Of a stretch of DNA of 59,011 nucleotides, positions 1-59,011 are shown piece after piece (within the stretch, counting starts at the first letter, position 1; each line of letters starts with the position of its first letter). A program made the position numbers and the translations under genes. The notes below the pieces were generated by a model. That model was not told the origin of the DNA. It ran no database searches and saw nothing but the letters and a program-made list of their open reading frames with translations. The stretch lies in assembly GCA_964431885.1 (NCBI GenBank), contig CAYSLK010000138.1, positions 1 to 59,011 on the forward strand, read 5' to 3'. Source of the DNA: an uncultured Dehalococcoidia bacterium. GTDB lineage: Bacteria > Chloroflexota > Dehalococcoidia > Lucifugimonadales > CAUZEB01.

Positions 1-202
1 CTCGTTCCAAGGTTTGAAGAATGGGTAATATGAAAGCTGCCGTTTTTCCGGTACCTGTCTGGGCCTGACCGATTACATCATGACCATCCAACATCAACGG
101 AATAATCTCCAATTGAATCGGTGTGGGGGTGATATAGCCAAGATCAGATAAGGTCTGCTCCAGTTGCAATATTAAACCCAATTGGGCAAATTCGGTTGTC
201 AT
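1..202 (-). CDS. DEAD-box ATP-dependent RNA helicase, N-terminal fragment (continues beyond window edge)
   Basis: My own minus-strand translation from ATG at 202-200 gives [62 protein letters not shown]. It carries the Q-motif (TPIQ) and motif I (AQTGTGKT). It is absent from the ORF track because no stop lies in the window. Confidence 0.8.
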
Positions 203-302
203 TATACTCTTACCTATTTCTTTTCTGGCTTAGGTTATGTGTTGTATGGTGGTGGATACCCGTAACAAATCGATAAAAACAAAATTGTATCAGGAGCTAG
301 AA

Positions 303-485
303 TTAGTGACGGTTATGACAATCCCTTATATCGGGTTTATCCTTCGTCATTATTGCCCCGCAATCAGGGCAAAACTTAGTGTCAGTCTTTACTGAATGTG
401 GTGGGATTTGGTACTTTAGAGAGTCAGATGGTGATCCACATGTTCTACAAAATTGTTCGTCTCTATCCATACTAGTATTATACAT
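303..485 (-). CDS. small zinc-ribbon protein (hypothetical)
   Basis: 60 aa ORF with two CxxC pairs (CRTCG ... CPDCG) spaced like a zinc ribbon. It lies upstream of the helicase on the same strand. No clear RBS. Confidence 0.4.
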   Translation of the reverse strand: MYNTSMDRDEQFCRTCGSPSDSLKYQIPPHSVKTDTKFCPDCGAIMTKDKPDIRDCHNRH

Positions 486-520
486 GTGATTTACTGATTA
501 TCTAAATTTAGGAGGCTGAA

Positions 521-1753
521 ATGAAAATCATTGATGTCAAATATTTCCCAATAGTCGCTGGTTGGTATTGTGACGATAAAGAAGCTTTGGAAAAAGGGTG
601 TGTCAAATCTGATTATTATTTATTGACCGGAAGCCCTGTAACTAAGGGATTTAATACAGTAAGAGAAGTCGGTACGGGCGTAGGTGTCTCAATAAAACTT
701 GAAAACCAGCGAGTGTTTTACGGCGATGGTACGAGCGTTACCTATGCCGGCACTGCCGGGAGAGACCAACTTTTCAGATATGAAGACTATGTTGATCATT
801 GCAAATCAGTATTAAATAAATTGTTGGTTGATAAAGACACAGAAGATTTCGCAGATATTTGCTCTGCAATTGAAGATCCAATGAATCTGCCTGGCAGTCA
901 TGCGGCCATTCGATATGCTGTAAGTTCTGCATTACTTGAAGCCTCAGCCGCAGTATCCAACATGTCCAAGGCATCTTTCTTATGCAATAAATTCAAGCTA
1001 CCCAAGATAAACAAGAATATTAAATACATGATTCAAGGCGGAAGTGATTGGTACAACAGCGTGGATAAAGCAATATATCACAGAGTAGATGCTTTACCTC
1101 ATGCCCTATTGCATTCAGTCGAAGACGATTTTGGCCCAGCAGGTGAAAAACTAATAGATTATGGGAAATGGATAAAACAGAGGATTGCTGAACATAAAGT
1201 CGAATCAGATTATAATCCCATATTCCATTTCGATTGTTATGGGACTATTGGCAGGGCTTTCAGGAACAATCTGGAAAAGATTTCCGATTATATTGCAGTA
1301 TTGGAAAATGCGATTAGCCCTTTCAACTTGCAATTGGAGTCTCCAATCGAAATGCAAAACAAAAACGACCAAATACAAATATTAGCTGACTTGAAACAAA
1401 CATTGCGAAATAAAGAAAGCCAGACATTAATAGTTGCTGATGAATGGTGCAATGACCTAAGTGATATTTCAGATTTCATCGAATCAAAATCTGTGGATAT
1501 GATTCAGATTAAAATGCCGGATTTAGGCTCAATCACTCAGTCTGTAAAGGCAGTCATGATTTGTCATGAGAATGGTGTGAAAGCTTATCTAGGTGGCAGT
1601 TGTAATGAAACAGATTTGAACGCAAAAAACGCCGTTCACGTAGCAGTAGCAACAGGAGCTGAACAGATTTTGGTTAGACCAGGTATGGGTATTGATGAAG
1701 GGTTTTCTATTATGAAGAATGAAGAGACGAGAATTTTATTGGATTTCCATTAA
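521..1753 (+). CDS. mal: methylaspartate ammonia-lyase (enolase superfamily)
   Basis: Full-length similarity to recalled clostridial MAL: MKIIDV.., DKAIYHRVDALPHAL, DYNPIFHFDCYGTIG, VADEWCN, MIQIKMPDLG, GGSCNETD, RPGMGIDEG. RBS aggagg sits 7 nt upstream of the ATG. Confidence 0.9.
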   Translation: MKIIDVKYFPIVAGWYCDDKEALEKGCVKSDYYLLTGSPVTKGFNTVREVGTGVGVSIKLENQRVFYGDGTSVTYAGTAGRDQLFRYEDYVDHCKSVLNKLLVDKDTEDFADICSAIEDPMNLPGSHAAIRYAVSSALLEASAAVSNMSKASFLCNKFKLPKINKNIKYMIQGGSDWYNSVDKAIYHRVDALPHALLHSVEDDFGPAGEKLIDYGKWIKQRIAEHKVESDYNPIFHFDCYGTIGRAFRNNLEKISDYIAVLENAISPFNLQLESPIEMQNKNDQIQILADLKQTLRNKESQTLIVADEWCNDLSDISDFIESKSVDMIQIKMPDLGSITQSVKAVMICHENGVKAYLGGSCNETDLNAKNAVHVAVATGAEQILVRPGMGIDEGFSIMKNEETRILLDFH

Positions 1754-1772
1754 CTGATAGCCTTACAGTGTT

Positions 1773-1824
1773 ACGCATCAAAACAATTCCAAGGTACCCT
1801 CAAACAGCACAGTGTTTGATGCGT
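1773..1824 (+). other. long imperfect hairpin 20 nt after the mal stop (possible terminator or structured RNA)
   Basis: ACGCATCAAAACA (1773-1785) pairs with TGTTTGATGCGT (1813-1824), giving 12 bp with one bulged A and a 27 nt loop. No U-tract follows, so this is not a classical intrinsic terminator. Confidence 0.35.
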
Positions 1825-1896
1825 CTACTTCATAAATGTATTCTTGTATGCTTATAGTCTTTTTTTGTCTACAATAAGTGAATAAATGACTTGGAA

Positions 1897-1966
1897 AATG
1901 AAGTTCTGTTGACTCAAAAACTGTGGTGAGTAATTTCCCGTTCCGGTTCGAGTCCCACCTTCGGCG
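1897..1966 (+). pseudogene. degenerate tRNA-Leu(CAA)-like remnant (non-functional)
   Basis: CCGGTTCGAGTCC (T-arm/T-loop, loop at 1947-1953) is followed by CTTCGGC-G, which matches the 3' acceptor of class II tRNA-Leu (5' GCCGAAG). Upstream, GTTGA-CTCAAAA (1908-1919) resembles an anticodon stem 5' half plus a loop with CAA. The D arm, the 5' acceptor and the stem complementarity are missing. Confidence 0.35.
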
Positions 1967-2090
1967 ACGGATATGCACTGTTCTTCATTTACTTAAGATT
2001 TATCCGACCCACTGAAATGCGCATTGACAGAAACCCTATGGTTTCATTACTATTACTGGTAGTACGTTGTGTCGGGTGTAGGAGATTTAT

Positions 2091-2912
2091 GTGACGACTC
2101 CAGTGAAATCAAAAAGGGTACTAGAAGCTGCTGGCCTCTTTCTGGATAGTATTAAAGGGAAAGATAATCAAGAGGCAGCCCACCGTGAACTTTATCGTTT
2201 TGTTGATTGGTGTGGAACAGAGCGAACTTTCGAGGCTATTAACCCATCAGAAATCGGAGAGTATGTTGAACAAGTACTTGGCACCGGTACGTCACCCCAG
2301 GCTCCTGTACGTCTTCAAGCTCTTAAAGACTTTTTGATCTACGCTCGCAAACAAGGATTATTGACGATAAATTTGGCACAGCATGTTAGGGTTAGAAAAT
2401 CTAAGGCGAGAGCTGAATCGTCCAACCAGCTCAACTCCCAAGATGTGATAGAACTTACGCGAGACGGCCATGCTCAACTTGTGGAGCAATTGGAGAAACT
2501 GAAGTCAGAGCGCGCTCCACTGGCTATACAAATACAAAAGGCAGCAGCTGATAAAGATGTGCGAGAAAATGCTCCCTTGGAAGCCGCTCGTGAACAATTA
2601 GGGTACGTTGAATCTAGGATCAGAACATTAGAAGAGACATTGAAGAAGGCCGTCATTATTAAAACGACCCGTAAGGGCAAGTCTCAGGTAGTAAAATTAG
2701 GTGTGCGGGTGTCAGTCAAGGATTTGGAAAGCGGTAAGCGTAACAGTTATAGATTGGTTAATTCTACGGAGGCAAACCCTTCAGAAGGCAAGATTTCAAA
2801 CGCCTCACCTCTGGGTAAAGCTCTTTTTAACAGACGAGCAGGAACTGAGATTAAAGTTGATACGCCCAAAGGCATATCTAGATTCGAAATATTGAAGATA
2901 TATTCTAAATGA
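2091..2912 (+). CDS. greA: GreA-family transcript cleavage factor with an extra ~115 aa N-terminal integrase-SAM-like (core-binding type) domain
   Basis: GTG start. Residues ~120-273 align with E. coli GreA: the coiled coil KDVRENAPLEAAREQLGYVESRI matches [23 protein letters not shown] with the acidic tip D and E conserved. The C-terminal domain is YRLVNSTEANPSEGKISNASPLGKALFNRRAGTEIKVDTPKG. The N-terminus (RELYRFVDWCG..I.PSEIGEYVE...RLQALKDFLIYARKQGLL.INLAQHV) resembles the tyrosine-recombinase N-terminal SAM-like domain. Confidence 0.8.
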   Translation: MTTPVKSKRVLEAAGLFLDSIKGKDNQEAAHRELYRFVDWCGTERTFEAINPSEIGEYVEQVLGTGTSPQAPVRLQALKDFLIYARKQGLLTINLAQHVRVRKSKARAESSNQLNSQDVIELTRDGHAQLVEQLEKLKSERAPLAIQIQKAAADKDVRENAPLEAAREQLGYVESRIRTLEETLKKAVIIKTTRKGKSQVVKLGVRVSVKDLESGKRNSYRLVNSTEANPSEGKISNASPLGKALFNRRAGTEIKVDTPKGISRFEILKIYSK

Positions 2913-3113
2913 TTTTTAGATCTGTCTATTGTACATCGAATTTCAAAGTAGCCTATGGCGATAATACCACCCCTTTCTCGACCAGATATATGGCACCCCA
3001 ATGTCCTCTAGAAGACTGTTATCCTGTCAGTCCATAATTTATTTGTTAGCTAGACTCCAATTAAAATACGTAAAATCCATGTCCGTGGTTTTATTTCTAA
3101 TAAGGAGCGAATA

Positions 3114-4238
3114 TTGGCAATCGGTGCAGATATGTCTGAAGAAAACGCCCCTCTTGATATGACAGGAAAAATCATGTCTGTGAAAGGTCCAATAGATCCC
3201 CAACAGGTTGGGATTACATTGATGCATGAACACCTATTTATTGATCTTCGCCTTCCAGGTGGCCTTGATATGAACATACCTGCAACACAAGCGGCCCTGT
3301 GGGACCAGCCCTTAACCCTGAACAATCTCCATGAGGCTAGAGAAAAAGTTCCAATTGCTGACAATGAAATATTTGCAGATGAAAAACTGATTACGGATGA
3401 AGTAACTGAATTTCGAGACGCCGGTGGAAATACTGTTGTAGATGTTACCAGCATAGGTATTAGAAGAGATCCAAGAGCGCTGCTTAAACTATCCAATACA
3501 ACAGGGTTAAATGTAATTATGGGAGCCGGGTGGTATGAAAAAAGATTCCATCCAGATGATATGGATAAGCGAACGGTGGACGATTTAACACAAGAAATTA
3601 TAGACGATTTGACAGTTGGTGTGCTAGATACAAACATAAGGTCCGGCATAATAGGTGAAGTCGGAATCGAAGGCCAGCCCATAGAACCCAACGAAGTTAA
3701 AAGCATACGGGCTTCAGCTAGGGCCAGCCGTGCCACAGGTGCACCGATCTCTTTCCACAGAGGAGGAGTCGGATGGGAGAAACTCGAAACTATCGGTATT
3801 CTTGGAGAGGAGGGAGTTGACTTCTCACGTGTGATTTTTGGGCATAGTGATCCTATAGCGGGAGACATGCCTCTTATGTTGGAACTATTAAGTCATGGCG
3901 TATATATAGAATTTGATCTACTAGGTCGTTTAACTGTGCCGATGAAATGGAAAGCAGAAAGCGATTCGTTCTCGGAATATTATCTAAGTGCCGGTGCAGC
4001 CGTAGTAGCAGACGCTATACCTAAATTAATCGAGGCGGGCTACGAAGATCGTATCCTACTTTCCCAAGACGTCTGTAATAAAATACACCTGAAAAACTAT
4101 GGTGGAACCGGTTACTCTTTCATTATGGATAAATTCCTGCCATACCTCAAAACAGCTGGTTTATCAGAGTCTCAAATCGATTTAATCATGAAAGATAACC
4201 CAAGACGTATTTTGACTTTTTCTAAACCTCGATCATAA
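3114..4238 (+). CDS. phosphotriesterase-family (PTE/Php) amidohydrolase
   Basis: GPIDPQQVGITLMHEHLFIDL is the typical N-terminal PTE metal-binding HxH context. TTG start at 3114 lies 6 nt after AAGGAG; an alternative ATG is at 3132. Confidence 0.85.
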   Translation: MAIGADMSEENAPLDMTGKIMSVKGPIDPQQVGITLMHEHLFIDLRLPGGLDMNIPATQAALWDQPLTLNNLHEAREKVPIADNEIFADEKLITDEVTEFRDAGGNTVVDVTSIGIRRDPRALLKLSNTTGLNVIMGAGWYEKRFHPDDMDKRTVDDLTQEIIDDLTVGVLDTNIRSGIIGEVGIEGQPIEPNEVKSIRASARASRATGAPISFHRGGVGWEKLETIGILGEEGVDFSRVIFGHSDPIAGDMPLMLELLSHGVYIEFDLLGRLTVPMKWKAESDSFSEYYLSAGAAVVADAIPKLIEAGYEDRILLSQDVCNKIHLKNYGGTGYSFIMDKFLPYLKTAGLSESQIDLIMKDNPRRILTFSKPRS

Positions 4239-4250
4239 ACATCAATGCGA

Positions 4251-7019
4251 CTAGACACCGGCTCCAGGACCGTCACTAATTGGGATCAATGAGTAGTGTC
4301 TATCTGCGAGGAGTGCTGCTCTAGCTGCAGCTATTCGAGCTATTGGTACTCTATATGGCGAACAGCTGACATAATCAAGACCTACCGCATGACAAAATTC
4401 TATGCTTGACGAATCTCCTCCGTGTTCTCCGCAAATCCCCAGCACAATATCAGGTCGCGTTTCCTTACCTAAACGAGCAGCTATACTAATAAGTTGCCCA
4501 ACTCCTCTCCGATCCAAAATTTCAAATGGGTCCTGAGAAATTATTCCGTTTTCTTTGTAAGTCGTAAGAAATTTTCCTTCTGCATCATCCCTGCTATAAC
4601 CAAAAGTTGTTTGGGTCAGATCATTCGTTCCGAAACTGAAAAATTCGGCAAATTCGGCGATTTCGTCAGCTGTTAGTGCGGCTCTGGGAATTTCAATCAT
4701 TGTCCCTATCTTATAATTAACACGATTTATTCCGTCCCCAAGATAATCCTCTATTGTTGTTTTTAATTGATCTCTCATATAGCGCATTTCATTCCTATGA
4801 CCCACCAAAGGTATCATTATCTCCGGTCGCACAGATATACCTTGCGCTTGAGTCTTTAAAACCGCAGCCATTATGGCACGGACTTGCATAGCATATATTT
4901 CAAAATACCTAATGCCCAATCTACATCCTCTCAGACCAAGCATAGGATTCGACTCTCGCATTTCATCTAGCACGCTAAGAAGTTTTTCCTTTTCTGATAA
5001 TAAGGCGCTGTCATCTCCTTCAAACCTTAGTTTTATGACCTCTTCCAGGATTTCATCACGATTTGGCAAAAATTCGTGCAATGGAGGATCAAGAAGACGA
5101 ATAACAACCGGTTTCCCTTGCATGACTTTAAATATATTTTCAAAGTCATTGGACTGAAACAATTGAAGTTGATTTATGGTATTAAAATAGTTTTCTCTAG
5201 TTAATGTATCATTCGATTTATTGGACGAAAGATGCGCATAAACAATCATATCCCTCATCAACGTAAGTCGTTCCGGCTCGAAAAACATATGTTCAGTGCG
5301 ACAAAGTCCTATTCCTTCTGCGCCCAGCTCAATGGCCGTCTGTGCATCCTTGGGATAATCTGCATTTGCCCATATCTGCAGAGTTCTTACATCATCTGCC
5401 CATGAAAGTAATTTAGTTAACTCTGATTGACTAGAGATACTGGGTGTTACACTGGTTAAAACGCCTCGGAAGACTTCTCCAGACAAGCCATCTATGCTTA
5501 TTTCTTCTCCTTGATGTACAGTTATATTATTACATGTGAGATATCCGTCTGCAGGATTCACTTCGATATCGGCAGCTCCAGTGACGCAAGGCTTTCCTAG
5601 GCCTCTAGCGACTACAGCTGCATGGCTAGTTGTACCTCCTCTACTAGTTAAAATACCTGCTGACGCCAACATCCCGTGAACATCATCCGGACTCGTCTCT
5701 GGACGTACTAAAATAACAGTCTCACCTGCTTGTGCCATGGTTTTTGCTAAATCCGGGTGAAATACGACTTTACCACTAGCACCTCCTGGGGAGGCTCCTA
5801 ATCCAGTGGCTATAAGCCTCTGATCGCTCTTGGCTTGCTTCTTAGCCTCTTCTTCAAGACTTGGGAGCAAAAGTTGATATATTTGATTAGGATCAATGCT
5901 CAACAAAGCATCTTCAACCTTGATCAAGCCTTCATCTACCATATCAACAGCTATTTTAACTGAGGCCTGTACTGAACGTTTAGCCGACCTTGTTTGAAGA
6001 ATATATAGCTTCCCCTCTTCAACCGTAAATTCGATATCTTGAGCATCCTTATAATGGGACTCAAGTCGAGACCCGACATCAATTAATTCTTTATATACAG
6101 CCGGCATTTCACTTTTCATATCACTTATGTCACGGGGAGTCATGAAACCTGAAACTACATCTTCACCTTGCGCGTTAACCAAGAATTCACCATATGTCCT
6201 GTTTTCTCCTGTCGATGGATCTCTAGTGAAAATCACTCCCGTACAACTTTGACATCCTCTGTTACCATAAACCATAGCCACCACACTCACTGCAGTACCT
6301 AAATCATGGTCGATACTGTGATAGTTTCGATAATCTGTAGCACGGCGACTATTCCAACTATCGAAAACAGCTTGAATCGCCAATTTGAGTTGTAATTTAG
6401 GATCAGAAGGTATACCGGTACCAGCAGACTCTTCTATCAATTCAGTGAATTTGGATATGATACTTCTCAGAGCTTTCGGTGGTAGTTGAGAATTTAAAAG
6501 ATCTCCGGCCAAGACTCTATGCTCATTAATAACGTCTTCAAAAAAATCAACTGGAACACCTAAAACCACATTTCCATACATTTGCACAAATCGCCTATAC
6601 AAATCTAAAGCGAATCGTTCGTTTCCAGTTTGAATCGCTATTCCATTAGCAATTTCCTCTGTCATACCTAAATTAAGAACAGTGTCCATCATGCCAGGCA
6701 TTGACACAGCAGCTCCGGACCTAACTGACACCAATAGAGGATTGGATGGATTTCCAAATATTTTACCCGTCTCAGCCTCAAGAGAAGAAACAGCTTCCAG
6801 AACTTCACTCCACGCAGTATCGGGCAATCTTTTATTTGAATCGTAATACACTTTGCAAGCTTGAGTCGTAACCGTAAAAGAAGGCGGGACAGGGACACCG
6901 AGGGAAGTCATTTCTGCTAATTCTGCACCTTTACCTCCCATCAAATGCCTAAGGTGACTTCCACCATTTTTAGAGTGAATCAACCATTTTGGCTTGCGAA
7001 TTAATCCGTCTGTATGCAA
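4251..7019 (-). CDS. ppdK: pyruvate, phosphate dikinase
   Basis: 922 aa with GGKGAELAEMTSLGVPVPPSFTVTT, the phospho-His loop GGTTSHAAVVARGLGKPCV, and a C-terminal PEP-utilizing domain (GICGEHGGD). Confidence 0.95.
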   Translation of the reverse strand: MHTDGLIRKPKWLIHSKNGGSHLRHLMGGKGAELAEMTSLGVPVPPSFTVTTQACKVYYDSNKRLPDTAWSEVLEAVSSLEAETGKIFGNPSNPLLVSVRSGAAVSMPGMMDTVLNLGMTEEIANGIAIQTGNERFALDLYRRFVQMYGNVVLGVPVDFFEDVINEHRVLAGDLLNSQLPPKALRSIISKFTELIEESAGTGIPSDPKLQLKLAIQAVFDSWNSRRATDYRNYHSIDHDLGTAVSVVAMVYGNRGCQSCTGVIFTRDPSTGENRTYGEFLVNAQGEDVVSGFMTPRDISDMKSEMPAVYKELIDVGSRLESHYKDAQDIEFTVEEGKLYILQTRSAKRSVQASVKIAVDMVDEGLIKVEDALLSIDPNQIYQLLLPSLEEEAKKQAKSDQRLIATGLGASPGGASGKVVFHPDLAKTMAQAGETVILVRPETSPDDVHGMLASAGILTSRGGTTSHAAVVARGLGKPCVTGAADIEVNPADGYLTCNNITVHQGEEISIDGLSGEVFRGVLTSVTPSISSQSELTKLLSWADDVRTLQIWANADYPKDAQTAIELGAEGIGLCRTEHMFFEPERLTLMRDMIVYAHLSSNKSNDTLTRENYFNTINQLQLFQSNDFENIFKVMQGKPVVIRLLDPPLHEFLPNRDEILEEVIKLRFEGDDSALLSEKEKLLSVLDEMRESNPMLGLRGCRLGIRYFEIYAMQVRAIMAAVLKTQAQGISVRPEIMIPLVGHRNEMRYMRDQLKTTIEDYLGDGINRVNYKIGTMIEIPRAALTADEIAEFAEFFSFGTNDLTQTTFGYSRDDAEGKFLTTYKENGIISQDPFEILDRRGVGQLISIAARLGKETRPDIVLGICGEHGGDSSSIEFCHAVGLDYVSCSPYRVPIARIAAARAALLADRHYSLIPISDGPGAGV

Positions 7020-7222
7020 AGCATATCACCTGATATTAAATTTCATTGGGAGGTACTTATAGACAAGCGCAATACATAGTACAACAATGTTAGAATAAAG
7101 TCTTCTTATTTCTTCCTTTTCTTGAAAATTAGCGAACCTTGAGAAGCAGATTTCCTATTACCTCTGTGTTAACCGTCTAAGCTATAGAATGTCTCACACA
7201 TTTTTCCTGTTTTTGTAGGTAT

Positions 7223-7251
7223 TTGCGTTGGCTAACAATCGTGGGTATAGT
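7223..7251 (+). promoter_or_regulatory. candidate sigma70-type promoter for the amidase gene
   Basis: TTGCGT (7223-7228), a 17 nt spacer, then TATAGT (7246-7251), ending about 40 nt upstream of ATG 7290. This is pattern match only. Confidence 0.25.
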
Positions 7252-7289
7252 ATGCACGTATTTCATGATTATTACTCGGAGATCATTAT

Positions 7290-8729
7290 ATGAATTTTAA
7301 ACTTAATGAATTCACGTTTATGGATGCGACCGAACAGGCGGAACTAGTTAAACACAAACAAGTGAAACCCATAGAACTTGTTGAGGCAGCTATAAGACGA
7401 ATCGAGTCCGTAAATCCAAGCTTAAACGCGGTCATCCTTACAATGTATGATCAGGCTCGTGATATATCGTCAGGCCCGTTACAACAAGGTGCGTTCACCG
7501 GAGTGCCTTTCTTGATAAAAGACTTCCTGGCTGAATGCGAAGGGTTTGAATTTAATGAGGGTAGTAAATTCTTAAAGGGATATGTCCCGTTATCTGACAG
7601 TGAATTGGTAAAACGATATAAAGCTTCTGGTTTGATATTCGTTGGAAAAACAAATACACCAGAGTTCGCTATAGGTCCAACTACAGAGCCACGACTCAAT
7701 GGACCTACTCATAATCCGTGGGATCTAAGTCGAACAGCTGGAGGATCTAGCGGAGGCGCTGCCGCAGCAGTGGCTGCAAGAATGCTGCCCATCGCACATG
7801 GTAATGACGCCGGAGGATCCATCCGTATTCCAGCTGGCTGTTGTGGAGTATTCGGTCTAAAGCCTACGAGAGGCCGGAATCCCCTAGGTCCACACTATGG
7901 GGATTTGATAAATGGACTAGTTTCAGAGCACGTTTTAACTATTTCCGTAAGAGACAGCGCAAATATATTAGATGTCTCGTCGGGGCCAAATGCAGGCGAT
8001 CCATATTCTGCTCCACCTCCAAAACGGAATTATATAGATGAGGTAACCACACACCCCGGGCAACTACGTATTGCGTTTTCAACTCAGACACCACTTGGGA
8101 CCAAACTGCATCCAGAAGCAATTAAGTCGGTTCGCGAGACAGCTCAGTTATGCATAGATCTAGGTCATCAAGTAACAGAAATATCTCCAAATTTTGACGC
8201 TGAAACAATGTGGCGTAATTTCACAACAATGCTTGCGGCAGGGTTTGCATGGAGTCTGAAAGACTGGGAAAGACGACTCAATAAGAAAGCCACTCAGGAA
8301 ACGATAGAACCATTTGTGTGGTCATTCATGGCGAGGGGCAATGAAATCAGTGGACCTGATTACCTCTTAGCAGTTCAGACCGTGCAAAGGATCGCTAGAG
8401 ACGTAGCATTATTTTTTGAAAAATATGACGTCTGGCTTGGACCGACTTTGGGCGAACCTCCAGTACCCCTAGGAACTTTCGCATATTCCGGCAACGACCC
8501 TTTTGAAGTTCGTCGAAAGATGACAGCCTTTACTCCTTTCAATTTCGTTAGTAATGCCACAGGACAACCATCAATGTCAGTGCCTCTTTATTGGACAGGC
8601 GATGGTCTACCGATAGGTTCTCACTTTACTGGAAAGTTTGGTGATGAAGCAACCTTATTCCGGTTAGCTGCTCAACTCGAAGATGCGCGTCCATGGGCTA
8701 GCCGACTACCTCCAACTGTTGCGAGCTAG
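7290..8729 (+). CDS. amidase (amidase-signature family)
   Basis: AS signature [13 protein letters not shown] plus the [12 protein letters not shown] motif; 479 aa. Confidence 0.9.
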
Positions 8730-8767
8730 GTCAAGAGAAATCACTTAAAACCAAGTTTATTTACCAC

Positions 8768-9535
8768 CTATCGGGCGGTGTACCCACCATCGACAATAAT
8801 AGTTTGTCCAGTTACAAAAGAAGCTTCCTCGGAACTCAGCCATAAAACCGCACTGGCTATTTCCTCGGATCTTCCTAATCTACCAATAGGGTACTTACAT
8901 ATTATATCGTCCGCCATCTCTGGATACTTTTTAAACGACTCCTCAACCAGAGGAGTCATAGTATGACCTGGGCTTACGGCATTTACTCTGATTCCGTCTC
9001 GTCCATATTCCAAAGCTGCTGTTTTAGTCAATCCCATTACGCCATGTTTGCTGGACACATACGCTGAACGGCCAGGAGCACCGACGTGTCCCCCTATAGA
9101 TGCAATATTTGTAATATTTCCTCCATCTACCTGATCCAACATCTGGGATATCTCGTATTTCATACAAATCCACACACCTTTCAGATTGACGCCGAGGACC
9201 CTATCCCATTCAGACTCTGAGGCGCGATGAATCGGTTCTCTATTAGCAGCTGTTATACCAGCGCAATTAAATGCAGCATCCAATCTGCCATATTCTAAAA
9301 CTGTCTTATCTATCATGGCTGTAACATCGTCAATGTGAGTAACATCGGATCTAATTGCAATGGCATGACCTCCACTTGACTCAATCAAATCAACGGTTTC
9401 TACTGCTTTCAGATAATCCAGATCTATAACTGCCACCTCAGCTTGCTCTCGGGCAAACATAATGGCCGTTGAGCGCCCAATACCAGATCCTGCTCCAGTG
9501 ACCAAAGTAACTTTATTTTTAAATCTTGCTACCAT
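8768..9535 (-). CDS. SDR-family oxidoreductase
   Basis: TGAGSGIGRS Rossmann motif and the YVSSKHG catalytic YxxxK. I chose ATG 9535 (MVARFKNKVTLVTGAG) over the upstream TTG at 9565 given in the ORF track. Confidence 0.9.
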   Translation of the reverse strand: MVARFKNKVTLVTGAGSGIGRSTAIMFAREQAEVAVIDLDYLKAVETVDLIESSGGHAIAIRSDVTHIDDVTAMIDKTVLEYGRLDAAFNCAGITAANREPIHRASESEWDRVLGVNLKGVWICMKYEISQMLDQVDGGNITNIASIGGHVGAPGRSAYVSSKHGVMGLTKTAALEYGRDGIRVNAVSPGHTMTPLVEESFKKYPEMADDIICKYPIGRLGRSEEIASAVLWLSSEEASFVTGQTIIVDGGYTAR

Positions 9536-9657
9536 ATCGATTACCAAACAAAGGATATTCAACAAATGTCAACGGAGGTCTTTCATAATGCCTCTATACT
9601 ACCTCAGTCTCAATGCATGAACTATTAAACTTTATCCATAAATACATACATTGCCAC

Positions 9658-10422
9658 TTAGTGCGCCAACAATCCCCCTTCTATAGGCAATACTGTTCCG
9701 TTGAGAAAAGTTGACTCTTCCGAACATAGCCATATCACTGCCGAAGCGACTTCCTCAGGTACTCCAAGGCGACCTAAAGGATAGTTTTTCAAAATTATCT
9801 CAGTCTGGTTTGGATTACTGTTCACAATGTCCTCCACCATAGGAGTATATATGTAACCTGGGCATACGGCGTTGACTCTAATGCCTCTACTTGCGTACTC
9901 TAGAGCTGCGACTTTCGTCAAACCTATGACAGCATGTTTTGATGCCGTGTACGCCAATTCTCCAGAGCTGGCAATCAATCCATTAGCCGATGAATTGTTA
10001 ACAATAACACCATGTCCTTGTCTCAGCATTTGGTCAATTTGATATTTCATACATAACCAAACACCCTTGAGATTAACATTAATGACTTTATTCCACTCGT
10101 CTTCCGGATATTGATGTGTGATTAAGTCAACCCCTAGATATCCTGCATTGTTGAACGCATAGTCTATGGTTCCAAAGGTATCCACGACCGTTCTCACTGC
10201 GTAAGCCACATCCTTATTTTTTGACACGTCTCCCTCTACAAAGGTAGCGTCCCTTCCATAGATCTCTCGAATCGTTTTAACGACGTTTTTACCTTCTCTA
10301 GACCTACGTGCCATTATGACCACTGTAGCTCCCATTCTAGCGAAATTTATGGCAGTTGCCTTACCTATTCCAGAATTGCCTCCAGTTATGAACGCAATCT
10401 TTCCTTCAAATATTTCGACCAT
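9658..10422 (-). CDS. SDR-family oxidoreductase
   Basis: ITGGNSGIGKAT and YTASKHA motifs; a paralogue of the neighbouring SDR. Confidence 0.9.
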   Translation of the reverse strand: MVEIFEGKIAFITGGNSGIGKATAINFARMGATVVIMARRSREGKNVVKTIREIYGRDATFVEGDVSKNKDVAYAVRTVVDTFGTIDYAFNNAGYLGVDLITHQYPEDEWNKVINVNLKGVWLCMKYQIDQMLRQGHGVIVNNSSANGLIASSGELAYTASKHAVIGLTKVAALEYASRGIRVNAVCPGYIYTPMVEDIVNSNPNQTEIILKNYPLGRLGVPEEVASAVIWLCSEESTFLNGTVLPIEGGLLAH

Positions 10423-10457
10423 CTGTGGATCCTACTCCATGGATAATTTATCATTCT

Positions 10458-11495
10458 TTAGGGTTTACACGCCTTCATCACAGCCCTCACAGATGCTAGT
10501 GACGGGCGCGCGCTAACCACTCTTACAATTGCAGTATCTAGTCCCTGAGCTAAAGAGGTGAGTGCCTTGCTAGCACCTTCCGGCTTACCATAATATCCTA
10601 CACTTAGAAGTAATTCTGGGGGGAATGCCTCTATGATCTCGGAACGTGGTGCTCCATCCACTCGCATTTTGTCTATTCTCTTAAGAGTGTCAGAAAATCC
10701 GATTCGCTCAAAATGAGCTCTGTATCCCATTCGTCTCTCTTGGGAAGTTGGTACACGAGCACCAAGAGCATAGGGCATAAGTGATTTCGTGAAGGCTTCT
10801 CTAGCTAATTCCACGTCGTCGTCTATGCAAACGCGTATATACTCAACGGTCTTTATCTCGGATGGATCTCGGCCTGAAATGGTAGCACCTTCTGCAATCT
10901 TCTCTTTGCTCCAGACTCTCTGCTCAGGTGTGCACCAATTAAGTGCGGCACCATCAGCGAGTTCTCCAGCTAACTTCAACATCTTGGGACCTAAAGAACC
11001 TAGGTATATTGGTGTGCGCGGTGGAGGCCTTATGCCCAACCTAACATCAGTCAAGGTAACCACTTCACCTCTATAATCCAACTTCTCTCCAGACAGTAGC
11101 AAACGAAGGGTTGTCAAATAATCTCTCATCATCGAAAGAGCTGAAATATCAGGAAGTCCCATGCTAAGACGCGATGCAGATTGGTATACGGATCCAGCAC
11201 CTATTCCCAAGATAAACTTACCACCGGTTAATTCACTCAAGGTTCCACCGCTCATCGCTAAAGCAACTGGAGAACGGTACATCACCGGAACTACGGATAT
11301 ACCTGTGGTCAAACCTGTAGATGCTTCCCGTTGACTAGCTCTCCAACGATGGGCACAAACCTGAAAAGAGTCCCGGCCTGTCGTCTCAGGTGTCCAAATA
11401 CTGGTATATCCAAGTCTCGCAGCTTCGTATGCCATCTCTGCTTCATCCTCAAAGGATAACCGTAGAGAAGCATCTAATCCAAGCCCTATATCCAT
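10458..11495 (-). CDS. LLM-class (luciferase-like) flavin/F420-dependent oxidoreductase
   Basis: The N-terminus MDIGLGLD...EAARLGYTSIWTPE and overall TIM-barrel LLM pattern (LGIGAG, GPKMLKLAGELADG). Confidence 0.85.
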   Translation of the reverse strand: MDIGLGLDASLRLSFEDEAEMAYEAARLGYTSIWTPETTGRDSFQVCAHRWRASQREASTGLTTGISVVPVMYRSPVALAMSGGTLSELTGGKFILGIGAGSVYQSASRLSMGLPDISALSMMRDYLTTLRLLLSGEKLDYRGEVVTLTDVRLGIRPPPRTPIYLGSLGPKMLKLAGELADGAALNWCTPEQRVWSKEKIAEGATISGRDPSEIKTVEYIRVCIDDDVELAREAFTKSLMPYALGARVPTSQERRMGYRAHFERIGFSDTLKRIDKMRVDGAPRSEIIEAFPPELLLSVGYYGKPEGASKALTSLAQGLDTAIVRVVSARPSLASVRAVMKACKP

Positions 11496-11576
11496 TTAAC
11501 TGTCCTCTGTTTGAAATCCGTAAACGATTATTAAATACTTTCTATTTGTTTGGCCGGTGAATGTAAAAGGGAAATT

Positions 11577-12473
11577 TCACTTTCCACTAATCTTTATACC
11601 AGCCATATCTTCGATTATATTCGCAATGGCAGAATGGTCAGCATCACCCTTTCCTGCGTTTATCAACGCACCCAGCATTTGTTGAACTAGACTAGTTACA
11701 GGTAATGGTACTCCCAATTCCTTACCAGTAAGTAAAGCATTATGCAAATCTTTCTGATGAAGTCTGACTCTGAAACCAGGTGCGAAATTTCCTTCGGCCA
11801 TCATTGGAGCTTTCGCATTCATTACAGTACTTCCAGCCAATCCGCCTTTAATAGCGTCGAAAACAGTTGTCGGATTTAACCCAGCTTTTGTAGCCAACAC
11901 CAGTGCTTCTGACAGAGCTTCGATGTTCGCTGCAACAATAATTTGATTAGCCAGCTTCGTAGTGTTGCCAGCTCCATAATCGCCGCAAAGAACAATGCTT
12001 CCACCCATGGAGGTCAAAAGCTCATATTGTCTGTCGAAGACTTCTCGTTTGCCTCCTACCATAACAGCTAGGGTGCCAGATATTGCGCCCGGTTCCCCTC
12101 CACTGACAGGGGCATCTAAAAACCCAACATCATTCGCCTCACACTCTGTCGCTATTTTTTGAGAACTTAGTGGTGCTATAGAACTCATATCTATAACCAC
12201 CTTTCCTTGAGATGCTCCTTCCAAAACACCATTTTCGCCCAGTATTACTCTCTCAGAATCTGCAGAATCTGGGACCATCGTAATCACTACATCAGATTGT
12301 TCTGCAACCTCTTTCGCAGATGAAGCCGCATTAGCGCCATCTCCCACCACTTCTTCTACGGCAGAACCAATAATGTCATATACAATAAGTGAATAGCCCG
12401 CCTTCATAATATTACGGGCCATGGGCTTACCCATGATACCTAAGCCAACTAGTCCAATCCTATCATCAGCCAT
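11577..12473 (-). CDS. beta-hydroxyacid dehydrogenase (2-hydroxy-3-oxopropionate / 3-hydroxyisobutyrate reductase family)
   Basis: GLVGLGIMGKPMARN NAD-binding motif, DAPVSGG, GAGNTTKLANQ. Confidence 0.9.
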   Translation of the reverse strand: MADDRIGLVGLGIMGKPMARNIMKAGYSLIVYDIIGSAVEEVVGDGANAASSAKEVAEQSDVVITMVPDSADSERVILGENGVLEGASQGKVVIDMSSIAPLSSQKIATECEANDVGFLDAPVSGGEPGAISGTLAVMVGGKREVFDRQYELLTSMGGSIVLCGDYGAGNTTKLANQIIVAANIEALSEALVLATKAGLNPTTVFDAIKGGLAGSTVMNAKAPMMAEGNFAPGFRVRLHQKDLHNALLTGKELGVPLPVTSLVQQMLGALINAGKGDADHSAIANIIEDMAGIKISGK

Positions 12474-12656
12474 CGAATTCTCCTTTCTTTTACTATCTCT
12501 TTCGTCAGTCTTAATTTAGATTATTAACTACAGTCCTCAGTGAAATCATTGTTTCTATTACTAAAGTTCATTCACACATTATTAGGTAACAAACTATTAT
12601 GGTCAAGTGCTCATTTTCTTTAGCCAAGAACTAGACATTTGTTCAATGGAAAAAGA

Positions 12657-12685
12657 TTGACGTCTTCGAACAGTATAGATAGTAT
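12657..12685 (+). promoter_or_regulatory. candidate sigma70-type promoter
   Basis: TTGACG (12657-12662), a 17 nt spacer, then TAGTAT (12680-12685), upstream of ORF 12763. This is pattern match only. Confidence 0.25.
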
Positions 12686-12762
12686 TGGATCGTTAACTCT
12701 ATTATTCTTCCTAAAGATAAAGAATAGATGAGTGAGGTTTCAATTTCATTTCGATTCTCGGT

Positions 12763-13092
12763 GTGCATACTTTGACTAAAGACATTGTTAGATGGCCACA
12801 AATAAGAGACATCCTCAATAGGATAATGGTCCGATGGGAAAGTAGGGAAGGCAGGAAAGGATTGCCTGGAATTCACGGTTACTACTGGGACAGCCCGCAA
12901 GCCCTGGCTAATGATTCAGCCATGGGAACTAGGTTTATTGAACCTGGCGTACCAGGAGCAGAAACTGCGCTAGTCGTCTCTCTCAAAAAAGGGTTCGGAA
13001 GTATCCCAAAAATGCCGATGAACGGTCCATTTCTAATCGAAGAAGAGATTCAGATCATCGCTAAGTGGATAGACAATGGTATGCCTGACTAG
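12763..13092 (+). CDS. hypothetical protein
   Basis: 109 aa ORF with GTG start. Its C-terminus (KMPMNGPFLIEEEIQIIAKWIDNGMP) is reminiscent of the tail of planctomycete-type cytochrome c domains, but no CxxCH is present. Confidence 0.5.
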   Translation: MHTLTKDIVRWPQIRDILNRIMVRWESREGRKGLPGIHGYYWDSPQALANDSAMGTRFIEPGVPGAETALVVSLKKGFGSIPKMPMNGPFLIEEEIQIIAKWIDNGMPD

Positions 13093-13149
13093 CTATTAAA
13101 TAAGTCAATCATTAGGCCTTATTCTGATATACAAAGGGACTCTGTCAAT

Positions 13150-14127
13150 ATGACCGATGCTAAAATAGTTTTTATCCATGGACTACCAAAATCAATCGTC
13201 GACGTTATTATCTCATATACCCCTCAAGGGTTTGTTACTAACCCCGTGGATGGGAGTTTACCAGAATCCGAACAGATAGAAGCTGTAGCGGAAGCAGATT
13301 TTATCATTGTCTACAGAGCTCAGCCTTCAGACATAGTATTACAATCAGCAAAAAAAACGAAACTTGTCCAACTGTTAGCAGCTGGATATGACACTATGAA
13401 TCTGAAACTCCTATCCGAACTCAAGATACCATGTTCAAATAACGGGGGTGCAAACTCGTGGGCTGTAGCTGACCATACAGTCCTACTAATGCTATCTCTA
13501 TACAGGCAACTCATTGTCGCCGAGAAATCTGTTCGAAGAGGAACTTGGAATGCACCAATAACAGGAACGAACACTTTCGAGATGGCAGGGAAACTGATCG
13601 GAATCATAGGTATGGGGAATATAGGCAGACTAGTTGCAAAAAGAGTCCTTTCATTCGATGCTAAGGTTCAATATTACGACAAATTTCTCTTAAATAACTC
13701 GCTTGAACCCGAAATAACTGCTCGAAGTGTTTCGCTTGACGAACTATGTAAGACGTCAGATGTCATCAGTTGCCATACTCCTCTGACACCCGACTCGCTT
13801 CATCTCGTAAACCACGATCGTATCTCTAAAATGAAGGAGACGGCAATGATTGTAAATACGAGTAGAGGTCCTGTCGTGGATGAACAAGCTCTTATAGAAG
13901 CATTGATGGAAGGTAGGATTGCTGGCTCCGGTTTGGACGTCTTCGAGCTTGAGCCGGTAGACCAAAATAACCCTTTGTTAAGAATGGATAATGTTGTGAT
14001 CACTCCACACATGGCAGGAACAACATGGAATACATGGTTCAGAAGAGCAGAATTTGCATACGCAAATATAAAGCGGGTTTGGGCTGGGGATCAGCCGCTT
14101 GCAAAAGCTGAGATTGACAAAGAGTGA
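13150..14127 (+). CDS. D-isomer-specific 2-hydroxyacid dehydrogenase
   Basis: GIIGMGNIGRLVAKR, NTSRGPVVDEQAL, GLDVFELEP, TPHMAG. Confidence 0.9.
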   Translation: MTDAKIVFIHGLPKSIVDVIISYTPQGFVTNPVDGSLPESEQIEAVAEADFIIVYRAQPSDIVLQSAKKTKLVQLLAAGYDTMNLKLLSELKIPCSNNGGANSWAVADHTVLLMLSLYRQLIVAEKSVRRGTWNAPITGTNTFEMAGKLIGIIGMGNIGRLVAKRVLSFDAKVQYYDKFLLNNSLEPEITARSVSLDELCKTSDVISCHTPLTPDSLHLVNHDRISKMKETAMIVNTSRGPVVDEQALIEALMEGRIAGSGLDVFELEPVDQNNPLLRMDNVVITPHMAGTTWNTWFRRAEFAYANIKRVWAGDQPLAKAEIDKE

Positions 14128-14148
14128 AACTAATCTGGGAGCTATAAA

Positions 14149-15777
14149 ATGGTACTAATGAGAGGATCACAACTCCTAGTGAATCAATTGTATTCAGAAG
14201 GAATAGACACAGTATTTTCACTTCCGGGCGTTCAAATCATGTCCGTCTTTGATAGTTTATATGAATTCAGAGATAGGATTAGATTAATTCAAACAAGACA
14301 CGAACAGGCTACTACTTATATGGCTGACGGATACGCTAAAGCTAGTGGTAAGCCCGCCGCGGCTATCGTTGTACCTGGTCCTGGACTGTTAAACGCTACA
14401 GCTGGTCTAGGTACAGCCTATTCTTCTTCATCTCCTGTTTTACTCATCTCTGGTCAGATTCAAAGTGACTCCATAGGAAAACAGAAAGGGGAACTGCATG
14501 AAATCGACGATCAACTGGATATTGTCGAACCTATTACCAAATGGAACCAGCGAGTCACGAAAACAGAAGATATACCTGAGGCAATCCATAATGCAATGCA
14601 TGAATTAAAAACAGGGCGTCCCAGACCGGTAGAATTAGAAATACCGTATGATTTCCTAACTGATACAGTCGAAACGAACCTTATGGCACCATCAGAATAT
14701 CCTCGCAAGGAAGGTTCACAAAACAATATTCAAAAGGCTGTGCAGTTATTGTCCAGTTCTGAAAATCCCACTATAATCGCCGGCGGCGGTACAACTATCT
14801 CGGATGCTTCAAGTGAATTATTAGAGTTGGCGGAACTTCTTCAAGCGCCTATTCTTACAACTAACCAGGCAAAAGGGATAATACCAAGTGATCACTATCT
14901 CAACATGGGAACAGAATTTGCGGGATTAGGCCCTGGAGAGAGAATCATCCCCTACAGTGATGTTGTAATCGGAATAGGTACTCGATTCATGACTGATTTT
15001 ACTATTAATAAAGAGCAAAGGATTATCCAGGTAAATATAGATCCAGATGAGTTAGGTAGGAATACTCGATGTGATATAGGAATCTTAGGAGATGCCAAAA
15101 CCATTGTCAGACAGATTCTAAATAATCTCCAATCTAGAGTAAAACAGAGACGATCGCGTAAAGATAGCATGATTCAACAGAAAAAGGAGTACAGGAAAGA
15201 GCTAAAAGAGATAGCACCAGCTCAAATGGAAATAGTAGAAATACTCCAGAATACACTGCCAGGAAATTCCATTCTTGTAGGTGGTATTACCAATGCAGCT
15301 TACTGGAACCATTTAGCATATGAGGTACGTAATCCAAGATCATATTTAACCTCGTCTTATTTTGGCACCCTAGGTTATGCTTTCCCGACCGCGTTAGGTG
15401 CGAAAATTGCACAACCTGAAAAACCCGTAGTCTCAATTTCCGGGGACGGTGGTTTCATGTTCAGTGCTCAGGAATTATCCACCGCCGTGAAATACAAAAT
15501 TAATATCGTTGCCCTGGTATTTAACAACAATGCATATGGAGCGTCTAGAAGAGATCAGACTGACAATTATGAAGAACGTTACATAGGTACAGATCTGTTT
15601 AACCCTGATTTTAAAGCGATGGCTGAATCATTTGGGGCCATAGGATTAAGATCAGATATAAAAGGGCTACCTAAAACTTTGGATATTGCGCTGAATGCGA
15701 ATGCCCCGGTCCTATTAGAAGTTCAAGTACCCATAATGCCAGTACCATCGCCTTCACTTAGAACGGAGAACCACTAA
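14149..15777 (+). CDS. thiamine-diphosphate-dependent enzyme (acetolactate synthase large-subunit-like), paralogue 1
   Basis: N-terminal Pyr domain (RHEQATTYMADGYAKASGKP, VPGPGLLNATAG) and C-terminal PP domain (ISGDGGFMF...NNNAYG). Confidence 0.9.
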   Translation: MVLMRGSQLLVNQLYSEGIDTVFSLPGVQIMSVFDSLYEFRDRIRLIQTRHEQATTYMADGYAKASGKPAAAIVVPGPGLLNATAGLGTAYSSSSPVLLISGQIQSDSIGKQKGELHEIDDQLDIVEPITKWNQRVTKTEDIPEAIHNAMHELKTGRPRPVELEIPYDFLTDTVETNLMAPSEYPRKEGSQNNIQKAVQLLSSSENPTIIAGGGTTISDASSELLELAELLQAPILTTNQAKGIIPSDHYLNMGTEFAGLGPGERIIPYSDVVIGIGTRFMTDFTINKEQRIIQVNIDPDELGRNTRCDIGILGDAKTIVRQILNNLQSRVKQRRSRKDSMIQQKKEYRKELKEIAPAQMEIVEILQNTLPGNSILVGGITNAAYWNHLAYEVRNPRSYLTSSYFGTLGYAFPTALGAKIAQPEKPVVSISGDGGFMFSAQELSTAVKYKINIVALVFNNNAYGASRRDQTDNYEERYIGTDLFNPDFKAMAESFGAIGLRSDIKGLPKTLDIALNANAPVLLEVQVPIMPVPSPSLRTENH

Positions 15778-17399
15778 TGGTTAAACTAACCGGAGCCGAA
15801 GCCCTTGTACAACAATTACAAAAAGAAAAAGTAACTACTATCTTCGGGTTGCCAGGCTTCCAGATCATGGAAGTGTTTGATGCTCTCTACGGAGCTCGCG
15901 ACAAAATTCAATTAATACATACTCGCCATGAACAAGCAACCTCCTTCATGGCTGATGGATATGCTAAAGTTACAGGAAAACCAGGTGTTGCCTTAGTCGT
16001 TCCAGGGCCGGGTGCTCTCAATGCAAGTGCTGGTATCGGAACCGCCTATGCATCGTCATCGCCAGTTCTCTTAATCTCAGGGCAAATACCAAGAGCATCC
16101 CTTGGTTTAAGAAAAGGTGAAACACACGAAATTGAGGATCAACTCGACTCATTTCGAGCTATAACGAAATGGAATCATCGTGTAGAAAAAGTTGCCGAGA
16201 TTCCAACCGCTGTAAATGAAGCAATCAGGCAATTAAAATCAGGACGGCCTCGTCCTGTAGAATTAGAAGTTCCTTTCGATTTATTCAAGGATTCATCTGA
16301 AGTTGCATTGATAGAGCCTGCGGTTCTTCCTGCCAATCGCGCCCAAACAAGTGATATTACCAGGGCAGTAGACATGCTTATCAAATCCAAGAACCCGACC
16401 ATTATCGCTGGCGGTGGAGCAATAATTGCCAATGCAACAACAGAATTGACAAACCTAGCCGAATTTTTTCAGGCTCCTGTAATAACAACACAAAATGGGA
16501 AAGGTATAATACCAGAGACTCACCATCTTTCCGTTGGAGTGAATTATTACACATTAGGTCCTTCCAAATTGGTTGGCCCTAACTGTGACGTAATTCTTGC
16601 AGTTGGGACTCGTCTTCTCTCAGATCTCCATATCAATAGTTCAACCAAAATAATTCACATTGATATTGACGCATCTGAAATTGCTAGGAATTATCCAACA
16701 CAGACAGAAATCAGTATAGTATCAGACGCGAAGAATGCTTTAGCACAGATGTTACAACAAGCGCAGCGTCTCGACCATCCCAAGCCATCCAGGACCAAAG
16801 AAGTAAATCAATATAGGACGCAATTCAAGAAAGAGATCCGTCTATATGCTCCTGAACAAATGAGCATAATAGACACATTAAGATCCGAACTCAACGACGA
16901 TGCAATCGTCGTCAGTGGAATAACGAACATAGGGTATTGGAGTCATCTAGGCTATCCAGTAAGCCACCCAAGATCCTATATTACATCCTCCTATTTCGCC
17001 ACTCTAGGATTCTCTTTTCCAACAGCCCTCGGAGCAAAGGTTGCCCATCCAGATCGTCAAGTGGTAGCTATTTCTGGAGATGGAGGATTCATGTACTCGT
17101 TTCAAGAGCTTTCAACAGCTGTTAAATATGGAATTAATGTCATCATATTGTTATTTAATAATAATGCCTACGGGGCATCAGAATGGGATCAAACTCACAG
17201 GTACAATAAACACTATCTTGGTACTGATCTGCACAATCCAAACTTCGTTAAATTAGCAAATTCGTTTGGGGTTCAGGCTATAAGGACGGACAGCAACGGC
17301 TTTAAATCTGGCCTCAGAAAAGCATTGAAAGTCGACGCTCCCGTTCTCCTAGAAGTTACTATCCCAACGATGATGCCGCCTTTTCAAATTGTGCAGTAG
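15777..17399 (+). CDS. thiamine-diphosphate-dependent enzyme, paralogue 2
   Basis: Same domain pattern (RHEQATSFMADGYAKVTGKP, ISGDGGFMY...NNNAYG). Its start overlaps the upstream stop (TAATG). Confidence 0.9.
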   Translation: MVKLTGAEALVQQLQKEKVTTIFGLPGFQIMEVFDALYGARDKIQLIHTRHEQATSFMADGYAKVTGKPGVALVVPGPGALNASAGIGTAYASSSPVLLISGQIPRASLGLRKGETHEIEDQLDSFRAITKWNHRVEKVAEIPTAVNEAIRQLKSGRPRPVELEVPFDLFKDSSEVALIEPAVLPANRAQTSDITRAVDMLIKSKNPTIIAGGGAIIANATTELTNLAEFFQAPVITTQNGKGIIPETHHLSVGVNYYTLGPSKLVGPNCDVILAVGTRLLSDLHINSSTKIIHIDIDASEIARNYPTQTEISIVSDAKNALAQMLQQAQRLDHPKPSRTKEVNQYRTQFKKEIRLYAPEQMSIIDTLRSELNDDAIVVSGITNIGYWSHLGYPVSHPRSYITSSYFATLGFSFPTALGAKVAHPDRQVVAISGDGGFMYSFQELSTAVKYGINVIILLFNNNAYGASEWDQTHRYNKHYLGTDLHNPNFVKLANSFGVQAIRTDSNGFKSGLRKALKVDAPVLLEVTIPTMMPPFQIVQ

Positions 17400-17560
17400 C
17401 ATTATAGTACCCTGAAACATGTAATGGTCATTCTAATATTGTCGGAACGAAACAAATTTGTGATAGAATGTGCCCTCTAGATACTTCGCACTAGAAATAA
17501 GTTGCGCCAAAGAGATTCCAGGGTTATTACTAAAATCAGATTCTATTAGGCCTATGAGTC

Positions 17561-18676
17561 TTGTGTAATTCTAAACGACATTCGACATCACACATCGATC
17601 AATCCTCTATAATCAGGAAGACTTCGGAAAAAAGGGAAGAATTGCTTTCTCCCCATGCCTGCAAATCTCAAACGAGTAGAGGCCGAGCAATTTCTGAAAG
17701 TCGATGTAGTATACGAACAGAGTTCCAACGTGACCGTGACCGTATAATTCATAGTAAGAGTTTCCGACGACTAAAACATAAGACACAAGTATTTATAGCC
17801 CCATCTGGAGATCATTTTGTTACACGGCTGACGCATACTTTAGAGGTCGCCCAAATAGCTCGTACGATAGCAAGGGCATTGAATCTCAATGAAGACCTGG
17901 CTGAAGCGATAGCTCTGGGCCATGATTTAGGCCATACCCCATTTGGACACATTGGGGAAGACGAACTAAATTTAATATATAGTAATGGTTTTAGGCACAG
18001 TCAGCAAAGTGTCAGGCTAGTTGAAAAATTAGAGAAAGACGGGAACGGACTAAATTTAACGTGGGAAGTTCGCCAAGGTATAGGACGTCATTCAAAACCG
18101 AGGGGTGATTTCTTGGACCCAAACCTGATTGAGGACCTAACGTTAGAAGGCCAAATCGTCCGAATATCAGACGCAGTAGCTTACCTTAATCATGATCTTG
18201 CCGACGCATTTCGGGCCGGAGTAATTGATCCTTCACAAGTACCAAAGTGCGTTTTTTCGACTCTGGGAGAACGCCATTCTGAGCGTGTGAACACAATGGT
18301 GACCGACATAGTGACAAATTCATGGGCGGCAACGGGACACACTCAAAGTCTTGTATCAGGGGCACCTATCATTACCATGAGTAATAACACTCGGAAAGCA
18401 ATCAATACTTTAAGAGAATTTATGTTCAGTAAAGTTTACGTGCCTGAAGATTTGGGATGCGAAGGTAAGGCAGCACGGAATGTAATTCGTCTCTTATTTT
18501 ATCATTACAAAAATAATCCAGATGCGATTCCTAACGAATATAAAAACGTTTCTGAATTTCGAAATCAAACTACCCTCGACTATATCGCTGGCATGACCGA
18601 TCTATATGCCATTCGCTCTGCTGAATCAATTCAACCTGGTATAGCAAAAGTATTTAAATCAAGGTTTTTGTCATGA
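17561..18676 (+). CDS. dgt: dGTP triphosphohydrolase-like HD-domain protein
   Basis: FQRDRDRIIHSKSFRRLKHKTQVF, TRLTHTLEVAQIAR, HDLGHTPFGH. It sits in the classical position upstream of dnaG-rpoD. Non-ATG start. Confidence 0.85.
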   Translation: MCNSKRHSTSHIDQSSIIRKTSEKREELLSPHACKSQTSRGRAISESRCSIRTEFQRDRDRIIHSKSFRRLKHKTQVFIAPSGDHFVTRLTHTLEVAQIARTIARALNLNEDLAEAIALGHDLGHTPFGHIGEDELNLIYSNGFRHSQQSVRLVEKLEKDGNGLNLTWEVRQGIGRHSKPRGDFLDPNLIEDLTLEGQIVRISDAVAYLNHDLADAFRAGVIDPSQVPKCVFSTLGERHSERVNTMVTDIVTNSWAATGHTQSLVSGAPIITMSNNTRKAINTLREFMFSKVYVPEDLGCEGKAARNVIRLLFYHYKNNPDAIPNEYKNVSEFRNQTTLDYIAGMTDLYAIRSAESIQPGIAKVFKSRFLS

Positions 18677-18933
18677 CTAATACCAGCCCTTCAGATAAGG
18701 TACGATCGAGAACTGTAAAGAATTACATTAAATTGATTTCTGAACATTTAGAGGCCATGCAACGAGATTCACATGGTTTGGAATATGATCCTTGGAAAAA
18801 AGAAGTTGACTTTTTATGGAAGCAGATCTTTTCACTTGTCAATCTTATGAATCCTAGCCTTCAGAAAACCGTTCTAGATTCAATTAGAGAACCATGGACT
18901 TCATATATAACGCATTACGGCATAATGAGGTGA
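18673..18933 (+). CDS. hypothetical protein
   Basis: 86 aa ORF whose ATG overlaps the dgt stop (ATGA). It ends at TGA 18931-18933 (see findings). Confidence 0.5.
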   Translation: MTNTSPSDKVRSRTVKNYIKLISEHLEAMQRDSHGLEYDPWKKEVDFLWKQIFSLVNLMNPSLQKTVLDSIREPWTSYITHYGIMR

Positions 18934-19023
18934 AAATCACTAGATACGTGCCTTGATGCCAAGGTTAGATATTTAAAAACTGGCATTTTTATATTAGAAC
19001 AGTCGCCGAGAAAGGAACTTCCC

Positions 19024-19380
19024 ATGAATTATAACCGTGACAACCAAAATGATTTGGCCAATCCTGACTTAAAGCAAGCCCGAATAACTGCCAATACTGC
19101 CCATAATATAGTAATTAAATTTAAAGAAATGGGACTCCCGGAAACCTTAGACAAAGAATTGGCAAACATAAGTACCGACCTTGGTGATCTACTTAATGCC
19201 CAAACCTTATTATCGGATCAGATATCGAACGTTTTTAAATGCCAAAATAACTGGGAGGTTATAGCCAATCTCCTAGTGGATATCAGATCAAATATTGAAC
19301 ACATTAGTTGGCATCAAAAAAATATCAAAAGTCCACTTGCTAAGATAGCACGCTATGCATACAGTCAATCATCGCAGTGA
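19024..19380 (+). CDS. hypothetical protein
   Basis: 118 aa ORF with an AAAGGA RBS-like motif upstream. It is in the same frame as the preceding ORF with no other stop between them. Confidence 0.5.
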   Translation: MNYNRDNQNDLANPDLKQARITANTAHNIVIKFKEMGLPETLDKELANISTDLGDLLNAQTLLSDQISNVFKCQNNWEVIANLLVDIRSNIEHISWHQKNIKSPLAKIARYAYSQSSQ

Positions 19381-19617
19381 TTACCCTCTAATGAGCTTAA
19401 TGACAACTCATTACTCAGCGAGTCCAAACACATTGAATCGGTTTCTGTTAACATCTATGGAAACTTACCTGAGTTTTGATAATACCGGTGGTGAAAAGGA
19501 CATGCCCATCTATAATTGGGTACTGAACTACTAGAATCGCAAATGGCTCCCAGCTAGTATCCTAACGTAAGTACAAGCGGTCCTATCTATAAATCAGTAG
19601 CCTTAATTGCTTCATAG

Positions 19618-21432
19618 GTGTATATGAGTGTAATTGAAGACATAAAAAGCAGATCTGATATTGTTGACATTATATCGAGTTACGTACCACTACAAAAAGC
19701 TGGACGAAACTTCAAGGTACAGTGTCCATTCCATTCAGAAAAAACTCCTTCTTTCATAGTGAATCCCGAAAGGCAAAGTTGGCGGTGTTTTGGAGCATGC
19801 GCTACAGGAGGAGATATTTTTGCATTTGTCATGAGATTTGACAGAGTAGAATTTAGTGAAGCACTAAGAATACTGGCTGGCAAGACTGGAGTGATATTAT
19901 CTAAAAAATCGAATGATAATAGAGAAAAACACCAAGCTCTCTACAAGATTAATGAAGTCACAGCCATGTTTTTTGAACAGTCTCTCTCCTCACCTCAAGG
20001 AGAAATTGCGGCCAAATACCTTGAAGCAAGAGGCGTCGCTAATGATGTCGCAAAAAGGTTTCGCTTAGGATATAGCCCGAATAGCTGGGGCGCGTTAAAA
20101 TCTCATTTGTCTAGCCTCAATATCTCCCTAGAAGAAGCGGTTTCCGCTGGAGTCTTATACAAAAGTACTGACGGGGAAATCAGGGATTTCTTTAGAGGAC
20201 GACTGATGTTCCCTATTGAGGATAAGCAAGGTCATATCTCAGGATTCGGCGCACGCGCTCTAGAAGACACCAATCCAAAATACTTAAATACTGCCAAAAG
20301 AGAAACTTTCGATAAGAGTGCTATTCTCTATGGTCTAGGATTGGCTAGAGACGCCATTAGATTTGAAAATGAAGGCGTGATTGTAGAAGGATACATGGAT
20401 GTAATAACTGCACATCAATACGGCTATACCAACGTGGTAGCATCAATGGGAACAGCTCTTACTAAACAGCAGGTTGCCCAATTAAAACCGTTAGCTAAGA
20501 CATTTCTTTTAGCACTTGACCCGGATAACGCGGGTCAAGAAGCTACACTACGGAGCCTAGAATCCTCTTGGAAGGTAATGGGCAAGAACGTACCAGTTAC
20601 CCAAAGTCGTTCCGCCGGGCCTCTATATCAAAAAGAACCTATGGTTCTTAAAATTGTGGATCTACCAATAAATAAAGATCCCGATTCCTTGATAAGAGAT
20701 GACGAAACAGAATGGCGCAGGCTAACAAAAGAAGCACTTCCACTGATCGACTATTTGATACCGGTCGTATCATCTAGATTTGATCTGGAAACAGGATATG
20801 GAAAGTCGCAGGCGGTAGAAGCACTTCTTCCACTTATTCAATCTGCCAATTTCTTTGATCAAGAATCATATTTAACTAAGCTTTCTGATGTGCTCGGTGT
20901 CCGAGAGGAAACACTTAAGGCCAGCATAGGCAAATTAAATACTAGTAGTTACAGAATTACTAGGAGACAAGCAGGCCAGAAACTTTCCAGTGAAATGAGT
21001 TCCATCCTATCCGTAAAAACCGGCGACCCTCTTGAAGAACACCTATTAGCTCTATTGTTGTCCAAACCTGAGTTAAAAAAGCATATGCTAGACTTTGATG
21101 CTGAGTATTTCAACAATTCTGTGACTAGAGAGGTATTTACGCAATGGTTAACCTGTTCTACAATGGATGATCTGGTTGATAGAATTGACGAATCCTTACG
21201 AGGCGAATTTGATCGATTGGCTCGTACTCAGCTTGTACCCAGTAACAGTTCTGAAAATGAAGCGGATCTTAAACAATGTATGCGGAGATTAGAGAAACGT
21301 CATCTCCAAATGCTTCAGGAGCAACTTTTGTTATCGTTAGATACTGGTGCACCTCCGCCTAAGACCTTAGAGGTGCAAATTGCAGATGTGAATGCCAGGC
21401 TAAAAGACATATTCGGATGGCGAGTTAAATAA
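19618..21432 (+). CDS. dnaG: DNA primase
   Basis: Zinc finger [25 protein letters not shown] and TOPRIM motifs (EGYMDV, LDPDNAG). The GTG at 19618 or the ATG at 19624 could be the start. Confidence 0.95.
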   Translation: [604 protein letters not shown]

Positions 21433-21462
21433 TATATTCGTTGCAAAAATAAGGGTGAATAC

Positions 21463-23001
21463 ATGAATAGAACTATGGATGGCGAAGATTCCGACGATAT
21501 ACTAAAAGGATTCATTAGAAGTTCTAGATCGTCGAATGAGTTGGAATCATTGAACGACCCGAGAGAAGGCCGACTTTTCTCATCAGAAGACAGAGACATA
21601 ATCAGTACAAAATCTAGAGAATCTATCAATGGAGACTCTCAGTCGTTTGTAGATGACGAGGAAAAACAGGAAACTGATAGTGACTCCGAAAATGAATGGG
21701 ATAAAGAATTAGATAATGTTGAAATCATTGACGATCCCGTCCGTATGTATCTCCGAGAAATAGGAAGAGTAAGGCTACTTAAAGCGGTAGAAGAACGTAG
21801 CCTTGCAAGAAAGATGGAGGCGTCAAAATATCTCCGCACCCTTGAACAGGGATTTGCGTCCATCAATGATAGACCCTTACGGGCCTTCAATTATTACCAT
21901 CAGATGTTGAAAGGCGCATGTCACGCACAGACTCTGATTGATGCATTATGCCGTTATAAAGGGATCGACCGTGAATTGAGTATATCCGAGATAATGAATC
22001 TCGAGGAATTTAGGAGTTTGATCGACGGTGAACTCCCAGAAGAAATGCTGAATTTTATCGCAGAAATTATGAACAAGGAACCAGATGAAATTAAACCTGA
22101 AATTCAAGAACTGTCTCTAAATAGCGGACTTCTTCCCAAAGAAATATTAGAAATCATTGGCCAGGAATGTACTCTCAACCAGCTAGCATCCAAAATAGAC
22201 GCTCCAGATTTTATGGCAACTCTGGAATCCTACGAACTTGTATTCAATAATTATGTTACTAAAATAAATGAAGGTGGCAATAAGGCACAGAAGCATCTAG
22301 CTGAGGCCAATCTCCGGTTGGTAGTAAGTGTGGCAAAGAAATATATAGGTAGAGGTATGTCACTCTTAGACCTTATTCAGGAAGGTAATATTGGACTCAT
22401 AAGGGCCGTGGAAAAATTCGATTACCGTAAAGGCTACAAATTTAGCACATACGCAACTTGGTGGATTCGACAAGCCATCACAAGAGCCATAGCTGACCAA
22501 GCCAGAACGATTAGAATTCCTGTACACATGGTGGAAACAATCAATAAATTACTTAGGGTTAGTCGAAGATTAGTGCAAGAATATGGCCGAGAACCAACTA
22601 GTGAAGAAATAGGCTCTGGTATGGAAGTACAATCAGATAAAGTACGAGAAATTCTAAAAATTTCTCAAGAACCTGTGTCTCTAGAAACACCAATAGGTGA
22701 AGAAGAAGATAGCCATTTAGGAGATTTTATTGAAGACAGGGGTGCACTCGCACCCTCGGATGCAGCTTCCTATCAACTTCTAAAAGAACAAGTGGAGGAC
22801 ATACTAGGTACCCTAAGTGAACGCGAGGCTCGTGTTCTTCAACTGAGATTTGGATTGGAAGACGGTAGAAGCCGTACTCTAGAAGAAGTAGGTAGAGATT
22901 TTGGAGTAACCAGAGAACGTATCAGACAAATAGAAGCAAAGGCCTTGAGAAAATTAAGGCACCCTAATCGCTCCAAAAAGTTGAGAGACTTTTTGGAGTA
23001 A
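21463..23001 (+). CDS. rpoD: RNA polymerase primary sigma factor
   Basis: Region 2 [32 protein letters not shown], region 4 [30 protein letters not shown], and an acidic N-terminus. Confidence 0.95.
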
Positions 23002-23036
23002 TGAGAAGTCGAAACCTCAAGGAATAGAAGTTTATT

Positions 23037-24128
23037 ATGGGCAGTAATGATAGCAATATTAAATCAAAAGTAGCAGTAACATACACAGCGCCTAAAACAG
23101 TCCTTGACGATATTTCGAACGTCATGCATCTGGCGAATTACAATCATCATTTAGATAGTAGTCTTGCAACTCTTCTCAAGATAAACATTTCATGGCAACA
23201 TTATTACCCGGCATGTTCAACAACACCATGGCAATTAGAAGGTGTTATTAAAACTCTATTAGCTGATGGATTCGATGATCTTGTTCCGACTCATAATGGG
23301 ACAGTGGTAGTAGATGCGAAAGAAGGCTCAATCAAAAATAAACATAAGATAGTGGAAGACAAATACAACCTTTCTAGTTTACACCTAGAAGAAGTTAAAT
23401 GGATTCGATACCGTCCCAAAACACCTATGAAGGTCCTGGACAGTATATATCCTGAAGGCATCTTTATCCCTGAATCACTTATAGGGAAAAACATTGTGCA
23501 TTTGCCGACTCTTAAAACACATGTCTTCACAACATTGACTGGTGCAATGAAGAACGCATTCGGTGGATTATTGAATCACAGACGTCATTGGACCCATTCA
23601 GTGATTCATGAAACACTTGTAGACCTTTTGCAAATTCAGAAGGAGATTCATCCAGGAATTTTCGCCGTAAGTGATGGTACTCTAGCAGGAGACGGTCCAG
23701 GCCCTCGGGCTATGCGATGGCATAGAAAAAATATCATGCTTGCCAGCTCAGACCAAGTTGCTATAGATGCCGTATCGGCCAAATTGATGGGCTTTGACCC
23801 GATGTCAATTAAATTTATCCGTTTAGCTCATGAAGCTGGCTTAGGATGTGGAGATATAAACCAAATAGATATCGTAGGAGAAGATATATCTGACGTTAAT
23901 TGGCATTTCACTGGATCAGAAAACACTTTTGCCAGTCTGGGCCAAAAGCTAGTCTATTGGGGACGCCTTAAGCCCCTAGAGAAGTTTTTACTCCGTACCC
24001 CATTAGTAGCCTTAGGAATCCTAGCATCCAATCTGTACCATAATGGATACTGGTTACCTGTTAAAGGTAGAAGCCGAGTTAATGCTGCTTTGAAGACCGA
24101 CTGGGGGCAATTATTTAAAAGATACTGA
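23037..24128 (+). CDS. DUF362-domain protein
   Basis: The pattern KINISWQ...LKTHVFTTLTGAMKNAFGG...GDGPGP is typical of DUF362, recalled from memory. Confidence 0.7.
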   Translation: MGSNDSNIKSKVAVTYTAPKTVLDDISNVMHLANYNHHLDSSLATLLKINISWQHYYPACSTTPWQLEGVIKTLLADGFDDLVPTHNGTVVVDAKEGSIKNKHKIVEDKYNLSSLHLEEVKWIRYRPKTPMKVLDSIYPEGIFIPESLIGKNIVHLPTLKTHVFTTLTGAMKNAFGGLLNHRRHWTHSVIHETLVDLLQIQKEIHPGIFAVSDGTLAGDGPGPRAMRWHRKNIMLASSDQVAIDAVSAKLMGFDPMSIKFIRLAHEAGLGCGDINQIDIVGEDISDVNWHFTGSENTFASLGQKLVYWGRLKPLEKFLLRTPLVALGILASNLYHNGYWLPVKGRSRVNAALKTDWGQLFKRY

Positions 24129-24230
24129 TTCTATAAATTCCCTCCTAACAAATTAACGAATCTGTCCGTGAGGGACCGTATAAATGTTTATCATAGCCTA
24201 TTCCGCAATATCCTACTTGATGAAGTAAAT

Positions 24231-24920
24231 ATGTGCGGACGTTACACATTATCAACGCCAATAGAACTTCTTCAAAAACGATTCTTGTTCAAGATATCGC
24301 CTCTATCCTACGTCGTTAATTATAACATCGCACCCAGTGAACCCGTACTAACGATAACTGGAAACGGAGTCAACACAGGCCAGTACATGAAATGGGGTCT
24401 TATACCTTCTTGGTCGAAGAACTCCTCAATGGGTAGTAAAATGATTAACGCTAGAGCAGAAACGCTTGGCGAACGTCCTAGCTTCCGTGGAGCTATACGA
24501 ACAAACCGATGTCTTATCATTGCTGACAGCTTTTATGAATGGCGAAACGTAAGAGGAAAGAAAATTCCGTTTCGTATAATGCTGGAAAATAATCAGCCTT
24601 TTGCGTTTGCCGGACTTTGGGCTAGATGGAATGATTTCACAGGCAACTCGGTATTATCGTGTACAATCATTACTACTAACCCAAATTCGCTAATTAAACC
24701 CGTACACAAACGTATGCCTGTCATCTTACCCGCCCAGGCTGAAAAAATATGGCTAGATCCACAAATACAGGATACAGAGATGTTATCAAATATTCTCGTA
24801 CCATATCCTTCAAATGAAATGAGAGTTTACGAGGTCTCTAAGTTAGTCAATTCTCCTAAAAACAACTTCCCCGAACTCATAAAGGAAATAGAGTATTCGT
24901 CGTACTACGATCAATGCTAA
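24231..24920 (+). CDS. SOS response-associated peptidase (SRAP/YedK family)
   Basis: MCGRYTL N-terminus (catalytic Cys2). The start is therefore set at ATG 24231, not the upstream GTG 24168. HKRMPVIL motif also present. Confidence 0.9.
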   Translation: MCGRYTLSTPIELLQKRFLFKISPLSYVVNYNIAPSEPVLTITGNGVNTGQYMKWGLIPSWSKNSSMGSKMINARAETLGERPSFRGAIRTNRCLIIADSFYEWRNVRGKKIPFRIMLENNQPFAFAGLWARWNDFTGNSVLSCTIITTNPNSLIKPVHKRMPVILPAQAEKIWLDPQIQDTEMLSNILVPYPSNEMRVYEVSKLVNSPKNNFPELIKEIEYSSYYDQC

Positions 24921-25060
24921 CTGTATTCATAAACATATACGCCTCTGACAATGCTGACATCCGAAGCTATTGCAATTTCCCTTTCTTATATACGTTCAGA
25001 GTTTAGAAGTATCAACGTTTATTCTGTGATCCGAAAACCCTTGTTTAGATTGAATTTAAG

Positions 25061-26833
25061 TTGCGTACGCTGTATAAAACATATGATAATTTCTTTATAT
25101 CGGATTGCAGGACCATATTCATGACCGAAGTTCCCTTAAACATCGACGGCATAGTTGCAAGTTATGCTAGTACAAGGCCTGATATGTGGGTCGTATCAGC
25201 CTGTGGCATAACTTCTGACGGTACGCCTATTCCAGTTTTATTACATCGGGATTCATATGTAACACATTCCGATCAAATTCGAGTCCTATTATTAGGAGGG
25301 CTCTCAGGTTACACAGATGAAGTTGAATTAATAGTGCAGGCTCTAAAGTTGATTTTAGAAACCGATAATATTGCAACTAAAGGCTTAGCTATAAGTGCAA
25401 TTCCCTGTGCGAATATAGACGGGTTTATCACAACAAAAGCTCCTCTGAATTCAAAGGGCGGAAATTTATTGTCGGGTTATCCTCCCTCGAATGCCTTCTT
25501 CTATCATCCAGTTAATTCTGAACTGAGGTACATATGGCGCTGGATTTGCTTTCTAGCCCCTGATCTAATTATAGAATTAGTCTCGGGTCAAGTGATTTCT
25601 TGGGAAGCCAATTTGACAGCAGTTAAACAATTCCCGCATTTAAAATGTAAGGATATAACTGGAGATGGTAGTTTAATTGGCACCCTAGGAACTGAAAATC
25701 GAGCAGACTTTCATACTATTCCAGGGCTGAGATTGACAATACCAAAAAATAGTCTGCCTCAACAGCTAAACCAAATATGGGATTCACTGACAAAAAACCC
25801 ATCACCAACTCCCTCGCCTGCGCGCCTAAATTTACTCTCACTTGGGTCACGAAGTCCTAAGAAAATAGCGTCCCTACTAGCCAGATACTATGGCCATAAG
25901 TTCGACTCGCCAGTGATGTACACTCAAGGCGTAGGGATAAGTGGGCGTCTACGTCTATGGGCCATGGATAAGACCATTTCTAATCCCATTCCAGATATTA
26001 TCCATATGACCTCTCCATTCCTATCCGGGAATCTAACCTTGTTCGAAATGAATGCAGAAGCTCATAATCTGGGTGCAGTTCTATGGGCTGATGAACTCGC
26101 CGAAGTTACCAATAATAGCGCACATGCCAAGTTACTCCTTCATTCGGCCCAACATATTACTCAAAGAGGGCACGGTGAGCCCCCTCATCCGGCTGACCCA
26201 GACTTTCGTACAGAAGATCTTTTCCTCCTTGGAACCATTTTAGGACGAGCCTATCGTCTTACTAATGACACCACTTATATAGAGATAGCCATCGACATGT
26301 TCTTACATCATGAAACCCAACAAGCTAACGGATTATACTGGCATAGTCGATCTAATCCTTTCTACTGGGGTAGGGGTAATGGATTCGCCGCCTTAGGACT
26401 AGCAGAGCTATTAACTTATATGCCACAAAACCATCTACAGAGACAGAGAATAATAGAAATGCATGTTAAATTGCTAGACGGATTGATACCAACGCAGGAA
26501 CCATCTGGTATGTTCCCACAGTTGCTTAACTATAGAGGTTCCTATCATGAACATTCTGCCACGTCCATGATAGGCTACTCCGTAGCAAAGGGAATACTTC
26601 TAGGATGGTTAGAATACTCCCAGTGTATAAAATTACTCGATGCAGCATGGAAAGGCGTCATAGAGCGTATAGACCTTCACGGTAAATTAGTCGACGTCTG
26701 TACGAGCACTGGAGTCTATGACGATAATTCAGGCTATTTGAACAGGCCAGCTATAAGCGGTTACGATGATCGTGGTGGTGGGATGGCACTATGGTTCGCT
26801 ATTGAGATGTGTAAATTATATGAAACACAGTGA
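25061..26833 (+). CDS. two-domain protein: N-terminal M14/AstE-like region (weak) plus C-terminal GH88/GH105-like (alpha/alpha)6 hydrolase
   Basis: C-terminal half: YWGRGNGFAALGLAELLTYMP and MFPQLLN..YHEHSATSMIGYSVAKGILLGWL match the YteR/UGL-type signature. N-terminal half: RVLLLGGLSGYTDEVE...AIPCANIDGF resembles a carboxypeptidase-like fold without clear metal ligands. Alternative start at ATG 25121. Confidence 0.7.
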   Translation: MRTLYKTYDNFFISDCRTIFMTEVPLNIDGIVASYASTRPDMWVVSACGITSDGTPIPVLLHRDSYVTHSDQIRVLLLGGLSGYTDEVELIVQALKLILETDNIATKGLAISAIPCANIDGFITTKAPLNSKGGNLLSGYPPSNAFFYHPVNSELRYIWRWICFLAPDLIIELVSGQVISWEANLTAVKQFPHLKCKDITGDGSLIGTLGTENRADFHTIPGLRLTIPKNSLPQQLNQIWDSLTKNPSPTPSPARLNLLSLGSRSPKKIASLLARYYGHKFDSPVMYTQGVGISGRLRLWAMDKTISNPIPDIIHMTSPFLSGNLTLFEMNAEAHNLGAVLWADELAEVTNNSAHAKLLLHSAQHITQRGHGEPPHPADPDFRTEDLFLLGTILGRAYRLTNDTTYIEIAIDMFLHHETQQANGLYWHSRSNPFYWGRGNGFAALGLAELLTYMPQNHLQRQRIIEMHVKLLDGLIPTQEPSGMFPQLLNYRGSYHEHSATSMIGYSVAKGILLGWLEYSQCIKLLDAAWKGVIERIDLHGKLVDVCTSTGVYDDNSGYLNRPAISGYDDRGGGMALWFAIEMCKLYETQ

Positions 26834-26871
26834 CTCTCGAGGGTAATTTATTTATGGCGTGCGATTAATTG

Positions 26872-28146
26872 CTATTCTCGTACATGGCCTGAACCCAACA
26901 CAATCCACTTGTATGATGTTAACTCCCTAAGACCCATTGGGCCCCTGACGGGGAATTTACTGGTACTTATGGCCACTTCAGCTCCCAGACCAAACTCGCC
27001 CCCGTCGTTAAATCGAGTGGATGCGTTAACCATTACTGCACTAGAGTCTATTTCATTTAAGAATTTCATGGCAGAAGAGTAATCTTCCGTCACTATGGCT
27101 TCCGAATGTCCTGTGCCAAACGTTTCTATGTGATTAATAACTTCATCTATAGAAGAGACAATTTTGATCGATGCTTTTAATGACAAGTATTCTGTGCCCC
27201 AATCTTCTTTTCCTGCAGGAATGGCGCTAGGTCCCACCACAGAACTCAAGATATCCATACTCGCGGGATCACAGCGCATTTCCACTCCGGCATCCGACCA
27301 CATCTTTCCAATCTTGGGTAAGTATTCAGAGGCTATATCTGAGTGGACTATTAATGTGTCGAGTGCGTTACACACAGAAGGACGCTGGACTTTAGCATTA
27401 AAGACAATATTTAAGGCCATATCTATGTTGGCAGACCTATCAACGTACGTGTGGCAAACGCCAATACCGCCGGTGATAGCAGGTATAGTCGATTCTTCAG
27501 ACACACGGTGGATTAAATTTGCACCACCGCGGGGAATTATAAGATCAATCTCATCTTTCATCTTAAGCATTCTACCCACAATTTCTCTATCAGTGGATTC
27601 GATAAACTGAACGGTATTCTCAGGAATACCCGCACATAGAACAGAATCTCTAATCACTTTGACGAGTGCCTTATTCGTATGTATTGACTCCTTACCTCCG
27701 CGAAGAATTACAGCATTTCCAGATTTGAGGCAAAGTACAGATATATCCACTGTCACGTTAGGCCTGCTCTCATATATGGCTCCTATTACTCCCAAGGGGA
27801 CCCTTCTTTTACTAACCTGTAGTCCATTTGGCATAGTGCGCATATCGATGGTCTCACCCACAGGATCTGGAAGATTGGATACTGCACGAACATCTGAAGC
27901 AAGTAATTGTAATCGCTCATTATCAAGAAGCAAACGATCCAATAAAGCTTCTGACATTCCGTCTGATTTGCCGTTCTTGTAATCTTCTTCGTTAGCTTTT
28001 AATATCTCGTGATTAGACGACGTGAGTGTTTCAGCTATATTAAGTAGAGCCTGGTTCTTAACATGCCCAGTTATATTAGCTAAATCACGGGCCGCTTTCC
28101 TCGCAGCTTTTGCTTTTATGTTTAATTCATTTCCGGACATTAGCAT
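26872..28146 (-). CDS. proA: gamma-glutamyl phosphate reductase
   Basis: Full-length ProA pattern (VPLGVIGAIYESRPNVT, catalytic CNALDTLIVH, GTGHSEAIVT, ASTRFNDGGEFGLGAE). Confidence 0.95.
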   Translation of the reverse strand: MLMSGNELNIKAKAARKAARDLANITGHVKNQALLNIAETLTSSNHEILKANEEDYKNGKSDGMSEALLDRLLLDNERLQLLASDVRAVSNLPDPVGETIDMRTMPNGLQVSKRRVPLGVIGAIYESRPNVTVDISVLCLKSGNAVILRGGKESIHTNKALVKVIRDSVLCAGIPENTVQFIESTDREIVGRMLKMKDEIDLIIPRGGANLIHRVSEESTIPAITGGIGVCHTYVDRSANIDMALNIVFNAKVQRPSVCNALDTLIVHSDIASEYLPKIGKMWSDAGVEMRCDPASMDILSSVVGPSAIPAGKEDWGTEYLSLKASIKIVSSIDEVINHIETFGTGHSEAIVTEDYSSAMKFLNEIDSSAVMVNASTRFNDGGEFGLGAEVAISTSKFPVRGPMGLRELTSYKWIVLGSGHVRE

Positions 28147-28171
28147 TACAAAAGATCTCCCAACGTCTATT

Positions 28172-29338
28172 TTAGACTATGACCATGTTGCTACGATGCA
28201 CCGCCTCTTCACCATAACTATGTTGTAAAATATTTTCTATATTCTCCGAGTGTAATCCTTTAATACTTGACAGATCCTCAGAACTATAGTTAGTTATTCC
28301 AGCTGCTATTTGCTTGCCTTTAGTATCCAGGATGGATACGATCTCACCTCTGTCGAAAGATCCCGTAATATCAATTACACCAGCTGGTAAAAGACTACGA
28401 TGCTTAGTGCAAATTGCACGAACAGCTCCGTCATCAACTAGTATTTCACCTTTAGTGGACAGTCCACTTAGCATCCATCTTTTCCTACTTTCCATTTTTG
28501 TTCTGCTTGCAGGAAAGAAAGTTCCAATACTCTCACCATCAATCAACCTTCTGACGACATCCTCTTCCTGCCCGTTGGCTATCACAACATCTACACCAGA
28601 TACAGCTGCAATACGAGAGGCTTCAATTTTCGTAGTCATGCCTCCTCTACCTCTACCATCTCTAGAAGGGCCTCCCATAGACTCTACATCTTGATTAACT
28701 TCGTCCACAATTTGGACAAGTTTAGCTTTAGGGTCAATGTTAGGATCTGAAGTAAATAAACCATCCACTTCTCCCAGCATAACTAATAAATCTGCATCTA
28801 CTAAATTAGCCACCAAGGCTGACAGGGTATCGTTATCACCGAAACCTTCACCTATCAATTCATCAATAGAGACCACATCGTTTTCATTTATTATTGGCAC
28901 AATTTTGTGTTCCAAGAGGGCTAGAAGTGTATTACGCACATTAAGATATCCAAGCCTATCGGATAAATCTTTGCGGGATAGTAATGCCTGGCCGACTCTT
29001 ATATCGTATGACTCAAACAATTGTTGGTAAACGTGCATAAGACGGCCTTGACCGACTGCAGCTAGAACTTGCCTAAACGATATATCTTTGCTGTCCTGAG
29101 GTAATTCTAAAGCATTTCTTCCTGCAGCTACAGCACCGGAGGATACGAGTAAAATTTCAGCACCCTTACAATGAAGATAAGCTATTTGACCAACAATATT
29201 TGACATAATTCCCAGGTTAAGACTATCTGTCCCACTTGTGAGTAGGCTAGTTCCCGCCTTAACCACTATACGTCTATAAGACTCCTGAGACTTATATGTG
29301 GAAATGTCACTTGAATCTGAAATAAAGTTGGCCGACAT
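28172..29338 (-). CDS. proB: glutamate 5-kinase (with C-terminal PUA domain)
   Basis: RIVVKAGTSLLT, VSSGAVAAG, GDNDTLSA, GGMTTKIEA, and a PUA tail. Located immediately upstream of proA. Confidence 0.95.
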   Translation of the reverse strand: MSANFISDSSDISTYKSQESYRRIVVKAGTSLLTSGTDSLNLGIMSNIVGQIAYLHCKGAEILLVSSGAVAAGRNALELPQDSKDISFRQVLAAVGQGRLMHVYQQLFESYDIRVGQALLSRKDLSDRLGYLNVRNTLLALLEHKIVPIINENDVVSIDELIGEGFGDNDTLSALVANLVDADLLVMLGEVDGLFTSDPNIDPKAKLVQIVDEVNQDVESMGGPSRDGRGRGGMTTKIEASRIAAVSGVDVVIANGQEEDVVRRLIDGESIGTFFPASRTKMESRKRWMLSGLSTKGEILVDDGAVRAICTKHRSLLPAGVIDITGSFDRGEIVSILDTKGKQIAAGITNYSSEDLSSIKGLHSENIENILQHSYGEEAVHRSNMVIV

Positions 29339-29422
29339 TCGGGATTCTCGTTATCTTTATATTCGTTAGTTCATCTTCTACAGTGTCCCTATAGTAACAC
29401 ATTCAGACCTGCCTTAAGATTG

Positions 29423-30397
29423 CTACCATGAGGGACTAAGGTCTTCAGAGTTGTTACTGGTAAGACGTACCTGATCTTCGCCATTTGTATTCATTACGAA
29501 GATTTCTGAATCTCCATCCAAAAAAGACACGAAAGCTATTTGCCGGCCACCGGGCGACCATACGGGACTCTCATCAATGACATCATTGAATGTAAGCCTG
29601 ATTTGGCTGGTTCCATCAAGATTGGTAGTGTAAACCTCAGGGTTACCATCCCTTTCAGAAATGAATAGGATCTGTCTGCCATTAGGTGACCAAGAGATTT
29701 GAGACTCGCCCTCATTAGTCCTGGTAATTCTTTTCTGTTCACTCCCATCTGATTTCATAACATATATCTCTGGATTACCATCCCTAGACGATATAAATGC
29801 AATCCTTTTGGAATCAGGTGACCAAACAGGACTATAATCGGGAGTTTCGGATAACCGAACTTCATTTACGCCTCTGGGATTACGTGTCCAAATACCTTGT
29901 AGGTGCCCATCAGTTACCGAGAATGCGACAGCATTTCCATCAGAGGACCATGTCCCTAGATCCGAGGCTGGAATCGAAGTCAATTGTAAAGATTCTGTCC
30001 CATCAACGTTAACTGTAAATAAATGATGAACACCTTTTTTACTTTCAACGTACACTAACCCATCACTAGTGGGAGACCAATAATGGCTGCCGTGTGTACC
30101 TTCGTCTAAATCCAATCGGACACGTGTATTCTTCTCGAAGTCCATTATCTCGATCTGTTTGGCCAGTCCAAATCCAGAGAGGAAGGATATCAATTTCTTA
30201 TTAGGTGATAGTTTAGGAGACACTTCATCGTCTAGGCTCTTACTGGCATTTTCCTGGTTTTCACCATTGGAATCCATCGTATAAATCTCCCAGTTGCCAT
30301 CACGATTAGAAGTAAATACGATCGAAGATTCAGTGGAGCTACAAGCGACAGACATGAAGATCATGAACGCTAGGAAGAAAGTTCGTATCTGTTTCAT
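29423..30397 (-). CDS. TolB-like PD40/WD40 beta-propeller protein, probable lipoprotein
   Basis: Signal peptide ending in SVAC, and repeated S.DG..IAF.S.RDGN.EIY motifs (PD40 repeats). Confidence 0.8.
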   Translation of the reverse strand: MKQIRTFFLAFMIFMSVACSSTESSIVFTSNRDGNWEIYTMDSNGENQENASKSLDDEVSPKLSPNKKLISFLSGFGLAKQIEIMDFEKNTRVRLDLDEGTHGSHYWSPTSDGLVYVESKKGVHHLFTVNVDGTESLQLTSIPASDLGTWSSDGNAVAFSVTDGHLQGIWTRNPRGVNEVRLSETPDYSPVWSPDSKRIAFISSRDGNPEIYVMKSDGSEQKRITRTNEGESQISWSPNGRQILFISERDGNPEVYTTNLDGTSQIRLTFNDVIDESPVWSPGGRQIAFVSFLDGDSEIFVMNTNGEDQVRLTSNNSEDLSPSW

Positions 30398-30792
30398 AGT
30401 TATACCCTCTGCCTAGAAAAATAATTAAGGATCTAGATTAGCATAATTTCCTATAGCGTATCCTAGCTTTATCACAGACGACATTTGTAGGGCAAGGTTT
30501 TCCTAGGTGCCGACACTCGTTGTTTGTTATAATCCCTGCAGTCCTTAGGCTCATATTTGTCAAAAGATATCAGATCATGGAATCATCCAAAGGGCTTAGA
30601 TAACAAAACATACACCCGGTGAACTTCTTAGATTCATCACGTTTTCAGTCTCTATGCTATACAATTTTGGATATCTTGGTCCAAAATCACATATTTGATC
30701 TACGATCAAATGTCCTGGGACCTACTCCTATGCATATTAATCTTAATTATCGTCAATGAAGAAGTTAACACGGGCTCTCATTATGCTTTTAC

Positions 30793-31938
30793 TTAGCTGC
30801 GTAAAGCGCGAGCGAGTTTCCGGAGACCAGAAAAACTTGTACAAGAGATAAAATGGTCAATAAAAGGTTTTGCTTCAAGCAAACACCTGGTGAGAGGTTC
30901 ATAGTCTTTCGTTTCCATCAGTGGATTCAGCCATATAATCCGTTGTACTCGTTTCTTCATGCTTTTTAATGCCCCTGATACTGTACTAGGTTCACCCGTA
31001 TCCCAACCGTCACTGACTATGATTACATTTGTATAGCGTGTCTGTAGAAAACGATAATCAGAATTCATTTTACCAATCGTGTATCCAATACGAGTTCCGC
31101 CGGACAGTTGAGGGGTTAGTGACAAAATACCATCCATAGCATCTTCAAATGAGGTAGATGTAAGTGTGGAAGTTACTCGACTAACTTTTGTGCTAAATAC
31201 AAAAGTTTCTATTCTACTTGTGCATTTGGAAATGGCATATACCAGTTGCAATAATGAGTTAGTACTCTTGTCCATAGAACCGCTTACATCGAGGAGAACC
31301 AACAATCGTGGAGTCCTTTTACCCTTGTAGCGACGTGGTAGACTTACGAAATCGCCGCCGGTATTCGGCGTTTGTCTCAAGACTCTACGCATATCTACGA
31401 CACCTTTACTATTATGTCTCTTAAGTCTCCTTGCAGGCCTTGAAATCAAGGATTTAACTATGTTAGCTGCTATAACATTAAATTCCGGGTTTTCTTGCCT
31501 CTGAATCTGTAATTTATTTTTTGCTGTGACTAATTCGTTGATGCTAGCACTTGTACGAAATGGCTCGATACTTTCTCTCTTCGGCTCTACGTCACTTATA
31601 GTCTGTATAATTCTACGAGAAGCAATCTCGGGTACACGTGACTTAAGCTCTTCCGTCAACATAGAATGAGGATTAGCCTCTCTATCATGAGGTTTAAATT
31701 CCCAGAACTCATTAAAAAGACGATCAAATAGAAGACGATCTTCCTGTTTAGACAAAAATATCGTCAAAAGTACCAGATATGCTTTTCCTTTGTCGAAAAA
31801 ATTTATGGATCTAAGACCAACTACAGAATCACTGACTTTCGCAGGCTCTACCGGCAAACCGTTATCCCTTAATCGCCTGGCAAAAAGTGTTAAGAAAGAG
31901 ATCAAATCATATTCGGATTTTTCGATAATTTCTTTCAA
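30793..31938 (-). CDS. VWA-domain CoxE-like protein
   Basis: N-terminal CoxE-type helix region (FARRLRDNGLPV..., FDRLFNEFW) and a VWA MIDAS motif (LLDVSGSM). TTG start overlaps the upstream stop. Confidence 0.8.
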   Translation of the reverse strand: MKEIIEKSEYDLISFLTLFARRLRDNGLPVEPAKVSDSVVGLRSINFFDKGKAYLVLLTIFLSKQEDRLLFDRLFNEFWEFKPHDREANPHSMLTEELKSRVPEIASRRIIQTISDVEPKRESIEPFRTSASINELVTAKNKLQIQRQENPEFNVIAANIVKSLISRPARRLKRHNSKGVVDMRRVLRQTPNTGGDFVSLPRRYKGKRTPRLLVLLDVSGSMDKSTNSLLQLVYAISKCTSRIETFVFSTKVSRVTSTLTSTSFEDAMDGILSLTPQLSGGTRIGYTIGKMNSDYRFLQTRYTNVIIVSDGWDTGEPSTVSGALKSMKKRVQRIIWLNPLMETKDYEPLTRCLLEAKPFIDHFISCTSFSGLRKLARALRS

Positions 31939-32795
31939 ATTAACGATCCTGTCTCACATCCTTTTGTGTTCACTGCCCACTGCCCGGCTTGAACAGCAGC
32001 TAAAAATTCTTGAATAGTTCTATTAAATAAATCCGGCTCCTCTAAATTGATAGCATGTCCCGACTGGGGGAAAACTACCAACCCAGAAGATGGAATATAT
32101 TTTTTCATAAATATACCTGGTTCAATACAGGGTTCATCTTCGTCTCCAAACATAATTAAGGTTGGAGCACTTAACGAACGTAGTTCTGATTCCAAAGAAA
32201 AAATAGGCAGTCGTTTACCTTGAACGCCTCTAAAGGTCATAGCTGACCCTAGGCTAGAGTGCTGAAAAAATTGAGTGTGAAACTCCCGCCAGCTATCCGG
32301 GTCTTTGCGTAGCAATTGAACTCGGGTGGGACCATTAACGTAATCACTCATACCTTGCATCCCTTCAGAATCCATGGATTGCGCAAATCTTTCTAAGTTT
32401 TTTTTGAATAACCTAGGTTTAGTGGACCCGGTACCTGTGCCAGCAATTATCAATGATTCTGTCATATTTGGATACTTGATGCCAAAATTCAGAGCAACAT
32501 TTCCTCCCATCGATAACCCGACAATATGCGCCCTGTTTATATTCAGGTAATTTAAAAGTCCGAACAGATCTTCAACTGCCTGTTCTTGACTATACATACC
32601 TATATCATTCGGGACGTCAGAAGGGGGATATCCCCGGGCATTATATGTTATGACCTTGTATCTTTTACGAAAGAACCTGACTTGAGACTCCCATGACCTA
32701 AAGTCACCTGCAAACTCATGACAGAAAACTAGAGGAAATCCCTCCCCACTTATCTCGTAATAAAAGTTTACTTTATTTACCATGGCTTTAGACAT
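31935..32795 (-). CDS. alpha/beta hydrolase
   Basis: GLSMGG nucleophile elbow and a C-terminal HAINLEEP His motif. The start is set at ATG 32795, which lies 6 nt after GGAGG, rather than at the upstream TTG 32849. Confidence 0.85.
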   Translation of the reverse strand: MSKAMVNKVNFYYEISGEGFPLVFCHEFAGDFRSWESQVRFFRKRYKVITYNARGYPPSDVPNDIGMYSQEQAVEDLFGLLNYLNINRAHIVGLSMGGNVALNFGIKYPNMTESLIIAGTGTGSTKPRLFKKNLERFAQSMDSEGMQGMSDYVNGPTRVQLLRKDPDSWREFHTQFFQHSSLGSAMTFRGVQGKRLPIFSLESELRSLSAPTLIMFGDEDEPCIEPGIFMKKYIPSSGLVVFPQSGHAINLEEPDLFNRTIQEFLAAVQAGQWAVNTKGCETGSLI

Positions 32796-33142
32796 ATCTA
32801 CCTCCCGGTTACTACACCAAGCGAATAACATCGTGTTTAATAATGCCAAAGAGTTTATCGTTCATAATTCCCTATAAGTCACTCTACGGTGTAGAGTGTA
32901 TAACAATTATATCTCTTCCCAAACTTTACTGATATGATGTATGTTAAGAATACAAAAGGATCCCATATAGCTAAGTCTTGTGATTATCACGACAGTCTAT
33001 ATCTACTAACCTAACGACACTAGAAATCATCTGGATATACTATAATTTATCAGTGGCATACCCATTTGAACAGTCAATTTAAAAGTCATGCTGCAATCGG
33101 AGATCCGATCCCAGTATTTCCTATTCAACAGACGGTTTCCTT

Positions 33143-33172
33143 ATTGCAAATTGCAATCCGCGAATTACGGAT
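33143..33172 (+). promoter_or_regulatory. two overlapping inverted repeats upstream of the methyltransferase cluster (candidate operator)
   Basis: ATTGCAA-A-TTGCAAT is a perfect 7-1-7 palindrome at 33143-33157. ATCCG-CGAATTA-CGGAT is at 33156-33172, ending 27 nt before ATG 33199. Confidence 0.25.
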
Positions 33173-33198
33173 CCTATTACCACTAACAGAGGTTTTAA

Positions 33199-34086
33199 AT
33201 GACAAACACTTTGACAATCATAGAAAGACTAGAAAGAGGGGATATTTTAATATCCGATGGAGCCACTGGCACTTATCTTCAAGCCCACGGGCTTGAACCT
33301 GGCGGTTGCCCGGAAGAATTTAATATTAGTCATCCTGAAATTATAAGACGCATGGCTCGCGAATACTTTGACGCAGGATCAGACTTGGTTCTAACAAATT
33401 CATTCGGTGGCAACAGATTTATGCAAGAGAAATACGGCTTAGGCGACAAGGTAAAAGAAATCAATCGTTTAGCAGCTGAACATGCAAAGAGCCAAACTCC
33501 ATCCGGTTGTTATGTAGTGGGTTCAATCGGCCCCACAGGCGAATTTCTGGAGCCACTTGGGCCGGTAACAGAAGAACAGATGCTAAACGCTTTCACAGAA
33601 CAAGCATGCGCCCTAGAAGAAGGAGGTGCTGATGCTGTAGTTATAGAGACACTTACTTCTATCGAAGAATGCGTTCTGGCAATAAAAGCTGCGAAGGAAA
33701 ATACAAAGCTGACAGTTATGGCTACCCTAACCTATGACAAAGGGCCAAGGGGTTTCTTCACTATGATGGGGGTAACACCTCAAATAGGAGTTACTGCTTT
33801 GAAAGAAGCAGGAGCTGATGTAATAGGTGCCAACTGTGGTAATGGGATAGACGTAATGGTCGAATTGGCCGCTGAGTTACGAGCTGTTACAAACGACTAC
33901 CTACTAATCCACTCAAACGCAGGAATACCATCTCTGCAAAACGGTGAAATAATATATCCCGAATCACCTAACTACATGGTCGATGGATTTCTACAATTAG
34001 TGGATCTTGGAGTAAATATACTAGGCGGCTGTTGCGGTTCGAATCCTGAACATATCAGAGCCTTAGCCAAGGCTATAAAAAATTGA
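33199..34086 (+). CDS. homocysteine S-methyltransferase-domain protein (MetH N-terminal / BHMT / MmuM type)
   Basis: ILISDGATGT, LVLTNSFG, and the Zn-ligand cysteines in GANCG and LGGCCGSNPEHI. Confidence 0.85.
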   Translation: MTNTLTIIERLERGDILISDGATGTYLQAHGLEPGGCPEEFNISHPEIIRRMAREYFDAGSDLVLTNSFGGNRFMQEKYGLGDKVKEINRLAAEHAKSQTPSGCYVVGSIGPTGEFLEPLGPVTEEQMLNAFTEQACALEEGGADAVVIETLTSIEECVLAIKAAKENTKLTVMATLTYDKGPRGFFTMMGVTPQIGVTALKEAGADVIGANCGNGIDVMVELAAELRAVTNDYLLIHSNAGIPSLQNGEIIYPESPNYMVDGFLQLVDLGVNILGGCCGSNPEHIRALAKAIKN

Positions 34087-34141
34087 ATCATTTTACTATC
34101 ATAAGATGAAATCTCTCGAATAGTAGGGGAAAGGAATTCTA

Positions 34142-34819
34142 ATGACTCTTGGTAAAAACGAAATATCGTATCAAGTCTACGACGTCCTGAACCGATATGG
34201 AACATGTGTTGAACTGATACCAGTAGACAAATATTTTCACGATATTACTATCGGTCTTTATCTAAAAAATAAGGTTTGCACTGTATGGACATTCAGTAAA
34301 CGACAAGGTGTTCATGAGAGAATTCTTCAAATCAGAAATCAGCTAGTCTCCCTTGGAGGAATGGTCCCAGTTGACGGAACCCACAATCAAGCTGAGTTCT
34401 CCTGCGGATATTTACACTTCAGACCTGCTAAATTTCTACTCAACCAAGCTGTAAATAAGAGCCCAGAATATTCTGCAAGTAATAATCCAATGACCATTAG
34501 AGATACGAAGAGTACATTGACTATCCAAGCAGTCGCTGTACAAAGAGATGATCAATGGGTCTACCAGATAGCTGGAAAGGGTGAAGCGCCCAACAAAGCC
34601 ATACGTATTCGGATGATAGTCGCAGGTTTCATTCGATATGGTGAAATGAATAAGGTTAATGACACGGAAGTATCCTTTTCCTGTGGCCAGCGTCACGATG
34701 ACATAACCAGGCTGTTACTGCCTTTTTCACGGAACATTTCTAGCGTGGAAAGCATGATCGCCGCAGAAGCTCTACGAGGTCAAATGACTACTGGCACTTT
34801 AGGTTTCACCCCGATCTAA
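34142..34819 (+). CDS. hypothetical protein with internal duplication (two FSCG..H repeats)
   Basis: 225 aa. MVPVDGTHNQAEFSCGYLHFRPAKFLL (residues ~74-100) and MNKVNDTEVSFSCGQRHDDITRLLL (~169-193) are clearly related repeats. I recognise no family. Confidence 0.6.
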   Translation: MTLGKNEISYQVYDVLNRYGTCVELIPVDKYFHDITIGLYLKNKVCTVWTFSKRQGVHERILQIRNQLVSLGGMVPVDGTHNQAEFSCGYLHFRPAKFLLNQAVNKSPEYSASNNPMTIRDTKSTLTIQAVAVQRDDQWVYQIAGKGEAPNKAIRIRMIVAGFIRYGEMNKVNDTEVSFSCGQRHDDITRLLLPFSRNISSVESMIAAEALRGQMTTGTLGFTPI

Positions 34820-34904
34820 CCCAACTGTAAACAACTTATTTGCTTTTATAGCCAGACTTCAACTTAACAGACCATGTTTTTACAAACATTGAGGAGGCCA
34901 TTAC

Positions 34905-35942
34905 ATGCCCACCAGTGCAACAATGACACCAAGAGAGCGAGTTTTAAACGCCCTGTCCGGCTCTCCTGTCGATCGTACTCCCGTAGCCAATCCAACAAGT
35001 GTGGCGACCGTAGAACTCATGGATATGGTGGATGCTCCATTTCCTGGCGCATGCCGTGATCCCGAAATGGCTGCTCGTCTAGCAGCTACGGGTCATACGA
35101 TACTGGGATTCGATTCCGTAATGCCGTATTTCACTATTATTCAGGAGTCTTCTGCGTTAAATTGTGAAATGCAGTGGGAAGGGAAAGATAATTGGCCAAC
35201 AGTGCGCATGTACAATCCGATTTGGAGAGGTCCTAACGACATCTCAATACCTCCCGATTTCCTTGATCATCCTGATAATCAGACAATCACCAAATCAATT
35301 GCGATGTTAAAGTCGGAATTTGGCAACGAAGTTGCAATAATAGGGAAAACTATGGGCCCATGGACACTAGCTTACCATGTATTTGGTGTGGAAAGTTTTC
35401 TTTTAAGTACTGTTGATGACCCTTCACTAGTTAAAAAAGGATTGAATAAATTGAAAGAGATTTCTATTCTCTTTGGGGAAGCACAAATTGACGCTGGGGC
35501 AGATATACTAACTTTTCCTGATCACGCAACAGGAGACTTAGTTAGTGGCGATTATTACAGAAGATTTCTTCAAGAACTGCACGTGGAAATGGCTGAACGA
35601 CTCTCAGTACCCCTAATTCTCCATATTTGCGGTAATACGCTCGACAGAATGAAATATATTGCTGAAACCGGCATGGCGGCTTTCCATTTCGATTCTAAGA
35701 ATGATCCTCAGTTAGCTATGGACGCAGTTGAAGGCAAAATAGCTATGGTTGGTAACATAAATAATCCTGAAACCCTGTACGCCAGAGGACCTGAGGAGGT
35801 TCGAGAGGAAGTATTCAGAGCTTTAGACGCTGGCGTAGATTTAATTGCTCCAGAATGTGCGATTCCTCTGGCAACGAAACTCGAAAATCTTCTTGAAATT
35901 CCTAGATCAGTAATAAAATGGCATGAAGAACGGGATGGATAG
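34905..35942 (+). CDS. uroporphyrinogen-decarboxylase-family methyltransferase (MtaA/MtbA/MtsA-like, Zn-dependent methylcobamide:thiol type)
   Basis: MTPRERVLNALSG.PVDR.P N-terminus, Zn motif LILHICGNT (H-x-C) and a distal Cys in APECAIP. RBS GGAGG 7 nt upstream. Confidence 0.85.
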   Translation: MPTSATMTPRERVLNALSGSPVDRTPVANPTSVATVELMDMVDAPFPGACRDPEMAARLAATGHTILGFDSVMPYFTIIQESSALNCEMQWEGKDNWPTVRMYNPIWRGPNDISIPPDFLDHPDNQTITKSIAMLKSEFGNEVAIIGKTMGPWTLAYHVFGVESFLLSTVDDPSLVKKGLNKLKEISILFGEAQIDAGADILTFPDHATGDLVSGDYYRRFLQELHVEMAERLSVPLILHICGNTLDRMKYIAETGMAAFHFDSKNDPQLAMDAVEGKIAMVGNINNPETLYARGPEEVREEVFRALDAGVDLIAPECAIPLATKLENLLEIPRSVIKWHEERDG

Positions 35943-36143
35943 TCCCTATCACACTATAGAGTCCGTACTTCCAAAGGTGATTATTTTTCAAATGCCTAAT
36001 CTATTGCTTCAAAATCACATCTTTCCAATACAAAGTGGCTAGATTTAAATTTAACTGATAAAATCTTTTATGATCATCAATGTCTATTTATAGATGACCA
36101 CAATCTATGGAGGTCTATACCTAAATGGTGGGGAAGAAAACAA

Positions 36144-36887
36144 ATGCCCATTACACATGATGGTTTGAAGAAGGAATTTGAATATATCGGTAAGCCCTTT
36201 GAGTTGAATCACATCCAAAGTCTATTCAACGACTCCGACCCATTAATGCACGAAATGGCTCACAACCTCATAATAGGCAATCAACACGAAGTAGATCGTC
36301 TAACAAAAAAAGCTCTTGACTCAGGGTTTTCCGCTAATACTATCCTAGACGATGGTCTCATATCTGGTATGGCTATTGTCGGGATTAAATTTAGAGACAA
36401 TTTTATTTTCGTCCCTGAGGTTTTAGTGGCGGCTCGTGCAATGAAAGCAGGGATGGCACACTTGGAACCTATATTGTCAGCCTCTGGTATAAAACCAATT
36501 GGCACTATCATAATGGGTACCGTAAAGGGCGATCTGCACGACATAGGTAAAAACCTTTGCATCATGATGCTAAGAGGAGCCGGATTCACTGTTCACGATC
36601 TCGGAGTTGACACCACATCAGACACATTCATTGAAGCGGTATCTGAACACAATGCTGATATTTTAGGAATGTCAGCATTGTTAACCACAACCATGCCTAA
36701 TATGGGCAAGACTATAGAAGCATTTGAAGAGTTGGGGCTACGTTATGAAGTTAAAATCATGGTCGGAGGTGCTCCATTGACACAAGAATTCGCCGATGAT
36801 ATGGGTGCCGATGGGTACGGACAGGACGCTATATCCTGCGTAGATCTCGCTAAAACATTTGTAGGCATCCAGACATTAAATCAATAG
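36144..36887 (+). CDS. corrinoid (cobalamin-binding) protein, MtaC/MtbC-like
   Basis: B12-binding motifs GDLHDIGKN (DxHxxG), MSALLTTT (SxL) and MVGGAP (GG), preceded by a helical cap domain. Confidence 0.9.
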   Translation: MPITHDGLKKEFEYIGKPFELNHIQSLFNDSDPLMHEMAHNLIIGNQHEVDRLTKKALDSGFSANTILDDGLISGMAIVGIKFRDNFIFVPEVLVAARAMKAGMAHLEPILSASGIKPIGTIIMGTVKGDLHDIGKNLCIMMLRGAGFTVHDLGVDTTSDTFIEAVSEHNADILGMSALLTTTMPNMGKTIEAFEELGLRYEVKIMVGGAPLTQEFADDMGADGYGQDAISCVDLAKTFVGIQTLNQ

Positions 36888-36923
36888 GTGATTTCAACTA
36901 CTCGTCAATCAGGATAGAATTAT

Positions 36924-37166
36924 ATGCGGCAAGAAGTTGATAAGGAAAGTTACAAAGCCAGTATAGAACGTCTTCATGATATCTTCAAAGACATGTCTAA
37001 AAGTGTTGACAAAGTGTCGCGTTGGCGCTGTCCATACAAGAATGCGAAAGATAGATGTACCGCTAATTTCGGCTGTCGAAACCAGGATCGAGACGTAACA
37101 CCAGGTACCTTATACATTTGCAATGATAATAACGAATTAGACTACCGTAGCGCTTGGGAAATCTAA
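36924..37166 (+). CDS. hypothetical small four-cysteine protein
   Basis: 80 aa with WRCPYKNAKDRCTANFGCRNQ...YICND (C-x7-C-x5-C-x14-C). Begins 36 nt after the corrinoid protein gene. Confidence 0.5.
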   Translation: MRQEVDKESYKASIERLHDIFKDMSKSVDKVSRWRCPYKNAKDRCTANFGCRNQDRDVTPGTLYICNDNNELDYRSAWEI

Positions 37167-37364
37167 AGCAAGAAGCACACAGTAATATTGATTTTGTAAT
37201 AATATGTATAATTGCTAAGCCCTTGTGATAATTACCTTAGCTTTGTTAACATATTACCGACGATTTGTCATAGACTAAAAGAATACATGATTGTCTGAAC
37301 CAAAATACTTACTCTAAAAGAGAGGTGTTTCGTTATACTTGACGCAAATTGTGAAACAATAGAG

Positions 37365-37697
37365 GTGATGAAGAAGGATCGCTCTCCGACACTGAAAGAA
37401 ATCGGTGATTTGATTTCCCATTCGCTAGATGCGGGAATTAAGTTGAAACGCTTACAAGGCTTTGACATAGACCTTTCAGCTAATAAGGATTTTCACAAAG
37501 TATTTTTTTCAGCCATATGCTCGTGTGGTACTGCAGCTGTACTTAGCGTAGAGGTTTCCAATAATAAAACCATGAATGAAATCAAACGCGCGCTCCCGTC
37601 ACTAGTAAATAAACTCACAGTTCAGAGTGAAATGTTCTATCGTATGTCCTGCGACATGCACAAGAAAATGCGGAGCGGTCTCACAGACAAACTCTAA
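37365..37697 (+). CDS. hypothetical protein
   Basis: 110 aa ORF (GTG 37365 or ATG 37368 after GAGG). Contains a CSC motif. No family recognised. Confidence 0.45.
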   Translation: MMKKDRSPTLKEIGDLISHSLDAGIKLKRLQGFDIDLSANKDFHKVFFSAICSCGTAAVLSVEVSNNKTMNEIKRALPSLVNKLTVQSEMFYRMSCDMHKKMRSGLTDKL

Positions 37698-37727
37698 ACA
37701 CCAAGATCTCTTGATAAAAGGATTAAC

Positions 37728-38165
37728 ATGGCAAGGCGTCCAAAAAAGCAATTTACAGAGGCAGAGGCATTACAACGAGCCAAAAAGTTTTCCGAAGGCT
37801 ATGTTAAAAAAGGTCCGTACGAATTTTTCCCCGAACAAGATGTTGTTCAGGTGGTGCAAGAAGGATTGGGAGAAAATGAAAGGAAATTCGGATATCGTTA
37901 TTGCCCTTGAATGCCCCTAAGCGGTGATCCCGTCGAGGATCGCAAGAAAATATGTCCTTGTGAGCGTCATCATGAAGACATAGAACGAGATGGATTCTGT
38001 ATATGAATGTTTTTTGTAAGCGAAGAGTTTCTTCGCAAGTATGAATCTGGGGAAGATTTCAGCCAAACTATAGACGAGGCTGTTCCGCTTGGCGAAGAGT
38101 TGTTTGGCGAGGGTGGAGGCAAACGAGAGTTCAACGATAAAAAACGTAAACAAGCTTCAGAATAG
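37728..38165 (+). CDS. ferredoxin:thioredoxin reductase catalytic-subunit-like protein, predicted selenoprotein with two Sec (TGA 37908-37910 and 38004-38006)
   Basis: Reading through the two in-frame TGAs gives a 145-residue protein, KKFSEGYVKKGPYEFF..VVQVVQEGLGENERKFGYRYCP-U-MPLSGDPVEDRKKICPCERHHEDIERDGFCI-U-MFFVSEE... It is collinear with the FTR catalytic chain (..KFSEQYA.R..TYF...VI.GLA.HK..LG.PLCPCRHY..NCPCVPMRERKECHCMLFL). The TGAs fall on the second Cys of the first motif and the second Cys of the third motif. RBS AAGGA lies upstream of ATG 37728, and a stem-loop follows each TGA. Confidence 0.8.
37924..37943 (+). promoter_or_regulatory. SECIS-like stem-loop for TGA 37908
   Basis: 7 bp stem GUGAUCC/GGAUCGC (one G-U pair) with loop CGUCGA. 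20 nt separate the UGA from the loop, and G is the second loop base. Confidence 0.55.
38020..38036 (+). promoter_or_regulatory. SECIS-like stem-loop for TGA 38004
   Basis: Perfect 7 bp stem GCGAAGA/UCUUCGC with loop GUU. 20 nt separate the UGA from the loop, and G is the first loop base. Confidence 0.6.
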
Positions 38166-38206
38166 CTTAACATTTATTATATAAGCAAATTGAAAGGAAC
38201 GAAGTC

Positions 38207-38455
38207 ATGGAAGATACAGGAGTTCAAGTTTATAGCTCCAACGGCTGAGGTCCCTGCCAAATGGTGAAGGTGTACCTTTCACGAAAGGGAATTCCATTTG
38301 AGGAATTTAATGTGTCATTAGACAGAGAAGCATTGACACGGCTGGTTAAAATGGGTTACAGAACGACACCCGTTGCGATTATTGGTAACGAGAAGGTAGT
38401 TGGATATAGCCCTTCCAAACTCGATTCTGCATTGAATACCGCCGGGCTGAGTTGA
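38207..38455 (+). CDS. NrdH/glutaredoxin-like redoxin, predicted selenoprotein (Sec at TGA 38246-38248; active site U-G-P-C)
   Basis: ATG 38207 (RBS AAGGA about 8 nt upstream) gives MEDTGVQVYSSNG-U-GPCQMVKVYLSRKGIPFEEFNV..TPVAIIGNEKVVGYSPSKL. It is collinear with NrdH/Grx (IYT..DCVQC...L...G..FE..NV...LPVV....GF.P), with the TGA at the first Cys of CxxC. The ORF track only reports the part after the TGA (38261..38455). Confidence 0.8.
38264..38282 (+). promoter_or_regulatory. SECIS-like stem-loop for TGA 38246
   Basis: Stem GUGAAGG/CC(U)UUCAC (7 bp, one bulged U) with loop UGUA. 22 nt separate the UGA from the loop, and G is the second loop base. Confidence 0.5.
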
Positions 38456-38544
38456 GATTCTAATATCTGAGCAATACTTCTGGCCTATTCGCAATAATTA
38501 CACAGACGTATACGACAATTTAATCTAATATGAACCGATGTCTA

Positions 38545-38574
38545 TTGACCAAACATCTGGTCACGGTCTAGAAT
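38545..38574 (+). promoter_or_regulatory. candidate promoter for tRNA-Asp
   Basis: TTGACC (38545-38550), an 18 nt spacer, then TAGAAT (38569-38574), ending about 35 nt before the tRNA 5' end. This is pattern match only. Confidence 0.25.
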
Positions 38575-38608
38575 TCATCGAAGGCATTGACTGACAGTTT
38601 AGAAACGG

Positions 38609-38683
38609 GGCCCCGTGGTGTAGTGGTTTTAACACACTGCCCTGTCAAGGCAGAGATCGCCGGTTCGAATCCGGTCGGGGTCG
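38609..38683 (+). tRNA. tRNA-Asp (anticodon GTC)
   Basis: Hand-folded cloverleaf. Acceptor GGCCCCG/CGGGGTC (one G-U pair), D stem GTGT/ACAC, anticodon stem CTGCC/GGCAG with loop CTGTCAA, T arm GCCGG-TTCGAAT-CCGGT. CCA is not encoded. Confidence 0.9.
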
Positions 38684-38771
38684 CTTCTCAATTTAAACAA
38701 AATAGATAGCGCCTAAAGCACGAGCATACAATAAAACAGAAAGGCCCATAGTTATCAATGGAGGTGTATTG

Positions 38772-40142
38772 ATGAAGGTATCAGATAATGAATTGAAGCG
38801 CGATGAACTTTTCGGATGTGACACCATGGTCTCTCTCCCATCTTCCTCTGCCGATGGGCAAACTCTATTCGCTAAAAATAGTGACAGACAATCTGAAGAA
38901 TGCCAACCATTAACCCAAACGCAAAGAATTACACATAATGACGGAGAAACCGTGAATTGCGACTTCACAACTATCCCGCAGGTTGACGTTACATATAGCC
39001 ATGTAGGTTCACGCCCATATTGGTGCTGGGGATATGAACACGGTTTCAACGAACATCAGGTCGTGATAGGAAACGAAGCCGTAAGATCAAGGCTACCTAT
39101 GGGCAAGGAACCAAGGCTGAACGGAATGGATTTGGTCCGACTTGGCTTGGAGAGAGGTAAAACTGCTGCTGAATCTGTCAATGTGATTACAGGTTTAATT
39201 ACAAAACACGGTCAAGGTCGATTCGTTGGAAATTCCGAATATAGTGATTATGACAATGGTTTTATAGTAGCCGATCCTAACGAAGCCTATATAATAGAAT
39301 CAGCCGGCCACGAATGGGCTGTAAAGACCGTAAATAATGCTATAGGAATAAGTAACACACATTCTATAGGCACAGACTGGACGAGCTTATCGAATACAGC
39401 CGAGAAAACTGCTGTAAATAACGGTTGGTTTGAACCTAACGGAGAACGCTTTAATTTCAGAGATTCCTATATAGACTTTGACGGCACCTTTTCCGGAAGT
39501 GGACCCAACCGGAGGTCGCGATTGTGTTCCTTCCTAGACGGTCTTAAGGATACAGTTGAATTACAAGATATGATGAAGTTAGTTAGGGACCACTCAGACG
39601 GCAGCAATCCTGGCGAGCCTCACCGATCAACCATGCCCTCTGAAGGGTCAGTCTGCATGCACCGCACCCCCAACACCAAGGGTAATACTGCTGCTACACT
39701 GATAGCGCATTTATGCGATGACGGTTCTAGACTTCCAATATATTGGTGCAGCTTCTATTCTCCATGTTTAGGGATTTTTCTACCCACGTTTTCTGAAGGT
39801 GCGATTCCAAGCATTCTAAGCATAGGCGATAAAGAAACGGATGATAGAAGTCCCTGGTGGCTATTCCGTCAATTAGAAAAGAAGACCAGAAAAGAAATGG
39901 AGTTCGACGAAGACAAAGTTGCATTGATTCGAAACACTTGGGCACCTATTCAGGATTCACTAATCGAAAGTTCATATTTAATAGCTGCGGAGGCAAACAC
40001 ACTAATAAAAGTAGGCAAATCCAATGAGGCATATAGTCTTTTAAATGACTACATGACTGACAATGCTAATGTAGTTCTTTCAGAAATACGAAAATTACTT
40101 TCAATTATAAATGCTGTTCCAATTACTGCGGATAACTATTAA
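38772..40142 (+). CDS. peptidase C69 / secernin-like Ntn-hydrolase
   Basis: An N-terminal nucleophile context GCDTMVSLPSSSADGQTLFAKNSDR. ATG 38772 lies 7 nt after GGAGG. Confidence 0.8.
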   Translation: MKVSDNELKRDELFGCDTMVSLPSSSADGQTLFAKNSDRQSEECQPLTQTQRITHNDGETVNCDFTTIPQVDVTYSHVGSRPYWCWGYEHGFNEHQVVIGNEAVRSRLPMGKEPRLNGMDLVRLGLERGKTAAESVNVITGLITKHGQGRFVGNSEYSDYDNGFIVADPNEAYIIESAGHEWAVKTVNNAIGISNTHSIGTDWTSLSNTAEKTAVNNGWFEPNGERFNFRDSYIDFDGTFSGSGPNRRSRLCSFLDGLKDTVELQDMMKLVRDHSDGSNPGEPHRSTMPSEGSVCMHRTPNTKGNTAATLIAHLCDDGSRLPIYWCSFYSPCLGIFLPTFSEGAIPSILSIGDKETDDRSPWWLFRQLEKKTRKEMEFDEDKVALIRNTWAPIQDSLIESSYLIAAEANTLIKVGKSNEAYSLLNDYMTDNANVVLSEIRKLLSIINAVPITADNY

Positions 40143-40434
40143 GTTGAATTAGAAGATTCTCTATCGCTGTGGGCTTGTAAAACTTAAGGCCGTCTAATCA
40201 AAGTGTTTTGCAGATGCCATTTGCCTTTCTGCCCACTATTATTCGTCACTATCGCCGTTTACAATAAACCCTTCATTTTCATGCACAACTATAATTTATA
40301 CCTGGACTACAATATTAACACAAGTGTAATGGTATACTGGTTTAATAATATAACATCGTATATTCCCTATCTACAGTACATTTATATATCAGGTCATGAT
40401 CCTAATAAACTAATCGCACATACAGGGCATTCGT

Positions 40435-42180
40435 ATGGAATCTAAAGTATCAGAAGCAAAATTCTTCAAAGTAGTTCTAGAACAAGACTTAAAGGTAGTA
40501 ATGCGAGACGGTACCATCCTGCGGGCAGATGTTTATCGTCCAGACAGCCCAGACAAGTTCCCTGTCCTACTGCAAAGAACTCCATACGACAAGTCTAGGC
40601 CAACCTCTATTGAAATGACTCAGTTACTCGCCGAGCGTGGCTATATATCCATAATACAAGATGTAAGAGGGCGATATGCCTCTGAAGGTGATTTTCACCC
40701 AGGTTTCTATTCTGGGAAACATTACGATGCCGAAGACGGTTATGACACGGTGGAATGGGCAGCAAGACTCCCATGGTCAACAGGTAAGGTAGGCACAGTA
40801 GGTAACTCCTATTGTGGATGGACTCAGTGGGAATTAGCTCATACACGTCCACCTCATTTATTTGCAATGCTTCCTCAAGGATGCGTTGCAAACCTATTAG
40901 ACCGAGAGTTAAGCGCCGTGCCACGACTTGGAAGGATACTATCTTGGACTATAGGACTATCCACAGACCAAAGGCGTCGTGATGAAGAAATATGGGGTCC
41001 GAAGTGCCAAGATGAGGCAGATCTTTTATGGATGAAACACGAGAGATCTAAATGGTTGTGGTTTCTACCGATTCAAGATATTCCTGAGAGCTCAATATAC
41101 GGCATGTCTCAACAATGGAAACTCTGGCTCAACAGCCATACAGAAGATAATTTTAGTTTCGAGAGTAAGCATCATCTCATTGATGTGCCAGTTCTTAATA
41201 CAACCGGCTGGTATGATCAACAAATTTGGACAACCAAACAATTCACTGGTATGTCATCTAACGGTATGACGAAGCATGCTAGAAATAACCAACATATCAT
41301 GATAGGCCCTTGGACACATACTGCTGTTAACTGGGATAGAAAGGTTGGAGACATTGATTTCGGTACTCAAGCTGAGTTAAGTTACTACGATATTGCTGAC
41401 GAATGGTTTTCATATTGGTTGAAGGGAGAAAATAACGCGGTAGCAGACTGGTCACCGGTGCAAATATTTGTCATGGGTGCCAACCAGTGGAGATCAGAAA
41501 TGGAATGGCCTTTGAAAAGAACAGTATACACTGATTTTTTCATCCATAGTGGTGGTAACGCTAACACAGCGAAAGGTGACGGTACACTGTCCAAAACGTT
41601 TCCTTCCGAAGAAATTCCAGATTCCTTTACCTATGATCCAAGAGATCCATTAATGACCCTTTACTCTCCTGCCGGGCAACAGGAGCCTCAAGATCAGAAA
41701 GTGTTTGATGGCAGACAAGACGTCTTGATGTATATCTCAAAGCCACTAATTAATGAGATGGAGGTAACAGGTGTACCAGAGGTTCAACTATACGCAGCTT
41801 CCTCGGCCACTGATACCGATTTTGTAGCCAAGTTATTAGATGTTTGGCCGGATGGTTTTACTCAGGAAATATGTCACGGAATACTTCGGGCTAGATACCG
41901 TGAATCATACACAGATCCTACATTAATTGAACCTGGCAAAATATACGAATATACTATCAGATTAAACCCAACTAGCAACTTGTTTAAAGAAGGACATCAG
42001 ATTAGACTTGATATTACCAGTAGTGATTTCCCGAACTTCGATCGAAATCACAACACGGGAGGCGATGACTCTACGGAAACCACATTGATTTCAGCTGACC
42101 AAACTGTATTTCATGACACAGTCCGACCTTCTAAAATCATACTCCCTGTTATACCAAAAAGAAATGCTAAGGTGACCTAG
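40435..42180 (+). CDS. CocE/NonD-family hydrolase (X-Pro dipeptidyl-peptidase S15 family)
   Basis: MRDGTILRADVYRP...FPVLLQRTPYDK, the GNSYCG nucleophile motif, and a C-terminal jelly-roll domain (FHD..RPS.I.LPV). Confidence 0.9.
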   Translation: MESKVSEAKFFKVVLEQDLKVVMRDGTILRADVYRPDSPDKFPVLLQRTPYDKSRPTSIEMTQLLAERGYISIIQDVRGRYASEGDFHPGFYSGKHYDAEDGYDTVEWAARLPWSTGKVGTVGNSYCGWTQWELAHTRPPHLFAMLPQGCVANLLDRELSAVPRLGRILSWTIGLSTDQRRRDEEIWGPKCQDEADLLWMKHERSKWLWFLPIQDIPESSIYGMSQQWKLWLNSHTEDNFSFESKHHLIDVPVLNTTGWYDQQIWTTKQFTGMSSNGMTKHARNNQHIMIGPWTHTAVNWDRKVGDIDFGTQAELSYYDIADEWFSYWLKGENNAVADWSPVQIFVMGANQWRSEMEWPLKRTVYTDFFIHSGGNANTAKGDGTLSKTFPSEEIPDSFTYDPRDPLMTLYSPAGQQEPQDQKVFDGRQDVLMYISKPLINEMEVTGVPEVQLYAASSATDTDFVAKLLDVWPDGFTQEICHGILRARYRESYTDPTLIEPGKIYEYTIRLNPTSNLFKEGHQIRLDITSSDFPNFDRNHNTGGDDSTETTLISADQTVFHDTVRPSKIILPVIPKRNAKVT

Positions 42181-43378
42181 ATATTTTATGCCAATAACTC
42201 TCACTAGCTTCGCCCCAGGGATGTTCCTTGGCAACTTCTTCATTTAAATCGGTCCCCCATCCCACTCCTGATGGAATAGTCATATATCCTTCTTTTATTA
42301 AGGGTTGGTTTGTGACTAAATCATCCTTCCAGCTTACGTCATCTACGTCTGTTTCCATGATACGAACATTTGGCAAAACTCCACACAGACTTGCAGCTAT
42401 AAAAGTGGAGAGATGACTGTAATAATTGTGAGGAGCAACATTAAGTTGATAAACTTCAGCTAAATCACCTATTTTCTTCGACTGACTAAATCCATTCCAA
42501 GGTACGTCCACCATAAAGACATCTGCAGAATGCCGTTCAAAATAGGGGATATATTCCCTCATATAATACAGATTTTCCCCTGTACATATCTTAGTAGATG
42601 TAGACTGCTTGATTTGAAGAATAGCTTCAGGATCATACATGTCAACTTCCAACCACAGTAAATCAAATTGCTCCAAAACTTTGGCTATACGTATTGCACC
42701 CTCAGTCTTGAAATTGAAATTCAAATCAAGATTGATATCAATATCGGGTCCAACAGATTCTCTAAATGTGCCTATGAGATCTTCAATTTGGCCTAACAAT
42801 TGAGTTGTTACTATTTGATCCGTTGTACCCAGTCCACCCCCAAATCCCGCAAATAATGCCGTGCTAGGAACTCCAGGTAAAATAATATTAGTTTTTAATG
42901 CTGTATACCCCTTAGATTTTACTTCCTTACCCAATAATTTAATGTCATTTAGGGTCTCTATAGGCGCAGTGTTTAGGATGTCATGGTGACGAACTCGATA
43001 GGTACCACAATGAGACCAATAGAGTCGAACATCTTCTCGTGTTGGTCCTCCAAAAAGTTCTACGACCGATATTTTTAAGGCTTTGGCTTTAATATCTAGT
43101 AAAGCCAACTCTATACCCGCAATTGCCTTTGCTGCTATGCCGCCAGGGCTTTGTCTAGTACCTCTCAGCATATCCCAAAATCGCATTTCAAAAGGTCGGA
43201 CATCCTTCCCTATAAGCAAAGGTTTCAGATCTTGAATAGTTCCCACAATACCATGTGGGTTCCTACCATCACTACATTCACCATAACCAGTAACGCCTTC
43301 ATCTGTCTCAATCTTAACAAAGATCCAAGGACGCCATCCGGCATCAACTAATAAACTTTCGATATTAATGATTTTCAT
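42167..43378 (-). CDS. enolase-superfamily enzyme (mandelate racemase / acid-sugar dehydratase subgroup)
   Basis: MKIINIE...IFVKIETDEGVTGYGE N-terminal capping domain and barrel-domain motifs. ATG 43378 follows AGGAG; the ORF-track start 43414 is probably too long. Confidence 0.9.
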   Translation of the reverse strand: MKIINIESLLVDAGWRPWIFVKIETDEGVTGYGECSDGRNPHGIVGTIQDLKPLLIGKDVRPFEMRFWDMLRGTRQSPGGIAAKAIAGIELALLDIKAKALKISVVELFGGPTREDVRLYWSHCGTYRVRHHDILNTAPIETLNDIKLLGKEVKSKGYTALKTNIILPGVPSTALFAGFGGGLGTTDQIVTTQLLGQIEDLIGTFRESVGPDIDINLDLNFNFKTEGAIRIAKVLEQFDLLWLEVDMYDPEAILQIKQSTSTKICTGENLYYMREYIPYFERHSADVFMVDVPWNGFSQSKKIGDLAEVYQLNVAPHNYYSHLSTFIAASLCGVLPNVRIMETDVDDVSWKDDLVTNQPLIKEGYMTIPSGVGWGTDLNEEVAKEHPWGEASESYWHKISRSP

Positions 43379-43596
43379 CTCTCTCCTCGCTGACTCTGAT
43401 CCATATATATACAAATGCTACCATATGAATATTCTATAAGTCAGTTTATATTGATCCCCAAAAAGCTAATCTCCCTACTTGAATCCAAGAAACCTACCGA
43501 TGGTGATCTTCTCCTTGACACATAACGATTTGATCCCTAGGATAATTCTATTGCCTACGATACTTACCATTATTATTTGTAAGGAGACCTCCCACA

Positions 43597-45021
43597 ATGG
43601 ACGAAACTTTAGTATTCCTACCTGCTACCGAATTATTAGAATTGATTGCTTCCAAACAGATATCGCCCGTGGAACTAACCAAACTTTATTTCAGACGTAT
43701 AGAACGCATAGACCCGCAATTAAATTCTTACCTTATTACAATGGAAGATGAGGCATTAAAGACGGCTGTAACTGCTGAACAAACCATCATGAAGGGTGAA
43801 GAATTAGGTGCATTACATGGCCTGCCAATTTCTATTAAAGACACGCAAATGACCAAAGGAGTAAGAACAACGACAGGCTCGCTTGTTTTCCAAGATCGAA
43901 TTCCTGACAAAGATTCAGCCGTGGTGGAACGAGTTAGGAAAGCCGGAGCAATATTACTTGGTAAAACAAATACTCCCGAGTTTGGGTTGGTAGGCACATG
44001 TGCAAACAATTTGGGAGATCACGGTCGTAATCCGTGGAACACTGAGTATACTCCTGGAGGGTCGAGTGGTGGAGCCGCAGCAGCCATGTCTGCTTGTTTA
44101 TGTGCTTTATCAACTGGCGGAGATGGAGGAGGTTCAATACGTATTCCCGCAAGTTTCTGTGGTATCTACGGCATAAAGCCAACTCAAGGCAGAGTATCCG
44201 GCTACACAGGAATCCAAACACCACCTATTCTTAATATATTTGGCCAACAGGGACCGCTAAGTCGGACCGTTAAAGACTCCGCTCTTCTTTTACAAGTTAT
44301 GGCTGGGTACGACCCTAGAGATCCCTCATCATTGCGTGAGGCTACACCCGATTTTCTCGCAGCTGTTGATCAAGACATACGCGGATTACGGGTAGCGTGG
44401 AGTCCGGATTATGGCTTCGCGAATGTAGATCAGGAAGTAAATGAAGTAACCCAGACAGCAGCAAAGGCATTCGAAGATCTAGGGTGCCATATTGAAACCA
44501 TAGACTTGAGATTAGAATCGCCGTACGACGCATATGGACCTATCTATGAAACTGCCGCATACGCATCCTACGGTCAATACATAAAATCGCATGGTGAACA
44601 ACTGACTGAATTCTCCAGATTTTTTATAGAAGCTGGATCGAAAATCTCCGGCGCCGACTATGCTAGAGCCCTTGGTCTGATAGATAGACTTAGATCGCAA
44701 ATGGACGATGTATTCACCGAGTATGATCTACTACTGTCACCCACCCTATCCGTACCCGGTGTTCGGGTCGGTGAATTTCCTGCAGAGATAGCCGGAAAGC
44801 CTGCTTATCCCCACCGATATTTTGGCTTTCATCCTTTCACTTATCCTATTAATGCAATAGGTCACGCAGCAGCCAGTATCCCAGCCGGCTTCTCCTCAAC
44901 AGGATTACCTATTGGTTTACATATAGTGGGAAAAAGAGGCGCCGAAACAACAGTAATAGCTGCTTCAGCCGCTTTTGAGAAGGCAAAGCCATGGATCCAC
45001 CATAACCCACCTGTGTCTTAA
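43597..45021 (+). CDS. amidase (amidase-signature family)
   Basis: [11 protein letters not shown] and [12 protein letters not shown] motifs. Confidence 0.9.
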   Translation: MDETLVFLPATELLELIASKQISPVELTKLYFRRIERIDPQLNSYLITMEDEALKTAVTAEQTIMKGEELGALHGLPISIKDTQMTKGVRTTTGSLVFQDRIPDKDSAVVERVRKAGAILLGKTNTPEFGLVGTCANNLGDHGRNPWNTEYTPGGSSGGAAAAMSACLCALSTGGDGGGSIRIPASFCGIYGIKPTQGRVSGYTGIQTPPILNIFGQQGPLSRTVKDSALLLQVMAGYDPRDPSSLREATPDFLAAVDQDIRGLRVAWSPDYGFANVDQEVNEVTQTAAKAFEDLGCHIETIDLRLESPYDAYGPIYETAAYASYGQYIKSHGEQLTEFSRFFIEAGSKISGADYARALGLIDRLRSQMDDVFTEYDLLLSPTLSVPGVRVGEFPAEIAGKPAYPHRYFGFHPFTYPINAIGHAAASIPAGFSSTGLPIGLHIVGKRGAETTVIAASAAFEKAKPWIHHNPPVS

Positions 45022-45114
45022 GCTCCATTCGCTATTGAGGCTCAAGCGAGAGGGCTCTCAAGGTACTACAAAGCACGTAGCTAACCTCGTCACCCTCACT
45101 CCGGTGCCGTTAAC

Positions 45115-45480
45115 CTAATCATGAATGGTAGTGATACTATCTGCACTCTGCAGAGCTATATGAGAAAACTCGCCCTCGGAAGTGGCACCGTGCCAATGTT
45201 TCTCTCCAGCAGGGATAAAAGCAGTATCGCCCACATTGATCTCAACTTCCTCTGTCTCAGAAGCTATAATACCGGTGCCATTTGTGACGTATAACACTTG
45301 ATCACTAGTATGGCTATGAAACTTATTCCGTGCACCCTTAGCAAAGCTCACAATATTGAAATTAAAGTACCTACTATCCTTCTCACCCACAATTGGACGC
45401 CTACCCACCTTGCCTCCAAAGAATATAGGCGCTTCAGACATGTCTTCTTCAGCGTTCTGGTTTTTCTTGATAACGTTCAT
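45115..45480 (-). CDS. cupin-domain protein
   Basis: Cupin motifs (FHSHTSDQVLYV..G; GEKHWHGA). ATG 45480 lies 5 nt after AAGGAG. Confidence 0.8.
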   Translation of the reverse strand: MNVIKKNQNAEEDMSEAPIFFGGKVGRRPIVGEKDSRYFNFNIVSFAKGARNKFHSHTSDQVLYVTNGTGIIASETEEVEINVGDTAFIPAGEKHWHGATSEGEFSHIALQSADSITTIHD

Positions 45481-45603
45481 GATACTCCTTACTACAGTTA
45501 GTTCTTTTACAACATCTCGTTTGAACAGCAATAAAGCTTGAAATTCACCTTATGTTAATATATAACTTGTTATATATTCAATAGATAGAGGTATATCCTA
45601 ATA

Positions 45604-46587
45604 ATGCGAGCAGCTCGTATAAACGGACCAAAACAATTTGAAATAATAGATGTTGATATTCCGGAAATTGGGAATGAACAATGCCTGATCAAACTCGAAT
45701 GCTGGTCTGTATGCGGTAGTGATATCAGGCATTTTTATGATCCGGTTTTCCCAGAGGAACGATACCCCTTAGGTGTTGGATCGCCTTGCCATGAAGCTGC
45801 AGGTACAGTAGTTGAATCAAGATCAGATAAATTTAAGGTGGGACAACGTGTTATTGCTCTTCCTAATTTCGATGGTACAGGTGCTATGGTCGAGTACCTA
45901 TCCACTGACTCCGGTCGCATGGTAGCCGTACCAGAGGTGGGAGATCTAACAGAATGGGTTACATGCCAACCCGCTGGGACCGTAATACATGCCTGTCAGA
46001 AAGTAGGATCCCTTTTAGGGAAAGTGGTATTAATCGTCGGTCAAGGGAGCATCGGTCTCTCTTTCACAGCTATAGTTTCTAGGTCAGGAGCTAAGCAAAT
46101 TATTGCCATTGATCCTCTGGATTACCGTCTCGCATATGCCCGAAAGTTTGGAGCCACTCACACAATAAATCCCGAGAATACTAATGTGGTAGAGGCAGTT
46201 GCTGAAATAACAAAAGGATCAATGGCGGACATTTCGGTTGAAGCTACTGGCTATCCGGATGGTCTTAAATCGGCATTTAAGCTGGTTACCGATATGGGAA
46301 TTGTATTGATGTTTGGCATGCAAGGTGAGTATTCTCCTCACAGGGAATTCACTCCTGTGCAAACAAATTTACTGCACCAAAGCACACCAACGATCATACC
46401 TATCGCAGCCAGTCGTAGTGCAGATCCCATAAGTCATATAGAGGCTATGGTGGATCTAAAATCAAGAGGATGGTGGGATCCCGGTGAAATGGTAACTCAC
46501 AGATTGAATTTTAATGATGTGAAAAAAGCACATGATATGTATGAGAAAAGAGAAGATAATATCATAAAAGTAGTGATGACCTCATAA
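45604..46587 (+). CDS. zinc-type medium-chain alcohol dehydrogenase family protein
   Basis: CGSDIRH, CHEAAGTV, and the GQGSIGL Rossmann motif. Confidence 0.85.
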   Translation: MRAARINGPKQFEIIDVDIPEIGNEQCLIKLECWSVCGSDIRHFYDPVFPEERYPLGVGSPCHEAAGTVVESRSDKFKVGQRVIALPNFDGTGAMVEYLSTDSGRMVAVPEVGDLTEWVTCQPAGTVIHACQKVGSLLGKVVLIVGQGSIGLSFTAIVSRSGAKQIIAIDPLDYRLAYARKFGATHTINPENTNVVEAVAEITKGSMADISVEATGYPDGLKSAFKLVTDMGIVLMFGMQGEYSPHREFTPVQTNLLHQSTPTIIPIAASRSADPISHIEAMVDLKSRGWWDPGEMVTHRLNFNDVKKAHDMYEKREDNIIKVVMTS

Positions 46588-46686
46588 CTTCTAGTATAGT
46601 ACTCCGTTTATAATCTTGGTCTTTTTATCAACATTTTCCTTATATTTCTTTCATGGGTCCGCTAACCGACTACAATACATGACTCC

Positions 46687-48207
46687 TTAAGTAAGATTTT
46701 CCCATTCGACATTACTCTCGAAAGCGTATGCGGTATTCAAAAGGCCAGCATCATCGAAATGTCGACCTATCAGCATTAGGCCCACAGGTAGACCGCTAGG
46801 CTTTCCACAAGGGACACTAATGGCCGGATGGCCCGTAATATTTGTTGGAGCGGTATTCCCCGACATATTCGAGCTATACTCCATAAGTTCACTAAGGCTT
46901 GCATTAGACCTGTATTGATGGGCCTTCATGGGAGTTGTAGGCATAGCTAACATATCTACTTGCTGAAAAGCACGATCATAACTATCTCGCAAAATTTTAG
47001 CAGCGTTCTGCGCTCTGCCATACACACTTCCATGATAAGTTTGATTTAGGTAAGTTCCCAATAAGAGCATAATCTTTACACTGGGGGGGAAATCATTCCC
47101 GTTCGTGATACGAGACTTACCAAGAACGTTGGCAAATGCGACATTATGGTGTCCACCAGAATGGTACCCTACGCCATTTTCACGTAACCCCATTGCACCA
47201 CCTTCGGCCGCAATTGCCCACGCAATGACTTTTCCGATATCTCGGTGCTCTGGAATTGACACTTCTTTAATTTCAGCACCCAAATCGCCCAAGACAGTCA
47301 AAGCATTACGAACCGAAGTATCCACCTCAGGATCTGATATCTTAAGACCAAAACCTTCCCTAACCAATCCTATTCTTAGGCCACTTATATTCTTTGATAA
47401 ATTATCAACATAGGATTCTACATTAAATTCAATTTGACGCGGATCCTTATGATCATTACCAGCTATAACTTCTAGTAATAGGGCAACGTCTTCTACATTA
47501 CGAGCCATGGGACCGGCATGATCGATGGTCGCATCTGCTCCTACTATTCCAGTATATCGAACTAGTCCAACCGTTGGCTTTAGACCCACCACGTCAAACC
47601 ATGATTCCGGCATACTGATGGATCCACCCTGATCACAACCGATAGTCATATCGACGTAATCATAATATAGAGATGCCGCTGACCCTCCGGAAGAACCTCC
47701 CGCCAGATAATGAGTATTATGCGGATTTAAAATGGGACCATAAGCACTTATCGCCCCTGCTCCAGAATAGGCGAAATCGTCCATGTTAAGTATCGCTGTG
47801 ATTTTCCCACCTTCTCCCAAGATCCTCGTAACTATCGTTGCATCGTCATCCGGCACAAATCCATCTAAGACTGTGGATCCACATGTCAAGGGTATGCCAG
47901 CAACACTTATATTGTCTTTCAAGCCAATTCTTTTTCCTGCCAACTTACCATTACTGCTGCCAGAAACCACGCATCTCCGTATAATGGCATTGAAAGGATC
48001 TTCCCTACAACTCGGCTTATCTAGAATCGAAACATCCCTCGTTATACTTGATCCGTTAGTAGGTCTAATACTAAAAAATTTGTCGAATGATTTTACCATT
48101 GGTTTCATTAGTGACTCAAACACTTCCAGTTCCTCATCATTTAACTCCATATGATTTTCGTTTGCTAAACGGTACAAATCATTTTTTGACGGTGGTCTGA
48201 TTTTCAT
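46687..48207 (-). CDS. amidase (amidase-signature family)
   Basis: GGSSGGSAAS and the CDQGGSISMP motif; 506 aa. Confidence 0.9.
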   Translation of the reverse strand: MKIRPPSKNDLYRLANENHMELNDEELEVFESLMKPMVKSFDKFFSIRPTNGSSITRDVSILDKPSCREDPFNAIIRRCVVSGSSNGKLAGKRIGLKDNISVAGIPLTCGSTVLDGFVPDDDATIVTRILGEGGKITAILNMDDFAYSGAGAISAYGPILNPHNTHYLAGGSSGGSAASLYYDYVDMTIGCDQGGSISMPESWFDVVGLKPTVGLVRYTGIVGADATIDHAGPMARNVEDVALLLEVIAGNDHKDPRQIEFNVESYVDNLSKNISGLRIGLVREGFGLKISDPEVDTSVRNALTVLGDLGAEIKEVSIPEHRDIGKVIAWAIAAEGGAMGLRENGVGYHSGGHHNVAFANVLGKSRITNGNDFPPSVKIMLLLGTYLNQTYHGSVYGRAQNAAKILRDSYDRAFQQVDMLAMPTTPMKAHQYRSNASLSELMEYSSNMSGNTAPTNITGHPAISVPCGKPSGLPVGLMLIGRHFDDAGLLNTAYAFESNVEWENLT

Positions 48208-48387
48208 TAAGTTACCTCTCGTCTTTTATATAATTGATTTATATTGCCTCGACTGTAGATTCAGGTATGTTTATTTTAGTAAATGGACAGTACTGTTAAA
48301 GGTGATTTAAGGATGAAATCTAGGTAATAGATCCCTAATGTATTAAGCCTACTCCTTGCCTAGCATAGATGCCCCTAATGACTTACC

Positions 48388-49629
48388 TTACAGTTTGCGT
48401 AATTTAGGCAATATCAGAAGACTTACGATTGCCGTGATACCAAGAAGCGTACCATTACTCACTAGAGCGAGTGTGACACCAAACACCGAAGCAAGAGCAC
48501 CGGCTTGAATGTTACCCGCAGGCATGACCCCTATCGCAAAATTCCAAACCCCCATAGCACGTCCACGAAATTCATCTGGAACAGCAAACTGCATCAGGCT
48601 CTGTGAAAAAATATCAGATAGTCCAGTCATACCACTAACCAATATAATAAAGAGTATTGCCAAGTATAAATTCGTTGATAACCCCAACCCAATAAGAGCA
48701 CAAGCGAATCCTAGTAAGACTAACAGCCACAATAAACCCTTACGCCTAACATCTTTGAAAAGGGATAATACAACAATCCCTAACATACCTCCTCCAGACA
48801 TAAAAGCGAATAATACTCCTAGTCCTTCAGCACCTATGTTAAGTACATCCTTCGCCAAAACAGGTAACAATGCCATATACGAAAATCCCAACACTTCTAC
48901 GACTGCCACTAATACGGCTAGAATTCTCAATTCACTGTTGCGACGCACCTCGATCCCAAGGTCCCTTAAATTTCCCCACACTGTTCCCTTCTTGGTTAAT
49001 CCTGTCCTACCAGTAAAACGAATGGGAATAAGGGTTAATGTTGAAAGAACATATGACAGTACCATCACGAAATATGCAATATCAGCACCAAATTTTCCTA
49101 ATATAACACCTAATACTAACGATCCTATCAATCCTCCCATTCGCATGCCAATATTGGTAAACGCTAAGCCCTTAACCAATTTTTCTGGACCTGAAATATC
49201 GTAGGTGAATCCTGAACGTGAAGTCATATATAAAGTCATCATACTACCACTAAGGAACGTAAGGGCGAGTATATGCCAAATCTCTACTATATCAAGGAAT
49301 ATCAAGATCCCTATGGCTCCATTGGCGAGAGCATTAATTAGGTTGACTATTTGCATTAATCTCCGCCGGTCAAACATGTCAGCTATTGTTCCAGCGAGAA
49401 TACCCAAAAAGAAGTTAGGAGCGAATCTAATTCCCATAGCAATCCCAACCATAAATGGTGATTCGGTTATTTCAAGGATTACCCATCCTAGGACAACCTG
49501 TCCTCCCATCATTCCAATAGAATTGCTGAGCCCTGATAACCAAAGAAATCTCATATCCTGTATCTGAATGTGGGACAAACCCACAGGATTCCTTATGAAG
49601 GATAAAAAGGGCTTAAGCATAGTAATCAA
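48388..49629 (-). CDS. MFS transporter
   Basis: About 12 hydrophobic segments and the MFS loop motif (G.IADMFDRRRLM). Confidence 0.85.
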   Translation of the reverse strand: MITMLKPFLSFIRNPVGLSHIQIQDMRFLWLSGLSNSIGMMGGQVVLGWVILEITESPFMVGIAMGIRFAPNFFLGILAGTIADMFDRRRLMQIVNLINALANGAIGILIFLDIVEIWHILALTFLSGSMMTLYMTSRSGFTYDISGPEKLVKGLAFTNIGMRMGGLIGSLVLGVILGKFGADIAYFVMVLSYVLSTLTLIPIRFTGRTGLTKKGTVWGNLRDLGIEVRRNSELRILAVLVAVVEVLGFSYMALLPVLAKDVLNIGAEGLGVLFAFMSGGGMLGIVVLSLFKDVRRKGLLWLLVLLGFACALIGLGLSTNLYLAILFIILVSGMTGLSDIFSQSLMQFAVPDEFRGRAMGVWNFAIGVMPAGNIQAGALASVFGVTLALVSNGTLLGITAIVSLLILPKLRKL

Positions 49630-50056
49630 AATTTCAATTCCACCTTTAGGATCGTATGTTACAACTCCTATATAGAATCCAAAAAGTTTATCTATCTTCT
49701 AGATATCATCATATCGTTTCTCACGATAGTAGGTTCGAGTTTAGTTTTCGTTTATATCGTCCAACGATTCTGGATACTACTCTGTTAGAAAGTATACATT
49801 CTTTCCTCCTACCACATTAACAAAGCATTTCAGCCTCTATCTGATTGCGTAGGACTAAAGATCAATTATGCACTTACCTTTAACTATGTACAACATAGAG
49901 AGTAAAGGAAATTCCCAAGATCTTTACGATCAATTCCCATATTGACAGCTAGAATATGCAGATATAGTATGGTCCCCAGTTGACTGACGACGGCATTTCC
50001 CTTTCTTTAAGTGAAAGAATCTGACTCTCGGGGCTTGTAGCTCCTTAAACAAATTT

Positions 50057-50848
50057 ATGACTGAGGTACGCATGAGTGAATTAGAGATTACCAATCTAAA
50101 GATTAAAGTTGCTGGCAATGATATATACCTACAGAGAGGAGGATCCGGGCGGCCTTTGATCATATTACACAACGATATGGGTGGATCCGGCTGGCTACAG
50201 CTCCATAACAGGCTAGCACGTGATTTCACAGTCTACCTACCATCCCTTCCCGGATATGGAAAGTCCGGTCGTCCTGAATGGATGAGAAGCGTGAGAGATA
50301 TGGCCTTAGTGCAGAATTGGCTAATAAAAGAGCTAGGAATAGGTTCAACAAACATACTGGGAATCGGCATTGGGGCCTGGGTAGCAGCAGAAATGGCTAC
50401 AATGTGCCATGACCAATTTAATAGTATGGCTCTCGTGTCTCCTGTTGGACTGCAGCCAAAATCTGGAGAGATAATAGATCAGTTTCTTTTGAGTGCAGAG
50501 GAATATGTCGAACTCTGTTTCCGTGATAGTTCAAAGTTTAAAGAGATTTTTGGACCTGTTCCATCAGATGAACAGAAGGAGGCTTGGGAACTAAACCGGG
50601 AAATGACAGTGCGTGTGGCGTGGAAACCCTATATGTTCAATCAATCTTTACCTTACTTACTACCTGGAGTAACAACCCCAACCCTCATTGTATCTGGAAG
50701 TGACGATAAAGTTGTCCCTTTGAGCTGTAGTGAGCACTATAGAGAAGTCCTTCCCAATTCCAGACTTGAGGTCATTAAGGATTGCGGACACTACGTCGAT
50801 ATGGAAAAACCAAACGAATTGGCCCAACTCCTCACAAGTTTCTTTTAA
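50057..50848 (+). CDS. alpha/beta hydrolase
   Basis: PLIILHN, the GIGIGA nucleophile-elbow region, and a C-terminal DCGHYV His motif. Confidence 0.85.
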   Translation: MTEVRMSELEITNLKIKVAGNDIYLQRGGSGRPLIILHNDMGGSGWLQLHNRLARDFTVYLPSLPGYGKSGRPEWMRSVRDMALVQNWLIKELGIGSTNILGIGIGAWVAAEMATMCHDQFNSMALVSPVGLQPKSGEIIDQFLLSAEEYVELCFRDSSKFKEIFGPVPSDEQKEAWELNREMTVRVAWKPYMFNQSLPYLLPGVTTPTLIVSGSDDKVVPLSCSEHYREVLPNSRLEVIKDCGHYVDMEKPNELAQLLTSFF

Positions 50849-50912
50849 GAATGCCTAGTGATGTAATCGGAGAGACCGCTCCAATGAACCTATGCCATAA
50901 CGGAGGCCTACT

Positions 50913-52139
50913 ATGCATCTGATGTACTTTACAGAACAGCCGATGTCAACATATCCAGAGCAAGAAGCTCTCGATGCAGGAGGTGTGAGTGCTTTAATGC
51001 TCTCAAATAAACACTTCAACCCAGAGGAAGGGAGCAGGCTATATAACGAGCGGTTAGAAGAGTATATTTACGCAGAGGAAATGGGTGTGGATGGAATCAT
51101 GTTAAATGAACACCATAACGCCCCTTTTTGCATGCAAGCCAGAGTCAACATATTTGCAGCCGCATTAGCTGCTGTAACTGAAAGAGTTAAAATAGTCCTT
51201 CTAGGCAACCCTTTGCCCGTCAATGAAAACCCACTCCAGACTGCTGAAGAAATAGCTATGGTAGACATGATGAGCAAAGGTCGTCTAGTATCTGGCTTTG
51301 TAAGAGGTGGAGGAACAGAACAATTTGCTAACAATACGAACCCTGCATATAACCGTGAACGTTTTACAGAAGCTCATGATTTACTAATTAAGACCTGGAC
51401 TGAACCTGGTCCTTTTAGATGGGAAGGTAATCATTACCAATTCCGAGTGGTAAATCCATGGGCATTACCCCTACAAAAACCTCATCCTCGCATCTGGATA
51501 CCAGGGGTAGCTAGTTTGGAAACTATCATATGGGCTGCTGAACACAGATATCCCTATATATGCTTGAACACTAGTATAGAACAAACAAAACAGATTTGGG
51601 AACTCTATGATCGAACGGCTGAAAAATCAGGATATATCGCAGGGCCGGAGCAAAGAGGTTACCTAATCCGATGCCATGTAGCAGAAACCGAAGAGAAAGC
51701 AATTAAAAATGGCAGAGAATTTATGTGGATGCAGGGTGAATTTACTGGCGTAGGGCACCCGACCTGGTTCAGTCCCCCTGGTTATACTTCTGCTCAGTCA
51801 CGTAAGCGGGCTGCTGAAGGACAAAAACTTAGGAGTAAGACTACCTTTGAAGATATGCTAAACATGGGGATGATAATTGCTGGAACCCCAGATCAAGTTG
51901 TAGAAAGGTTAAAGAAAATAATGGAGGAAACCCGCCCATCCATTTTAGCTCTATGGGGAAACGACGGTAAAGTAGATCACAAGGATTCCTTGGAATGTAT
52001 TCGTTTATTAGGGCAAGAAGTCATGCCGAAAGTAAGAGAAATTGGAGATAGGCTTGGTCTCCTAAGCCCATTTGAGTTAAATTCTCCTGTCAGTCTAGCA
52101 GCCTCACAACTAAACAACCAGTGGACTGCCTCAGCATGA
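50913..52139 (+). CDS. LLM-class flavin-dependent oxidoreductase
   Basis: GVDGIMLNEHH and a luciferase-like barrel pattern; 408 aa. Confidence 0.85.
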   Translation: MHLMYFTEQPMSTYPEQEALDAGGVSALMLSNKHFNPEEGSRLYNERLEEYIYAEEMGVDGIMLNEHHNAPFCMQARVNIFAAALAAVTERVKIVLLGNPLPVNENPLQTAEEIAMVDMMSKGRLVSGFVRGGGTEQFANNTNPAYNRERFTEAHDLLIKTWTEPGPFRWEGNHYQFRVVNPWALPLQKPHPRIWIPGVASLETIIWAAEHRYPYICLNTSIEQTKQIWELYDRTAEKSGYIAGPEQRGYLIRCHVAETEEKAIKNGREFMWMQGEFTGVGHPTWFSPPGYTSAQSRKRAAEGQKLRSKTTFEDMLNMGMIIAGTPDQVVERLKKIMEETRPSILALWGNDGKVDHKDSLECIRLLGQEVMPKVREIGDRLGLLSPFELNSPVSLAASQLNNQWTASA

Positions 52140-52498
52140 ATAGCCCGGATTTTCAAAGTTTAGTACGTCAAGCACTGCTATGCGTCCCAGATGATATTAA
52201 GTCTAATTTGGACAATGTTGACATCTTGATTGAGGACTGGCCTTCGAAACAGCAATTATTTGGATCCGCAATTGAAGATGATCAGTATTTGCTGGGTCTT
52301 TATGAAGGTATTCCACGCACCGAACGTTTTGGATACGACATGGTTCTTCCTGACAAAATCACTCTATTTCAGAAATCCATAGAGGCTATATCTTCAAACG
52401 AATCTGAAATCATCGAGAACGTCAAAACGACAATTCTTCATGAATTAGCGCATCATTTCGGGATTGATGATCCCACTCTTGAGAAAATGGGCTTGTGA
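52136..52498 (+). CDS. small zincin-like metallopeptidase-family protein
   Basis: HELAHHFG (HExxH) near the C-terminus. ATG 52136 overlaps the upstream TGA (ATGA). Confidence 0.75.
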   Translation: MNSPDFQSLVRQALLCVPDDIKSNLDNVDILIEDWPSKQQLFGSAIEDDQYLLGLYEGIPRTERFGYDMVLPDKITLFQKSIEAISSNESEIIENVKTTILHELAHHFGIDDPTLEKMGL

Positions 52499-52628
52499 CG
52501 ACAATTCGTGCCACCAAGATGGGTAAAGCCAGAAACACATAACCCACAGGTCTAAATAAGCAAAAGGCTCTGTAAACTTATCAAAAACTAGTAGTCCGAA
52601 TATGAAATCCACTTCGTCAATCACTTAT

Positions 52629-53132
52629 TCAATCGATTTGAAGTTGATCGCCCTCTATAACAATTACCTGGCCACGAAAAGATACTATAGCTCTCGTGAA
52701 ACGCCTCAATTCTTGTCGAAGTCCATCCATACGTCGCATAACTTCTGATTCGTAAGGTTCATTAGGTGCCATAGCCATAGATTTACCCCAAAGTCCGGGT
52801 TGAGGTAAATTCTTTAAGAACTGACGTAAGTGAATCAAAAAGGCCTCAAATGTTTGTGAGGACACTTCATATATAGGCGTAGCAGTCTGTGGTTCAGTAA
52901 ACATAAACTGCAGTATCCACTCATCATTTGTAACCCTGTTAGACATGACAAGACTAGGCCAGGGTTGACTAGAAAAGACCGTCCTAGTCTCGTCGTTATC
53001 TTTTCCGACCTCCCTGAGTGTTGCTTGTAAAACTCTTAATAAGGAAGAAACATACGACACTGGCAAATGTTCGGATCTTAAAGCGATTTCCAGCCCTAGC
53101 AGACCTTTTTGTTCCTGGTTTACTTTATTCAT
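52629..53132 (-). CDS. hypothetical protein, probably co-transcribed with selB
   Basis: 167 aa ORF starting 18 nt downstream of the selB stop on the same strand. No family recognised. Confidence 0.55.
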   Translation of the reverse strand: MNKVNQEQKGLLGLEIALRSEHLPVSYVSSLLRVLQATLREVGKDNDETRTVFSSQPWPSLVMSNRVTNDEWILQFMFTEPQTATPIYEVSSQTFEAFLIHLRQFLKNLPQPGLWGKSMAMAPNEPYESEVMRRMDGLRQELRRFTRAIVSFRGQVIVIEGDQLQID

Positions 53133-53150
53133 ATTAAATATGAATCCTAA

Positions 53151-55013
53151 CTAACGTAGGATACGTACATCTCCTACACGACGAGTAATCCGTTCTTTAT
53201 CTAAATAATCCATAAGGGCCAAAGCATATTTACGACTCGTTCCAAATATATCCCTAACGTTAGCGATAGTTATCTGACCGTGTTCGTTGATATGTTTACC
53301 AATTCCGTCTACCATTTCCACATATGCCGACATGGAAAATGTAACACTATCACTTACTCTGACTACTTGACCTTGATCAACAAGAGCGTTCACCACTTCC
53401 GGATCGATTATTACATCAGTAGGCGGTGCGAATCTATCCGATTCCAGCAAACTTATATATTGCCCTACAACTTCTTGATGTAACTCACTAAAACTAGGAC
53501 TGTGTCCAGTGAGCCTAACTATGGCACCACTTTCAACTATATTCAATTCTCTTACAAGCATGGCCAGTATTTGATTAAATATTTGAGGTGTTATATCTAG
53601 CCTACTGCGAACCTCCTCTTTGGGAGCTCCTTGACGTAAAGGAAACTGTGCATGATAACGCTTCAAATATTCTACGGTCTCCTGCACAACACTATCGAAT
53701 CCTGTCTTTGTATATAAGTAGTCACCTGGTTTGACAACTTTCTGCCCAAGTACAACCACTAAACTATCTGATGCCATGCGATCTATTATATTTTTTGCAT
53801 ACTCGAACTCAAGATTAGCCTTGGAAACCAGCTCGCTAAACTCACAAGGCTCTGACATTTCTATAGTTTTTAGAATTATATCGCTTTCAGACCCTTTAGA
53901 CATAGTCTCCAGTCTGCTCAGGGTAGGGGAATGCATTCTCCTATGACGACGAGCATGAGTGTCCACAATAGTTCCACCACCGAGTGTAGTTCTATTTGAC
54001 CTTACAACAAAATAATCACCCTTTACCACTGCGATCGGAGAATTCAATTTAAGTTGTGCCCACGTAATATCTCCTGGATTGGAACGTTGTTTATCAAGTA
54101 AACGAACTTTTGCTATCACTTCGTTGCTTCCAGAATGTACAGTTACAAACATGTTATGCGATATAGGAAATTGCGAGTCAGTCACAACTCTCAAACTGAC
54201 ATCAATCGCCATAGTAGGATTTAACCAGCCTGGAGATGCCATCACTTCGCCTCGGCTAATTTTATCCGGGGATATACCACTCAAATTGGCGGCCACACGA
54301 TTCCCTGGTAAAGCGTGAGTCTGATTCCGTTTGTGTGTTTGTAACCCTCTTATACGGGTCTTCTCCCCAGACAACACTAACTCCATTTCAGTACCAATAG
54401 TTAAAGAACCATCTGTTAGAGTTCCGGTTACTACCGTACCAAATCCTTGTACAGTAAACGATCGGTCAATAGGGAGGCGTGGCCTCCCTAGACTGCGCTT
54501 TATGGGGACATCTTGTAACAGGTTATCAAGTTTTGAAATTAGCAAAGACATGCCCTCGCCTGTTACACCCGAAACTCTCAAGACTGGAATTCCTTCCATT
54601 GTCGTACCTTGGAGAGCTTCGTTAATATCACCTTCCACTAGATCAAGCCAATCACTATCAACAAGATCACTTTTTGTTAAAGCTACCAAGCCATGTTTGA
54701 CCTGAAGAAGATCCAATATCGCTACGTGTTCCCTCGTTTGAGGCATCACCGATTCGTCAGCAGCTACTACTATCAAAGCCAGATCTATACCACCAATGCC
54801 TGCTAACATATTATTTATAAAACGCTCGTGGCCGGGAACATCAACAATACTTACTTGGTTGCCGCTAGGCAAATCGAGCCAAGCAAAACCCAAGTCGATA
54901 GTCAATCCTCGTTCTTTTTCTTCGACGAATCTATCTGGATCTATTCCAGTAAGTCTCTCAACTAGAGTTGACTTACCATGGTCTACATGACCAGCAGTCC
55001 CCACAACATACAT
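53151..55013 (-). CDS. selB: selenocysteine-specific translation elongation factor
   Basis: GTAGHVDHGKSTL, DVPGHERF and TKSDL GTPase motifs, EF-Tu-like domains II/III, and a C-terminal winged-helix tail (RDIFGTSRKYALALMDYLDKERITRRVGDVRIL). ATG 55013 has GGAG 7 nt upstream; the ORF-track ATG is at 55028. Confidence 0.9.
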   Translation of the reverse strand: MYVVGTAGHVDHGKSTLVERLTGIDPDRFVEEKERGLTIDLGFAWLDLPSGNQVSIVDVPGHERFINNMLAGIGGIDLALIVVAADESVMPQTREHVAILDLLQVKHGLVALTKSDLVDSDWLDLVEGDINEALQGTTMEGIPVLRVSGVTGEGMSLLISKLDNLLQDVPIKRSLGRPRLPIDRSFTVQGFGTVVTGTLTDGSLTIGTEMELVLSGEKTRIRGLQTHKRNQTHALPGNRVAANLSGISPDKISRGEVMASPGWLNPTMAIDVSLRVVTDSQFPISHNMFVTVHSGSNEVIAKVRLLDKQRSNPGDITWAQLKLNSPIAVVKGDYFVVRSNRTTLGGGTIVDTHARRHRRMHSPTLSRLETMSKGSESDIILKTIEMSEPCEFSELVSKANLEFEYAKNIIDRMASDSLVVVLGQKVVKPGDYLYTKTGFDSVVQETVEYLKRYHAQFPLRQGAPKEEVRSRLDITPQIFNQILAMLVRELNIVESGAIVRLTGHSPSFSELHQEVVGQYISLLESDRFAPPTDVIIDPEVVNALVDQGQVVRVSDSVTFSMSAYVEMVDGIGKHINEHGQITIANVRDIFGTSRKYALALMDYLDKERITRRVGDVRILR

Positions 55014-55431
55014 ATGGTGACTCCACATTTCAAAGTGATCCTAAGAATAGCATAGGCATCGTTTAGGGGCAATTTGATAAACATTGGTCGTCCCTACCAA
55101 ACGTCCAATAACTTTAGAAGATGCTAATAAGAAGTAACCTAATAGGCTGGCATCTCTTTATCTTGTATTTTCATGTATAAAGGATCTGAATAGTCTCACC
55201 TCTAATTGTCCAATGAAGAATCAAGTTAATCTTCTCTGATAAAAAAGAATACTGTGTCGCTACAAAATCTATATCGTAGGTGCATACATACATGTGGACT
55301 CATTAGCTTTCATAGCATACAATCCTATCTAGACATGTAATATAGAAAGCGTTGCCACCAAGCCAAGAATCTATTACTAGCTTTTATTGACTTGGCCATT
55401 AAAGCCATCCCGTGAATTAGGAGGATGATAA

Positions 55432-56619
55432 ATGCGACAGGCTGTAATCGTAAGCGGGTCTCGGACCCCCGTGGGGAATTTCGGGGGTGTGTTTAAGGAT
55501 ATATCCGCGGCCGATTTGGGAGCAATCTCTATAAGAGCGGCTATAAATCAAATTGAACTACAACCAGAATTTATCGATGAAGTTATTATAGGTAACGCCC
55601 TTCAAGCGACACAATCGGGATATGCAGCTAGATTGGCATCTCTGAGAGCTGGTATCCCAGAGGAGATTCCTACCATAAGTATCAATCGCCAGTGTTCCTC
55701 CGGGCTCGAAGCTATCAATTTCGCCGCTCAACTCATACTAACGGGTGAGGCGGATATTGTAATCGCAGGCGGTGCCGAAAATATGAGCCAGACACCCTTC
55801 CTACTTCATTACGGTGCTCGCTTCGATGGACTTCGTCTCGGTGATTCTACACTGAAAGATGGTCTAATCGAAGGGTTGGGATGTCCGGTTAATCGTTATC
55901 ACATGGGGGTTACAGCAGAAAACGTCGCTGAACGATTTGGAATTAGTAGAACAGATCAAGATGAGCTCGCCCTGCTTAGTCATCGACGTGCAGCTGTTGC
56001 AGTGCAAAATGATCTCTTTAAGGACCAAATAGCTAATGTCCCCGTGCCTCAAAAAAAATCTACTCCTCTCATTGCTTCCCAAGACGAAGGCCCAAGAAAT
56101 GACACCACTATGGAACGCCTGGCTAATCTCAGTCCCGTCTTTAAGAAAGGTGGTTCTGTTACTGCTGGTAACTCTTCCAGCATTAATGATGGTGCAGCAG
56201 CATTAGTGATGATGTCATCAGAAAAGGCAAAGGAACTCAACCTGCCAGCCAGATTACGTTGGACAACACGGTCGGTAGCAGGGGTAAGCCCTGCTCTAAT
56301 GGGAACTGGTCCAATTCCTGCTGTTAGAAAAGCTTTAGAAAAATCGGGGATGCATATTAGTGATATAGATCTTTTCGAACTTAACGAAGCATTCGCCTCG
56401 CAGGCGTTGCATTGTATACGCGAGTTAGAATTGGATATTGACAAAACCAACGTCAATGGAAGTGGTATTAGTTTAGGACACCCGGTAGGAGCTACTGGAG
56501 CTATTCTAACAGTAAAACTTATGGAAGAACTTGAGAGAACAGATCAACAGACGGGCCTGGTTACTATGTGCGTGGGAGGTGGACAGGGCGTCGCCACCAT
56601 TTTCGAAAGAATAAGCTAA
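55432..56619 (+). CDS. acetyl-CoA C-acetyltransferase (thiolase II)
   Basis: NRQCSSGLEA active-site Cys, NGSGISLGHPVGATG, CVGGGQGVA. RBS AGGAGG. Confidence 0.95.
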   Translation: MRQAVIVSGSRTPVGNFGGVFKDISAADLGAISIRAAINQIELQPEFIDEVIIGNALQATQSGYAARLASLRAGIPEEIPTISINRQCSSGLEAINFAAQLILTGEADIVIAGGAENMSQTPFLLHYGARFDGLRLGDSTLKDGLIEGLGCPVNRYHMGVTAENVAERFGISRTDQDELALLSHRRAAVAVQNDLFKDQIANVPVPQKKSTPLIASQDEGPRNDTTMERLANLSPVFKKGGSVTAGNSSSINDGAAALVMMSSEKAKELNLPARLRWTTRSVAGVSPALMGTGPIPAVRKALEKSGMHISDIDLFELNEAFASQALHCIRELELDIDKTNVNGSGISLGHPVGATGAILTVKLMEELERTDQQTGLVTMCVGGGQGVATIFERIS

Positions 56620-56656
56620 TATTTTGCTCTGACTAAACCAACAAAGCGAATATTCA

Positions 56657-57823
56657 TTAAACCAGTTCCAAATACTTGAGTCCAGATCCTGTATTGAGTA
56701 AGAGAATTTTTTCGTCTTCAGTCAGAATATTCTTGCCTAGTAGATGAGCTAAGGCGGCAGTAATAGCCCCACCCTCTGGGCAAACGAAAATTCCTTCTAG
56801 CGACGCGACTACTCCCATTTGGTGTAATAGCTCATCATCACTTACTGTTATTCCATCGCCTCCACTTTCCCGTATAGATCTTAATATAAGGTAGTCGCCA
56901 ATAGCAGCAGGCACTCTTATCCCTGACGCTACCGTGTTGGCATTAATCCATGTTTCGGCAAATTCTGATCCCTCATGTAGAGCTTTAACAATGGGTGCGC
57001 AATTTTCCGACTGCACACAAAACATTTTTGGCCGCTTGTTCCCAATCCACCCTAATTCCTCCATTTCCTGAAAAGCTTTCCACATACCTACTATACCCGT
57101 GCCCCCTCCAGTAGGATAAATAATGGCATCCGGAAGATTCCATCCCATCTGCTCGGCAATCTCATAACCCATCGTCTTTTTCCCTTCCACACGATATGGT
57201 TCTTGCAAAGTAGATATGTCAAAAAACCCCTTTGCTTTCCCTTCTTCTTTTGAAATACGTCCCGCATCGTTAATCAGTCCATCAATCAAGTTCAGAGAAC
57301 CACCCGTTATCAGTACTTCCTTTTGATTAGCTTCTGGTGCATCTTTGGGCATAAAGACATGAGCTTCCATACCACCTTTGGCAGCATAGGCTGTCATAGC
57401 TCCAGCTGCATTACCCGCTGATGGCATAGTTATTTTTGTTATACCTAGTTCCTTAGCTTTGGAGACAGCTGCTGAAAGACCTCTGGCTTTAAAGGATGCA
57501 GTAGGATTCAGGCCTTCATCTTTTATGTAAAGATTCTTGAAACCCATGTGCTTACCCAGACGTTCTGTTTTAAATATTGGTGTGAAGCCTTCCCCAAGTG
57601 TAAGAACATTCCTCTCATCTCTAACAGGCATCATTTCAAAATAACGCCACATATTATTGGGACGATCTCGGAATGTATTTCGATCTAACGCCCGCTTTGC
57701 TGACAGCAAATCGTACCTAGGGTATAGGACTTTACCACATTCTTCGCAAACCCTTTGGAGAATATCAGCATTATGAATACGATAACAAAAGGTGCATTCC
57801 AAATGAGTTATATAACTTTTCAA
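56657..57823 (-). CDS. thrC: threonine synthase
   Basis: SFKARG PLP-lysine motif, an N-terminal CxxC...CxxC zinc ribbon, and the GNAAGA and PTGGGTG motifs. Confidence 0.9.
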   Translation of the reverse strand: MKSYITHLECTFCYRIHNADILQRVCEECGKVLYPRYDLLSAKRALDRNTFRDRPNNMWRYFEMMPVRDERNVLTLGEGFTPIFKTERLGKHMGFKNLYIKDEGLNPTASFKARGLSAAVSKAKELGITKITMPSAGNAAGAMTAYAAKGGMEAHVFMPKDAPEANQKEVLITGGSLNLIDGLINDAGRISKEEGKAKGFFDISTLQEPYRVEGKKTMGYEIAEQMGWNLPDAIIYPTGGGTGIVGMWKAFQEMEELGWIGNKRPKMFCVQSENCAPIVKALHEGSEFAETWINANTVASGIRVPAAIGDYLILRSIRESGGDGITVSDDELLHQMGVVASLEGIFVCPEGGAITAALAHLLGKNILTEDEKILLLNTGSGLKYLELV

Positions 57824-57984
57824 TTATCTGCTCCTGATCCGTTATTTGAATTTCATGGTACCAGAGGGATTAATAATCCGCACGTTTACATTATCATTAG
57901 CTATGTATATAATTAGCGGCTAATATATTCGATTACTTTTTAGTCCTTATTACTAAAATCGTAACCTTGATAAGGAGATTTTTT

Positions 57985-59011
57985 ATGGTAACTCCAATAG
58001 AGCAGCAATATATAGACTCCCATCCAGGATCAGCTGAAAGAGCATCAGTCGCTAAAGATCTATTTCCCGATGGAGTCACGCACGATGCCAGACGACTAAC
58101 TCCATTTCCTCTATACGTGACACATGCAAGCGGATCTTACAAATGGGATGTAGACGGAAATAGGATTCTCGACTATAGGACTGGCCACGGTTCTATGATT
58201 CTAGGACACTCACATCCCGACATAGTAGCCGCAATAACGAATCAAATATCAAAAGGCACCATGCACAGTGCCTCTACTGATCTCGAAATTCTCTGGGGCC
58301 AATTAGTGCGAGAGCTGATACCAAGTGCAGAGAAAGTACGCTTCCACAGCTCTGGCACCGAGGCAACTATGATGGGTATACGTATGGCGAGAGCATATAC
58401 AGGTAAAACAAAGATCATTAAATTTGAAGATCATTTTCATGGATGGAGTGACTATCTCGTTGCAGGTAGTGACGGCCTTGGTGGTATACCACAAGAAACC
58501 CTCAGTACCATGATAGTCTTACCCCCTAACGACATTTCAATCGTGGAAGATACACTACAAAACAATTCAGATATAGCTGCAATAATACTTGAACCCACCG
58601 GTGCCCACATGGGCCAATTCCCCATAAGGCCCAGTTTCCTAAACGAATTAAGACAGGTTACCGAAAAGTACAAAGTTATCTTAATGTTTGACGAAGTGGT
58701 TACAGGATTCCGAACTTCCAAAGGCGGGGCTCAAGCCTATTACGGAGTGACACCTGATATGACAACGATGGCAAAAATTCTCGGAGGAAGTCTGCCAGGA
58801 GGAGCAGTCTCTGGCAGAGCCGATATAATCAATATGATAGAAACGAGAGAGGATCCGATTTGGAACAAGACTCGGCGTATTGCCCATAACGGCACCTTTA
58901 ATGCAAATCCATTGTCTGCCGCAGCTGGCACGACAGCTTTGAACCTAGTGAAAACAACTCCCGTCAATGAAAAAACAGACGCAAGAGGAAAGCGTTTAAA
59001 AGAAGGGTTAT
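57985..59011 (+). CDS. class III aminotransferase (glutamate-1-semialdehyde aminomutase-like), 3' end beyond window
   Basis: My own translation from ATG 57985 (AAGGAG 7 nt upstream) gives ...GHGSMILGHSHP..., SGTEATMMGIRMARAYTGK, FDEVVTGFR, and TTMAKILGG (PLP Lys). There is no stop before the window end, so it is absent from the ORF track. Confidence 0.85.
   Translation, partial: MVTPIEQQYIDSHPGSAERASVAKDLFPDGVTHDARRLTPFPLYVTHASGSYKWDVDGNRILDYRTGHGSMILGHSHPDIVAAITNQISKGTMHSASTDLEILWGQLVRELIPSAEKVRFHSSGTEATMMGIRMARAYTGKTKIIKFEDHFHGWSDYLVAGSDGLGGIPQETLSTMIVLPPNDISIVEDTLQNNSDIAAIILEPTGAHMGQFPIRPSFLNELRQVTEKYKVILMFDEVVTGFRTSKGGAQAYYGVTPDMTTMAKILGGSLPGGAVSGRADIINMIETREDPIWNKTRRIAHNGTFNANPLSAAAGTTALNLVKTTPVNEKTDARGKRLKEGL

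Follow-up and report, generated by a model that had tools for sequence, protein, structure and literature searches.

Introduction

The NrdH family of small redoxins is characterized by a C-V/M-Q-C motif and by an nrdHIEF operon context. Glutaredoxins and glutaredoxin-like proteins that contain selenocysteine (Sec) in a UxxC active site form an established class, as an earlier reading of the DNA described here, made from its letters alone (the sequence-only reading), had noted, and they are listed as such in the literature (PMC2398784, PMC13188914). There is also a described case of a Sec-glutaredoxin whose adaptation is to the reduction of a Sec-enzyme (Kim et al., 2011, cited in PMC13188914), a precedent for "tandem use" of Sec. 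The Uxx-star selenoproteins (NCBIfam models NF041212, NF041114, NF041211, and NF047338), which combine Sec with a distant glutaredoxin/YruB-like fold, are named for a Sec residue three residues before the stop codon.

Ferredoxin:thioredoxin reductase (FTR) and the FTR-like ferredoxin:disulfide reductase (FDR) of Methanosarcina acetivorans (PDB 4tpu) have a catalytic subunit with a CPC...CPC...CxC pattern, in which the second Cys of CPC and the second Cys of CxC are the redox-active pair. The FtrB double-selenoprotein (NF041072), a family first seen in GOS reads, has its two Sec residues at redox-active positions (PMC2398784). Its known description covers the reductase only, and neither a Sec-redoxin partner nor a SAR202 origin is mentioned for it in the literature that we searched.

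Here we analyze a 59,011-nucleotide stretch of DNA from an uncultured Dehalococcoidia bacterium (contig CAYSLK010000138.1; "the window"), in which a gene for an FtrB double-selenoprotein is followed by a gene interrupted by an in-frame UGA (Table 1). We consider it highly probable that positions 38207–38455 encode an 82-residue glutaredoxin-fold selenoprotein, in which UGA is read as Sec and which we propose to be a dedicated substrate of the neighboring FtrB.

Table 1. Features of the Sec-FTR/Sec-redoxin locus and the selB gene of the same contig
Feature	Position	Strand	Details
orf110, conserved small protein	37365..37697	+	110 aa; invariant C-x-C ... C-x-x-H; first gene of three-gene cassette
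FtrB-family double-selenoprotein, FTR catalytic-subunit type	37728..38165	+	NF041072; Pfam FeThRed_B
FtrB Sec codons	37908–37910 (C-P-U), 38004–38006 (C-I-U)	+	in-frame TGAs
SECIS-like hairpin after FtrB UGA-1	37924..37943	+	GUGAUC ccgucgag GAUCGC; 13-nt spacer
SECIS-like hairpin after FtrB UGA-2	38020..38036	+	GCGAAGA guu UCUUCGC; 13-nt spacer
Shine-Dalgarno-like AAGGA	38194..38198	+	8 nt 5' of true start ATG 38207
Redoxin CDS, full	38207..38455	+	82 residues: MEDTGVQVYSSNG-U-GPCQMVKVYL...AGLS; stop TGA 38453–38455
In-frame UGA, predicted Sec, residue 14	38246..38248	+	first position of U-G-P-C (codons 38246–38257)
Bacterial-type SECIS hairpin (predicted)	38264..38282	+	stem 38264–38270/38276–38282, 7 bp; loop UGUAC 38271–38275; 15-nt spacer from UGA
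selB, selenocysteine-specific elongation factor	53151..55028	-	same contig; Pfam and TIGR00475

Results

An In-Frame UGA Lies between the Upstream Start of a Redoxin Gene and Its Called Start

The list of open reading frames places the start of the redoxin gene at 38261. When the same frame is read from ATG 38207, it comprises 13 codons (MEDTGVQVYSSNG), the TGA, the codons GGT CCC TGC CAA (GPCQ), and then ATG 38261 (MVKVYL...). The sequence-only reading had described this arrangement, together with the AAGGA ribosome-binding site, and inspection of the sequence found it as described; the claim that the gene lies 41 nt downstream of a Sec-FTR gene was also borne out, as the upstream gene ends with TAG at 38163–38165. 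It had further been proposed that the called start removes the active site. Consistent with this, the truncated product matches the Pfam Glutaredoxin profile (PF00462) with 29.0 bits over profile positions 14–58, and so lacks positions 1–13, whereas the read-through form matches it with 49.4 bits over positions 1–58 of 60, above the gathering threshold of 22.9 bits.

We compared the gene with 80 related loci from species representatives of SAR202/Dehalococcoidia, giving 81 sequences when the window's own is included. The 80 loci represent a single clade, and common descent rather than selection could account for part of their synteny. The redoxins of these loci are 59–89% identical to that of the window. 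The codon at the Sec site is TGA in every one of the 80 (81/81 sequences), and the U-G-P-C motif is invariant across the 81 sequences, in agreement with the earlier description of a thioredoxin-like motif with Sec in first place. Coding conservation is seen on either side of the UGA: the consensus around the Sec, xVxV[YF][TS]SxG-U-GPC[HQR], is maintained with synonymous variation, and the residues that precede the TGA are constant while their codons vary (four codons for Val, four for Ser, three for Gly). A start codon lies 10–14 codons before the TGA in all 81 sequences, and 74 of them have a Shine-Dalgarno-like motif. The gain in Pfam score, the recurrence in 80/80 loci, and the retention of residues despite codon change confirm that the longer reading through UGA is more than chance.

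In public databases, all copies of the redoxin that were found are truncated to 62–70 residues and lack the active site, except for two gene calls in which UGA is translated as Trp (P0096 and P0123), and truncated calls in other lineages likewise hide UMFC, UMAC, and UVPC redoxins. The sequence-only reading would have been undermined if homologues consistently started at Met 38261 and lacked any CxxC/UxxC, or if positions 38207–38260 were not conserved in relatives. The first of these seems at first to hold in the gene calls, 93 of 93 database homologues starting at the equivalent position, but it does not hold for the DNA, in which the upstream peptide and the TGA are kept at every one of the 80 loci. 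Because every locus has the upstream peptide and the TGA, the start at Met 38261 is a gene-calling artefact. The opposing interpretation is that the TGA at 38246 is a true stop, that the 13-codon upstream ORF is unrelated, and that the product is a 64-residue protein beginning at Met 38261. It can draw on the length of the database homologues (all 93 called at 62–70 aa), on the annotation of named members as "glutaredoxin family protein" or "NrdH-redoxin" of 65 aa, and on the fact that TGA terminates the redoxin gene of the window and those of 11 of its 80 orthologues. We regard its probability as negligible, because the truncated product would be a redoxin without strand beta-1 and without its entire active site (Pfam positions 1–13), the upstream peptide is under constraint at the amino-acid level while its codons change synonymously, the TGA is aligned with a catalytic Cys, and a constrained hairpin and a selB gene are present (see below).

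The Redoxin Has a Glutaredoxin Fold and a Thioredoxin-Like Dipeptide

The assignment to a glutaredoxin/NrdH-type fold was supported by Pfam, by NCBIfam, and by relatives in the PDB. The best NCBIfam models for the redoxin were YruB (TIGR02196; 74.8 bits) and then NrdH-redoxin (TIGR02194; 62.6 bits). Both scores fall below the curated cutoffs (88.55 and 85.75, respectively), although YruB is still the top-scoring model. PDB relatives aligned over redoxin residues 6–77, with 40–42 bits for NrdH-like structures and 25–26 bits for Grx3-type structures, and U14 was opposite the first Cys of the CxxC motif. In 7c10 (CPHC), 3zit (CPPC), and 4hs1 (CVQC), the residue matched by the TGA is the N-terminal, nucleophilic Cys. 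For the search of a representative library, the 68-residue part of the redoxin that follows the UGA served as the query. The closest Cys homologue, P0095, is 56% identical and has CGPC in place of UGPC, so that the UGA is opposite Cys in this protein as well as in the PDB relatives. These alignments uphold the earlier placement of the TGA on the nucleophilic Cys of CxxC.

The likeness to NrdH that had been noted from the sequence stands for fold and size, but not for membership. The redoxin shares with NrdH-redoxins and YruB a size of about 80 aa, the fold, an alignment over the full length, and the position of the active site at CxxC. It differs from NrdH in having UGPC rather than CVQC or CMQC, with Sec for Cys, and its neighbors in the window are FtrB, orf110, and a gene for tRNA-Asp, with no nrdI, nrdE, or nrdF. 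Bona fide membership of the NrdH or YruB families was ruled out, as both curated cutoffs were missed and nrd neighbors are absent. A Pfam search gave no match to the thioredoxin domain (PF00085) at E <= 0.01, and only the G-P-C part of the thioredoxin motif WCGPC is common to the redoxin, in which the residue preceding U is Gly and not Trp. The Uxx-star models matched weakly (21–42 bits), all below their cutoffs; NF041212 reached 41.9 bits against a cutoff of 66, and the remaining models scored lower. By these comparisons, the predicted protein is a redoxin with a glutaredoxin fold that resembles NrdH and YruB in size and sequence and thioredoxin in the dipeptide of its active site, Sec14-Gly-Pro-Cys17.

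A Hairpin Downstream of the UGA Is under Constraint at Synonymous Sites

In the bacterial SECIS (bSECIS) model, the loop is 3–9 nt and the stem 4–16 bp, a G lies within the first two loop positions, the distance from UGA to loop is 16–37 nt, and the minimum free energy (MFE) is <= -7.5 kcal/mol (criteria quoted in PMC13188914). The hairpin downstream of the redoxin UGA fits this geometry: its loop is 5 nt and its stem 7 bp, loop positions 2 and 3 are G and U, and the loop lies 22 nt from the UGA. It was predicted in all folds and is paired in 81/81 sequences, in which the stem changes only to G-U wobble and the loop consensus is UGUAY. Its MFE was -14.3 kcal/mol in a 55-nt segment and, at a borderline value, -7.3 kcal/mol in a minimal 33-nt segment. 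Compared with shuffled sequences, the folding energy was unremarkable (z of -0.85 to -1.5), a comparison that is not discriminating for so short a hairpin. Codon diversity at the Val, Val, Leu, and Ser codons of the stem, which are 4- or 6-fold degenerate, was 0–0.1 bit, whereas at thirteen other invariant degenerate codons of the redoxin it was 1.1–1.9 bits. Synonymous variation in the gene is thus lost precisely at the hairpin. More distant Sec homologues (UMFC, UMAC, UVPC, and UGPC) have a stem-loop in the same register.

RNAalifold found no compensatory pair among the 81 redoxin sequences, in which the stem is almost invariant. In a set of 11 sequences that included distant homologues, there was one compensatory pair, which was not significant (165 of 500 shuffles equaled it). 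Rfam searches detected no SECIS family at gathering thresholds in the whole window or at E <= 10 in positions 37700–38620; the sole matches were a tRNA and a chance snoRNA-like match. As significant covariation is absent, the case for the redoxin hairpin rests on the suppression of synonymous variation, on its register, and on the presence of SelB. An archaeal or eukaryote-like SECIS in a 3'-UTR was dropped from consideration, as the loci are those of Chloroflexota with a bacterial SelB.

The SelB of the contig has the Pfam domains GTP_EFTU, Beta-barrel_SelB, SelB-wing_2, and SelB-wing_3, and it matches TIGR00475 with 341.7 bits (cutoff 242.25). No gene for tRNA-Sec (selC) was found in the window, where the only tRNA detected was tRNA-Asp, and neither selA nor selD was seen among the subset of window ORFs that was scanned. 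A crude and noisy scan of the window for further TGA-interrupted ORFs gave as convincing cases only the three UGAs already known.

We also considered whether read-through of the UGA might insert Cys or Trp in place of Sec, through near-cognate decoding or codon reassignment. Trp does appear at the UGA in some public gene calls (P0096 and P0123). The terminal stops of the redoxin genes are mixed (TAG in 42, TAA in 26, and TGA in 12), and the window's gene itself ends with TGA; because TGA also ends genes of this family, it is not generally reassigned. Moreover, the recoded sites are restricted to catalytic Cys positions of two adjacent redox proteins, a hairpin lies at a fixed distance after each recoded site, selB is on the contig, and Trp as the nucleophile residue would inactivate the fold. 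Decoding as Cys or Trp is therefore very improbable, and recoding of UGA 38246–38248 as Sec by the bacterial mechanism is strongly supported by these sequence features.

The Upstream Gene Encodes a Double-Selenoprotein Related to FTR

The neighbor had been named a Sec-FTR in the sequence-only reading, and this identification proved correct: the protein is an FTR catalytic subunit with two Sec residues that scores 226 bits against NF041072 (cutoff 160). It shares the catalytic-subunit fold and the CPC...CPC...CxC pattern with FTR and with the M. acetivorans enzyme, and in FTR/FDR structures the residues opposite its U positions are the second Cys of the CPC motif and that of the CxC motif. Among 75 sequences, the hairpin after UGA-1 has 6/6 pairs in 58 and 5/6 pairs in the other 17, with reduced synonymous variation. 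The hairpin after UGA-2 has 7/7 pairs in 71 of these sequences, and synonymous variation is suppressed there; 7 sequences carry compensatory double changes, which are of three kinds.

In 80/80 loci, FtrB lies directly upstream of the redoxin gene and shares its strand, and both FtrB TGAs are kept; orf110 lies upstream of FtrB in 75/80. The other neighbors in the window (a peptidase C69, a corrinoid protein, and an MtaA-like methyltransferase) are common to only 1/80 loci, which indicates that the cassette is retained selectively. No Pfam or NCBIfam match was found for orf110, and its AlphaFold model (pLDDT 87) had no fold match in the PDB; profile and fold searches gave no support for orf110 as an FTR variable subunit or as a rubredoxin. 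No FTR gene was seen beside the closest Cys homologues of the redoxin in the contexts of P0095 (whose contig is only 533 nt), P0153, P0115, and P0097. P0153 and P0115 adjoin DsbD_TM genes and P0097 adjoins an MFS transporter; DsbD_TM/CcdA and Redoxin genes, and not FTR, are neighbors of the closest Cys homologues. The pairing with FTR is therefore not general to this redoxin family.

Discussion

Sequence and comparison together establish the identity of the predicted redoxin gene product. Since a Sec UxxC class is already established, the redoxin is a new, unannotated member of that class. Like Sec-glutaredoxins and glutaredoxin-like UxxC proteins (PF00462; for example, the Clostridium oremlandii glutaredoxin and the GOS "Grx" and "Grx-like" groups), it is a redoxin of the thioredoxin fold in which Sec replaces the N-terminal Cys of the CxxC motif and whose bacterial SECIS lies within the coding region, and the precedent of a Sec-glutaredoxin that serves a Sec-enzyme also applies to it. 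Unlike classical glutathione-dependent glutaredoxins, it is nearer to the NrdH/YruB type and has the G-P dipeptide of thioredoxins, and its context is an FTR gene rather than msrA. Unlike the Uxx-star proteins, it has Sec at residue 14 of 82, the canonical N-terminal position of CxxC, with 68 residues after it. The conserved peptides of the family had no match in the parts of the GOS supplementary sequence files that were searched, in which the only hits to "UGPC" were unrelated Prx/Trx-like reads. What is new is that the redoxin is invariably paired with a diselenide-type FTR, from which we infer an electron-transfer partnership. No description of a Sec-FTR/Sec-redoxin pairing was found in the literature that we searched on SAR202 selenoproteins, FtrB, FTR with NrdH or glutaredoxin, and diselenide FTR.

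The synteny suggests that FtrB and the redoxin form a three-selenium electron relay, and FtrB is probably the electron donor to the redoxin. In the mechanism that we propose, the hairpin, 15 nt past the UGA and with the loop UGUAC, would recruit SelB with Sec-tRNA(Sec), and UGA 38453, which has no such hairpin, would terminate the redoxin. The redoxin would then cycle between a selenol/thiol pair and an intramolecular selenenylsulfide. We propose it as a dedicated substrate of FtrB because its gene is the first downstream of FtrB, at 41 nt, with no terminator-like site in the gap, and because both redox Cys residues of FtrB are replaced by Sec. The relay is modeled on the mechanism of FTR and thioredoxin. 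FtrB, with its [4Fe-4S] cluster, would accept single electrons from a ferredoxin-type donor and open its U61-U93 diselenide; the exposed U61 would attack U14 of the oxidized redoxin to form a transient intermolecular Se-Se bond; and resolution of this bond would release the reduced redoxin, which would pass the reduction on to downstream targets. Transfer of electrons from FtrB to the redoxin, the role of orf110, and the final targets are all inferred.

The proposed mechanism copies the heterodisulfide relay of FTR and thioredoxin, and the redoxin shares with thioredoxin the G-P dipeptide between its redox residues. The systems differ in that both redox-active Cys residues of the FTR and the nucleophile of the redoxin are here predicted to be Sec, and in that the acceptor has a glutaredoxin fold and not that of thioredoxin. 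The FTR variable subunit and the rubredoxin domain are absent here, and a separate 110-aa protein is encoded upstream instead.

A different possibility is that the redoxin is a real selenoprotein that is reduced, like redoxins of the NrdH/YruB type, by NADPH-thioredoxin reductase or another donor, and that its adjacency to FtrB reflects co-regulation, a common supply of selenium, or a gene order that was inherited. NrdH proteins, which are reduced by thioredoxin reductase, are among its solved relatives, the genes paired with the closest Cys homologues are DsbD_TM/CcdA and Redoxin and not FTR, and the 80 syntenic loci all come from one clade. Set against this are the same-strand adjacency in 80/80 species-level representatives at 59–89% redoxin identity while other flanks are unconserved, the co-conservation of Sec at all three redox positions, and the 41-nt gap without a terminator-like site. 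We consider a donor other than FtrB unlikely, though far from negligible, and favor FtrB as the donor. Our fullest proposal is more tentative, with the balance tipped slightly against it: SAR202 may have an all-selenium ferredoxin-thioredoxin system, in which a diselenide FTR (U61/U93) reduces the Sec-redoxin (U14-G-P-C17) through a Se-Se intermediate, the previously undescribed orf110 protein is a third, possibly metal-binding, subunit or the point of electron entry, and the three genes, together with the three Sec codons, have co-evolved throughout the clade as a single cassette.

As active sites are hidden by truncated calls, selenoproteome counts for marine Chloroflexota are underestimated. 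The annotation error affects a clade that ranks among the most abundant bacteria of the dark ocean, and many records would be corrected by a curated model for the redoxin family. A two-Sec FTR that is invariably paired with a Sec-redoxin gives rise to a testable hypothesis, that a thiol-disulfide relay has been rebuilt wholly on selenium. The pairing is relevant to the preference for Sec over Cys, which might lie, for instance, in redox potential, in exchange kinetics with a diselenide, or in resistance to over-oxidation, and to the selenium demand of SAR202. The cassette is a probable ferredoxin-linked route for the reduction of disulfides in organisms whose redox metabolism is known from genomes alone.

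Start and Fold of the Redoxin

The sequence-only reading had placed the start of the redoxin gene upstream of the called ORF, with an in-frame TGA as a selenocysteine (Sec, U) codon, and every element that it named is present in the window. An AAGGA Shine-Dalgarno-like motif precedes ATG 38207, thirteen codons (MEDTGVQVYSSNG) lead from this ATG to TGA 38246–38248, and GGT CCC TGC CAA (GPCQ) then runs into ATG 38261 (MVKVYLSRKG...), from which the gene is called in the mechanical ORF list; the terminator is TGA 38453–38455. The preceding gene, FtrB (a two-Sec ferredoxin-thioredoxin reductase [FTR]-type gene), stops at TAG 38163–38165, exactly the claimed 41 nt from ATG 38207.

With the TGA read as Cys, the 82-residue protein scores 49.4 bits against Pfam Glutaredoxin over profile positions 1–58, whereas the truncated 64-residue form scores 29.0 bits over positions 14–58 only. 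Residues 6–77 align end to end with solved glutaredoxin-like proteins (7c10, CPHC; 3zit/3zij, CPPC; NrdH 4hs1/4f2i/1h75/1r7h, CVQC), and in every structure alignment shown the TGA falls on the first Cys of CxxC. The gain in Pfam score and these alignments bear out the proposed fold with the TGA on its N-terminal Cys. At the sequence and comparative level, the gene is established as encoding a predicted 82-residue glutaredoxin-fold protein with the motif U14-G-P-C17.

Positions of the features on the contig
Feature	Position	Strand	Remarks
Homocysteine/betaine S-methyltransferase-like gene	33199–34086	+	
MtaA/CmuA-family methyltransferase	34905–35942	+	
MtgC/MtbC-like corrinoid protein	36144–36887	+	
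orf110	37365–37697	+	110 aa; invariant C-x-C ... C-x-x-H
FtrB	37728–38165	+	Pfam FeThRed_B; NCBIfam equivalog "FtrB family double-selenoprotein" NF041072
FtrB hairpin 1	37924–37943	+	3' of first Sec codon
FtrB hairpin 2	38020–38036	+	3' of second Sec codon; GCGAAGA-GUU-UCUUCGC
Shine-Dalgarno-like motif	38194–38198	+	AAGGA; sequence
Redoxin start codon	38207	+	ATG; sequence
Redoxin SECIS hairpin (predicted folds)	38264–38270 x 38276–38282	+	stem GUGAAGG x CCUUUCAC, read as CUUUCAC after the loop's final C; loop UGUAC
tRNA-Asp(GTC)	38609–38684	+	153 nt downstream of redoxin stop; only tRNA of the window
selB	53151–55028	-	GTP_EFTU, Beta-barrel_SelB, SelB-wing_2 and SelB-wing_3 domains

Conservation of the Upstream Peptide and the TGA

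Among 5.8 billion proteins, a word-indexed search found 93 relatives of the redoxin, which have 62–70 residues (save one 45-residue fragment) and nearly all of which cover only ~72–78% of the query; named ones are 65 aa long and labeled "glutaredoxin family protein" or "NrdH-redoxin." In all 93 the called start is the counterpart of Met 38261, the pattern that the sequence-only reading had taken to speak against an upstream start, but the underlying DNA shows otherwise. A scan of GTDB species representatives yielded 80 loci, all from SAR202, Dehalococcoidia or Chloroflexota, with 59–89% identity to the redoxin in the part after the TGA. In all 80, an in-frame stop lies five codons 5' of the called Met, with the conserved peptide xVxV[YF][TS]SxG before it and GPC[HQR] after it. 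This codon is TGA in 81/81 sequences (the 80 loci and the window), each of which has a start codon (ATG in 48, GTG in 20, TTG in 13) 10–14 codons 5' of it, accompanied by a Shine-Dalgarno-like motif in 74. The invariant residues before the TGA are encoded by varied codons (four for Val, four for Ser, three for Gly), a pattern that marks a translated peptide under selection. The genes themselves end in TAG (42), TAA (26) or TGA (12), with one locus truncated; because 12 genes end in TGA, this codon still serves for termination in these genomes, and its recoding is confined to a specific site.

Full-length Cys relatives emerged when the part of the redoxin after the TGA was used in an exhaustive HMMER search. 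The closest (P0095, 78 aa, 56% identical) reads MSEIKVYTSES-CGPC-QMVKAHL, which places the anticipated CGPC exactly at the position of UGPC. Two public calls translate the TGA as Trp (P0096, …SVG-W-GPCH…; P0123, …SNG-W-GPCH…), presumably because they were made with an alternative genetic code in which UGA is Trp, and could mislead homology-based annotation.

A Predicted SECIS Hairpin and the Sec Machinery

We found one hairpin, beginning 15 nt 3' of the redoxin UGA, in all single-sequence folds and in the 81-sequence consensus fold. The strongest evidence for it is codon usage. Among 80 distinct sequences, the stem codons GTG, GTG, CTT and TCA (Val, Val, Leu, Ser) have diversities of 0, 0, 0 and 0.10 bit, compared with 1.09–1.90 bits for the 13 other invariant 4- or 6-fold degenerate codons; that these four should be the lowest of 17 has a rank probability of ~1/2380, by arithmetic on the codon-diversity data. 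The stem-loop varies at three sites (AAA/AAG, giving A-U or G-U; one TCG, giving U-G; and TAY in the loop); the Arg codon at the closing end of the stem is invariably CGN, and AGR, frequent in the rest of the gene, does not occur there.

The dimensions of the hairpin agree with the published bacterial SECIS model quoted in PMC13188914: the apical loop is 5 nt (model, 3–9 nt), the upper stem 7 bp (4–16 bp), and the distance from UGA to loop 22 nt (16–37 nt). The model requires a G in the first two loop positions, and the loop has G then U at positions 2–3; the minimum free energy is -14.3 kcal/mol for 55 nt and a borderline -7.3 for the minimal 33 nt (model, ≤ -7.5 kcal/mol). No Rfam family matches the hairpin, its energies are not unusual relative to shuffles, and the stem varies too little for covariation to reach significance.

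More distant truncated homologues from metagenomes also have TGA at the equivalent place (UMFC, UMAC, UVPC and UGPC motifs), each with a stem-loop in the same register (e.g., GCGAAAG-AGUAU-CUUUCGC). The window also contains selB, which scores 341.7 bits on TIGR00475 (cutoff, 242.25). These stem-loops and selB lend independent support to the SECIS reading. We found no tRNA-Sec, SelA or SelD in the examined parts of the window and no selA, selD or selC adjoining selB; a 167-aa ORF (52629–53132) that does adjoin it has no family match. SelB/SECIS-dependent Sec insertion at 38246 is strongly supported, and the redoxin is very probably a selenoprotein.

A Three-Gene Cassette

In all 80 loci the redoxin gene directly follows FtrB on the same strand; the FtrB of the window scores 226 bits against the curated NF041072 model (cutoff, 160). 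Its two TGAs, kept in 80/80 and 79/79 loci, yield the motifs C-P-U and C-I-U, with an intact C-P-C between them. Thirteen nucleotides after each TGA comes a conserved hairpin with lowered synonymous variation; in hairpin 2, compensatory double changes of three kinds occur in 7/75 sequences, and G-U occurs in the loops of all three cassette hairpins. Alignments to the FTR and FTR-like structures 4tpu, 7pwe, 7bzk and 1dj7 place U at the second Cys of CPC and of CxC. We take these positions to be the redox-active disulfide (compare Cys57/Cys87 of Synechocystis FTR), with the other four Cys holding the [4Fe-4S] cluster. The GOS study made the same redox-active assignment for a two-Sec FTR read (PMC2398784).

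Immediately 5' of FtrB, orf110 is found in 75/80 loci; of the five loci that lack it there, at least two lie on truncated contigs. Neither Pfam nor NCBIfam offers a match for orf110, and no PDB fold matches its AlphaFold model, confident though that model is (pLDDT 87); the protein may contribute a third part to the cassette, such as a metal site or the point where electrons enter. We found no terminator-like site within the cassette. As the C69 peptidase, corrinoid protein and MtaA-like methyltransferase near it in the window are each shared by only 1/80 loci, the three-gene cassette is what is retained.

The methyl-transfer genes just upstream (33199–36887) are not conserved beside the cassette in other loci; their content points to the demethylation of glycine betaine or methylated amines. 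A putative gene for a Cys-rich 80-aa protein (36924–37166, +; …RWRCPYKNAKDRCTANFGCRNQ…YIC…) matches no family; it adjoins the cassette in only 1/80 related loci. A promoter-like TTGACC-18-TAGAAT (38545–38574) lies near tRNA-Asp(GTC). Elsewhere, the contig carries three amidase paralogues (7290–8729, +; 43597–45021, +; 46687–48207, -) and two luciferase-like monooxygenases (10458–11495, -; 50913–52139, +).

Family Placement and a Proposed Relay

UxxC selenoprotein glutaredoxins and "Grx-like" proteins already form a recognized class, as had been claimed (PMC2398784, PMC9312934, PMC13188914), and the two-Sec FTR is already known, with a curated model. By curated cutoffs the redoxin falls outside the NrdH, YruB and Uxx-star families (its top NCBIfam models are YruB, 74.8 bits, and NrdH, 62.6 bits), and by Pfam it is not a thioredoxin, although it shares the thioredoxin-type dipeptide. 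Among the Sec-containing glutaredoxin-like redoxins it is best regarded as a new family-level member, one with that dipeptide. The finding is real and the initial reading right; its kind, a Sec-for-Cys redoxin, is an expected one.

In the FTR-thioredoxin relay, the exposed FTR Cys and the N-terminal Cys of thioredoxin CGPC join in a heterodisulfide. Following this relay, we propose that the redoxin would be the dedicated acceptor of electrons from the diselenide FtrB, and that the exposed FtrB Sec and the N-terminal Sec of the redoxin would pair at the transfer step in a Se-Se intermediate. Clostridium provides a published precedent for Sec-Sec pairing, a Sec-glutaredoxin that is adapted to the reduction of Sec-MsrA (Kim et al., 2011, as cited in PMC13188914). 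The main competing explanation is that a reductase other than FtrB serves the redoxin, and the neighbors of the closest Cys homologues are indeed DsbD_TM/CcdA and Redoxin genes rather than FTR genes. By analogy, we favor the FtrB-to-redoxin relay by a modest degree. A literature search of incomplete coverage found no paper linking SAR202 to selenoproteins or describing a Sec-redoxin partner of a Sec-FTR.

No full-length annotated copy of the redoxin was found in the protein collections searched, and the mis-annotation affects essentially every public copy within a globally abundant clade. It is wider than SAR202, as metagenome "glutaredoxin" calls likewise start just 3' of the active site (L088:452–655, UMFC; L089:280–486, UVPC; L090:2498–2698, UMFC; L092:360–563, UMAC; L093:121–318, UGPC). 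The invariant cassette unites the redoxin with a diselenide-type FTR and an uncharacterized small Cys/His protein, and it offers a testable three-selenium relay.
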